Positions 1 to 64,000 of a DNA stretch of 64,000 nucleotides are shown here, piece after piece. Origin of the DNA: Macrostomum lignano (taxonomy: Eukaryota); the NCBI GenBank assembly GCA_002269645.1, contig NIVC01000180.1:248001-312000 (forward strand). The letters are read 5' to 3'. The notes below the pieces were generated by a model, which was not told the origin of the DNA, made no database searches, and saw only the letters and a list, made by a program, of their open reading frames with translations. Positions within the stretch are counted from its first letter, which is position 1. Each line of letters opens with the position of its first letter. A program made the position numbers and the translations under genes.

Positions 1-808
1 CGCTGCTGCCTGCCCCTCCCGCCTGTTTCGCGAGTGCGTGTGCATAAAATCCCTCTAGTTTTTGCGTTTCTCTATCCACGAGCTATCTATGAGTGCGTGC
101 CTGCGTACAGCATCCGCATGATGGGCAGAATTGCGTCACCGCTGGTTGTCGCAGAAGGCGTTGCGCCCGCAACCCTTCTGGTAATATTAGATATTATAAT
201 TTATTGGGGAGAACCAGGGGTGTTGATGTATCATGTGGTCTGAACTAAAACTACAAACTCCCAATGTTATTTATTCAACTTCTAAACTGCCTGTCCTGGT
301 CCTTGGACCAAGTGCAAGTTTTTACAGTGTGATTTCTTTTACTTAGTAGACACCCAACTAATATGGGCGAACATTGAAAGTCTAAAGAAGCACCACTAAA
401 AAGGCAAATTTCTTATTACCACATTACATCAGCCTATCAAAGGGGCTTATTTATAAAGGGGACACTACTAGCTAATGTCACAGACATCAACCTTCAAGAT
501 GGTCTAAGAGCAAAAAGTGTTGGAGCTTCTCGACTAAAAGACCGGCTTGAATGAGCAGTTCAGGGACAATTAAAAGTGTTTCAGAGTGTTCTAGTTGTCC
601 CTGGAGCAGTTTCTGCAACCGCCAGCGTGAAGACGTCCGTCTATGGTAAAATTCCGTCGCATTTTATAATTAACTCTTGGTAAACAAGCGCTCTCTTTAG
701 TTCTCTAGTTCCTCCCGGCAAATCTTAGCTCAGGAGGCAACTCACTCAGAGGTGGGGAATTGAGGAAATCCACAAAGCAACGCCTCATCAACAACTCCAC
801 GTCCGAAG

Positions 809-2692
809 ATGCACGCCATCGGAAAGCTGCAGAAGCCGAAAGTTTACCGCCTCCAGGTTGATGGCTTCGGAGCCTCATCGGGTGAATACACCTACAGCTC
901 CATCAGGCCGTACTTCCCCGCCAACCACCCCAACACCATGTGGATCATCAACAGGGTCCGGGCGGACGACCCAACGCCTCTGGTGAACATTCTAAAGGCC
1001 AGGAAACGCATGAACATTTTCTTTAAGTACATGTACTTTCAAATCCTGGACAGGCCATCGCTTTACAATCCGAAAGCGCCGATGGACAAGCCGATGTTTA
1101 GCGAAAAGGCCTACCTGTTTCTCAACATATTCGCTGTGGCGCTGTACTTCAAGTGCGAGTCCATCGCGCAGGTGCTGGCGCCGATCCGGGTCGGCAAGCT
1201 GGACAATCAGTTCAGTTACGAGGCTCTGAGCGAAGTCTCCATCCCGCAGTACGCCAGCTACGTGCACGACCACTCATTCGGCGACCTGATGACCTTCAGC
1301 ATCCCCGTGGTGATGATGCGCAGGGAGGCCTACTTTGCCATTCCATTGCTGTTTAAGTTCGGCTCCTGGGCGCCCCGCAACCAGTTCACAATATCTTACT
1401 ACCGCAGACACTACAACTGCACTAAAAAGTTCAACGACTGGCTTGAGTACGCCTGGCAGCTGCTCACCGAGCGGCCCTACACCAAGATCTCTATGATGGT
1501 GTACATGCTCAACAAATCTGCGCATCAGAATTTCTACCTCGGGGACAAGGTGTTCTTCCAGCCCATTAACTGTCGCTATTACAACGCGCCCTGGGTGTCG
1601 CCGTCGCAGGACGAGCGGGCGATGATCGTGTTCAGGTCCTACCCGAGGCGCCTGCTCTGCAAGCTGTTTCTGTGCAAGGACCCGCTACGAATCCTGCCCC
1701 AGGTGGTGCCCTTCGTGCGCATGTTCCAATCTAATCGCTACTTTGTCGCTCAGACCACCCGAGCCATGAACCCGGAGTTCCGCGCCGTCATTCACAGCAG
1801 TCTGGAGGAGCGCTTTCTCAACATCTCGCCAATCTGCAACTCGAACGAGCTGAACTCTTCTGACTATGTGGAGCAGAACTCGCACAAGACTTCCATCTAC
1901 GATTATGACAACATCATCGCCTTGCTCTTGTACTTTCTCGTGAAAGCCACCGATAGAAATGTCCAGTCCCTGCAGCACAGCATTGTCCAGCTTGTCATGG
2001 ACATCCTCGTGGACACGAACTTGGTTTACATATTCTCCAAGGAGCCGGCAGTCAACCTGTCGTACTACATGTCCATGCTCATCGACGGCCCGTTCATCCA
2101 GCCCATCGACCTGCAGGTCATGCTGCGGTCAATACCGAACTACCTAGTTGGCGTCCACGACATGGACAAGTGCTTCCCGCCCTACCTGCACACATCGGGC
2201 AGCAAGTACGACAGGCAGCAGCAGTTTGCACAGAACCTGTTCAAGACTAAACTGCCCGGCCTGTGGGAGAGCGGCGCGGTCGAACAGGCCATCCAGCTGA
2301 TGCTGAAATACCGCATCGACATTGACGACACCGTGGGAGTGACCACGCTGGAGTACTGCGACTGGAAGAACGAGTACCTGACGGCCAGGCTGAAGCTCAG
2401 CCTGCAGACGATGAACCAAGAGCAGCAGACGATTCCGGCTGAGCGGGTCGACCAGCGAATGACCGCCGACGATGAGGGCGGCCACCACGGCGTCGCCCTG
2501 GGCTGGCGCGCCTACCCGCCGTTCTTCTTCCGCGACGCCAAGGAGTTCATGGTAAAGCGGCAGCGGGACGCCAGCGTCAAGAAGAAGAAGCTGCGCCGGA
2601 ATTACATCGACCTGTGGACCATGGACGAGCTGGAGGTGAAACGGCCCGGCCAGGCGAACCGCAGGCAGTCTGTTTACACTCATTCCAAGTAG
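809..2692 (+). CDS. Intronless 627-aa protein of unknown function (possibly lineage-specific; weak ankyrin-like motifs; basic C-terminal NLS-like KKKKLRR)
   Basis: Long uninterrupted ORF with strong C/G-ending codon bias like the other genes here. ATG at 809, TAG at 2692, AATAAA near 2933. No family recognised with confidence. Confidence 0.8.
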   Translation: MHAIGKLQKPKVYRLQVDGFGASSGEYTYSSIRPYFPANHPNTMWIINRVRADDPTPLVNILKARKRMNIFFKYMYFQILDRPSLYNPKAPMDKPMFSEKAYLFLNIFAVALYFKCESIAQVLAPIRVGKLDNQFSYEALSEVSIPQYASYVHDHSFGDLMTFSIPVVMMRREAYFAIPLLFKFGSWAPRNQFTISYYRRHYNCTKKFNDWLEYAWQLLTERPYTKISMMVYMLNKSAHQNFYLGDKVFFQPINCRYYNAPWVSPSQDERAMIVFRSYPRRLLCKLFLCKDPLRILPQVVPFVRMFQSNRYFVAQTTRAMNPEFRAVIHSSLEERFLNISPICNSNELNSSDYVEQNSHKTSIYDYDNIIALLLYFLVKATDRNVQSLQHSIVQLVMDILVDTNLVYIFSKEPAVNLSYYMSMLIDGPFIQPIDLQVMLRSIPNYLVGVHDMDKCFPPYLHTSGSKYDRQQQFAQNLFKTKLPGLWESGAVEQAIQLMLKYRIDIDDTVGVTTLEYCDWKNEYLTARLKLSLQTMNQEQQTIPAERVDQRMTADDEGGHHGVALGWRAYPPFFFRDAKEFMVKRQRDASVKKKKLRRNYIDLWTMDELEVKRPGQANRRQSVYTHSK

Positions 2693-4053
2693 CTGCCACT
2701 TTGCTGCTCCAAGCAGCTCTTCTTCTAGGGAGATAGGAAGCGCAACTTTCTTGTTGAGGCAACTCGCTGTTCCCCCGCGTTTTTGGCAGAAAAGGAAAGT
2801 TCTGCATTTGATTGATTGCTTCTGCTATACTTAGTTTTCTTATTAAGTTTTCCACAGAAACTCAAGTGATGTACATAATGCTAAAAAAGGCTTCTAGTGC
2901 ATCAGCTTTTGTACCTAGCGAATTGCTTATTTAATAAATAAATGCTGAAGTGAGGCGGTGTTAAGGTGAGTTTTTAACGCTACTTTTTATCAGGACAAGA
3001 AGTAACTGCTGCAAGAAACGTTTTCTGCTTTTCTGTTATTTCTCGACAATGGCATCTCCTCCGCGCCAGAAGGAACTTTAATGATAAAATTAGCGTATAT
3101 TGTACTGCATTGTGCATATTGAAAAGTTTGCGTTTAAATTGTGCTCAAACACGATAAAACAAATTATAAATCGCAGTTTCTGTCGGAGGTAGCAGATTTA
3201 ATGCTGGAAGGGAGAATTGACTTCATGTTGTTAGAAGCAAATTTGAATCAGCTGTAACTGATGGGATGTGCCCGATGCGCTCTATGTACAATGCACTGCC
3301 CTGGCTAAAGAGCTAATGAGGTAGTTAAAACGGTACAAAAACTAAAAATACTACTCAGAGTAAAGTAATTCGAGTTCTGCATGAGAGCACTGCGAGTCAG
3401 TGAAGACCGCATGAATAATTCTGAATATGAAAATGTCTCAAACTCAACTGGGGGGGGGACTGAAAACGAATTACAAAAGCAAAAAGAGCAGCCATTTGCA
3501 TTTTCAAATCCAGTTAAAAAAGCTTTTTAATTCGAATGAGTTTGATGAAGAAATGAAATTGATTGATCAGGTAAGGCTGCAGGTGTTAATAAAAATCATT
3601 CCAAAAATTAATTAACGCAGAAGCTGAGACTTAGCTGGTCTTTGATCTGAGAGAAAGAGGTCTTTGTTCGATACGGTTAAAAAAATTATTGATTTCAAAC
3701 GAAACAGGTAGCAACTAAAATTGTTGTTAAACGAAAATAATTTAATTAAGCTGATCTTATGCTATAGTAAATCAGACACTATCGTTGCTATGGCTGTCAA
3801 CTTTTTAACAAGGGTTCACAAATCACTACAGGACTAAGCTAAGAGTACTTACAGGTTTGCACAGCACATGCAGTGAGTGAATCGAGACAATGCATAAGCT
3901 CATTGGAAATATGTAGAAGTACACGATAAACTTTACAAGTATAATAAATAAAATACAGTTTGCTTTTTTCAGGTCCATGACAAATTGGATATTTAAGTGG
4001 AGTATTTCTATAGAGTATTTCTATAACAAATTCATACTTATTGCCTGCTCTAA

Positions 4054-4140
4054 GCATGAGCCTGAGCCTGAGCCTGAGCTTCAGCCTGCTGAGCCTGAGC
4101 CTGAGCCTGATCCTGAGCCTGAGCCTGAGCCTGAGCTCCA
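4054..4140 (+). repeat. (CCTGAG)n hexamer microsatellite, downstream of the Bcl-2 stop (probable 3' UTR)
   Basis: Tandem gagcct units seen directly; explains the EPEP/LSLS/RLRL ORFs. Confidence 0.9.
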
Positions 4141-4261
4141 AGCAAAGTACGAGAATAAGCCCTATAAATGTCCAAGTTAATCCTCCTCTTATACTAGAAA
4201 CAGTGCAGTCTCTTGCTCGGATTGCTGATGTACAAATCTACCTAACCCCAGTGTCAGTTAA

Positions 4262-9029
<4,768 letters not shown>

Positions 9030-9629
9030 GCTGGCTGGCACGGACTCGCTGAGCTGCTTCGGAGACTCCGGCAGAGCAACTGCTGGCTGCGGGCGGCTCC
9101 TCCGTCCTTGGCCGGCTGGCGCGAGATTTTCTTCTCGCGGGCTCCGCGGCGCGGGGGCGGCGGAGATTTTCGCCCCCGGAGCCGGCCAGTGAAGAGCGGG
9201 GAAAACGGGGGTGGGGAAGAAAATCTCCAAGCAAAGGGGATAGAATTTATGGGGGATTTGGAGGGGAGGGGCACAGTACATGTCGATCGTGTGGAGGGGG
9301 GAGCTGCCGGACCCCCGATCCCAGAATTTCCCCGTCCCCCTGTCTGAGCGGCTTTCGCAAGGCCGCGATGGGATCAGAGAGGGATTGAGGGGTTGGGAAC
9401 TTTTTCTGCCAAAAGTTCCTTCTTTCCTGGCTTAGGCCTCTCTATCATCGATTGAGGAGTGGCGATCTATAGGCTCGGGTCTCATGAGTTTGGCAAGATT
9501 TGCGTTTGCATTCTGTTTCACTGGATCAACCAGCCATTCATTGTGATGACAAATTATTAATGCAATATTTTGAAGCCAGATTTCCAATTATTTCGCTCAC
9601 TTTGCATTCTTTTAAAAGAATGGAAATTA

Positions 9630-9830
9630 CCGTAGGAATCACGACTGAAAGGTCGGGGGTTCGATTCTCGACCCAGTCGTAAAAAATTGCGTCTTTGAGC
9701 GAGACACTTAACTCTGCATTGCTTCAGTTCACCCAGCTGTAAAATGGGTGCCAGCATTAGCTGGGGTAATTGAGGGTGAGTGTGGCGACCCCCTAAGTCC
9801 TGGGACTAAACAGCCGTACGCAGCCTTCAG
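9630..9830 (+). mobile_element. tRNA-derived CORE-type SINE copy (5' partly degraded)
   Basis: B-box-like ggttcgattc (9658-9667) followed by tctttgagcgagacacttaactct...cagttcacccagctgtaaaatggg, which resembles the MIR/CORE central domain. A second, inverted copy lies at 29716-29857. Confidence 0.7.
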
Positions 9831-10104
9831 ATGCGCCGAGCAACGACTCTAGTGGATTTATTATTCATCTTCTGCCTGACAGACTCTCGGCAACTTCGAG
9901 ATCGGCAATTCTTGAAGAATAGTTCTCAGAGCTCTCGTACTATTGTTAATGCCACTAATTTGAGGCAGAATTTTGTCCTGAGTCTCTGGCAGTTCGCAAA
10001 AACTGTCCACAACTGTCGTTATTGAAAATGTGCTGCATGCTTTACTAATAGTGGGCGGTCTGCGAAAATCCTGAATAAAAAGAAAATCTCTATGGAAATC
10101 GGCG

Positions 10105-10545
10105 ATGGAGTGAGGGTCAATTAGCACATATTGATGTTAGAGTGATTCACATCATGGAGTGAGGGTCAATTAGCACATATTGATGTTAGAGTGATTCACA
10201 TCATGGAGTGAGGGTCAATTAGCACATATTGATGTTAGAGTGATTCACATCATGGAGTGAGGGTCAATTAGCACATATTGATGTTAGAGTGATTCACATC
10301 ATGGAGTGAGGGTCAATTAGCACATATTGATGTTAGAGTGATTCACATCATGGAGTGAGGGTCAATTAGCACATATTGATGTTAGAGTGATTCACATCAT
10401 GGAGTGAGGGTCAATTAGCACATATTGATGTTAGAGTGATTCACATCATGGAGTGAGGGTCAATTAGCACATATTGATGTTAGAGTGATTCACATCATGG
10501 AGTGTGGGTCAATTAGCACATATTGATGTTAGAGTGATTCACATC
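10105..10545. repeat. 49-bp tandem repeat, 9 near-identical copies
   Basis: Unit atggagtgagggtcaattagcacatattgatgttagagtgattcacatc; only the last copy has a substitution; no spacers. Confidence 0.97.
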
Positions 10546-10870
10546 GGCAATGTCGGTGACGTAAGTGCGCGCCTTTCCTCGCCGGTAGGGCGCCTTCAGA
10601 GTCAGCAGCAGCTCCTGCACGGGCTGCAACCGGCGCAACAGGTCGCTTGGTCGGGGCAGGCCGGCGGGTCGATAGGCGGTCAGGGCTTCAGGCAAACCCG
10701 CTGCGACGCCGCAGATCCTCGCGGACGCCGGGAACCAGACCGCCGAGGTACACGAACTGCTGACCTAACAGAAGCTCCGTCGCCTGTTCGTCAGCGCCTC
10801 GGCACCAAATGGAAGCCTCGATGTCGTCCGGCATGCAGAGAACGACGGTCATCTGCATGTTGATCCATCA
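10546..10870 (-). mobile_element. Degenerate, internally deleted non-LTR (RTE-like) reverse transcriptase C-terminal remnant
   Basis: The minus frame reads QQFVYLGGLVPGVREDLRRRSGFA*, resembling the FxYLG...RxxxA thumb region of RTE/L2 RTs. It continues after a frameshift as AGLPRPSDLLRRLQPVQELLLTLKAPYRRG. Confidence 0.55.
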
Positions 10871-11783
10871 GGCCGACACTAGCTGAAACAGAAAGCAGCT
10901 TAGCGCCTAGTTGGAATGAATCTGTCAGTACAGATGAAGTACTTTCTTTTTCGCGTAAATAGTCCTCTGACAAGAGTGCCTTTTGTACTTTTTTACCGAA
11001 TCGCAGCTCAAGTCGTAGCCAATAAAATTCCCACAATGACGTACTGACATACACTTGCCCACGCGGCGGAGAGGAGTTCTACGCGCTTCTGAACTTCGAG
11101 TCAGGCTCGAGCTCTCAGCATTCGGTGTGAACAGTCGTCCCTGCTCACAGATCGGTCTAAAATGCATGCACGATCTCGTTAAAAACTGCTGCAGAACTCG
11201 TACGGCTCTCTTCCCCTTATCCCTTCTTTTTCAGAGCTCTCCAGGGCTCCAGCCCGCGTTTTAAACCGACTGCCTGCGTCCGCTCACTCCTCAAACTTGT
11301 TCAAATAATTGCTTTTTACCAACCAATGGGAAGCGGGAAAAGCGGCAGGGGAGGGTGCAGTGAGGGAGAGGTGCAGGTCGCTGGCCATGCGCTGTGAGCA
11401 CGTGAACCTGTTGTTGAATACAGCGGTCGATTGAGCACTTGGATTTCTTTCCCATATCTGCCCTTATCTAGTGGGCTTGTGCGCTGTTTTGCGAAACGTT
11501 TGGCGTACAAAACTCATCTTTATAAATTAATGACTTCCAGTGCGAGTTTTTACTCATAATAAATCAACTGCTGCGTTGGTAGAATGTGACTCAAGTGAGC
11601 GATGGATGCTGCATCACACTGATAGTGAGATAAATGCTGCTTCATTCGGATGAAGGTGAGAGAGTATGAGTCATGCATTTATTGCAAATCACTTGTCACA
11701 CCAAAACTTTTGCAAAATTCGTGTCCCTAGGACCCAAACTGGGCGGGCCTCTGACACAAATGGGCGCTCTTACTGGGCTTTTC

Positions 11784-12078
11784 GACACCCAGTCTGACAC
11801 CCCTGACACACAATCTGGCACCTCTGACACACAATCTGGCACCTCTGACACACAATCTGGCATCCCTGACACACAATCTGGCATCTCTGACACACAATCT
11901 GGCATCCCTGACACACAATCTGGCATCTCTGACACACAATCTGGCATCCCTGACACACAATCTGGCACCTCTGACACACAATCTGGCATCCCTGACACAC
12001 AATCTAGTACCCCTGACACACAATCTGGCATCCCTGACACACAAGCTGGCATCCCTGACACACAATCTGGCACCCCGG
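11784..12078. repeat. 21-bp minisatellite (ctgacacacaatctggcaccc) upstream of the innexin; same family as 19325-20065
   Basis: About 13 tandem copies seen directly. Confidence 0.95.
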
Positions 12079-12274
12079 ACCTCATTTGTGCTTGCACCAA
12101 ATGCTTCAGTGAGGCCTTCAATGAGGCGCTATTTGCCCCCTGGCGCACTGGCCATCCCGATTCGAATACTCGATCGTACGCATGCACTAAAATGAGTTGC
12201 TGAATGCAATGATTTGTCAAACACCGACCCAACCGCATCCTAAAAATATTGCAGAATTGCTTTAACCAGCCGCA

Positions 12275-13508
12275 ATGATTCTTCAAGACTTCTTCACCTA
12301 CATGCGGCAGGCGGAGGTGCTCAGCCACGTTGGCTTGGACGACTTTGCCGACAAGCTGAGCTTCATCTACTCTGGTGAGTCGGCTTTGACCCCTGAGCAC
12401 ACGCAGTTTCACACAGGACTCAAGTACAGATGGATATTCGCAGGAAGGTTGCGTGCACCCTGGCGCTACGCCTTTGGCGACACCGTGGCACAAGCAGCAG
12501 CGAGGCAATCCTGGACATTTATTGCATTTAGAGCGCGGGATATTGCATTCACACACACGCTCACACGGGTTGTACAGCAGCCCTGACTCTCCCATCGTCA
12601 GGAATGTACACACTTAGTAGTTCTCAAGGTCGTAAATCGCTCGACAAGACACATTTACCGCTGACTCAGCCACAAGCATAGAACTCGAACTCGCATTGCA
12701 GTCTGGTTCCTGCTGGTCTGCAGCAGCCTCGCCACTGCCAAGAACTACTTCGCCAGCCCGATAGTCTGCTACCTGCCCTCCATCGTGGGCTCGCACGAAG
12801 GCCAAAGCAGCTACGTGAACAGCATCTGCTACTCGGAGGGCACCTACAATGTGCCCCCCGCCGAGTTCCTCATCGACTCCTCCGACCCGGACTGGGACCA
12901 ACCGTACCGCAGCCGCAAGATTTTCTACTACCAGTGGCTTCCGCTGGTGCTCGGCCTGCAGGGCGCGCTGCTGTACAGCCCGCGCATCGTCTGGCAGGTC
13001 GCCGTGGCCCGCTGCGGCGCCGGCGTCAACCTGCTGCAGCTGGTGCGCTCGGCTCGCGAGGCCGCCGCCGAGCCGCTGGCAACGAAAGTGCCGGACGGCC
13101 GGCGAGAGAAACTTCTGAGCAGCTGCGTGAGTCAGGCGGACCTCTGGCTGGACTGCTGGGCGGCCTGCAGGTCCCGCCTGGCCGCTGCCTACCTGGCCGT
13201 CAAGTGCCTCTACGCTGGCAACGCCGTCTGCCAGCTGCTGCTGATGGCCAGCCTGCTGCAGCTCGGCTCCTCCAACTCCAAGACCGGCCTGGCGGCCCTG
13301 CCGGTGCAGGCGGCGAGTTTCGGCGCCTCCTTGCTGGCTGATCTGGCAGCGGGTGAGAGGAGAGGGGGGAGAGGAGCTTCTCTGGGGTCTCTGAGCAAGG
13401 CTTTTCTTTGGCTTTGCTCCCCTTGTTTCAGCGCGTTATTATCAATTTCTCAGAATAGTCGCTAGCAAAGCACTGGAACGATGGACCCATCCCCGTCTGT
13501 ATGTATCT

Positions 13509-13543
<35 letters not shown>

Positions 13544-16534
13544 TAGTAGTAAGTGCTGCAATTTTGCTTAAACTTCACTAGTTTGTAATGTTCAGTTGTG
13601 CTTTTTCAAAATGAATATCAATAGACTTGTAAAACCGCCACAGATACTGGCTTTAAGTGATACTTGGATGTCTATACGGCAGAGAAGCAAAGTCACGGGT
13701 AGCCAGAGGCGAGGGGGCAAGGGGGCACCCGCACAATAGGCTGACAAAGAACTACGGCACCTGATTAGGCGCACCCTTCAAAATTGTTGTGACGCCCCCA
13801 ACAATGGCGCTTCTAAGACAACCTTGGGATAAGCAACAGCTGACCACTGAGCTATAACACACTAATAGTCCGGCTTCTCCCCCCCACCGCAGGCAGGGAC
13901 TGGCGAGCCACCGGGCTGTTCCCCAGGAGCGGCTGTTGCGCCGTGCTCACCCGGCAGTCCTCCGGTGCCCAGCATCAGTTCGCCCAGTGCGCCCTGCCGG
14001 TGAACATGCTTCACGAGAAGCTGTTCATATTCCTGTGGTTTTGGTTCACCTTCCTGCTGGCGATGTCGCTCATCAGCCTGGCAGTCTGGGTGGCTTGGCT
14101 CCTGCCAGTCTGTCCGGTGAAGCGAAGCGTGAAGCGGATGATCTTCCTGAGCGGCGCTCCGTGCGCCAATCCGGCAGAGAGGCGAGTCATCAGGTAGGAG
14201 GCGAGTTTGCATGGGATGCAGATTTTGTGAGGTTTGATTCTGAAGGAAAGCAACGCTGTTCTCTCCTGAGTGGGTCTTCTTGAGTGCAAAGTGGGTCTTC
14301 GTGAGTGCCAAGTGGATCTTCTTGAGTGCAGAGTGGGTCTTCTTGAGTGCCAAGTGGGTCTTCTTGAGTGCAAAGTGGGTCTTCTTGAGTGCAGAGTGGG
14401 TCTTCTTGAGTGCCAAGTGGGTCTTCTTGAGTGCAAAGTGGGTCTTCTTGAGTGCAAAGTGGGTCTTCCTAAGTGCAAAGTGGGTCTTCTTGAATGCAAA
14501 GTGGATCTTCTTGAGTGCAAAGTGGGTCTTCTTGAGTGCAAAGTGGGTCTTCTTGAGTGCAAAGTGGGTCTTCTTGAGTGCAAAGTGGGTCTTCTTGAGT
14601 GCAAAGTGGATCTTCTTGAGTGCAAAGTGGGTCTTCTTGAGTGCAAAGTGGGTCTTCTTGAGTGCAAAGTGGATCTTCTTGAGTGCAAAGTGGGTCTTCT
14701 TGAGTGCAGAGTGGGTCTTCTTGAGTGCAAAGTGGGTCTTCTTGAGTGCAAAGTGGGTCTCCCTGAGTGCAAAGTGGTTCTTCTTGAGTGCAACGTGGGT
14801 CTTCCTGGGTTTCAAAGTACATCTTGGCTTTTCAAGGTGCAACGCGGTCCAACCAGTGTGAAAAGTTGTTGTGGGATTTTCAGTGTCTAAACTGAGCCTT
14901 GTTACAATGTAAAAATAGTCTTTTATGATGGCAAAAGGCCTCTGACGGCTCCATAATTGTGTGCTCTGTCTGATAAAGATGCGCCTTCCGAATGCTAGGA
15001 TGCAATAGACACGGAAAGCTGATCTAGGAGCTTGAGCACTTACCTTTCACGAACGTCAAACCTGGCAATTCGCAAAGTATAATGATACTTTATACGAGTA
15101 CTTCAAGTATGCACACCACCCGATCATTGGAAGTCAGGGCAGATGGACGCTTTGCGCGAAACCGTGTCTGCCTACGGATCCGTGAGAGCGAGTGACGTGT
15201 GAATGGGCAGTCTTAACTGGCTCTGGATCCACTGCTGCCAGCAGTTGCACAAATAACCCCTCACTGCTTAACATCGCAGGTCATTCGCCCAAGACTACCT
15301 TCGGCATGACGGCGCATTACTCATCAGCATGCTGTCAATCAACTGCGGCAACTCCGTCGCTAGCGACATCTGCTGCGGCCTCTACCGGAAATTCCGGTCG
15401 CGACACGAGCCCGAAGGCTCGGTGACCGGCGCCATCACGAGCAGCGCCGCCTCCTCGGCGCGGTCCCTGAGCCAGGAGGAATCCGCCCAGCCCGCACCCG
15501 TTCACAAGAGGCCCCGAAAGATTGGCTTCAAGTTCAAACGAGTGAAGTGGGCGAAATTGCCCGACAGACCGGGAGACGACCTCGAGGATGACGAGGAGAG
15601 TCAGCGAGACGATAGGCGCAGGCTATTCAAGGACGTCAGCGCTGATCATTTCTGCGACTGTGAGGCCCAGCTGGACTGCGATGCCTCCGCCGATGCACCT
15701 GCGGCAAGAACGCTGGCTGCCGCGGTCGCAATTGTAAACGAGGCCCAGGACAGCAGAGACCGGGCCGACTCGGCGGCCGAGGCTGCCAACGCTGCCGACG
15801 ATGACGGATTTGCTGGCGAGGCCAGGAGTGGAAGCTCCGGCTACTGCCACATCGGCGAGGACGACGGCGACGGTCCAGCTGACGAAGACGATGAGGACGA
15901 TGATGACGGAGGCGGCGAAGGTGGCGATGATGCAACGGTTCTCCACCGTCAAGAGGTGCCAAGCGGGCGGCCTTCCGGCCGGCAAAGAGAGAACCGGGGG
16001 GGGGGGGAGAGGCCCTCGATCATAGTGTAAAAACTATGTTTCGGGGGCAAACCTTCCCCTATCAGAGTGGCTCTGGACCGACCACCCAGAGCACCTCCCT
16101 AAACAATATCAAGGTCAAAAACCCGATGGGAACGAGAGTAACCATTCGGGTAATCCACGCCTACCGGCGACAAAAGGATAACAAGACAAGAAGGTGGCGA
16201 TGATGACGACGAGGGCGACGACGAGGAGGAAGACGTCAGCGAGAGTGACGGCGGCGGCGAGGAGAGCCTCGTCGATGAAGCCGATCAGGAGGAGAGCGAG
16301 GATGTCGAGAAAGAAGCTGAAGAGGGCAGCGAGAGCGAAGAGGCTGCTGAAGGCAGCGACGGGGTCGACAGCGCCGATGGCAGCGAGGATGTCGGCGAGA
16401 CGGGCAGCAGCGCCAACGGCTCCGACAGCGACGGAGACAGTCGAGAAGAACGGGAGGCAGACGGCGGTGGAGGGGACAACCCTGCGGGTGTTGCAGAAGC
16501 GGCCAGCGATATGGAGAGCCTGGCGTCGGTGTGA
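12275..16534 (+). CDS. inx: Innexin (gap-junction protein): join(12275..12374, 12702..13352, 13893..14193, 15280..). As assembled it stops at 16030; with the exonic insertion removed it continues to TGA at 16534
   Basis: DDFADKLS N-terminus, PIVC / NSICY extracellular cysteines, YYQW motif, YLAVKCLY, DWxxTGLFPRxxxC, QCALPVNMLHEKLFIFLWFW, YLRHDG. All three GT-AG introns join in phase (1,1,2). Confidence 0.95.
14270..14812. repeat. 21-bp minisatellite (gtgggtcttcttgagtgcaaa) in innexin intron 3
   Basis: About 25 tandem copies. Confidence 0.95.
15933..16189 (+). mobile_element. 257-bp retroposed insertion (5'-truncated LINE 3' end or SINE) inside the last innexin exon
   Basis: Perfect 16-bp direct repeat gaaggtggcgatgatg at 15917-15932 and 16190-16205. 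The 3' end has a hairpin (cccgatgg/ccattcggg) and an acaag-repeat tail. The reading frame is restored when the insertion plus one TSD copy is removed. Confidence 0.88.
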
Positions 16535-16582
16535 TGACAAAGTCTGCCGTCTGTCACCCACTTTGAAAACTCATTTTGAATG

Positions 16583-16856
16583 ATGGCGCCCAATCTGATT
16601 TAGTAGCGCCCAATCTGATACAGTGGCGCCCAATCGGATACAGTGGCGCCCAATCGGATACAGTGGCGCCCCATCTGATACAGTGGCGCCCAATCTGATT
16701 CAGTAGCGCCCAATCTGATACAGTGGCGCCCAATCTGATTCAGTAGCGCCCCATCTGATACAGTGGCGCCCAATCTGATTCAGTAGCGCCCAATCTGATA
16801 CAGTGGCGCCCAATCTGATTCAGTGGTGCCCAATCTGATCCAGTGGCGCCCAATCT
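16583..16856. repeat. 20-bp minisatellite (tggcgcccaatctgatacag) just downstream of the ancestral innexin stop
   Basis: About 13 copies seen directly. Confidence 0.93.
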
Positions 16857-17544
16857 AAGGTAAAAGTACTATTGCTTACAGAAGCATGCCAAAGGACACT
16901 CGTGAGGTCGTCTGGGTGAAGTGCTCAAGCATCTGGCATGAGCACCATGCGTGTTTTCTCCCAGATTCAACATTAACGGAATTTAATTGTGCACATTTTA
17001 CAATATTTTATAGTTTAATGCTCTAAACTGAGTTCTTTTTCACCCAAACTTCAGATTTTGCCAAATTATTTTTGAATATTGATACTTTTACGTCGCCAAA
17101 CAAAAACTTTATTATTAAATATGCTTGCAACTCTAATACGCACTACTTTCAGTAATACGTTTGCATCTTTTTGTACTGCAAAGCTGTAAATAGATTTCGA
17201 TTTTAAAGAAATAAGTTGCTTTTAAATGCCTTGCGATTCAAACTTCAACTTCTAATGCTTCTAACTTCAAAGTGACTTGAAATCTTTATTCAGAGTTCAA
17301 TGCAATAGTCGCCATAACTCAACAGTGCTGTGCAAAAGTGCATTATGCAAGTTAAACTTAACAAACATTGAAACTTAGAGAATTTGGGATTACATTGGAT
17401 TAACTGCTCAAGCAGAAATTTGCAAGAAAAGCAGGCCTCAAGAGACTGGAGAGACTTAAGACTTGCTCAGCAAGCCTTACATATGAGCTTATAAATGCTA
17501 CTTGGAATAAACAATTAGGCCTTTTACTATGTCAAAACCAGTTC

Positions 17545-17765
17545 TTCAGCATCCCAACTGCAGCTACATCAGTTCCCAGCATCCCAACTGCAGCTACATC
17601 AGTTCCCAGCATCCCAATTGCAGCTACATCAGTTCCCAGCATCCCAACTGTAGCAACATCAGTTCCCAGCATCCCAACTGCAGCTACATCAGTTCCCAGC
17701 ATCCCAACTGTAGCAACATCAGTTCCCAGGATCCCAACTGTAGCAGCATCAGTTCCCCAGCTTCC
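17545..17765. repeat. 30-bp minisatellite (cagcatcccaactgcagctacatcagttcc) overlapping the FUZ stop codon
   Basis: About 7 copies; the terminal unit is collinear with the last FUZ codons. Confidence 0.9.
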
Positions 17766-20700
17766 CAGTGAGCTCCGTCAGCACAGCTGACAGGCTGGCA
17801 GGCTGGAAGCCTGGCCTAGCAACCAGGTACAGCTGGCAGGAGTCGCCACGCACGGCATAGCAGGCGCAGTCCTGCAGACTCCAGCCGAGCTGCATCTTGC
17901 GACGCGCCAGCAGTGGGGCGGCCACAGCATCCGCCGCCTGATCCTCGGAGAACTGCGGCGCGCTGTGGGCGATCAACCGCAACAGATGAGGCGCGGAGGC
18001 TGGGCGGATGGCGGACACGATGCAGCTGTTGGCGGCAGCGTCTCGGTAGCAGAGGCAGTCGATGTTGGGGTCCAGGTTCAGCTTGTCGGGCAGGCTGCGC
18101 TGAACACTGCCGAGTGCCTGCGGGAGTCAGTCAGTTGGTCATCTCAGTTGGCGCATGCACAGCCTGTTATGATCTTTGATTGGCTAAAGCTTCCCAGGCA
18201 TAATATTCCCAGACAGTAACATTCACATGAAACAATACCCCCTGGCTCACAACACAATGACACAACACCCACCTGACAAAGTACCACAGACGTACAGTAA
18301 CACTCACCTGACCAAAAACCTGACAACACCAACCAGACACAACACCTACCTGACACAAAACACCTGAAACAAATCCCACATGACACAAATCCCACATGAC
18401 ACAACACCCACCTGACACAAAACCCACCTGACACAAATCCCACCTGACACAAAACCCACCTGACACAAAACCCACCTGACACAACACCCATCTGACACAA
18501 AACCCACCTGACACAACACCCATCTGACACAAATCCCACTTGACACAAAACCCACCTGACACAAAACCCACCTGACACAACACCCATCTGACACAAAACC
18601 CACCTGACACAAAACCCACCTGACACAACACCCATCTGACACAAAACTAACTTGACACAATACCCACCTGACACAACACCCACCTGACACAACACCCACC
18701 TGACACAACACCCACCTGACACAACACTCCGCTGACGGGAGTCCAGGCGGCCTCGGCGTGCCGCAGGATGTCAGTCAGCGTCGGCTGGCCGCCGCAGACG
18801 CACAGAGCACAGACGCCGGGCAGCAGGGTGACCGCGGCCAGCCGGAACACCAGAGTCTTGCTCAGGCTGCCGATGTACACAGGCACGTCGGCGCTGCGCC
18901 ATCAGCCGCCGCCAGCGCCAGGTGGCCCAGCAGGATCTGCTCGGTGGCTGACAGGAGGCGCCACTGCTGGGAGGCGGCGGCCCGGCGCCCGGCAACCAGC
19001 AGGCAGCCGTACTGGCAGGTGAACTTGGCCAAGTAGGCGGCCAGCGCCCGGTCCAGGGCGGCCTCCTCCGAGGCCTGGCCGCAGCGCAAGATGCTGGGGG
19101 CGCAGAGAAGCTCGGCTGGGCCGCAGGCGGCGGCCAGCTGCGGCAGCAGGGTGCGCAGCGGCTGCAGGCGCTTTGCGGCGCTAGCCTGTATTATTCAAAT
19201 TATTTGACTGTTTTGGAATGTTTAAAATTTTTGGGATGGGATAGGATGCAAAGGTCGAAAATTCCTTTCAGCTACCATCAGGCTCGCCCCGCTGACACCC
19301 TGTTTGACGCATCAGAAATTGCCTTTGGAGCCTCTGACACCCAGCCTGGCGCCTCTAACAGCCAATCTGGCGCCTCTGACACCCAATCTGGCGCCTCTGA
19401 CACCCAATCTGGCGCCTGACACCCAGCCTGGCGCCTCTGACACCCAATCTGGCGCCTCTGACACCCAATCTGGCGCCTGACACCCAGCCTGGCGCCTCTG
19501 ACACCCAATTAATCTGGCGCATCTGACACCCAGTCTGGTGCCCTTGACACCCAATTAATCTGGCGCATCTGACACCCAGTCTGGCGCCCTTGACACCCAA
19601 TCTGGCGCCTCTGACACCCAATCTGGCGCCTCTGACACCCAGCCTGGCACCTCTGATACCCAATCTGGCGCCTCTGACACCCAGCCTGGCACCTCTGATA
19701 CCCAATCTGGCATCCCTAACACACAATCTGGCGCCTGACACTCAGCTTGGCGCCTCTGACACCCAATCTGGCGCCTGACACCCAGCCTGGCTCCTCTGAC
19801 ACCCAATCTGGCGCCCTCGACACCCAATCTGGCGCCCTCGACACCCGATCTGGCGCCTCTGAAACCTGATCTGGCGCCCCTGACACAAATCTGGCGCCTG
19901 ACACCCAGCCTGGCGCCTCTGACACCCAATTAATCTGGCGCATCTAACACTAAATCTGGCACCTCTGACACCCAGTCTGGCGCCTCTGACATTCAGTCTA
20001 GCGCCCCTGACACCCGATCTGGCGCCTCTGACGCCAAATCTGGCGCCCCTGACACCCAGTCTGGCTTAGACAGTCAGTTAGTTAGCAGGGGGCTTTAGGC
20101 GCTACCGCAAATCAAGTGACAGTCACAGTCGACTTGCAGAAAGCACACAGGTAAGCTAATTAGCTAAGCTAATTGAATTTAACATTTACTGATAAAGCCG
20201 GCCCGCGCACCTGGGGGTCCTCCTCTGAATGGAACATTCGCACCGCGCCGGCCAACAGAGCGGCCAGGCTGTCCAATTCCTGCAGGTGCTGCCGGCAGCC
20301 GCAGGCGACCAGGACGCAGCTGAGGCCGGGGTGGACCTCGAACCAGCGCGCCGAATCTGCGCCAGAGCTGGCGGCGCCAGTCGAGGTGGCCCGACGGAGG
20401 CGGCAGCGGCGCCTGTCGGCGAACACCTCGCTGGTGACGAGAGTTGCCAGGGTTGCCTGCGTGCGGAAATGACGCATATATGCTTACTTTTCCTGTTATC
20501 TTACTTACTTACTGACTTTAAGTAGTCCGCAGAGAATATTGTAACAATGTTTTGTGTTGTGCCAGGATCAGTTTTTTCGACAGAGAAAGAAGATGCAGAT
20601 GCAAGCAAGAGGACGCTAAGATAGACTAAGTCGAAAGGCAAATAAGAAAAACTTATAAGTGGAAATATCAAAGTTTGTCTATCGATCTCTCTATCGATTA

Positions 20701-20896
20701 AGGTTTTTCATGCACCGAGTTTTGCAATCCCAGGCCCCACCTGCAGCAGCTCGGCGCAATCAGCTGACTGTTGCAGTGTCAATGGCTCCAGACTGTGGCT
20801 GCAGCGGCACCTAACAGTTCCATTGTCCCAGGTGAACACTGGGCCAGCAGCCTCCTGAGACCAGATGCAGATTATTAGTCTGCCCTGTTGCAGAGC
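17749..20896 (-). CDS. FUZ: Fuzzy planar-cell-polarity / CPLANE longin protein: join(20896..20741, 20456..20211, 19185..18716, 18117..17749). The start-codon exon was not found, and there is a 1-nt frameshift near 18895
   Basis: The translation aligns, from recalled sequence, with vertebrate Fuzzy across all three longin domains: LIICIWSQEAAGPVF (LLCLAASSGVPLF), DVPVYIGSLSKTLVFRLAAVTLLPGVCALCVCGGQPTL (DYPVYLPHGSPTVPHRLLTLTLLPSLELCLLCGPSPPL), RSLPDKLNLDPNI (RALPSGFPLHTDI). All introns are GT-AG phase 0. The third exon is 470 nt, one short of a multiple of 3. Confidence 0.85.
18300..18728. repeat. 16-17-bp minisatellite (sense gtgttgtgtcaggtgg) starting inside the FUZ exon end and containing the splice donor
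   Basis: About 22 imperfect copies; most contain CAG|GTGGG or CAG|ATGGG. Confidence 0.93.
19325..20065. repeat. 19-21-bp minisatellite (tctgacacccaatctggcgcc) in a FUZ intron
   Basis: About 33 imperfect copies; same family as 11784-12078. Confidence 0.95.
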
Positions 20897-22215
20897 CTGG
20901 AATTTGAGGAATTTGCAAGGTTACAAAGATTGAAGCTGTGAGTACTCCAAATACACAAGATAATCTTTTGGCATATATAATATCAAATCAAAATGGTATG
21001 CACCAAACATGGTGGACATCTGTAATAAGGCAACATGACCACACAAAAAATAACTGTAAAGTATAAATTCGAACCAGAACCATAAAATATAGACTAGCCT
21101 AAAATTAACAAACAAAAGTAAGCTTTGAGTTTTCAGTTCCTTCTATAAATAGACCATTTGAAAATTGGTTTTATATAAAATTAAGTTTAGTCTATAATTA
21201 TAAAACATAAACTATAATAAGTAAATAGTGCAGTACACATCTTTTTATGCAGCTAGAATGAAATACACTCAATGTACCTTATTAACTGCACGAAAGTTGT
21301 TAAATTTATTACTTTTAAGTTTTAGACAAGCCTTACATGCTAGGAGTTGTGCAAACATAGTAGGGAAGCTAACCCTGCTAAACGTTTTTAGCAAAAAAAT
21401 TAGCGGCTTAAAGTAAAATAATATCTAACTGGATAGCTTTTAACGTTGTAACAAAACTATATAATATGGAAATATGCTAAGCCAAGGCCAAGCAAGCAAG
21501 CAATTAAAAGCAAATAATAATATAGAGTCAAACTTGAGATTTTTGATCACACGATAGCTCAAAATTGAAGTAATAAGGTCAGTAGTTACTTCAAAGATTT
21601 AGTTTACACACAGACAGCCAGTGCAATTACTTATAGTTCTTGCAAGCCGCACGGCACCGCCTAGCGCTTAAAAGTCTACATGACCGGATTCCGATAATTC
21701 TTAATTACAGAATATGTTAAAAAGAAGCATCTAAAATAAGAAAAAAACTTTAGAAGAAAAAAATTAAGAATTATTCAAATCGCAAAAAAGTACTGAAGTG
21801 TTAGTTGCAGCATAAAACAATAAAAATTTCCTCAAAGCACATAAAAAGTCGTTACATTGTTATGTTAAGTAACAAAACTTTAAATTATAACATTCTTGGA
21901 AATGACAAATATTTATAAATAAAAAATTTCTATTATTACACTTAGTGATACGAAGAGTTGCCTAAATCTATATAACATTACATGAAAAACTTCACTGACA
22001 AATAGTATACATTTCTTATAATCTAATAGAAAATTACAAAAATGAAGACAAGAACCTTTTTTATGTTATTGAATCGACCCAGGTGGTTGATGTGTTTGTG
22101 GTCCGTAGATCACTTGACTTACTTGACTTGACTTAGCTGCAGGGCTGTCCCGGAGGGGACACAGCGGGAAGGCGCGGGCGCCCATTCCGCTAGTCCCTGA
22201 ACGGCCGACGCGTCG

Positions 22216-25200
22216 CTATGGACGGAGGGTTGGCGCCGCCCAGGGAGGTCCCCCAGTGTCGCCAGCAGCTATGGTGCTCTCTGGAAAGGAGAGTTCAGCC
22301 CTGCGGGTGGCCCGAAGGTAGCGCATGAGCTGATTAAAGTTTTCGGGTTTGCACGCTTCAGTAATAGATGTGTGTGGCCCGAGGTAAGTGAGTCTGGCCC
22401 GCGTGAAGGCGGGACAGATGCTGACGAAATGCTCAGCGGTTTCGTCACCTGAGTTGCAGAAACTACAGGTGGCGTTGGTGGCGTTGCCCTGCAGGTACTG
22501 GTGCCTGGAGAAGCAGCCATGACCAGAGAGGGTCATGGTGGCAGCCCGGATGTCTCTGCGCGAGAGGCGCAAGAGGAGCTTCCGGAGCTGGTGAGAGGGC
22601 TGAGGGACAGCGCCTCTGGATTGCCTGCAGTTCGTGCGGTTCGCCCAAGTCGAGCGGTGCTGAGTCCTGATCCACGCTTTGATGCGCGAGTCGATGACAC
22701 AGCCAGGAATCGGGACAAGAGGTTCGGGGCCGAGAGAGGAGCCGGAGGCACCAACTTTTGCAAGGGTGCCAGCCAACTCATTTCCTCGGATCCCCACATG
22801 CCCCGGAACCCACTTAAGGGTAATTTTGTTGGCGGAACCCAACACATTGAGGAGTTTGATACAGTCAAGGACTGTAGCAGAGTTGGTGCTGCAGCCACTG
22901 ATGGCGTGCAAGGCAGCTTGGCTGTCCGAATGGAAAATGATGTTCTTACCAGTAACGCCAGTGGCGAGAAGCTCTGCAGTGCAGGAGCTGATGGCCAGAA
23001 CTTCATTTTGGAAAACACTGGAGTTGACCCCAGTGTATTGAGCGTGGGTAGCGATGACCTTCCCGTTCAGAAAGATTCCAACACCAAAGCCGGTGTTGGC
23101 TGACTGCTTAGAACCGTCGGTGTAGCAATGAAGCTCACCAGGGTTCCAATGGTCATTGATGTTATCGCGCGAGTCGATAGCTACGGAGTAGCGCTGTCTC
23201 AGGTTGAGCGTTGAGGCAATGCCATCGGTGAAGACGCGATTGGCCTGACACTCGTTGAGAAAGTTGAGGCACAGATCGCTATGCGGGACAAGGTTCCGCT
23301 TAGCAGGTGCTCTCATGTAAATGAATTTGACGCCGGCATCAATTAGACGCCGCGTCGTTCTAGCCGCCTCACCCCTGATGAAGAGGTCAAGAGGCGGAAG
23401 ATTAAGAAAGGCCCCCATGCCAGCAAAGGGCGTGGACCTGGTGGCGTTGCAGATGAGCCTACACGCTCTGCCTTGGATCGTGTTGAGCAGGTCTGCATGG
23501 CTTTTGACCTGGGTAGCGCTAACCCAGACAACAGAGGCGTACGTAATGGCAGGTCTAACTACGGAAGTATAGATCCACCAAAGCCGCTTTGGGGATAGAC
23601 CCCAAGAAGTGCCAAGTGCTCGTCGGAGCTGGGCCAGGATGGCTGAGGCACGCTTAGCTTTTGCTTTCACGTGGAAGGACCAGTTGAGCCGGTGGTCAAG
23701 TGTGACCCCGAGACATCTGGTCTGGTGCGCGAAGGCAATATCTCTGCCGTAGAGCTGCAGAGGACGTATGTTCCAGCGTAGTCTGCTGGTAAACATAATG
23801 GCAACGGTTTTGGGCTCAGAGAGTTCCAAACCATTGTCATTGGCCCAGGATTCTGCTTTGCGGATAAAGCTCTGCATCAGATCCCTGAGCGTGCTGGGAG
23901 ACGGTCCTGCCACAATGGCCGTGACGTCATCAGCATACCCGACTTTGAAGACGGGGTCAGGTCGGGAGTCACTCAGAAGAGCGTCCATGACCAGGTTCCA
24001 GAGCGTCGGGGTGAGGACTCCGCCTTGGGGTCCACCCTTACAGACTCTGGTGGAGGCAGTTTGCCCAAGAAGTTGGGCAGTGACCGTACGGTTGGAGATC
24101 ATGTACATGATCCACCGTATGAGGGTAGCATGAGCTTTGCGATTTTGAAGGGCCCTCTGAAACGCTTCAAAGATAACGTTGTCGAAGGCGCCAACAATGT
24201 CAAGAAAGAGAGCCAGGGCGTAACCGTCACCCAGTACCGCCCGTTCAATCTTTTCGACAATCGCATGCAGGGCGCTGTCAGTCGACCTCCCGGTACGGAA
24301 GGCGTGCTGATTATTGCTGAGGGGCATCGCTGTCAGCTCGCAGGAGAGCAGCCGCCAGAGAATAAGCCTCTCAGTGAGCTTAAGCATTGCTGACGTTAAG
24401 CTAATTGGCCGGAAGGCCTTGACGCTTTGGTAGTCACCCTTCCCAGGTTTGGGAATAAAGACTACTCGAGCTTCAGTCCAGCTTTTGGGAACGTATCCCA
24501 GCTGGATAGAGGCCCGCATAAGATTGCGGGTGAGTCTCAGGAACGAGGGTATCTTGGCTGCTTCACGAAGGAGAACAGGGTAGATACCATCAGGTCCAGG
24601 AGATTTGAAGGGTTTGAAGGTTCTGACCGCACGAGCGATTAGGTCTTCAGTGACAATGCCCGCCGCTAGGGTGGCTCCATCCATCGAATGGTTGGGCTCC
24701 GGTCTAGCAGTAGGTACCCTCGGGAAGAATGTGCTAAGCATATGCTGAAGCACTTCTTCAGGGTCTTTAGTAAGAGAGCCATCATCTTTTTTGATCATGG
24801 CTAATTTGGACATTTTGTCCATTGTAAGGGCCTTGACAAGCCTAGAAGTAGGTCTGTCTTGATCCAATTCATTGCAGAATTGGCGCCACTTACATTCCTT
24901 GGCCTTGCGCACTTCAGATTTGAAATTGCGGGAGGCTTGCCGGAAAAGCTCCATGTCCTCCGGGTTTCCGGTCTTCATGGCACGGCGATGAAGGCTTTTG
25001 GCCTTCCGCCTGAGTTTCCCCAGCTCCGGGTTCCACCACGGCGCCGAGGTCTTGCCTCTGTAGGCGCGAGCAGGACAAGCCGCTTCGTAGGCTGCAATAA
25101 TGCAACCTGTCAGCGTCTCAGCCATATGATCCACATCCTCGCAGGTCTCAATCGGACGTAAGTCCGTGAGTTCCTGCAGGTGCAGATCAAGGGCAGCCTT

Positions 25201-25956
25201 GTAGGCCGCCCAATCAGTGTTGCGGATATTGCGTCTCCAAGTGATCGGAGACTGGGTTTTAGTGTCCGCGATATTAAAGGCGATAAAGCAGTGGTCAGAC
25301 AGGGAGGGCTCCTCAGACCAGACTCTCCACTCCTTGACTCTGTCAAAGAGTCTTGGGGTAACGAGTGTGGCGTCGAGGACCTCGGTCCATCTGCCATTAT
25401 TAAAGGTAGGAGTGCTGCCGCGGTTGCAGAGCATGAGGTTTGTGTTAGAGATGAGGGCCAGAAGCTCCTCTCCTCTAGTGTTGGTATCTTTGCTGCCCCA
25501 GTGCTTGTGGTGCGCGTTGAGGTCGCCCCCTAAGCACAGCTCAGCGTTCTGGGACTCGCAGTACTGCGCAAGGCGCAGTAAACTCTCGGGAGCAGGGTCT
25601 CTGTCGCCTGGGATATAAACCGAGGCAACAAGACACGTACGCGGAGAGAAATGATTAGATTGGATGACGCAAAGGTCTCCATCAGAGAGATCAGTCCTCA
25701 GCCAAGCCTGGAGATGGCTAGCAGCGAGGATAGCCGCTCTAGGGCGGCTGTTCCCCGGGCCACACACATAAAAATCAGAGTAGCCAGAGGGAATGTTGGG
25801 CAACTTACCGTTGCGCATCCAGGGTTCCTGGATCAGGATGAGGCCTGGCCTGTACAGCTCAGCAATCTTCATCAGATTTACTGACGCAGATACGCAATGC
25901 TGTAAATTTATTTGCAGACAGAATGTCGCTCCTTTGGCAGCGTGGAGCTTAGTCAT
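22216..25956 (-). CDS. LINE ORF2: AP endonuclease + reverse transcriptase + RNase H + C-terminal CCHC finger (1246 aa)
   Basis: APE motifs QINLQH, LIQEPW, GGDLNAHH, SDH; RT motifs FRPISL, GGPQGGVLTP, YADD; RNase H motifs YTDGSK, QNEVLAI, SDSQAAL, WVPGH, GNELAG; CSFC..ETAEH..SIC. Confidence 0.97.
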   Translation of the reverse strand: MTKLHAAKGATFCLQINLQHCVSASVNLMKIAELYRPGLILIQEPWMRNGKLPNIPSGYSDFYVCGPGNSRPRAAILAASHLQAWLRTDLSDGDLCVIQSNHFSPRTCLVASVYIPGDRDPAPESLLRLAQYCESQNAELCLGGDLNAHHKHWGSKDTNTRGEELLALISNTNLMLCNRGSTPTFNNGRWTEVLDATLVTPRLFDRVKEWRVWSEEPSLSDHCFIAFNIADTKTQSPITWRRNIRNTDWAAYKAALDLHLQELTDLRPIETCEDVDHMAETLTGCIIAAYEAACPARAYRGKTSAPWWNPELGKLRRKAKSLHRRAMKTGNPEDMELFRQASRNFKSEVRKAKECKWRQFCNELDQDRPTSRLVKALTMDKMSKLAMIKKDDGSLTKDPEEVLQHMLSTFFPRVPTARPEPNHSMDGATLAAGIVTEDLIARAVRTFKPFKSPGPDGIYPVLLREAAKIPSFLRLTRNLMRASIQLGYVPKSWTEARVVFIPKPGKGDYQSVKAFRPISLTSAMLKLTERLILWRLLSCELTAMPLSNNQHAFRTGRSTDSALHAIVEKIERAVLGDGYALALFLDIVGAFDNVIFEAFQRALQNRKAHATLIRWIMYMISNRTVTAQLLGQTASTRVCKGGPQGGVLTPTLWNLVMDALLSDSRPDPVFKVGYADDVTAIVAGPSPSTLRDLMQSFIRKAESWANDNGLELSEPKTVAIMFTSRLRWNIRPLQLYGRDIAFAHQTRCLGVTLDHRLNWSFHVKAKAKRASAILAQLRRALGTSWGLSPKRLWWIYTSVVRPAITYASVVWVSATQVKSHADLLNTIQGRACRLICNATRSTPFAGMGAFLNLPPLDLFIRGEAARTTRRLIDAGVKFIYMRAPAKRNLVPHSDLCLNFLNECQANRVFTDGIASTLNLRQRYSVAIDSRDNINDHWNPGELHCYTDGSKQSANTGFGVGIFLNGKVIATHAQYTGVNSSVFQNEVLAISSCTAELLATGVTGKNIIFHSDSQAALHAISGCSTNSATVLDCIKLLNVLGSANKITLKWVPGHVGIRGNELAGTLAKVGASGSSLGPEPLVPIPGCVIDSRIKAWIRTQHRSTWANRTNCRQSRGAVPQPSHQLRKLLLRLSRRDIRAATMTLSGHGCFSRHQYLQGNATNATCSFCNSGDETAEHFVSICPAFTRARLTYLGPHTSITEACKPENFNQLMRYLRATRRAELSFPESTIAAGDTGGPPWAAPTLRP

Positions 25957-25979
25957 ACTGTATTAAATGCAATATCTGG

Positions 25980-27500
25980 CTAGAGCCCAGGGCCATCAAG
26001 GAGACTTGGACAACAGATCGTCCTCGTCCCAGGCCGCTGGGGCTTGACTGGGAGATGGGAGTTGGTCGACGTCCATGGCCTCCTCACCCCCACCGGCCCC
26101 CCAGCAGAGTCCTCAGGCTCCGATGACAGGATGGAGGAAGCTTCCTCACCTGCATCTTTACCTTCAGACCCCACCAAGGTGGCCGAGGAGAGCTCGGATT
26201 CCGAAGACCCGGCCTCGTCCTCAACTCCTTCTCCGACTGGCAGGTTTGGTTCCCGGGGCTCGGCCGGAGCCGTTACCGCGGTCGCCGAACTGCTGCTAGC
26301 AGAGGGGCGAGATGCAGCTTTGGCTTTGGGATCGGCTTGCGCCTTTCCTTGGGCCTTAGACTGCGCCCCGCTCTTGCCGGAGATGCCGGGGTTGGCAGTA
26401 GCCTTCCCTTTGGCAGACTTTCCTCGGCGCAACTTGAGCTTGAGGGCACCCAGCTGGAAAGAGGATCCATTAGGGTACCGACTCGCCCAAGTGCTGGAAA
26501 GGCCGAGGACAATTGAGTTGCCCGTCTCCCCCCTGCGGACTTTACGGTGATACACCAGTCCACTAGCAGGGAGGTCGGGGTTCAGACGCAGTAGGACCCG
26601 GCGAATAACGTCTGGTCCAGCTGCGGTGCTCTTAGCAGGGACGAAAACCACATAGGGTATCGTCTTTGGACGCTGGCCCTCGCGAAGAAAAAGAGCTCCG
26701 CCAAGGTCAGCATCCAAGGAGACCGTCGGTAGCCGCTGGAGCAGCCGCCGAGCGTCCTCCTCGCTGCTAGGAGCAATAAGAACGAATGTGCTTCGCAGCA
26801 CCATCCGCTCAACGCCGATGGAGATTCCCTCCTCGACAGTCAGCTCAATCAGATAGGAGTCAACAGCACTCCACACTTTTTGAAGCTGATCAGTGGTCCA
26901 GTCCTGGTCGCGACCTTGGATGATCACTCCCGGGATTTTGGCCTTGGCCTTCGCCGCAAAGGTAGCTCCCGAAGGAACCTCCTTGTTGGCAGTGGCCATT
27001 TGTTGCGCCGTGGTTTCGGCCTCAGCAGCCGCGGCAGCAGCTCCAGGGAGCGCCGCCGCTGAACTACTGGAGCTTCCACCGGCCGGCCCGCCTGGTTGCC
27101 TTGGGACTCCAGTCGCTTCAGCATCCATGGTGGACGCCGCCGCTTTGGCCCCCGCAGCTCCCTTCTTGGCCTGCCTTTTGGCGCGTTGTTTAGCGCGTTT
27201 GCGCTCAAGCCGAGCCCGCTGAGCTTCATCGGATCTGCCAGATTTGGCCGGTCCTTTAGGCTCAGAGCTCGCGGTTCCCTTAGATCCACCAGCGGAGCTG
27301 GCAGGTCTTAGGGTATTTTGAGTTTGGTAGCTCTGGTCGGATCTGCCAGCAGAGCCAGCCGGTCCTTCCTTTGCCACAGTTGAATCAGTCGGTTGGGATC
27401 TGCCAGCAGGGCCGGCCGGTCCTTCAGACTGAGGTTGGGGTTTAGAAGGGTCCCCGTCCCTAGAAATAGCTTGTTTATCCATAGTCGGCTCGAAGGCCAT
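25980..27500 (-). CDS. LINE ORF1 (gag-like, about 506 aa from the first ATG at 27500; open from GTG at 27557)
   Basis: Long ORF directly upstream of ORF2 (23-nt gap), inside the TSDs; basic RARLERKRAKQRAKRQAKK patch; no CCHC knuckle seen. Confidence 0.85.
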   Translation of the reverse strand: MAFEPTMDKQAISRDGDPSKPQPQSEGPAGPAGRSQPTDSTVAKEGPAGSAGRSDQSYQTQNTLRPASSAGGSKGTASSEPKGPAKSGRSDEAQRARLERKRAKQRAKRQAKKGAAGAKAAASTMDAEATGVPRQPGGPAGGSSSSSAAALPGAAAAAAEAETTAQQMATANKEVPSGATFAAKAKAKIPGVIIQGRDQDWTTDQLQKVWSAVDSYLIELTVEEGISIGVERMVLRSTFVLIAPSSEEDARRLLQRLPTVSLDADLGGALFLREGQRPKTIPYVVFVPAKSTAAGPDVIRRVLLRLNPDLPASGLVYHRKVRRGETGNSIVLGLSSTWASRYPNGSSFQLGALKLKLRRGKSAKGKATANPGISGKSGAQSKAQGKAQADPKAKAASRPSASSSSATAVTAPAEPREPNLPVGEGVEDEAGSSESELSSATLVGSEGKDAGEEASSILSSEPEDSAGGPVGVRRPWTSTNSHLPVKPQRPGTRTICCPSLLDGPGL

Positions 27501-28948
27501 GATAAAAGGTTGGTGGGCTACCCTCAAAGGGGCGCGGTACCCACCCGGCCGCTCCACCTGACCGGGCAGTAGGCCAATAGCACCCTCAAGGCTGGCCCGA
27601 CACCAGGAGGGGGACCGCTTGCGACCGGACTACTCCCCGGCCTTCCAGCCCATCGGCACGGTCAACACCTTAGGCATTAGAGAGTACGTTAAGCAGTACC
27701 ACGGCCTGCAGGTTGGCGAGCCAGACCCGCATACCCAAATTCGGCCGAAGCCACTGGATAGGGTCGCCAGCGCCGGAGCCCAGTCTGTCCAGCAGCCCTA
27801 GGGACTGCCTTGAACACACGCGGGGACGAGTACCCTGGGTCGACTTGCGAGACAGCCTGGGGGGGGGGGGGTCTGCGGCTGCCAGAGGCAAATAGAGGGT
27901 GCAGACCTCCCACCAGCCTTGACCTGCTGAAGATAGGGGCAGGCGTGAAGCATCGCAGACCTTAGCCCATGGGCCTAGTCTGTCTCATACTTCACTGGCA
28001 TGCTGAATACGCCTTCGCGCGTAGATCACATTCTATACTAACTAACAACGTTTTTACTTTTATTTTTTGCGCGACCTTTTTAAAGCTCTTGAAGGGTAAT
28101 GATTGGGTTCACCAGTTCACCCTCCAAAAAATATAACAAAAAGCTGCTCTCCTAAAGGGCTAGAGGGCACGCACAAGTTTAAAATTATAGGCGCTAGTAT
28201 AACGTTTCGTGCTCTATAAAAAATAAACATTTTTTCAGTTTTTCAGTCTGAATTTTTTAGAACTTTTTGCTATGTAGTTTGTTGCATTTATTGGTAGAAG
28301 TTGTAAACTGCTAGGTTTTTTAGACCTATTCTATTGCTATATTTCTTGATTTGATTCACAAATTTTGAACTCACATTTAATTTAAGTACTTCTGAAAGCA
28401 GATTAAATAAACACAAAGTACTGTACTATACTATAATTTATAAACCAATAAAATTGAATACTATAATATTTTATTCTAAAACAAAAAGATATAGATAGTA
28501 GACTAAAATGCCTATGAAGAATATATGATTATTTTATTTTAATAATATAAATAGCCTAGCATTTTTATTGAGTCTATTTAGCATAGTTTTGAATTTTAGC
28601 TTTGGTGATGACTCATTTACTTTTATGTTATGAATATAAAAAAATATGGCATATTATTAGTGGTTAGATAATAGCAATTATACTGTAGAAGTGCTATAAT
28701 TAGTATAATATTATAATAGTATATCAATTATGACTAATAAATAGAAAATTCCAATTGATAGCTAATATCAATTAGTAAAATGCACCTAAAATTTCAATTT
28801 GTGGGAGGTTTGTATCTATTAGGCATGTCTATATGGGTTTTTTAAAGCTTTAATCTTGTTGCATATATAAAAGTATTTTAATAATAATATTAAAATTCAA
28901 GTATAATTCCTATTTATTAAGTTTTATATACTTTTTCTAAGTGAATAC

Positions 28949-29489
28949 TAGGGATTGCAATCCCAAGATCCCAAGATCCCAAAATCCTAAGATTAGGCCC
29001 AAATTTTAGGATTTCCGGTCCTAATTTTTATTATTTTTATAAAAAGTATTGTTAATAAAACTGAAATATAATTGGGCCCACAACTAAGTTTATTATTTTA
29101 TTATATTGCACTTATTTCTATTAAAGTTCCTCATGTTGCGTGGTGCCTTTTTAAACCCTATATCATCACAGATTTAAATGTGAAATTTATTCCAATGTAA
29201 ATTTTGATTTATGATTAGCTTATTTACCACTATTTAGTACTTTTATACTACTTACTTCATCACAAAATAATGCTGTTTTTCATCTATAAAAAGATCATTA
29301 TCTTTATAAAAATAAAAAAATAGAAGCAAAAATATGTTTAGCATATATTTTGCCTTAAAATCTTAACCCAAAACTCAAAGCTTAAAAATCTATATTTTTT
29401 ATCCTAGGATTGAATACTAAGATTGGCCAAATTCTAGGATTAAATCCCAAGATCCCAGGATTACAAAAAACAGGATTTTGCAATCCCTA
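28949..29489. mobile_element. hAT-type MITE (541 bp)
   Basis: 12-bp TIRs tagggattgcaa / ttgcaatcccta; 8-bp TSD gtgaatac / gttaatac (1 mismatch); subterminal atccca(a/g)g repeats. Confidence 0.88.
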
Positions 29490-29715
29490 GTTAATACTTA
29501 GAAAGTATAATAAAGTATAATAATAAATAAAGTATAATATTGGCTATATACCTAGGCACCTTTGCTGCAATATAGCCAATAGATAGTTATATAATAATAT
29601 ATTACACCTGCACTAATTAGGCCAGATATGCAATTGACAGCTTAGCTACAGCTATTGTGTAGCACATCTGAAAGCTGCATATAGCTGTTTAGTCCATGTA
29701 CTAGAGGGTTGTTAA

Positions 29716-29857
29716 TCCACCCATTTTATAGCTGGGTAAACTGAATCAATGCAGAGAGTTAAGTGCCTTGCTTAAGGGCATAAATTGCTTCAGTGGGATT
29801 GAGAATCAAACCCCCAGCCTTCAAGTCATGAGTCTGATACTCTAAACACTAGACTAT
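29716..29857 (-). mobile_element. tRNA-derived CORE-type SINE copy
   Basis: The reverse complement reads A-box-like tagtctagtgt, then ggtttgattc (B-box-like), then cccttaagcaaggcacttaactct...cagtttacccagctataaaatggg; homologous to 9630-9830. Confidence 0.7.
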
Positions 29858-30504
29858 GATGTGTTCCTTATTACTAAGACCTTTCTCAGTAATCAAAGAA
29901 CAATCACTTCTAGCTACTGCTAGGCAACCCAGTAATCAACTGAAGGTAGTTATTACCTTGAATCCGGATTAGTTCTTCTTGAGATGAGTAGATCTCGACT
30001 GCAAGTAGTCTCTGTAGATCAGGCACCTTACTTCTTTGTAGTTCTGGTCCTTTGCACTTTTACTTCCGCTGGAGTGTCTCCGGCCAGTATCTGTTGTTCG
30101 GACCAATCAGAAGCTTCGAATTAACAATGGGATCCCTGCGCCAAACTGCGGTTTCAAATAAGCCTTCTCCTTCTAGCAGTGCCTCAATGTACTCTAGGTA
30201 TAGCTCTGGTAATCACTGATAGTCTTCTAAGATCTATCAGGGTAGTCCTTTTGGAGACTATAACCAATGAAGTCTCAATAGACTCAAGAGTCTCAACAGA
30301 CTCAATCTCAACAACAATAATGAGTCGACTCAGACAATGGGCGCAAATGAGTAAGGCTTACCACAAGAACTTGACCAAGTCTCGATTAACTTAGTCTTCA
30401 GGAAGTCCTCCTAAGGCTTCCTCTTTGGAGCGTCTCCTTCTGGAGGTTCGGTTGTTGGCTCTGGGTCTGTTTTGGACCACTTGTATTTATAGGCAATTTT
30501 GCAA

Positions 30505-30680
30505 ACTATAAATAGCAACATGACTCGGGTGTTGCGCTATAAAGGGTAACATGACTCATTTTTGTGCTATAATTAGTAACGATAGATAATAGATTCTGGG
30601 TTATAAATTATCATGATTCATTCCTTACTATAAGTAGTATCATGACTCATTCATTTGCTATAAATAGTAACATGATTCAG
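30505..30680. repeat. Degenerate roughly 30-bp repeats (ctataaatagtaacatgactca) carrying TATAAA and TGACTCA-like motifs
   Basis: About 5 imperfect copies 380-550 bp upstream of the Kish ATG. Confidence 0.65.
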
Positions 30681-31057
30681 GGTTTCAATACGCATGTGTG
30701 CACTAGTCTTCTTACAGTAGCATTCCATGATTAAAATTTTACATTAACAATTTTTATGCCTTTTTGTGGGCGGTAGAACACTACAACTACAACCCCTTAG
30801 GTTGCCAATAGAGTTCCAATAAATAATCTCTATTAGATATTTTGTTGACTAGCAGGCAAAACAGGCTAAACTGCCTGATAAGCCTAAGTTAGTACTAATT
30901 ATTTATGGTTAGTAGCACTAATTAGGTGACGAGGCATTGACGAAGTGTTACTCCTGCCGTTTACCAACTTTATCGCAATTTAGTGGGATAAAACACATTA
31001 CCCAGGCTCAGTTATTCTGCAATCGCCAATGTGATTGCAAATCGCCTTCATGCAGAC

Positions 31058-31282
31058 ATGACAAACGCCTACAGCTTTGATGGCGCCCTGGTGATGTCGC
31101 TGCTGTTTGTTTGCACCTGCGCCTACCTGCGCCGGGTACCTCGCCTGCGGCAGTGGTGCTTCTCAGAGAAGTCGGGCCTGTGGGGCGTCCTGTACAAGGG
31201 GGCGGTGATCGGAGTCCGGCTGCACATTGTCGTGGCCATCGCCTGCACTGTGATGGCATTCTACGTGCTGTTTGTGCGATGA
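31058..31282 (+). CDS. TMEM167B: Protein kish-B (TMEM167B), 74 aa, coding region intronless
   Basis: [30 protein letters not shown]...[17 protein letters not shown]...MAFYVLF closely matches the recalled TMEM167B sequence. A CAG acceptor lies 2 nt before the ATG. Confidence 0.95.
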
Positions 31283-31539
31283 GCTCACCCTCTGAACTCG
31301 CCTTCCCAGTTGCCATCGAATCCCCGAATCTTTGTTCAATTCTGCTTCAATCCGTGCCCTCTCTGCTGGTGGTTTTGGTGATTGCACTTGAGAGTCTCTG
31401 TGTATTTCAATTATAGAATAGAAACTGATCTAGTGATCTTAACTCCTGTCCTGCTTAAAGACCCATTGTATTGATAAGTTACTGACTGCTTGTGTCTCTC
31501 TTCTTTTCATGAAATTCTCCCAATTTTTTACTGCTCCAC

Positions 31540-32120
31540 TTTATTCACCCACTCTCCTTAACCTACTCTCATTCACCCGCCATCTCATTCGCCCACTCTC
31601 ATTCGCCCACTCTCTCATTCGCCCACTCTCTCATTCGCCCACTCTCTCATTCGCCCACTCTCTCATTCGCCCACTCTCTCATTCGCCCACTCTCATTCAC
31701 CCTTTCTCTCCTTAAACTACTCTCATTCACACGCCATATCATTCACCCACTCTCTCATTCACCCACTCTCATTCACCCACTCTCTCATTCGCCCACTCTC
31801 TCTCTAACCTACTCTCTCCTTAACCTACCCTCCTTAACCTACTCTCATTCACCCACTCTCTCATTCGCCCACTCTCTCTCTCTCTCTAACCTACTCTCTT
31901 CTTAACCTACTCTCTCCTTAACCTAGTCTCTCCTTAACCTACTCTCATTCACACACCATCTCATTCACCCACTCTCATTCACCCACTCTCATTCGCCCAC
32001 TCTCTCATTCGCCCACTCTCCTATTCACCCAATCTCTCATTACACTCTCTCATTCTACTCTCTCATTCACCCACTCTCTCATTAATACTCTCATTCACAC
32101 CATACCATTCACTCACACTC
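31540..32120. repeat. Pyrimidine-rich 16-18-bp minisatellite (ctcattcgcccactct / cttaacctactct)
   Basis: Seen directly. Confidence 0.9.
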
Positions 32121-32799
32121 ATTAAACCGATCTCTCATTCATTCTCTTCCAATACTTGCTAAATTGACAGAAGTCTCTCAAGAGTCCATCCTCATTACTA
32201 TTTGAAATGTTCATTGACAAGCTCCAAGATTCGGCAGTTGACCCCGCCAGCCGAATGCTGCATCACCCCCCCCCACAGTGCCAAATAAACTCCCCCAACA
32301 TCTCTGACTGTCATACCTGCTGGATATGATACTTGAGATGTTTCAAAGTTTACAAATAGTATGCACAGCCTATCTCAGTAACAGTCCCATTGCAGTGCTG
32401 CCCTGTGCCACCTTGTTAAGCAGAATCATTTATTACCTGTAAATATTGGCAAACGAACAACTGGATCGAGGCGTCACAAATGCTTAAAGTTTTACGCGTT
32501 TTCTGTTACTATTAGTAGTTAAATTGGTTTCCTCGTTAACTTTTTTATTCGGAAAACTGCTATCTATATTTAGTTGCCTGGGTGTTTCGGCTGCAGTTCT
32601 TTTGGACTAGTGGCGACTTTACTGCACTTGCTTGCGTACTCAGAAAGCTGAAAGAATTGCTATCAGCATATCACAATAGGAAGAGTTCTCATGGAAATAT
32701 AACTGATCTGTATAGTTGATTGCTTGCTCAGACAAATTCATAGCCTCCGTTATTTTCTGCAATTTGAGTTTTTAATAGCCCTGTCAGAGCTCTCTGTGT

Positions 32800-33188
32800 A
32801 TGTCTCTGTTTGTGTGTCTGTCTGCCTGTCTGTCTGTCTGTCTGTCTGACTGTCTGCTTGTCTGTCTGACTGTCTGCCTGTCTGTCTGTCTGTCTGACTG
32901 TCTGCTTGTCTGTCTGTCTGTCTGACTGTCTGCCTGTCTGCCTGTCTGTCTGTCTGCTTGTCTGTCTGTCTGTCTACCTGTCTGTCTACCTGTCTGACTG
33001 TCTGCCTGTCTTGTCTTTATGTCTGTCTGCCTGTCTGTCTGTATTTCTGTCTGTCTGCCTGGCTGTCTGCCTGTCTGTCTGTCTGCCTGTCTTGCCTGTC
33101 TGTCTGTCTACCTGCCTGTCTGTCTGTCTGTCAGTGTCTGTCTTTCTTTCTGTCTGTCTGTCTGTCTGTCTGCCTGCCTGCCTGTCTT

Positions 33189-33247
<59 letters not shown>

Positions 33248-33318
33248 GCCTGTCTGTCTCTGTGTGTCCGTCTGTCTGTCTGTCTGTCTGTCTGTCTGTA
33301 TGTCTGTCTATCTGTCTG

Positions 33319-33369
<51 letters not shown>

Positions 33370-33372
33370 GTG

Positions 33373-33411
<39 letters not shown>

Positions 33412-33440
33412 GTCTGTGTGTCTGTCTGTCTGTCTGTCAG

Positions 33441-33480
<40 letters not shown>
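32800..33480. repeat. (TGTC)n imperfect tetranucleotide array
   Basis: Seen directly; source of the VCLS ORFs. Confidence 0.96.
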
Positions 33481-33481
<1 letters not shown>

Positions 33482-33625
33482 TAGTGCCTGCCCTAATTTG
33501 CTATCTGTTGATGTTTCAGTCTCTGTCAGCGCTAAATCTTCCAAACTTTATTGTTGAGCTGCAGTATAAAAACTAATCCAGCTAGTAATGAGTGGCAGTT
33601 ATTATACAGTTAAACATTTTTATGC

Positions 33626-36084
33626 ATGCCGGTGACGGCAGATCAAAGCCAGCTGCCAGCCATGCCGCCACCCAGCGAGCTCCGCCTGTCCCTCTCAATC
33701 GCCTCGCACGCGGTCGCCCTGCTGTGCGTGGCGGCGCCTTCGATCGCGCTGCACTCGGGCGTCAGGCCGTTCCGCCGCGAATTCTTCTGCACAGACGAGT
33801 CCATCGCCTACCCCTACAGAAAGGACACTGTGCCCTTTGCTCCGGCTTTCGGCGGCGGAATCGCCGTTGCCGTGGCAACCATCCTGGTGGTGGAGGCGCT
33901 GCGGCTGCTGTGCGACCAGCCGGCCGCGCGGGGGCAACTGACGGATTGCCTGCAGCGGTGCCTGTCGGAGCGGTCGGCCGGCTTCGTGTCGGCGCTGCTG
34001 CGGGCCCTGTACGCCGGCGTGTTCGGCCTGCTGTGCACTGAGCTGGTCACCGTAGCCGGCAAGCTGGGCTTCGGTCGGCAGCGGCCGCATTTCCTGGCCG
34101 TCTGCCAGCTGCTCAACGCCAGCGCCTGCCGTCCCGGCCTGCTGCTCAGCCCGCTGGGGGCCTGCGGAGCGGCCGCCGTGGCGCCCAAGGCGCTGGACGA
34201 GGCCAGCATGTCCTTCCCAGCGGCCACTCCTCATTCAGCATGTTCGTGGCTGTCTTCCTGGCGTTGTACCTGCAGGCTCGGCTGGGCTTCCGGCATCCAA
34301 TGCATCCTGTGAAAAATGTCTACCAGCTGGCCCTGCTGGCGCTGGCCGGGTGAGTGCTGCCGCGCAGTTTGGATCTTCAGTTGCTGGGCTTCTCAGATCC
34401 TCAGTTGCTGGGCTTCTCAGATCCTCAGTTGCTGGGCTTCTCAGATCCTCAGTTGCTGGGCTTCTCAGATCCTCAGTTGCTGGGCTTCTCAGATCCTCAG
34501 TTGCTGGGCTTCTCAGATCCTCAGTTGCTGGGCTTCCCAGATCCTCAGTTGCTGGGCTTCCCAGATCCTCAGTTGCTGGGCCTCCCAGATCCTCAGTTGC
34601 TGGGCTTCCCAGATCCTCAGTTGCTGGGCTTCCCAGATCCTCAGTTGCTGGGCTTCCCAGATCCTCAGTTGCTGGGCTTCCCAGATCCTCAGTTGCTGGG
34701 CCAGCCTCCTAGATCCCCAGCCTCCCAGATCCTCAGCTTCCCAGATCCCTTGTTTCTGAGCCAGCCTCCCAGATCCCTAATTGCTAGGCCAGCCTCCCAG
34801 ATCCTCAGTCTCCCAGATCCTCAGTCTCCCAGATCCTCAGCCTCCTGGTTCTCAGTCTCCCAGATCCTCAGCCTCCTGGTCCTCAGTCTCCCAGATCCTC
34901 AGTCTCCCAGATCCTCAGTCTCCCAGATCCTCAGTCTCCCAGATCCTCAGCCTCCCAGATCCTCAGTCTCCCAGATCCTCAGTCTCCCAGGTCCTCAGTC
35001 TCCCAGATCCACAGCCTCCTGGTCCTCAGTCTCCCAGATCCTCAGTCTCCCAGATCCTCAGCCTCCTGGTCCTCAGCCTCCCAGATCCTCAGTCTCCCAG
35101 ATCCCCAGCCTCCTGGTCCTCAGTCTCCCAGATCCTCAGCCTCCTGGTCCTCAGTCTCCCAGATCCTCAGGCTCCCAGATCCTCAGTCTCCCAGATCCTC
35201 AGTCTCCCAGATCCTCAGTCTCCCAGATCCTCAGCCTCCCAGATCCTCAGTCTCCCAGATCCTCAGTCTCCCAGATCCTCAGCCTCCCAGATCCTCAGTC
35301 TCCCAGATCCACAGCCTCCTGGTCCTCAGTCTCCCAGATCCTCAGTCTCCCAGATCCTCAGCCTCCTGGTCCTCAGCCTCCCAGATCCTCAGTCTCCCAG
35401 ATCCTCAGTCTCCCAGATCCCCAGCCTCCTGGTCCTCAGTCTCCCAGATCCTCAGCCTCCTGGTCCTCAGTCTCCCAGATCCTCAGCCTCCCAGATCCTC
35501 AGTCTCCCAGATCCTCAGTCTCCCAGATCCTCAGCCTCCCAGATCCTCAGTCTCCCAGATCCTCAGTCTCCCAGATCCTCAGCCTCCCAGATCCTCAGCC
35601 TCCCAGATCCTCAGTCTCCCAGATCCTCAGTCTACCAGATCCACAGCCTCCCATATCCTCCACGGCCTCCCAGATCCTGAGTTGCTGGGCCAGCCTTCCA
35701 GATCCTGAGTTGCTGGGCCAGCCTCCCAAATCCTGAGTTGCTGGGCAACCCTGAGATCTCAAAGATTAGTCGCCAGCACCCCAGGTGGCAGCAATGAGCA
35801 GTTGGCCTGATATCCCCGTCTCACTCGCTTGCAGCTTCGTGTGTGGCAGCCGCGTGTCTGACTATCACCACCACTGGAGCGACGTGCTAGCCGGCGCCTC
35901 CATCGGCGCCCTGTTCGGCTTCCTGATGTCGCTGAAGTTCGCCGCCGGCCTGTCGATTTTTCGGCCGCTGCGGCTGGTCGACTGCGACGGAGTCGGCGGC
36001 GGCGCCAGCTACGAGCTGGTGGGCTCCGCCGACATTTCAAAGGCGGGCGACGACCCCTCCGCCGCCGCTGACGCCCTGCCCTGA
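33626..36084 (+). CDS. PLPP: Phospholipid phosphatase (PAP2/PLPP, wunen-like): join(33626..34349, 35835..36084) with a 1-nt frameshift at about 34216-34218
   Basis: [17 protein letters not shown]; C1 KLGFGRQRP; C2 SFPSGH (needs one extra C in ttccc|agc); C3 [13 protein letters not shown]. The GT-AG intron is phase 2 once the frameshift is corrected. Confidence 0.88.
34372..35750. repeat. Compound minisatellite (cagatcctcagttgctgggcttcc 24-mer; cagatcctcagtctcc 16-mer) filling the PLPP intron
   Basis: Seen directly; same family as 47548-47880. Confidence 0.95.
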
Positions 36085-36734
36085 AGTCCCGTTTTTTTTA
36101 CGATTTTGCGATAAGTTTTGGTGTGACATGTTCATTAGCTGCTACTTACTAGTTTTATTTAGTAGTATTGGCTGTGTAATTTTTATCCGCAAAGTTTTAA
36201 ATCGCGATTTCTTAACATATTTTCACGGATGCGTTTTTACTAAACCTTTTACCCTCTTGTTCTAACAAAGGCTAACAACATTCCAGCCCTGTTTGTTATC
36301 TGGTTTGACCTTCATTTGTGCCTTACTTCCATGAAATCAATCTCTCTTTGAGGACTGTTCTCTAACCCCAATATTTTAGACAGGTTTCCAGCTGTTCTAA
36401 CAGTTATTTAAGCGCAAATATACACCGTTTTAATCATCTTTTTTCTGATAAATTAGCTTTAAACAATGTGCTGTTGTTTTGTGTAGTGCTTCGTTTCTTG
36501 CTAGGAACTTTGTGCCCTAAATTTCAGGTAGGTTGAGACCTCAGTGCTTGGCTCGGCTTGTATTGTTTATAGTGCTTTGCGGACTCCATTATGTCTGCTA
36601 AGGATTACTGCGCTAATGGACCCTTCGTGCTAGAATTAGCTGGTGTTAATAGCGTGAGCCGCCATCCCGTGATTGGCATGGACAGTTTTGTCCTGCCTTG
36701 CCTTTGAGATTTAATGAATGCCCATGAGAGTCCA

Positions 36735-37425
36735 GCTGCTCCGGAATCTCTCCCTATGAGAGTCCTACTTCAGAATGACTCCCTATGAGAGTCCTACTTC
36801 AGAATGACTCCCTATGAGAGTCCTACTCCGGATTCTCCCTATGAGAGTCCTACTCCGGAATCTCTCCCTATGAGAGTCCTACTCCAGAATCTCTCCCTAT
36901 GAGAGTCCTACTCCAGAATCTCTCCCTATGAGAGTCCTACTCCAGAATCTCTCCCTATGAGAGTCCTACTTCAGAATCTCCCTATGAGAGTCCTACTTCA
37001 GAATCTCCCTATGAGAGTCCTACTTCAAAATCTCCCTATGAGAGTCCTACTTCAGAATCTCCCTATGAGAGTCCTACTCCAGAATCTCTTTCTATGAGAG
37101 TCCTACTCCAGAATCTCTCCCTATGAGAGTCCTTCTTCAGAATCTCTCCCTATGAGAGTCCTACTCCAGAATCTCTCCCTATGAGAGTCCTTCTTCAGAA
37201 TCTCTCCCTATGAGAGTCCTACTCCAGAATCTCTCCCTATGAGAGTCCTACTTCAGAATCTCTCTTTATGAGAGTCCTACTCCAGAATCTCTCCCTATGA
37301 GAGTCCTACTTCAGAATCTCTCTCTATGAGAGTCCTACTCCAGAATCTCTCCCTATGAGAGTCCAGCTGCCCCGGAATCTCTCCCCATGAGAGTCCAGCT
37401 GCTCCAAAATCTCTCCCTGAGAGTC
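36735..37425. repeat. 27-29-bp minisatellite (cctatgagagtcctactccagaatctctc)
   Basis: About 23 copies. Confidence 0.94.
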
Positions 37426-37724
37426 CATCCGCTATCTAGAAACCCATGAGAGTCTGTCTGTCCGGGCTGTTTTGGAGTCTCCTATCCCCCACAACGTCGG
37501 GATCCAATAAATTTGATAATTGCATTTCAAGTCCAGCAGGGCAGTCGCCCTCTCAAACTAATTCATTTATGATTGGTCCAATGAAGCTCTGGATTGCGAT
37601 ATCCAATAGAGCTCAGGCCATAGCAACAGTTTAAACTCAGGCTAAGATTTGAATTTATGGAGTGCGGGAGGTTGGAACTAGCGGTGAGAGCTGTGGCCGC
37701 GGTTAGAATTTATTTATAGCAGTA

Positions 37725-37731
37725 GAGACAG

Positions 37732-37782
<51 letters not shown>

Positions 37783-38019
37783 GGCAGGCAGACGGACAGA
37801 CAGACAAACAGACAGACGGACTGACAGACAGACGGACGGACAGACAGACAGACAGACAGACAGGCAGACAGACAGACAGACAGGCAGACAGGCAGACGGA
37901 CAGACAGACAAACAGACAGACGGACAGACAGACAGACGGACGGACAGACAGACAGACAGACAGACAGGCAGGCAGGCAGGCAGGCAAACAGACAGGCAAA
38001 GACAGACAGGCAGGCAGAC
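37725..38019. repeat. (GACA)n array directly abutting the DEG/ENaC start codon
   Basis: Seen directly; reverse complement of the 32800-33480 array. Confidence 0.95.
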
Positions 38020-41000
38020 ATGTCCGGTCCTTCGTCGCCGGCCCACCCGGCCGAGAACGGGTCGCTTCGCCTGTCGACCTGCCGCGTTCCCGGAGCGCCT
38101 CGGCCGCTGCGCTTCGCCAGAAGTCGTCGCAGCGTTTGGCAGCCGCGGCCGCAGCAGCGGCAGGCCAGCAGCCGGTGCCGGCACGGACGCAGCTGTCACC
38201 AGTGGCCGCAGGCGGGGCTGTCAGCGATTTTCAAGGACTTCGCTGGCAACACCACGGCGCACGGCATCCGCCAGCTGGCCCAGGCGAACGGCTGGTGCCG
38301 CCGGATCGTGTGGGCGGCCATTCTGACGGTGGTCACCGCCGGGGTGGCCACGCACCTGACCGTGGAGGTGATGCACTACTTCTCCTACCCCATCAGCGTC
38401 CAGACCAGCTTCATCCTGGGCGGCTACGCCTTCCCCGACGTGATCATCTGCGACCCCATCGGCCCCATCAACCCGCGCCTGACACTGCGCCGCAACGCGA
38501 GCTCCGGCCCGGCCGGCGACATCCTCATTGGCACCGAGGACGCCATCGTGCTGCCCGACTCCGGCGAGCTGCAGCAGAAGGACAAGTTCAGGTTCTTCCT
38601 GAGCCACTTCATCGACCTGCCGGCCAGCGGCCTGCAGCCGGCCGACTACATCATCTTCTGCCGCTACCAGAAGCTGCCCTGCACCTTCCTGAACTTCAGC
38701 GTGTACTACCACCATGACTTCATGAACTGCTTCGTGTTCCGGCCGCCGACTCGCCTCGTCGCCGCGGCTGGACCCGACAGCGGCCTCACCCTTGTGCTGA
38801 ACGTGCCGCAGCGCAGCTCCGTTGAGTCGTTCTCGGAGTTTGGCGAGCGATACGAGGAGGCCCTGCTGCCGCTGGGCCTGCGGGTGTCCCTGCAGCAGGC
38901 CGACACCGTGCCGCGGCCCAGCGAAGGCGGCTGGATGCTGCCGAAGGGCATGCTGACCGAGATAAGCACCTGGCACTTCCGGTTAGCAGATGTGACTGGA
39001 CTGGTCTGGGGTGACCGTGCTATTATTGGTCTGCGGGGTGACCGCGTTTTGTGTGAGTGAGTGTTCGATGCGACCATTTTGACTGTCAGGCATGTGACCT
39101 TTACTGTCAGATGTGACCGTTGCTGTCAGGTGTGACCGTTACTGTCAGATGTGACCGTTGCTGTCAGGTGTGACCGTTACTGTAAAGTGTGACCGTTACT
39201 GTAAAGTGTGACCGTTAATTTCGGGTGTGACCGTTACTGTCGGATGTGACCCGTTACAGTCAGGTGTGACCGTTACTGTCAGATGTGACCGTTACTGTCA
39301 GATGTGACCGTTGCTGTCAGGTGTGACCGTTGCTGTCAGGTGTGACCGTTGCTGTCAGGTGTGACCGTTGCTGTCAGGTGTGACACCAAACCTCCTCCCC
39401 CCGCCCCCAGCTCCGCGCTGGCGAACACGCCGGTGGCGCCCTGCTCAGGCGAGAGCAGCAACCTCAGGCAGCGCAACCACGCCACGGGTCGCATAGAGGA
39501 GTTTTACTACCGCAAAGAGGACTGCGAGTACAACCGGCTGGTGGAGCGGGCCGGCCAGGTTTGCAACTGCTCCGTGCATGCTGACTACCCGCTTGGTGGC
39601 TCCGGCAACTCCTCCAGCGACGACGGCGGTCGCGACAGGTTTGTCGGCTGCCACGAGCCGTTCAGAATCACCCGACGGCTGTTCGACATGATCCTGCGGC
39701 TGCGGAAGGCCGGCCACAGCCACATCGGCGACCAGGCCGCTCAGCCGGCCATGGAGATCCTCGAGGACGCTGCGTCGCCGCTGAACCGCATCATCGACTG
39801 CTTCCAGGTAGCCGGCTGGGCAGTCAGTCATCAGTCTGGGTCTGGGCAGTCTTGATCATAGCATGCTGCTCTTGGTCATATCAGTCTGGGTGTGTCCGTT
39901 CAATGCACCTTCCTTTGGTTTAGCAATCTGAGTCATAGCTGTCTGGTTTTAACAATCTGGGTCATAGCTGTCTGGATCATAGCTGTCTGGTTTTAGCAAT
40001 TTGGGTCATAGCTGTCTGGTTTTAGCAATTTGGGTCATAGCTGTCTAGTTTTAGCTATCTGGGTCATAGCTGTCTGTGTTTTAGCAATCTGGGTCATAGC
40101 TGTCTGGGTTTAGCAATCTGGGTCATAGCTGTCTGGGTTTTAGCAATCTGGGTCATAGCTGTCTGGTTTTAGCAGTCTGGGTCATAGCTGTCTGGTTTTA
40201 GCAATCTGGGTCATAGCTGTCTGGTTTTAGCAATCTGGGTCATAGCTGTTTGGATCATAGCTGTCTGGTTTTAGCAATTTGGGTCATAGCTGTCTGGTTT
40301 TAGCAATTTGGGTCATAGCTGTCTAGTTTTAGCTATCTGGGTCATAGCTGTCTGTGTTTTAGCAATCTGGGTCATAGCTGTCTGGGTTTAGCAATCTGGG
40401 TCATAGCTGTCTGGTTTTAGCAATCTGGGTCATAGCTGTCTGGTTTTAGCAGTCTGGGTCATAGCTGTCTGGTTTTAGCAATCTGGGTCATAGCTGTCTG
40501 GTTTTAGCAATCTGGGTCATAGCTGTCTGGTTTCAGCAGTCTGGGTCATAGCTGTCTGGGTTTTAGCAATCTGGGTCATAGCTGTCTGGGTTTAGCAATC
40601 TGGGTCATAGCTGTCTGGGTTTAGCAATCTGGGTCATAGCTGTCAAGGTTTAGCAATCTGGGTCATAGCTGTCTGGGTTTAGCAATCTGGGTCATAGCTG
40701 TCTGGTTTTAGCAATCTGGGTCATAGCTGTCTGGTTTTAGCAATCTGGGTCATAGCTGTCTGGGTTTTAGCAATCTGGGTTATAGCTGTCTGGGTTTAGC
40801 AATCTGGGTCATAGCTGTCTGGGTTTTAGCAATCTGGGTCATAGCTGTCTGGGTTTTAGCAATCTGGGTCATAGCTGTCTGGGTTTAGAAATCTGGGTTA
40901 TAGCTGTCTGGGTCATAGATGTCTGGGTTTAGCAATCTGGGTCATAGCTGTCTGGGCTAGCAATCTGGGTCATAGCTGTCTGGGTTTTAGCAATCTGGGT

Positions 41001-42002
41001 CATAGCTGTCTGGGCTAGCAATCTGGGTCATAGCTGTCTGGGTTTAGCAATCTGGGTCATAGCTGTCTGGGTTTTAGCAATCTGGGTCATAGCTGTCTGG
41101 GTTTAGCAATCTGGGTCATAGCTGTCTGGGTTTTAGCAATCTGGGTCATAGCTGTCTGGGTTTTAGCAATCTGGGTCATAGCTGTCTGGGTTTAGAAATC
41201 TGGGTTATAGCTGTCTGGGTCATAGATGTCTGGTTTTAGCAATCTGGGTCATAGCTGTCTGGGTTTAGCAATCTGGGTCATAGCTGTCTGGGTTTAGCAA
41301 TCTGGGTCATAGCCGTCTGGTTTTAGCAATCTGGGTCATAGCTTGTATCTAATAACCCATTGGGTATTTCCTAAGGCACTACAATGCAATGTTTCAGAGG
41401 ATTCTCCGTCCCATCGCTAGCATTAGCTCAGAGCTGAACTTTCACCCCCGTAGGAGGCCCGCCGCCAGCCGGTGAGCCACTCGGACTGCCCCAACCCGTG
41501 CGAATTCGACAACTACGTGACTGCCGTTTCGCAGGCGCTGTGGCCGCAGCAGGAACTTTTGAGCCGCATCAAGGAGCTGCTGCTTGACTCCATCCACCAG
41601 GAGTACTTCAACACTGTCCGCAGGCGCAGTCTGCAGGATTCGCTCATCCACCCGCTGAAGCCGGACTTCTGGGACCAGTTCGCCGCCCTGGAGGGCTGCA
41701 CCGCGCCCGACTGCTTCAGCCGCATCAACAGGCAGATTTTCAGCTTCATGGAGGAGAATTTCCTGGAGCTGCGGGTTTTCCCTCGCAGTCTGGACATTCA
41801 GTACACCGAGGAGCGGTGCAACTTCCCGCTCAGCAGCCTGCTGTCCCAGCTCGGCGGCCTCAGCGGCCTGTGGCTCGGCATCAGCATTGTGACGGTCTGC
41901 GAGTTCATCGACTTCCTCGGCGCTCTGGTGCGCCGGCTGTTGAGTAGCACCTTCCGGGAGCGCCTGACTGACACCGAGCTCGTGACTGAGCTGTCCGTCT
42001 AG
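38020..42002 (+). CDS. DEG/ENaC (amiloride-sensitive, FaNaC/ASIC-like) sodium channel: join(38020..38981, 39411..39807, 41454..42002)
   Basis: Pre-TM1 TTAHG motif, TM1 RRIVWAAIL..., FPDVIIC, NCFVF, GLTLVL, cysteine-rich thumb (CEY..CNC..CPNPC), TM2 LLSQLGGLSGLWLGISIVTVCEF with the GxS filter. Introns are GT-AG, phases 2 and 0. Confidence 0.93.
39085..39385. repeat. 19-bp minisatellite (tgtgaccgttgctgtcagg) in ENaC intron 1
   Basis: About 15 copies. Confidence 0.92.
39920..41345. repeat. 28-30-bp minisatellite (agcaatctgggtcatagctgtctggtttt) in ENaC intron 2
   Basis: About 45-50 copies. Confidence 0.96.
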
Positions 42003-42049
42003 TGAGGCGTCTGGAGACTGGCAGTGCAGATCTTGGCTACAGACAGTCC

Positions 42050-42690
42050 AGACTCTAGAGACATGTCTGGAGGCTAAGAATGTGGGTCAATTGTGTCTAG
42101 AGACATGTCTAGAGGCTAGGAATGCAGGTCAATTGTGTCTATAGACATGTCTAGAGGCTAGGAATGCGAGTCAATCGTGTCTATGGACATGTCTCGAGAC
42201 TAAGAATGCGGGTCAATCGTGTCTATAGACATGTCTAGAAGCCTAGAATGCGGGTCATTCGTGTCTATGGACATGTCTAGAGGCTAGTAATGTGGGTCAA
42301 TCGTGTCTAGAGACATGTCTAGAGGCTAGGAATGCAGGTCAATTGTGTCTATGGACATGTCTAGAGGCTAGGAATGCGAGTCAATCGTGTCTATGGACAT
42401 GTCTCGAGACTAAGAATGCGGGTCAATCGTGTCTAGAGACATGTCTAGAAGCCTAGAATGCGGGCCATTCGTGTCTAGAGACATGTCTAGAGGCTAAGTA
42501 TGCGGGTCATTCGTGTCTAGAGACATGTCTAGAGGCTAGGAATGCAGGTCAATTGTGTCTATGGACATGTCTAGAGGCTAGGAATGCGAGTCAATCGTGT
42601 CTATGGACATGTCTAGAGGCTAGGAATGCGGGTCAATCGTGTCTAGAGACATTTCTAGAGTCTAGGAATGGGGGTCAATCGTGTCTATCT
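42050..42690. repeat. 40-bp minisatellite with a palindromic core (tctagagacatgtctaga) downstream of the ENaC stop
   Basis: About 16 copies. Confidence 0.93.
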
Positions 42691-43019
42691 AAAAGTCATC
42701 TAAACGATCGTATCTAAAGAGACATGTCTAGAGACTGTTAGTGTCTTGAAGACTTTAGACAAGAAAACGTATCGAAACAGACCATCTAAACAGGTGTCAG
42801 GACAGATAATTTATGCGTTATTAATACATTTTGTTTTCAGACGATCTTTTTAGGATTTTCCTATGGATATTTACTGTTATTGATGCTACGCTAACAATGC
42901 CATTAGCAGCACAACACAGTTTCAATATCATTGGTCTATAGAGCAGTCTATAGATATGCAGATGTTGTTTCTGTCATTCTATATTTATCTATATCCCCCG
43001 CAGTTATCAATAATAATAT

Positions 43020-43715
43020 TTAAACAGACGCACAGAACATTGCGCCGCGTTTTTACATGTGACTGGCCTTTATCTTTCATTTCGCTCTGTTTGGGCCTGC
43101 ATGCGGGGGGGGGGCAGGACCTCCCGGGGCTGCCAATTATCCATAAAGCTGTGTGAGGCTAATGAGTTTCTAATTACGGGGATCATATTGGAAGTTGTGG
43201 GGGTTTGTGGCCGGCTGCTTGCCCCGCAGCTGCTCTCTGAGCTCCCGGCGGTGGTTATGGGGATACTTGAGTGCTGCCGGTGTGTGGAGGGATAAATCCA
43301 GTTCCCAACTGCTCGTGCGGCTGACTGGGCGGGGATCAAGTGCACAGCCTGTACTGCACGGCGAGTCTGAGTGGCTCTGCCATCAGTTAGTCAGAGGCAG
43401 GGGGCTGTGCGAACCCTGGCGCACTTTAAGCGACATTGTCACACAACCGGCGAGCAGGCACACAAGCGCAGATACTTACGCAGTCATAGGCACAGGCGCA
43501 CACTCACACAGGAGTGTACAGCGGCCCTGACTTTAATTATCGTTAGGCATGTACACTTCACTGTGCCTTGGGGTTTGGCTCTCAAGGCCGTTAATTGCAC
43601 GAGCAGAGCCAAGCCGAGATTCCAATTCAGCCCCAAATTAATGTGACTGCACTTGGAATCGAGCCCGGGCCGCTGGCGCATCAGAGCGCCGTGCTGGACC
43701 GCACTAGGCTACGGC
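43020..43715 (-). mobile_element. Possible tRNA-derived SINE (Gln-CTG-like head, roughly 700 bp, (TTA)n-like tail)
   Basis: The reverse complement starts ccgtagcctagtgcgg (A-box-like) ...ggcgctctgatgcgcc... gggctcgattcc (B-box-like) and ends near tattattattg. The acceptor stem is absent, so it is not a functional tRNA. Confidence 0.45.
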
Positions 43716-44140
43716 CCCCTCTGGCCGGTTGTGGCAATTGCAGATTGATTCACTTTCCACCTTTCGAAATTCAACCAAGTTTAAGTCGTTTTCCCGATAT
43801 TTAACTCGGTTTTCTCTTGGCTGACCGGGGGCGGGGGCTCCAAAAAAGAGATTTTTAAACTCAAAGCTCATTTGCAATCAGTCTGCGTGTTTGCTTTATC
43901 AGCTATTTAGGCTTAAATGCCAGAGTTTAGCCACACTTTCACTTTGTTCTGCATACTGACTGGCTTATTGCAGTTTGCACTAAGAATACGAGCAAAGCTT
44001 TATCTGATTTTCCAGTGCCAACTTCTGCACAATTTTATAAAACTGCATGCGTGCCCCCGTTGCAGCTGCTGCACTGAACAGTTGTCAGAATGTCTGCATT
44101 GCAAAGCGGCTGCTCCTAGAGGCAGCAACGAACCAACAGC

Positions 44141-47100
44141 ATGGCTGAGCTGCCTTTGTCATCTGATCGTTGCTGCAGTCTGCTCACAGCTCTGCTCCCG
44201 ATTGCTGGCTGGCTGCCAAAATATGAGTGAGTAAACATTTGATTTGCGGTGTCCCAGGTGTGTCTGCAGTGTCTTAAATGTGTCTGCGGTGTCTTAAATG
44301 TGTCTGCAGTGTCTTAAATCTGTCTGCAGTGTCTCAAATGTGTCTGCAGTGTCTTAAATCTGTCTGCAATGTCTCAAATGTGTCTGCAATGTCTCAAATG
44401 TGTCTGCAGTGTCTTAGATCTGTCTGCAGTGTCTCAAATGTGTCTGCAGTGTCTCAAATGTGTCTGCAGTGTCTCAAATGTGTCTGCAGTGTCTCAAATG
44501 TGTCTGCAGTGTCTCAAATGTGTCTTAAATGTCTCAAATGTGTCTGCAGTGTCTTAAATGTGTCTGCGGTGTCTTAAATGTGTCTGCAGTGTCTTAAATC
44601 TGTCTGCAGTGTCTCAAATGTGTCTGCAGTGTCTTAAATCTGTCTGCAATGTCTCAAATGTGTCTGCAATGTCTCAAATGTGTCTGCAGTGTCTCAAATG
44701 TGTCTGCAGTGTCTTAGATCTGTCTGCAGTGTCTCAAATGTGTCTGCAGTGTCTCAAATGTGTCTGCAGTGTCTCAAATGTGTCTGCAGTGTCTCAAATG
44801 TGTCTGCAGTGTCTCAAATGTGTCTGCAATGTCTCAAATGTGTCTGCAGTGTCTCAAATGTGTCTGCAGTGTCTCAAATGTGTCTGCAGTGTCTCAAATG
44901 TGTCTGCAGTGTCTCAAATGTGTCTGCAATGTCTCAAATGTGTCTGCAGTGTCTCAAATGTGTCTGCAGTGTCTTAGATCTGTCTGCAATGTCTCAAATG
45001 TGTCTGCAATGTCTCAAATGTGTCTGCAGTGTCTCAAATGTGTCTGCAGTGTCTCAAATGTGTCTGCAGTGTCTCAATTATGTCTGCAGTGTCTTAAATC
45101 TGTCTGCAGTGTCTCAAATGTGTCTGCAGTGTCTTAAATCTGTCTGCAATGTCTCAAATGTGTCTGCAATGTCTCAAATGTGTCTGCAGTGTCTCAAATA
45201 TGTCTGCAGTGTCTTAAATCTGTCTGCAATGTCTCAAATGTGTCTGCAGTGTCTTAGATCTGTCTGCAGTGTCTCAAATGTGTCTGCAGTGTCTCAAATG
45301 TGTCTGCAGTGTCTTAAATCTGTCTGCAGTGTCTTAAATCTGTCTGCAGTGTCTTAAATCTGTCTGCAGTGTCTCAAATGTGTCTGCAGTGTCTTAAATC
45401 TGTCTGCAGTGTCTTAAATCTGTCTGCAGTGTCTTAAATCTGTCTGCAGTGTCTCAAATGTGTCTGCAGTGTCTTAAATGTGTCTGCAATGTCTCAAATG
45501 TGTCTGCAGTGTCTTAAATCTGTCTGCAATGTCTCAAATGTGTCTGCAGTGTCTTAGATCTGTCTGCAGTGTCTCAAATGTGTCTGCAGTGTCTCAAATG
45601 TGTCTGCAGTGTCTTAAATCTGTCTGCAGTGTCTTAAATCTGTCTGCAGTGTCTCAAATGTGTCTGCAGTGTCTTAAATGTGTCTGCAATGTCTTAAATG
45701 TGTCTGCAATGTCTCAAATGTATCTAGTTTTGCTGATCAAGCCTCGACAGTGGGCAAACGAAAATAGAGAAATCCGCATCAAGCTGTCCATTGTCACCTG
45801 GTGCCACCTGTTGAATGTCCAGAAGCTCCGCCTGGGTGAAGGCTAGTGACCAACGAGCTGATGCAGACACATGTGGTCGACGTGCTTTTAAAATTTGGAG
45901 ACTTGGCAAGGTTGCACTGAGGTGCAGGGCTGATTGGCGCACAGGGGTGTACTCAATACACTAGCCCTTATGGGAAAAATCCGACCTTCTGGCAGAATCG
46001 TCGAATATCTCGACGGTCCGGAGAGCTGGCGACTTGATTCTTGTTTAAGAAGGTGCGCAACAAAAAATTGGCCCGTGTTCTTGAATTTCGTGTGCCTGCG
46101 CTGCTCCGTTCCGGCGCAGCAAAAAAATTGTCGGGGGGGGGGAATTTCTCTTGGTAGTTCGACGGGCGGAAAAATGGCTTGGTATTCCTACTTTTAATGA
46201 TCAAAATGACCCAACATGCAGTCGGAAGAGGCGCCCACCGCATCATTTCTCTCCTCTGGACAATCCTCATTGTATTGCATTTATGATGAGTTCAAAGGCA
46301 TTGGCAGAGACCGGCAGCATTGCAGCGCTATGAATTATGCATCGAATTTGGGACAAGAAGCTTGCGGTTTGTCTGGTTCTCAGGTGTTCGCATTGCTCCA
46401 TAACCTTATTAATTCTCCGAGCATAGACCGCGCCGTCAGTGTCGCTACTTTGGCTCCTGAACTGTCACCTGAACCCTCACCTGAGCCCTCACCTGAGCCC
46501 TCACCTGAGCCCTCACCTGAGCCCTCACCTGAACCATCACCTGCACCATCACCTGAACCATCACCTGAACCATCACCTGAACCATCACCTGAACACTCAC
46601 CTGAACCCTCACCTAAACCATCACCCGATACCTCTCTTGATCCCTCACCTGAGCCATCACCGGAGCCCTCACCTGAGCCCTCACCTGAGCCCTCACCTGA
46701 GCCCTCACCTGAGCCCTCACCTGAGCCCTCACCTGAGCCCTCACCTGAGCCCTCACCTAAACCATCACCCGATACCTCTCTTGATTCCTTCACCTGAGCC
46801 ATCACCGGAGCCCTCACCTGAGCCCTCACCTGAGCCCTCACCTGAGCCCTCACCTGAGCCCTCACCTGAAACATCATCTGAACCATCACCTGAGCCCTCA
46901 ACTGAACCCCCACCTAAGCCCTCACCTGAGCCCTCACCTGAGCCCTCACCTGAGCCCTCACCTGAAACATCATCTGAACCATCACCTGAGCCCTCACCTG
47001 AACCATCACCTGAACCCTCACCTGAACCATCACCTAAGCCCTCACCTGAGCCCTCACCTGAACCCTCACCTGAACCCTCACCTGCACCATCACCTGAACC

Positions 47101-50100
47101 ATCACCTGAACCATCACCTCCACTTCCTTAAAGCCTGCAGAAGCTCCGCCAGGACGCGGTGGCGGGCCTGACCGTCGGCCTGATGGTGATCCCGCAGGGC
47201 CTCGCCTACGCGCACGTCGCAGAGCTGCCGGTTCAGTACGGCCTGTACTCCGCCTTCATGGGCCCCTTCGTCTACTGCCTGCTCGGCACCTCCAAGGACG
47301 CCAGCCTGGGCCCCACCGCCATCATGTCGCTGCTCACCGCCTCCTACAACGCGGCTCCGGGAGTCACGTCGAAGTCAGCCGTCTACGCCGTGCTGATGTG
47401 CTTCGCCTGCGGCATCGTGCAGTTCCTGCTAGGCGCCATGAGGCTGGGCGTCATCGTCAACTTCATCTCCCTGCCTGTGGTCAGCGGCTTCACCACCTCC
47501 GCTGCTGTCACCATCGCCTGGAGCCAGGTCAAGGTGAGCACTGCCCGCCTCCCAGATCCTCAGTTGCCAGGCCAGCCTCCCAGATCCTCAGTTGCCTGAT
47601 CAGCCTCCCAGATCCTCAGTTGCTGAGCCAGCCTCCCAGAATTCCAGTTGCTGGGCCAGCCTCCCAGATCCTCAGTTGCTGAGCCAGCCTCCCAGATCCT
47701 CAGTTGCTGAGCCAGCCTCCCAGATCCTCAGTTGCTGAGCCAGCCTCCCAGATCCTCAGTTGCTGAGCCAGCCTCCCATATCCCCAGTTGCTGGGCCAGC
47801 CTCCCATATCCCCAGTTGCTGGGCCAGCCTCCCAGATCCTCAGTTGCTGGGCCAGCCTCCCAGATCCTCAGTTGCTGGCCACTCCGCTCCCAACCGCCCG
47901 CAGTCGCTGCTGGGCCTGAGAGGCATTTCCAACTGGCTGCCGCTGTCTGTGTACGAAATCTGCAGGGACATTGGGCGCACCAAGTGAGTTCGCGCGCTGG
48001 TGGCCGCGGATTGGGGGCCTGTGGGCCTGGCTGGATGCGAATTACTCGTAATTGCTCGACCACGCCTCCCCCCATTTCAGAGTGTGGGATCTGACTCTCG
48101 GCCTCAGCTGCATGGCCCTGCTGCTGGTGCTGATGGTGAGCCACTGCCCAGCTGTTTGATTAAATGTCACATGATACTTGCTATGATTGTAAACATCGCT
48201 TTGGCTCGATTTGGGATCAGAGATGGGACCCCAGCTAGATTTGAGATCAGAGATGGGACCCAGCTAGATTTGGGATCAGAGATGGGACCCCAGATAGATT
48301 TGGGATCAGAGATGGGACCCCAGCTAGATTTGAGATCAGAGATGGGACCCAGCTCGATTTGGGATCAGAGATGGGACCCCAGATAGATTTGGGATCAGAG
48401 ATGGGACCCCAGCTAGATTTGAGATCAGAGATGGGACCCAGCTCGATTTGGGATCAGAGATGGGACCCCAGATAGATTTGGGATCAGAGATGGGACCCCA
48501 GCTAGATTTGGGATCAGAGATGGGACCCCAGCTAGATTTGGGTTCAGAGATGGGACCCCAGATAGATTTGGGATCAGAGATGGGACCCAAGCTCGATTTG
48601 GGATCAGAGATGGGACTCCAGCTAGATTTGAGATCAGAGATGGGACCCCAGCTAGATTTGGGATCAGAGATGGGACTCCAGCTAGATTTGAGATCAGAGA
48701 TGGGACCCCAGCTAGATTTGGGATCAGAGATGGGACCCCAGCTAGATTTGGGATCAGAGATGGGACCCCAGATAGATTTGGGATCAGAGATGGGACCCCA
48801 GATAGATTTGGGATCAGAGATGGGACTCCAGCTAGATTTGAGATCAGAGATGGGACCCCAGCTAGATTTGGGTTCAGAGATGGGACTCCAGCTAGATTTG
48901 GGATCAGAGATGGGACCCAAGCTATATTTGGGTTCAGAGATGGGATCCCAGCTAGATTTAGGAGAGATGGAACCCCAGCTAGATTTAGGATCAGAGATGG
49001 GACCCCAGCTAGATTTAGGAGAGATGGGACCCCAGCTAGATTTAGGAGAGATGGAACCCCAGCTAGATTTAGGATCAGAAATGGGACCCCAGCTAGATTT
49101 AGGAGAGATGGGACCCCAGCTAGATTTAGGAGAGATGGGACCCCAGCTAGATTTGGCAGCGGCAGGAATGAGCACGAATCCAGACTTCTTTCTTCTTTCG
49201 TTGGCATTCTGAAAGAAGATCAGCCAACAGGCCAAGGACTGCAGGCAGCGATCCAGATCCGATTGGGACTTTTATGCTGACGTGGGGGAGAGAGACTGCT
49301 GGGCCTCATCTGGATTCTGGGCGCGGCGCCGGACGGGAATGTAAAAATTGGTCCAAATTGGATTTGCCTCTTTGCCCGCCTCTTCCGCGCTCTGCCGCTC
49401 TGCCCATGCTCAGGGACACGGACAGAGCCCAGTTGGCCTGTGCTGTCTACATCTGTCATGGGCTGCCATCTGCTGCCGGCATCCCCAAACAGCCGAGACC
49501 AAACTACCGCTGTTTTTTGACAAGAAAATGACTCTCAGAATTATTTTGGATCATTCAATTCTCATTCGATATACAACGATATATTCGATTTACAAGAATG
49601 TAAATTCTATCACTACCGATTCCAGTCCATATGCTCTCTGCCAGGGGTCCATGAATTAAGAATACACCACTTCAAATTTCGATCCAGATGCTATGTTTTA
49701 AATGTCCTTGTGTTGAGCAAGAGCTTTAGCTCGTAATAAGCTACCGAGGGTGCAGTTTCTAATCCGAATGCTCACTGTTTGAAAGTCCATGCCAGGATCA
49801 TGTCTAGATTGTACATAAAATTAAAAAATCAGGTGTTCTGCGTTTTTGTGGTTCAGTTGCTAAATATGAGAGATCCACGAATGGCTGGACTAGTTCTGTT
49901 TATAATGGTAAGATTCCAGTCCAGATACTATTATAACAGGAGTCCATGCATGGCCGGATGAGTATCGATGGCAATCAGCGCCCGCATTGCGGCTCCAGCT
50001 CTACTGTGCAATGACAAAACTGACAAAATTCGGCAATTTCATTTTTCAGACGACAAGATTTGGGAAATCTGTGCAGGGAGCATAAATATCGAGCCAAAAT

Positions 50101-53100
50101 TAACTGCCGCAATTATGCTTTATCTGGCCAGCACTGGCCTGTCTGTCTGGCACTGTTTTTACTGCTATCGTTTTGTTTTCACTGCAGCCGCAAGCATATA
50201 CAAACTCATGTACTTGCGAATCTAAATTAGTTTGTATCATGCTACTCATATCTGATTAGTAGTATAGTATGATAAACAACTGCAGCTCTCAGGTCAAAAT
50301 TAGCTATTCATTTTGTCCTATACAGAAAATCCAGCGGGACATCTCGAAAGCGTCGAGGATCGACGCAACGGAGGATGGCGATGTCCACCTTGGTGTCAGG
50401 AGTTCCAGAGCCTTTCTAGCGATTGTCTGCTCAGGTACTCTAACCACCCAACACCCCAGCCAGAACAGCCACCCCAACACCCCAGTCAGAACAGCCACCC
50501 CAACACCCCAGCCAGAACAGTCACCCCAACGCCACAGCCAGAACAGCCACCCCAACGTCACAGCCAGAACAGCCACCCCAACACACCAGCCAAAATAACC
50601 GCCCCAGCACCTCAGCCAGAACAGCCACCCCCCGACACCCCAGCCAGAACAGCCACCCCAGCCAGAACAGCCACCCCAGCCAGAGCAGCCACCCCCAAAA
50701 CCACAGCCAGAGCAGCCACCCCAGCCAGAACAGCCACCCCAGCCAGAGCAGCCACCCCCGACACCACAGCCAGAGCAGCCACCCCAGCCAGAACAGCCAC
50801 CCCAGCCAGAACAGCCACCCCAGCCAGAACAGCCACCCCAGCCAGAACAGCCACCCCAACCCGCTCCGCCTCTTTCCAGGCCGCAACGCTCTTATCGTAG
50901 CCTGCGCCAGTCTCGTTGCCTTCTCGCTGAAGTCAGTCGACCTGGGCGACAAGCTCACGCTGACCCAGAAGGTCGACTCGAGGTTGCCGCCGTTCCGCCC
51001 GCCCGCCTTTCAGCTGATGAACGGCACGCAGGTGGTGCGCGACTTCTGGCAGATCGTTGGAGTGAGTAAACTTAGGAAGCATTCTGGCCGCGTTCATTGT
51101 ATTGCATATGGGGATCTGAATTCTTAGTTTGGGATTTTGCTATCCAATTCCCTCCGCCCACGCCGCAGGACATTGGCATCGGCTTCGCTGTGGTGCCCTT
51201 CATCGGCCTGGTGGAGTCTATCGCTATCGCCCGAGTTTTCGGTGAGCTTCGACAGACTTTTACTAAGTCACTGAGTCGGTCTCAAATCCCCTAAATCCTC
51301 GCCATCCGCGACAGCTCGCAGCGGCAACTACAGGATCGATGCCAGCCAGGAGCTCATCGCCATCGGCCTGTCCAACCTTGCCGGCAGCTTTGTGTCCTCC
51401 TACCCTGTGACCGGCAGCTTCACCAGGTTGGGCTGTTAGATACGGGCTTTGGGGTGTTAGATATGGTTTTTCAGTGTTATATGGGTATAGATATGGCTTC
51501 GGGTGTTAGATCTGAGCCTTGGAGTGTTAGATATTGATTTAGGATGTTAGATGTGTTAAATTTGTATGTGTTAGATATGAGCTTTGGGGTGTTAGATATT
51601 GATTTGGGATGTTAGATGTGTTGAATTTGTATGTGTTAGATATGAGCTTTGGGTGTTAGATATGGGCTTTTCGGTATTAGATTTGGCTTTTGGAAGTTAG
51701 ATATGAATTTGGGATGGTAGATATAGGCTTCAGTGTTAGATATCGGTATTCAATGACTGACCTGTTAGGGTTGTTACTGTAGTTATGGGTTTCGGATGTC
51801 TTTGTGCTTGGCTCTACAGGTAGTTGTGGACATGGACGTTTGGGTTGCTGGATGAATGTGTGGGTTGTTAGATAAATGTGTGGGCTGTTAGATAAATGTG
51901 TGGGTTGTTAGATAAATTTGTGGGTTGTTAGATAAATGTGTGGGTTGTTAGATGAATGTGTTGGGTTGTTAGATAAATGTGTGGGTTGTTAGATAAATGT
52001 GTGGGCAGTTAGATAAATGTGTGGGTTGTTAGATAAATGTGTGAGTTGTTAGATAAATGTGCGGGTTGTTAGATAAATGTGTGGGTTGTTAGATAAATGT
52101 GTGGGTTGTTAGATGAATGTGTTGGGTTGTTAGATAAATATGTGGGTTGTTAGATAAATTTGTGGGCTGTTAGATAAATGTATGGGTTGTTAGATAAATG
52201 TGTGTGTTGTTAGATATGTGCTTTTCAGGCAGGATAAATCTAGTTTGTATAAATTAGAAATATAATATATATAATAGTTTGGATTCTTAGCTTTTTGTGT
52301 GAATCTAGATTCAGTTTCAGTGTGTTAGATTCGGTGTTTGATTTCAGTTCGGCTGTTAGATGCTTGTAAAATGCTGTAATAAGGCGATTCTAAACCTGCA
52401 CTCTTGCTTTCAAGAACTGCCATCAACTACCAGAGCGGGGTTCGAACTCCGGCTGGAGGAATCTTCACGGGTAAATCGTTGCGTTTGGCGCAGAGTTTTT
52501 TAAAATTCTCGCTTTTTGTGCCCATAGACGCTACTGTCAGTAGAAAAGTGCACATTGAAATAGATGGGGTTTTCTCGGGGTGGCCTGGTAGATCGTTGAA
52601 TCCCACCGCTGCCACCAATGTTGTACCTGTGGTTGTCCTGCTGTACAGCGCAGTGACTTGGGCTCCGTCCTCTCACTTAGAAGCCTTCTTAACTTTAGTA
52701 GCGTAGGTAGTGCTGCCACCAGTTCCTTCAGGTCTCGGCCTTCGATGAGGTGAGCTTCCCGTCGGAACGAAATAAACAAGTCAACGAACTCAGCACAGCG
52801 TGCAGATTTTCAGATTAATGAACAAGGCGTCCTGATCAGCAGATCCCCGCCGGGCTCAGGGGTGGCTGGGAAGGCAGTGTTAGCCTCCCTTAGGCTTGGG
52901 CTTTAGTGGGGTCTCAGTCAGACCAGTACAAACGGATTCAGTACGCAAAGGGCACTTAGTTAGACACTGACGCACACGGGATCTTAGTGAATTCTCCGCA
53001 GATAAGAAGCCAAAATCCTTGACGGAAACAAGGGGAGAGGGGTCCTATTTATAGCCGGGAAACACCCACGCACAAGACCTCGTGACTTGTTCTATTTTTA

Positions 53101-56100
53101 GAACTGACGTCACTTGAGATCTCGAGGCAGGGTCTCAGTGCGCGCAAGACCTCGTGACTCGTTCTATTTTTAGAACTGACGTCACTTGAGGTCTCCGGCC
53201 AGAGTACACGCGGCTGTGACTCAGTTGCTATTTTTAGCAACATGAGTCACTCCTCTCCTTAGAGAAGGGAGGGGTCCGAAAGCACGTGATTCTCCCGGTA
53301 AACAGGGCCAACGAGTGCAGTAAACATGTTTACTGCACTTTAGGACTCGAAGAACGCAGAGTCTGTCATGTGACTTGCTCCCATGACAGAGGAAAACGGG
53401 ACGGGAACGAAACAGAGACAGCCCACAGCAGAGAAGCTGAGGGCTGAGAACAGAGACGCAGAAGGGCAGAACAGGCCAAGGGGGCAACAGACGGGCCAAG
53501 GGGGGTGGGAAGCTGACCAGCGGCAGACAGCAACCCAGGGCGAGGGCGAGGGAGACTGCTGACAAAGTGGGACGCCTAACATCAACTAGCGGATCACTAC
53601 AACATTTTGCTGTCTAAATTGAAACAGTGGGCTAAAACGGTGATTTCAGGCACGCTGGTGCTGCTGGCCCTGGCTCTGCTCGGCGACCTGTTCCAGTTCA
53701 TTCCGCAGGCCGCCCTGGCCGCTGTCATCATTGTGGCCGTGCTGCAGATGACCGACTTTCGAATGCTGCGCCGGCTCTGGTTTGTCAGCAGTGAGTTGAG
53801 AGGCTGACCTTTGCTGACCTTTGCGCGGGCACGGAGTTTATGTTTCTTTATGATGGTTTTCATTCCGCAGAAACTGACTTGCTCGAATGGCTGGTCACTT
53901 TTCTGGTCTCTCTAGCAGCTGGCATTCAGGTAAAATATTTGTTTCTTTATCATTGTTTTTAATATTCATTTCTTCTAGTCCTCAATAGTAAATTTTATTG
54001 TGAATTCCATGTATTGCAGTACGGCATCCTTTGCGGCATGGGACTCTCTTTTGCATTTCTTCTGTACAGATACAGCAGGCCCGGCTTGGAGACTTCTGTG
54101 AGTGCATGTATAATGCGCAACTCTGGCTGTGTGCATGTCAGTGCATGTATAATGTGCAACTCTGGCTGTGTGCATGTCAGTGCATGTATAATGTGCAACT
54201 CTGGCTGTGTGCATGTCAGTGCATGTATAATGTGCAACTCTGGCTGTGTGCATGTCAGTGCATGTATAATGTGCAACTCTGGCTGTGTGCATGTCAGTGC
54301 ATGTATAATGTGCAACTCTGGCTGTGTGCATGTCAGTGCATGTATAATGTGCAACTCTGGCTGTGTGCATGTCAGTGCATGTATAATGTGCAACTCTGGC
54401 TGTGTGCATGTCAGTGCATGTATAATGAGCAACTCTGGCTGTGTGCATGTCAGTGCATGTATAATGTGCAACTCTGGCTGTGTTCATGTCAGTGCATGTA
54501 TAATGAGCAACTCTGTCTGTGTGCATGTCAGTGCATGTATAATGAGCAACTCTGGCTGTGTTCATGTCAGTGCATGTATAATGTGCAACTCTGGCTGTGT
54601 TCATGTCAGTGCATGTATAATGAGCAACTCTGGCTGTGTGCATGTCAGTGCATGTATAATGCGCAACTCTGGCTGTGTGCATGTCAGTGCATGTATAATG
54701 CGCAACTCTGGCTGTGTGCATGTCAGTGCATGTATAATGCGCAACTCTGGCTGTGTTCATGTCAGTGCATGTATAATGTGCAACTCTGGCTGTGTGCATG
54801 TCAGTGCATGTATAATGAGCAACTCTGGCTGTGTTCATGTCAGTGCATGTATAATGTGCAACTCTGGCTGTGTGCATGTCAGTGCATGTATAATGTGCAA
54901 CTCTGGCTGTGTTCATGTCAGTGCATGTATAATGTGCAACTCTGGCTGTGTTCATGTCAGTGCATGTATAATGAGCAACTCTGGCTGTGTTCATGTCAGT
55001 GCATGTATAATGTGCAACTCTGGCTGTGTTCATGTCAGTGCATGTATAATGAGCAACTCTGGCTGTGTGCATGTCAGTGCATGTATAATGTGCAACTCTG
55101 GCTGTGTGCATGTCAGTGCATGTATAATGTGCAACTCTGGCTGTGTGCATGTCAGTGCATGTATAATGTGCAACTCTGCCTGTGTTCATGTCAGTGCATG
55201 TATAATGTTAAATAAATTAAATGTAATTTTTTTATTATTTACTGAATTATTAATTCAACTATTTAGACGCAGTCCTCCGGCCTGGCCGTGGTAACAGTGA
55301 AGTCCGCGGTTCGATTCCCAGCTGCGGACGGCCTTGAGCTCAGCCTCGTCGCCGCAGCCCAGCCAAGTGAGGGCCGAGTTCGCCACGTTTGTGCCGACCT
55401 GTCTCTGGCGACTGGCATCGACTTTGCCGTCGTGGAGGCTTTGAAAACTGTGCGGGAGCGGCTGCGGCTCCTCAGTGCCCGCCTCTTCGTGGTGGCTCGC
55501 CAGGTGAGTCTCACCTGCCACCGGTTCAATCTGGCAGTCTGGTTTTATATGATCTCTCTGACAAATCTCACCCCTATACTACAAATCTCACCCCTCTGCT
55601 ACAAATCTCACCAATCTAAAGCAAATCTCACCCTGCTTCTACAAATCTCATTCCTCTTCAGAAAATCCCACTCTTCTAAAAATCTCACCCCTTTACAGCA
55701 AATTTCACCCCTCTGCTACAAGTATCATCCCTCTTCTACAAATCTCACGCCTCTTCTACAAATCTCACCCCTCTACTACAAATCTCACCCCTCTACTGCA
55801 AATCTCACGCCTCTTCTAGAAATCTCACCCCTCTACTGCAAATCTCACCCCTCTACTGCAAATCTCACGCCTCTTCTACAAATCTCACCCCCTCTACTAC
55901 AAATCTCACCCTTCTACTGCAAATCTCACGCCTCTTCTACAAATCTCACCCCTCTTCTACAAATCTCACCCTCTTCTAAAGATCTTATCATTCTACTGAA
56001 ATCTCGCACCTTCTATTATTTCCTGTTACTAATCCCCCACCCATCTCTCCGAGCTCTGAATCTCTTACGCAATCCCTAAACGCCCCCCCTCAGCCCGAGG

Positions 56101-56213
56101 TGCGCCAAATCCTGGAACAGGCCGGCCTGTCTGTGTTCGAATCCGTGCAGGCTGCGGAGTCGGGCCTCTCCGCCTCTGCCGGCGCCTCAGAGGTGACGCC
56201 GCTGATCACGTGA
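44141..56213 (+). CDS. SLC26A11: SLC26A11-like sulfate/anion transporter, 14 exons: 44141-44226, 47134-47533, 47904-47983, 48081-48135, 50326-50434, 50880-51061, 51169-51241, 51315-51426, 52415-52470, 53650-53790, 53871-53929, 54020-54097, 55267-55503, 56094-56213
   Basis: [10 protein letters not shown]|[95 protein letters not shown] and a C-terminal STAS domain. All 13 GT-AG introns join in phase with no frameshift. Confidence 0.95.
44255..45722. repeat. 20-bp minisatellite (tgtgtctgcagtgtctcaaa) in SLC26 intron 1
   Basis: About 73 copies. Confidence 0.97.
46452..47120. repeat. 12-bp repeat (tcacctgagccc) ending just before the SLC26 exon 2 acceptor
   Basis: About 50 copies; source of the SPEP/PHLS ORFs. 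Confidence 0.95.
47548..47880. repeat. 28-bp minisatellite (cctcccagatcctcagttgctgagccag) in SLC26 intron 2
   Basis: About 11 copies; same family as the PLPP intron array. Confidence 0.93.
48205..49160. repeat. 27-30-bp minisatellite (gggatcagagatgggaccccagctagattt) in SLC26 intron 4
   Basis: About 31 copies. Confidence 0.95.
50445..50860. repeat. 18-bp-based minisatellite (ccagccagaacagccacc) in SLC26 intron 5
   Basis: Seen directly. Confidence 0.92.
51430..52220. repeat. 20-bp minisatellite (ttagataaatgtgtgggttg) with degenerate gttagatat precursors in SLC26 intron 8
   Basis: The regular part spans 51860-52215. Confidence 0.88.
52598..53604 (-). mobile_element. LTR (52619-53604, 986 bp) plus tRNA-Leu primer-binding site (52598-52617); truncated LTR retrotransposon, probably Ty3/Gypsy, antisense in SLC26 intron 9
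   Basis: Termini TGTTGTA...TACAACA. The + strand gaatcccaccgctgccacca equals the 3' end of eukaryotic tRNA-Leu plus CCA, 1 nt from the LTR end. TATAAATA lies on the minus strand at 53046-53053, and a 72-bp-spaced duplication carries two TGACGTCA sites. Confidence 0.88.
54098..55205. repeat. 39-bp minisatellite (gtcagtgcatgtataatgtgcaactctggctgtgtgcat) beginning exactly at the SLC26 intron 12 donor
   Basis: About 28 copies; the first unit starts GTGAGT, the others GTCAGT. Confidence 0.97.
55560..56000. repeat. 20-21-bp minisatellite (acaaatctcacccctctact) in SLC26 intron 13
   Basis: About 20 imperfect copies. Confidence 0.9.
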
Positions 56214-56469
56214 CAGCCGGAGCGTCAGGCTCAACAGCATCACATATTCACTGCTGATTAAAGCTGCGACCGTCTTTTGAACTTGATTCCTCAACCCACC
56301 AGCTCCAATGGTGCTGCAGCCGAATCTAATGCGATTCGTGTTGAAATCTTTGTAGCTTTTTACTTTGTTTTGTCAGTTTTAGACTTACTTTTACACACAT
56401 ATTCATTGCACTCCGTGTGGGAATGAAACAGTGGCTTATGGTAGCTTTCGGGGTACTTTTCACTGGTGA

Positions 56470-58622
56470 TTCTGAGGGTTGTTTATGGGTGATTCTCGGG
56501 TGGTTTTGGGTGATTCTCAGTGTGATTTATGGGTGATTCTCGGGGTGGTTTATGGGTGATTCTCGGGGTGGTTTATGGGTGATTCTCGGGTGGTTTTGGG
56601 TGATTCTCGGTGTGATTTATGGGTGATTCTCGGGGTGGTTTATGGGTGATTCTCGGGTGGTTTTGGGTGATTCTCAGTGTGATTTATGGGTGATTCTCGG
56701 GGTGGTTTATGGGTAATTCTCGGGGTGGTTTATAGGTAATTCTCGGGGTGGTTTATGAGTGATTCTCAGTGTGGTTTATGGTGATTCTCCTCAGGCTGGT
56801 TTATGGGTGATTCTCGGGTGGTTTATGGGTGATTCTCAGTGTGATTTATGGGTGATTCTCGGGGTGGTTTATGAGTGATTCTCGGTATGGTTTATGGGTG
56901 ATTCTCAGTGTGATTTATGGGTGATTCTCGGGGTGGTTTATGGGTGATTCTCGGGGTGGTTTATGGGTAATTCTCGGGGTGGTTTATGAGTGATTCTCAG
57001 GGTTGTTTATGGGTGATTCTCGGGGTGGTTTATGAGTGATTCTCAGGGTTGTTTATGGGTGATTCTCAGTGTGATTTATGGGTGATTCTCGGGGTGGTTT
57101 ATGGGTAATTCTCGGGGTGGTTTATGAGTGATTCTCAGGGTTGTTTATGGGTGATTCTCGGTGTGATTTATGGGTGATTCTCGGGGTGGTTTATGAGTGA
57201 TTCTCAGTGTGGTTTATGGGTGATTCTTAGTGTGGTTTATGGTGATTCTCCTCAGGCTGGTTTATGGGTGATTCTCGGGGTGGTTTATGAGTGATTCTCG
57301 GTGTGGTTTATGGGTGATTCTCGGGGTGGTTTATGAGTGATTCTCGGTGTGGTTTATGGGTGATTCTCGGGGTGGTTTATGAGTGATTCTCGGTGTGGTT
57401 TATGGGTGATTCTCAGTGTGATTTATGGGTGATTCTCGGGGTGGTTTATGGGTAATTCTCGGGGTGGTTTATGAGTGATTCTCAGGGTTGTTTATGGGTG
57501 ATTCTCAGTGTGGTTTATGGGTGATTCTCGGGGTGGTTTATGAGTGATTCTCAGTGTGGTTTATGGGTGATTCTTAGTGTGGTTTATGGTGATTCTCCTC
57601 AGGCTGGTTTATGGGTGATTCTCGGGTGGTTTATGAGTGATTCTCAGTGTGGTTTATGGGTGATTCTCGGGGTGGTTTATGAGTGATTCTCGGTGTGGTT
57701 TATGGGTGATTCTCGGGGTGGTTTATGAGTGATTCTCGGTGTGGTTTATGGGTGATTCTCGGGGTGGTTTATGAGTGATTCTCGGTGTGGTTTATGGGTG
57801 ATTCTCGGTGTGGTTTATGGGTGATTCTCAGTGTGGTTTATGGGTGATTCTCTGGGTGGTTTATGAGTGATTCTCAGGGTTGTTTATGGGTGATTCTCAG
57901 TGTGGTTTATGGGTGATTCTCGGTGTGGTTTATGGGTGATTCTCGGTGTGGTTTATGGGTGATTCTCGGTGTGGTTTATGGGTGATTCTCAGTGTGGTTT
58001 ATGGGTGATTCTCAGTGTGGTTTATGGTGATTCTCCTCAGGCTGGTTTATGGGTGATTCTCAGTGTGGTTTATGGGTGATTCTCAGTGTGGTTTATGGTG
58101 ATTCTCCTCAGGCTGGTTTATGGGTGATTCTCAGTGTGGTTTATGGGTGATTCTCAGTGTGGTTTATGGTGATTCTCCTCAGGCTGGTTTATGGGTGATT
58201 CTCGGGGTGGTTTATGGGTGATTCTCGGGGTGGTTTATGAGTGATTCTCAGGGTTGTTTATGGGTGATTCTCAGTGTGGTTTATGGGTGATTCTCGGGGT
58301 GGTTTATGAGTGATTCTCAGTGTGGTTTATGGGTGATTCTTAGTGTGGTTTATGGTGATTCTCCTCAGGCTGGTTTATGGGTGATTCTCGGGGTGGTTTA
58401 TGAGTGATTCTCGGTGTGGTTTATGGGTGATTCTCGTTGTGGTTTATGGGTGATTCTCAGTGTGGTTTATGGGTGATTCTTAATGTGTGGTTTATGGTGA
58501 TTCTCCTCGGGATGGTTTATGGGTGATTCTCTGTGTGGTTTATGGTGATTCTCCTCGGGATGGTTTATGGGTGATTCTCGGGGTGGTATATGGGTAATTC
58601 TCCGGGTTGTTTATGGTGATTC
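56470..58622. repeat. About 2.1-kb 23-bp minisatellite (tttatgggtgattctcggggtgg) between the convergent SLC26 and PIAS 3' ends
   Basis: About 90 imperfect copies with recurring variant units. Confidence 0.97.
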
Positions 58623-59187
58623 TGATTGATTCTTATGGATGAGTGAGAGTGACTATCAATATCTCAGACGGTGCCGACGCTCATGGGTTATAACGGATAA
58701 TGCTGTACTATAATCGTTTCTTACTGAGGCTGAAAACTTCAGCAATATGTACTTGATCAATTGTGAAAGCTGAATGAATTTCGGTTTCAATTTGCAATGT
58801 CGATTTCCCCGAAGATGTCCGAATTCTAGCAGATATGCCTGATTGAATTTTTTCCACTGATTTTACTGTACACGTTTTGAAATGAAATATACTCTTGTAA
58901 TTTTATATAACCGTTTTTAATCAAGCACTTCTGCATGTGTCGAATATTTTAAAAAATTAATCAAAAAGGACCTCAGAATTTTGTTGTTTTTTCTATAAAA
59001 ACATTTGGCTAGGCCAGACTGTTTATAAGAAACGCATCATGTGTTTAACAGCACAGTGCAGAGAATGACATCCATATAGACTATCAGACAGTCTCGTCAA
59101 GAAAATGATTTCAAGCAGGCAATCGAGCTGGCAAGCAGGGGATGGATGGATGCAGTACGCATAAAAATCAAGTACAAAATGCACTCT

Positions 59188-62100
59188 TTAGTGCTGCTGC
59201 AGGCTGGGCGCGGAGGCGGCCGCCAGCATGGCGGAGATTCGCTGCTGGTCCTGCAGAAACGCCTGCGGCAGCGGGATGGCAGAGCTCGGCGACGGCTGCG
59301 GCTGAACCTGCTGATGGTGGAGATGCTGCTGATGAAGCTGCTGTTGTTGATGAAGCTGCTGCTGTTGATGAAGCTGCTGCTGATGATGAAGCTGCTGTTG
59401 TTGATGAAGCTGCTGCTGATGATGAAGCTGCTGTTGTTGATGAAGCTGCTGCTGATGATGAAGCTGCTGCGCCAGCTGGGCTGGGGAATTCCTAGCGGAA
59501 TTTCCCTGATGCTGATAAGGAGACGAGACGGGAATTCCCTGTGGATTTCCGTAGTTTGGGGGAGGCGTGCGGATTCCCTCATTGCCGCGGATGAGCGACG
59601 CCGCAGTCGGCGGCGGCACCGGCGGATGATGCGACGCCGCCGAGCTGCCCAGGGCGGCGGCGAGCAGCGGCTGCGGCGGATTGCCGATCCGGATGCCACT
59701 GTCGGCATCTCCGGGCTGCTGCTGCTGACTGCGCGGACTCGCCGAGCCGCTGCCAGCCGCAGAGTTTGACGAAGAAGCTGGTCGGTTTAGCCGCTTGGCC
59801 GGCGGCGGCCGGGCAGCAGGAGGCTCCGCCTCGTCGTCCGAACTGTCCAGCGTGATCACCAGGATGCCGTCCGGCCTAACGCTGGACTTTGCGGCGGGCG
59901 CCGCTGCTGCTGCTGGCCGCTTAGTCGCCGGCTGGACGGTGGGAGCCGCAGGAGCGGCGGGAGGCGCAGGAGCAGCGGGAGGCGCAGGAGCGGCGGGAGG
60001 CGCAGGAGCAGCGGGAGCCGCAGGAGCGGCGGGAGGCGCAGGAGCCGCGGGAGGCGCAGAAGCTGCGGGAGACGCAGAAGCTGCGGGAGGCGCAGGAGGC
60101 GCAGGAGCCGCGGGCCCGTCCCCGGTCAGGTCGAAGGCCACCACGACTTTGCCGCCGTCGCCGTTTGACGACTTGACAGTTGCAGCCGCCGCCCCGGGCT
60201 GCTCAGCCTCGGCGGGCACCCAGCCGCCGTCGGGCAAGAAGCGGACGGTGTCCACCGGGTCGGCCGCGGCCCGGGCGGCCAGAATGTCGCGGAAAAGCTC
60301 GTCAACGCGCAGGTCGTCCAGCCGGAGCGGCCGGTCGCAGCAAGGGCAGCGCCAGCTGGACTTCCGCTCGTTCATAGTGAGGAAGACAGAGGCGTCGAAG
60401 CACTGCAGGTGCGCGCAGTCGCGGCCCCGCGCCGGGATGCCGATGCGGCTGCGGGTCAGCGGGCAGCGCAGCGAGGCCGTCAGGTCTGTCAGGGCCACTT
60501 CGTCGCCACCGCCGCTGCCGCCAAGCATGTCGACAATTTTAGTCCGGGTGCCGGAGGCTGGGATGGGGCTGAGCTCCAGCACGCGCTGTGTGAGCTGCTG
60601 GGCGGTGAGCGCCCGCGCTAGGCTGACCGTCACGCAGTAGCCGGGCGGGGCCGCGGCCGCCTGCTGGTCCTGCACCCAGCCAACCGTCAGGCGGTTCAGC
60701 ACCGCGTGCGAGATGCGGCAGTGGCCTGCGGAGCGGCAGATAAATCTGTCATTTGAATCATATGGCACGACACCCCAGAACACAGAGCCCAACTGACACC
60801 CCAGAACACAGAGCCCTACTGACATCCCAGAACACAGAGCCCTACTGACATCCCAGAACACAGAGTCCTACCATACATGCGCAACAGTCGGCCGACTCGG
60901 CCGATCCGGCCGACCGATTTGGCGGCCAACCAACGAAGTGTCGCAAAAATGCCCACCCTACTACTACTACCACCCTACTACTACCACCCTAATACTACTT
61001 AGTAGTACTAAGTAGCTGACGAGGCATTTTGGCTTAATAAGACAGTTATAGTTACTCCTGCCGTTTACCCAAAGTTGCGTTAATTTTGCATTAGGTTTTT
61101 TTACATGCAAGTCGCATTTTTGGCCAAAGACTACGTCGCATTTTTGTTAAAACTAAGTCGCACGGCCGCCCGAATTTTGGAGGTTGCGCATGTATGAGCC
61201 CTACTGACACCCCAGAACATAGAGCCCTACTGACATCCCAGAACATAGAGCCCTACTGACATCCCAGAACAGAGCCCTATTACTGAATACTGATACACCG
61301 GAACCCCATCACTGACACTCCAGAACCCCATCCCTGACACTCCAGAACCCCATCCCTGTCCCTGACACTCCAGAACCCCATCCCTGACACTCCAGAACCC
61401 CATCCCTGACACTCCAGAACCCCATCCCTGACACTCCAGAACCTCATCCCTGACACTCCAGAACCCCATCCCTGACACTCCAGAACCCCATCCCTGACAC
61501 TCCATAACCCCATCACTGACACTCCAGAACCCCATCCCTGACACTCCATAACCCCATCCCTGACACTCCAGAACCCCATCCCTGTCCCTGACACTCCAGA
61601 ACCCCATCCCTGACACTCCAGAACCCCCTGACACTCCAGAACCCCATCCCTGACACTCCAGAACCCCCCTGACACTCCAGAACCCCATCCCTGACACTCC
61701 AGAACCCCATCCCTGACACTCCAGAACCCCATCCCTGACACTCCAGAACCCCATCCCTGACACTCCAGAACCTCATCCCTGACACTCCAGAACCTCATCC
61801 CTGACACTCCAGAACCCCATCCCTGACACTCCAGAACCCCATCCCTAACACTCCAGAACCCCATCCCTGACACTCCATAACCCCATCACTGACACTCCAG
61901 AACCCCATCCCTGACACTCCATAACCCCATCCCTGACACTCCAGAACCCCATCCCTGACACTCCAGAACCCCATCCCTGACACTCCATAACCCCATCACT
62001 GACACTCCAGAACCCCATCCCTGACACTCCAGAACCCCATCCCTGACACTCCATAACCCCATCACTGACACTCCAGAACCCCATCACTGACACTCCAGAA

Positions 62101-62977
62101 CCCCATCCCTGACACTCCATAACCCCATCACTGACACTCCATAACCCCATCCCTGACACTCCAGAACCCCATCCCTGACACTCCATAACCCCATCACTGA
62201 CACTCCAGAACCCCATCACTGACACTCCAGAACCCCATCCCTGACACTCCATAACCCCATCCCTGACACTCCAGAACCCCATCCCTGTCCCTGACACTCC
62301 AGAACCCCATCCCTGACACTCCAGAACCCCCTGACACTCCAGAACCCCATCCCTGACACTCCAGAACCCCCCTGACACTCCAGAACCCCATCCCTGACAC
62401 TCCAGAACCCCATCCCTGACACTCCAGAACCCCATCCCTGACACTCCAGAACCCCCCTGACACTTCAGAACCCCATCCCTGACACACTAGAACCCCATCC
62501 CCGACACCGCACGCTCACCCGAGATGTTAACTGGGCGCCCCGGCCGCATGGGCACGGAATTCTGCCGGCAGGTGGGCAGCGGCGGTGGCAGGCTGGTCAC
62601 CTGGTTGGCGTTGACCGCCAAAGACACGCCTGGTGGGAAACAGTCGGGCAGCTCGCCCGGGCCGATCTTGAAGCAGCGCAGCAGCACCTGGACTCCATAG
62701 TCGGTGCGCTGCCGGCCAACGCCTGGCAGACGGTAGCGGTTCAGGGCCACGGTCTCCGCCTGCTGCCGACTGAGCGAGAACGTCAGCTCAGCTGTCTGCT
62801 GCCGGTTGTTTATCCGACTTGGCATCAGCGCAGTCGGCGGCATCACCATCTCCAGATGGTCGAAAAACGGATGCGGCTGGGGGGTTACGTCCAGTTGATG
62901 GGCTGCTTGATGCTGCTGATGCAGAGGGTCGCGCAGCGGGTGAGGCTGGACGGCGGTACGCAGGACAGGGGAAACGC
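59188..62977 (-). CDS. PIAS: PIAS-family E3 SUMO ligase, last two exons: join(..62977..62519, 60725..59188); upstream SAP-domain exon(s) lie outside the window
   Basis: PINIT domain (HPFFDHLE..PPTAL..DCFPPGVSLAVN..RPGRPVNIS|GHCRISHAVLNRLTVGW) and SP-RING ([39 protein letters not shown]); SIM-like VVVAFDLT and ILVITLDSSDDE; phase-1 GT-AG intron. Confidence 0.93.
60785..62505. repeat. 26-bp (cagagccctactgacatcccagaaca) and 22-bp (ccagaaccccatccctgacact) minisatellites filling the PIAS intron
   Basis: Seen directly; interrupted by a MITE at 60872-61196. Confidence 0.95.
60872..61196. mobile_element. hAT-type MITE (325 bp) inserted in a minisatellite
   Basis: Perfect 14-bp TIRs catacatgcgcaac / gttgcgcatgtatg; 8-bp TSD agtcctac / agccctac (1 mismatch); subterminal gtcgca motifs. 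Confidence 0.88.
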
Positions 62978-63034
62978 CTGCAAGGGAAAGAAGGGGGTCA
63001 GTTTGCAGGCTTTTCTTTTGACTTTTTGACTTGT

Positions 63035-63935
63035 GCCCCACCCAATCTGCTACCTCCAGTGCCCCACCCCAATCTGCTACCCCCAGTGCCCCACCCCAAT
63101 CTGCTACCTCCAGTGCCCCACCCCAATCTGCTACCTCCAGTGCCCCACCCCAATCTGCTACCTCCTGTGCCCCACCCCAATCTGCTACCCCCAGTGCCCC
63201 ACCCCAATCTGCTACCCCAGTGCCCCACCCCAATCTGCTACCTCCAGTGCCCCACCCCAATCTGCTACCCCAGTGCCCCACCCCAATCTGCTACCTCCAG
63301 TGCCCCACCCCAATCTGCTACCCCAGTGCCCCACCCCAATCTGCTACCCCCAGTGCCCCACCCCAATCTGCTACCCCAGTGCCCCACCCCAATCTGCTAC
63401 CTCCAGTGCCCCACCCCAATCTGCTACCTCCTGTGCCCCACCCCAATCTGCTACCTCCTGTGCCCCACCCCAATCTGCTACCCCCAGTGCCCCACCCCAA
63501 TCTGCTACCTCCAGTGCCCCCCACCCCAATCTGCTACCCCCAGTGCCCCACCCCAATCTGCTACCTCCAGTGCCCCACCCCAATCTGCTACCTCCTGTGC
63601 CCCACCCCAATCTGCTACCTCCTGTGCCCCACCCCAATCTGCCACCCCCAGTGCCCCACCCCAATCTGCTACCTCCTGTGCCCCACCCCAATCTGCTACC
63701 TCCTGTGCCCCACCCCAATCTGCCACCCCCAGTGCCCCACCCCAATCTGCCACCCCAGTGCCCCCCACCCCAATCTGCTACCCCAGTGCCCCACCCAATC
63801 TGCTACCCCCAGTGCCCCACCCCAATCTGCTACTACCAGGGCCCCATCTCAATCTGCTACCTCCAATGCCTTACCCCAATCTGCTACTCCCAGTGCCCCA
63901 CCCCAATCTGCTACCTCCAATCCCTTACCCCAATC
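63035..63935. repeat. 26-27-bp G-rich (sense) minisatellite (ccccaccccaatctgctacctccagtg) in the upstream PIAS intron
   Basis: About 32 copies. Confidence 0.95.
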
Positions 63936-64000
63936 TGATACTACTAGAATACTAGAAGATCGTTATCATACTATACTGCCAGTACTAGATCTCAATTATT

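What the first reader, a model, noticed from the sequence alone, without database searches (positions are those of the whole stretch)
15917..16205. Retro-insertion in an innexin exon whose TSD supplies AG|GT: a possible intron in the making
A 257-bp insert with a perfect 16-bp TSD and an (ACAAG)n tail interrupts the last coding exon. Unspliced, it replaces the last 109 aa with 32 novel residues (stop at 16030). However, the TSD reads GAAG|GTGGCG, so GT at 15921 and AG at 16192-16193 bound exactly 273 nt (insert plus one TSD), and splicing would restore the original protein perfectly. This is the proposed TSD-mediated intron-gain mechanism, caught at a very young stage. The acceptor is purine-rich and weak, so partial or no splicing is also plausible.
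Basis: partly seen in the sequence, partly recalled or inferred. Interest (0 to 1): 0.75.

Follow-up and report, generated by a model that had tools for sequence, protein, structure and literature searches.

The report
Retroelement fragment interrupting a flatworm innexin exon
A 257-bp retrotransposon-like fragment sits in the last coding exon of a Macrostomum lignano gap-junction (innexin) gene and cuts off its acidic tail; its duplicated target site happens to offer GT and AG in the right places for exact removal, but these splice signals are poor and splicing could not be tested.

Summary
A perfect 16-bp direct repeat (15917-15932 and 16190-16205) flanks a 257-bp foreign segment in the last exon of a four-exon innexin gene. 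The organism is Macrostomum lignano, shown by a 100% match to UniProt A0A1I8GPY9. Read unspliced, the gene loses 109 C-terminal residues and gains 32 new ones, with a stop at 16028-16030. Removing 15921-16193 (273 nt, GT..AG) restores the 677-aa protein exactly.

The insert looks like a target-primed retro-insertion. It has a long variable-type target-site duplication (TSD), no terminal inverted repeats, and a short (ACAAG)2 tail. A full-length LINE 6 kb away carries the same kind of pentamer tail. No parent element or second copy could be found.

The "intron in the making" reading is geometrically valid but poorly supported. The donor is GTGGCG, without the +5 G seen in all three real introns of this gene. 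The acceptor has 18% pyrimidines against 53-82% in the real introns, and it is the fourth of four clustered AAG sites. A better acceptor at 16496 competes with it. No transcript data were reachable.

The most likely outcome is a plain truncating insertion that leaves the whole innexin domain intact, in a genome known to be highly duplicated. Splice sites supplied by a TSD are already a documented mechanism (introners). Interest is modest unless RNA-seq shows the junction.

The parts
12275..16534 (+). Innexin gene of Macrostomum lignano. It has four coding exons (12275-12374, 12702-13352, 13893-14193, 15280-16534) and three GT-AG introns (12375-12701, 13353-13892, 14194-15279).
   Evidence: The conceptual splice gives a 677-aa ORF once the insert is removed. 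Pfam Innexin matches over the full profile, E=2.5e-62. UniProt A0A1I8GPY9 and A0A1I8G9X9 are 100% identical over exons 3-4.
15917..15932 (+). Left copy of the 16-bp target-site duplication GAAGGTGGCGATGATG. It contains AAG|GT; the would-be donor GT is at 15921-15922.
   Evidence: Exact string match. It is the longest exact repeat in the exon, and a codon-shuffle control reached this length in 1 of 300 trials.
15933..16189 (+). 257-bp foreign insert in sense orientation. It is probably the 5'-truncated 3' end of a non-LTR retrotransposon, or a SINE-like element. It ends in ACAAGACAA(G) and contains a 12-G run at 15996-16007.
   Evidence: It brings stops into the gene's frame. There are no inverted termini, no other copy in the window, no tRNA and no credible Rfam match, and no protein homologue. 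The RNA fold is -107.7 kcal/mol, z=-5.5.
16028..16030 (+). Premature stop codon TAA, used if the insert is retained.
   Evidence: Translation.
16190..16205 (+). Right copy of the target-site duplication. The would-be acceptor AG is at 16192-16193.
15921..16193 (+). Hypothetical 273-nt phase-1 intron, made of the insert plus one TSD copy. Its removal restores the native protein exactly.
   Evidence: In-silico splicing gives a protein identical to the empty-site protein. Rough PWM scores are donor 0.5 and acceptor -9.8 bits, against 4.5-6.5 and -2.2 to 5.6 for the three real introns.
15734..16213 (+). 480-nt in-frame 'intron' implied by the database gene model A0A1I8G9X9, which joins ...AAAVAI to GDDEEED... 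It skips the insert plus 69 native codons. Both splice sites are weak (ATT|GTAAAC ... GACGAG|GGC).
16206..16534 (+). Displaced 3' part of exon 4. It holds 109 codons of acidic, low-complexity tail plus the native TGA stop at 16532-16534.
   Evidence: A second frame is also free of stops over this stretch, so the open frame says nothing about selection or age.

Best explanation
A short fragment of a non-LTR retroelement inserted in the sense orientation into the last coding exon of a Macrostomum lignano innexin gene. The inferred mechanism is target-primed reverse transcription, which duplicated 16 bp of target.

The transcript is most likely not spliced at the new site, or only at trace level. 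It therefore encodes a 600-aa innexin with the complete channel domain. The last 109 residues of a long acidic, low-complexity tail are replaced by 32 element-encoded residues.

The premature stop lies in the last exon, so nonsense-mediated decay is not expected (inference from the general exon-junction rule). The allele is probably tolerated because the tail is dispensable, because the strongly duplicated DV1 genome carries other copies, or both. The AAG|GT inside the TSD is a coincidence that creates a formally perfect but weak GT..AG pair.

Shown here: the TSD, the insert, the effects on the frame and the splice-signal comparison. Inferred: the insertion mechanism, the lack of splicing, and that the allele is tolerated.
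For: - The TSD and the foreign segment were verified.
- The insert has no TIRs or LTRs.
- The tail is a pentamer repeat, (ACAAG)2. The intact LINE at about 22111-28019(-) has an (AAGTC/TCAAG)n tail and its own 10-bp TSD. That element encodes EN+RT+RNaseH and both ORFs are open, so LINEs with this tail type have been active recently in this genome.
- There are 3 nt of microhomology (AAG) between the tail and the target start, as expected for TPRT priming (read directly from the sequence).
- The innexin domain ends at residue 389 and the insertion follows residue 568.
- The three real introns of the gene have donors GTGAGT, GTGAGA and GTAGGA, acceptors ending in GCAG, and 53-82% pyrimidine at -20..-4. 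The candidate has GTGGCG, GAAG and 18%.
- On a rough PWM, the candidate acceptor sits at the 49th percentile of the 114 AG dinucleotides scored in exon 4.
- AGs at 16176, 16185 and 16190 lie just upstream of the candidate. The donor's best in-frame partner is 16496 (TTGCAG). The TSD pair ranks 36th of 356 frame-preserving GT..AG pairs.
- The DV1 assembly contains 180 Mb of duplicated blocks at 95% identity or more (PMC5730564).
Against: - No RNA data could be consulted, so the absence of splicing is inferred from signal strength only.
- The PWM uses generic metazoan frequencies typed from general knowledge, and only three real M. lignano introns were available for comparison.
- The donor at 15921 is the best GT within several hundred bases (93rd percentile of GTs in the exon).
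- Both flanks are GAR-rich and resemble purine-rich exonic splicing enhancers, which can rescue weak sites (general knowledge).
- AGGT occurs only once in the 984-nt exon, so hitting it was a 1.3% event there (3% across the window).
- A database gene model does splice around the insert.
- No parent LINE or second copy of the insert was found, so a retroelement origin is not proven.
Confidence: 0.68

Rival explanations
1. Nascent intron. The 273-nt unit 15921-16193 is removed by the spliceosome in a meaningful fraction of transcripts, using the AG|GT duplicated in the TSD. The full-length innexin is then still made, and the insertion is nearly neutral and on its way to becoming a fixed intron.
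For: - Removal restores the exact protein.
- AAG|GT matches the classical proto-splice site MAG|GT (general knowledge).
- The donor is the best GT in the neighbourhood.
- The flanks are purine-rich and enhancer-like.
- Recruitment of one or both splice sites from a TSD or the neighbouring exon is documented for introners, including some derived from non-LTR retrotransposons (PMC9860276; PMC12130899; PMC11282704).
Against: - The acceptor has 18% pyrimidines and A at -3.
- It is the last of four AAG sites within 18 nt, and the other three would shift the frame.
- A stronger in-frame acceptor at 16496 competes for the same donor.
- The donor lacks +4A and +5G, unlike all three real introns of the gene.
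- No transcript-derived protein with the restored junction exists in the 5.8-billion-protein database.
Confidence: 0.12
2. The insert is bypassed by other cryptic sites. One option is the 480-nt in-frame excision 15734-16213 used by UniProt model A0A1I8G9X9. Another is 15921-16496. Either would give an internally deleted but C-terminally native innexin.
For: - A0A1I8G9X9 joins ...AAAVAI|GDDEEED... and is 100% identical to the window on both sides.
- 15921-16496 is the best-scoring of 356 frame-preserving pairs.
Against: - The 15734-16213 sites score worse than the TSD pair (donor -2.4, acceptor -11.3) and rank 114th of 356.
- The model is a fragment at both ends and may be an ab initio device to avoid the stop.
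- How it was built could not be checked, because Wasik et al. 2015 is not held.
Confidence: 0.08
3. The insertion is not biological. It is an assembly or long-read artefact (a chimeric read or mis-join), or it is a somatic or rare variant not representative of the line.
For: - The genome is hard to assemble, being more than half repetitive and duplicated (PMC5730564).
- The insert holds a 12-G homopolymer typical of error-prone stretches.
Against: - A perfect 16-bp TSD that precisely flanks a tailed foreign segment is the signature of a real transposition event, not of a mis-join.
- A gene model from the earlier WormBase ParaSite gene set detours around exactly this stretch, which suggests the insert is also in that assembly. 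The two assemblies share PacBio reads, however.
Confidence: 0.05
4. The insert was captured during repair of a staggered double-strand break, as filler DNA with flanking short direct repeats of the kind reported for new Daphnia introns. It was not placed by a LINE's own target-primed reverse transcription.
For: - No parent element or second copy was found.
- The tail is only two pentamer units.
Against: - 16 bp is long for repair-generated repeats.
- The tail is of the same kind as that of a bona fide LINE 6 kb away.
- Tail and target share a 3-nt microhomology, consistent with TPRT.
Confidence: 0.07

Closest known systems
Introners: transposable elements that create spliceosomal introns on insertion (Micromonas, Aureococcus, dinoflagellates and others; PMC9860276, PMC12130899, review PMC11282704)
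   Same: A mobile element lies inside a coding exon. The GT and AG are positioned so that removing the element plus one TSD copy leaves the mRNA unchanged. Recruitment of splice sites from the TSD or the neighbouring exon is documented, including cases where the element carries neither site. About 5% of classified introner families derive from non-LTR retrotransposons.
   Different: Introners are multi-copy families whose members are demonstrably spliced and carry or recruit adequate signals. Here there is one copy, no splicing evidence and poor signals. Most introners are DNA transposons with 3-9 bp TSDs. In the 2022 survey they were found in only two animal groups. Flatworms are not mentioned in that paper's text.
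Ordinary 5'-truncated LINE or SINE insertion into an exon (insertional mutagenesis by target-primed reverse transcription)
   Same: It has a variable-length TSD of 16 bp, sense orientation, a 3' simple-repeat tail abutting the TSD, no terminal repeats, and it truncates the ORF.
   Different: The parent element is unidentified. The tail is a very short pentamer repeat rather than poly(A), although a full-length LINE in the window has the same tail type.
Intron gain by duplication of an exonic AGGT (tandem-duplication model; recalled from memory: Rogers 1989, Hellsten et al. 2011)
   Same: Two copies of AGGT in direct orientation provide the 5' and 3' splice sites, and excision restores the original mRNA.
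   Different: In that model the intron body is duplicated exon sequence. Here the duplication is only the 16-bp TSD and the body is foreign DNA.
Maize Ds/dSpm elements spliced out of exons, and new Daphnia introns flanked by short direct repeats (recalled from memory: Wessler and colleagues 1987-89, Giroux et al. 1994, Li et al. 2009)
   Same: There is an insertion in an exon whose effect depends on use of cryptic splice sites at or near the element ends. Direct repeats lie at the intron boundaries.
   Different: Those cases have transcript evidence, and this one has none. The element classes and organisms also differ.

Membership tests
Non-LTR retrotransposon (LINE/SINE) insertion made by target-primed reverse transcription | Target-site duplication of variable length, typically about 5-20 bp, flanking the insert directly | tested here: met
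   A perfect 16-bp repeat lies at 15917-15932 and 16190-16205. It exceeds chance.
Non-LTR retrotransposon (LINE/SINE) insertion made by target-primed reverse transcription | A 3' poly(A) or simple-repeat tail abutting the downstream TSD | tested here: inconclusive
   There are only two units, ACAAGACAA(G), and the 10-mer pattern is not enriched in the window. In support, the full-length LINE at 22111-28019(-) ends in (AAGTC)n, the same kind of pentamer tail.
Non-LTR retrotransposon (LINE/SINE) insertion made by target-primed reverse transcription | Sequence identity to the 3' end of a parent element that encodes reverse transcriptase, or to a multi-copy SINE family | tested here: not met
   - No similarity to anything else in the 64-kb window, including the resident LINE's 3' UTR or ORF2.
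- No protein homologue of the insert's open frame.
- No match in metagenome contigs.
- The M. lignano genome itself could not be searched, so this is a limited test.
Non-LTR retrotransposon (LINE/SINE) insertion made by target-primed reverse transcription | Absence of terminal inverted or long terminal repeats | tested here: met
   No inverted repeat involves the insert ends.
Introner / transposon-derived spliceosomal intron | GT(GC)..AG boundaries placed so that excision leaves the coding sequence intact | tested here: met
   Removing 15921-16193 gives a protein identical to the empty-site protein.
Introner / transposon-derived spliceosomal intron | The element is actually removed from transcripts | not testable with these tools
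   No RNA-seq access. The protein databases hold only two gene-model fragments for this gene. The look-up of encoding contigs returned nothing.
Introner / transposon-derived spliceosomal intron | Splice signals comparable with those of host introns | tested here: not met
   The donor GTGGCG contrasts with GTGAGT, GTGAGA and GTAGGA. The acceptor is 18% pyrimidine against 53-82%, and ends GAAG rather than GCAG. Rough PWM scores are 0.5 and -9.8, against 4.5-6.5 and -2.2 to 5.6.
Introner / transposon-derived spliceosomal intron | A family of near-identical copies forming introns in many genes | tested here: inconclusive
   There is no second copy in the 64 kb. The genome-wide test was not possible.
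Innexin (invertebrate gap-junction channel, Pfam PF00876) | Full-length match to the family profile, including the YYQW signature | tested here: met
   PF00876 matches profile positions 1-333 of 333 on residues 22-389, E=2.5e-62. YYQWLP is present in exon 2. UniProt names the 100%-identical fragments 'Innexin'.

The most novel reading that the evidence does not exclude
The 273-nt unit is spliced in vivo at the AG|GT pair created by the target-site duplication. A single LINE-type retro-insertion in an animal would then have produced, in one step, a functional spliceosomal intron whose two splice sites both come from duplicated host sequence. That would be a newly born intron with its origin still fully legible.
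Probability: 0.1. Interest if true: 0.65.

Novelty: new member of a known kind. Interest (0 to 1): 0.3.

Why it matters
If the junction were found in RNA, this would be a rare animal example of an intron caught at birth. It would have an intact TSD, a retroelement body and an unchanged host protein. It would also allow a direct test of the old proto-splice-site/TSD model outside the protist and fungal introner systems.

As it stands, it is an ordinary exonic retroelement insertion that truncates a probably dispensable tail of one copy of an innexin gene, in a highly duplicated and repeat-rich genome. Its practical value is as a caution for annotation: an existing UniProt model invents a 480-nt intron to get past the insert.

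Tried and rejected
- **Other copies in the window.** I looked for another copy of the insert or a parent LINE with blastn at word size 7. Nothing beyond chance turned up. The neighbouring full-length LINE is unrelated at both DNA and protein level.
- **Known RNA families.** I tested whether the insert is a known RNA. Rfam gave only a sub-threshold hit to a bacterial riboswitch family (nhaA-I, 26.4 bits against a gathering score of 37), which I rejected as chance. No tRNA was found.
- **Coding potential of the insert.** The insert is open in one frame over all 86 codons. A phmmer search against 1.84 billion proteins returned three long tandem-repeat proteins, matched by several weak stretches at 27-33% identity. 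I rejected these as spurious. There was no Pfam hit.
- **Empty-site or spliced protein.** Two protein searches found only the cluster containing A0A1I8GPY9 and A0A1I8G9X9.
- **More M. lignano DNA.** I tried look-up of encoding contigs with the two UniProt fragments, the truncated exon-4 ORF and the LINE ORF2. None is on record. A metagenome scan with a 23-mer from the insert gave no matches.
- **How the UniProt models were built.** Wasik et al. 2015 is not held.
- **Open frame downstream as evidence of selection.** I rejected this because a second frame is also free of stops over the same purine-rich stretch.
- **'Very young' from the perfect TSD.** Zero differences in 16 bp only bounds divergence loosely, to roughly under 15-20% pairwise.
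- **Third protein search.** I ran no further search on the LINE, because the result would not bear on the finding.
Full report
[quoted passage not shown] The translated exon matches UniProt A0A1I8GPY9 ('Innexin', M. lignano) at 100% identity. Its cluster mate A0A1I8G9X9 maps back at 100% in three blocks.

I rebuilt the gene by hand from ORFs, GT-AG boundaries and protein continuity.
- Exon 1 is 12275-12374 and intron 1 is 12375-12701 (CTG|GTGAGT...TTGCAG|).
- Exon 2 is 12702-13352 and intron 2 is 13353-13892 (CGG|GTGAGA...CCGCAG|).
- Exon 3 is 13893-14193 and intron 3 is 14194-15279 (CAG|GTAGGA...TCGCAG|).
- Exon 4 is 15280-16534.

With the insert removed, the product is 677 aa. Pfam Innexin covers residues 22-389 over the full profile (E=2.5e-62). 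Residues 390-677 form a tail with no Pfam domain. The tail becomes strongly acidic and low in complexity towards its end.

GAAGGTGGCGATGATG occurs at 15917-15932 and again at 16190-16205, and the two copies are identical at all 16 positions. The sequences diverge immediately outside.

This is the longest exact repeat in the exon. Codon-shuffled exons reached 16 bp in 1 of 300 trials, and that counts any pair anywhere, not a pair bracketing a foreign segment.

The 257 bp between the copies (15933-16189) differ in character from the surrounding GAR-codon sequence. They bring stops into the gene's frame, contain a 12-G run, and fold unusually well as RNA (-107.7 kcal/mol, z=-5.5).

Read through, the protein keeps 568 native residues, adds 32 (ATVLHRQEVPSGRPSGRQRENRGGGERPSIIV), and stops at TAA 16028-16030. 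It loses 109 native residues. Deleting 15921-16193 (273 nt, GT...AG, phase 1) reproduces the empty-site protein exactly.

**What the insert is.** It has no inverted termini. It contains no tRNA and no credible Rfam family; the only hit is sub-threshold, to a bacterial riboswitch. It has no Pfam domain. One frame is open over the whole insert, but its only hits among 1.84 billion proteins are artefactual matches to tandem-repeat proteins.

The insert ends in ACAAGACAA followed by the G of the TSD, which makes two ACAAG units.

Six kilobases away lies a full-length non-LTR retrotransposon on the minus strand, at about 22111-28019.
- ORF1 is 525 aa.
- ORF2 is 1246 aa and carries endonuclease, reverse transcriptase and RNase H domains.
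- It ends in AAGTCAAGTCAAGTAAGTCAAGTG.
- It is flanked by its own 10-bp TSD, GTGATCTACG.

LINEs with pentamer-repeat tails are therefore present in this genome, and apparently recently active. The insert has the same kind of tail, a TPRT-sized TSD, and 3 nt of tail/target microhomology (AAG).

The resident LINE is not the parent. It shows no DNA or protein similarity to the insert. I could not search the rest of the M. lignano genome. My best reading is a 5'-truncated 3' end of another LINE family, or of a SINE that shares such a tail. The mechanism is inferred, not shown.

**Would it be spliced?** The geometry is exact, but the signals are poor.
- *Donor.* AAG|GTGGCG has good exonic bases but lacks +4A and +5G. 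All three real introns of this gene have G at +5.
- *Acceptor context.* GGATAACAAGACAAGAAG|G has 18% pyrimidines at -20..-4, against 53%, 82% and 65% for the real introns. It ends GAAG rather than GCAG.
The real introns score 4.5-6.5 (donor) and -2.2 to 5.6 (acceptor). The candidate scores 0.5 and -9.8.
- *Rank within the exon.* The donor is nevertheless the best GT in the neighbourhood (93rd percentile of exon GTs). The acceptor is merely median among the exon's AG dinucleotides.
- *Competing acceptors.* Three other AAG acceptors (16176, 16185, 16190) lie within 18 nt upstream of 16193. Each would shift the frame.
- *Competing in-frame pairs.* Of 356 GT..AG pairs that keep the frame to the native stop, the TSD pair ranks 36th. 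The best pair couples the same donor to TTGCAG at 16496.
- *Points in favour.* The flanks are purine-rich and enhancer-like. AGGT occurs only once in the 984-nt exon, so only 1.3% of 16-nt target windows there would have duplicated it (3% across the window).

**Independent annotation.** UniProt A0A1I8G9X9 joins ...AAAVAI to GDDEEED..., which excises 15734-16213. That is 480 nt, in frame, and covers the insert plus 69 native codons. Its sites (ATT|GTAAAC...GACGAG|GGC) score worse than the TSD pair, and the model is a fragment at both ends.

It most likely reflects a predictor stepping around the stop. I take it as weak evidence that the insert is also present in that earlier assembly, and not as evidence of splicing. 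The paper describing that annotation was not available.

**Consequence.** The premature stop is in the last exon, so by the usual exon-junction rule nonsense-mediated decay should not apply. A stable mRNA for a 600-aa innexin with an intact channel domain is therefore expected (inference).

The DV1 line's assembly contains 180 Mb of non-repetitive blocks duplicated at 95% identity or more, because of extra large chromosomes (PMC5730564). Intact copies of the gene may well exist, though I could not retrieve them.

The perfect TSD and the open downstream frame give only loose limits on age. Sixteen identical bases allow considerable divergence. A second frame is also free of stops over the same purine-rich stretch.

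**Comparison with what is known.** Creation of introns by transposable elements, with one or both splice sites recruited from the TSD or adjacent exon, is established for introners. Some families derive from non-LTR retrotransposons. In the 2022 survey they were found in only two animal groups.

The present case shares the geometry. It fails the features that define an introner and could be tested here: adequate signals are not met, a multi-copy family was not seen in 64 kb, and splicing was not testable. It is best filed as an ordinary exonic retroelement insertion with a coincidental proto-splice-site TSD.

**Verdict.** The retro-insertion is probable. Intronisation is possible but unlikely, at about 10% for meaningful exact splicing. 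Interest is modest at 0.3. It would rise to about 0.65 if junction reads were found in RNA from animals carrying only the filled allele.

Noticed in passing
window 22104-28029, minus strand: An apparently intact full-length non-LTR retrotransposon of about 5.9 kb. ORF1 is 25980-27557 (525 aa, no Pfam hit). ORF2 is 22216-25956 (1246 aa, with endonuclease, reverse transcriptase and RNase H domains). It has a pentamer-repeat tail, AAGTCAAGTCAAGTAAGTCAAGTG, at 22134-22111. It is flanked by the 10-bp direct repeat GTGATCTACG at 28029-28020 and 22113-22104. It is probably recently active.
   Followed up: partly
window-wide; e.g. 14269-14804, 16584-16856, 19326-20065, 11784-12080, 5875-7073: The density of tandem arrays is extraordinary (45 TRF rows with score 150 or more). 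There is a 21-mer x25 array inside innexin intron 3, a 20-mer x13.6 array starting 50 nt after the innexin stop codon, and a (TCTA)x300 array. Several 20-21-mer units share TGGCGCC and CCCAATC cores, which suggests a related satellite family.
   Followed up: no
window 15734-16213: UniProt gene model A0A1I8G9X9 removes 480 nt, the insert plus 69 native codons, through weak GT..AG sites. Its sister entry A0A1I8GPY9 reads into this stretch and stops at ...AIVNEAQ (window 15748). Both are fragments that begin at exon 3. This is likely an annotation artefact caused by the insertion.
   Followed up: partly
window 15931-16200: One reading frame is open across the entire insert (86 codons), and the insert RNA is predicted to be unusually stable (z=-5.5). 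No protein or RNA family matched, so the nature of the source element is unresolved.
   Followed up: yes
window 8304-9281 (-), 38020-39057 (+), 59191-60861 (-): The neighbouring genes are a Bcl-2 family member with a poly-Q stretch, an amiloride-sensitive sodium channel (ASC/DEG-ENaC) exon, and a MIZ/SP-RING zinc-finger (PIAS-like) protein. The Bcl-2 ORF appears to end at a TGG|GTGAGG donor at the conserved BH2 intron position; I did not verify this.
   Followed up: partly
window 16487-16496: A good native acceptor-like site, GTGTTGCAG|AA, lies 38 nt before the innexin stop. The A0A1I8G9X9 model ends just before it, at ...DNPA, next to a GT. There may be an alternative 3' exon or terminal splice in the native gene.
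   Followed up: no
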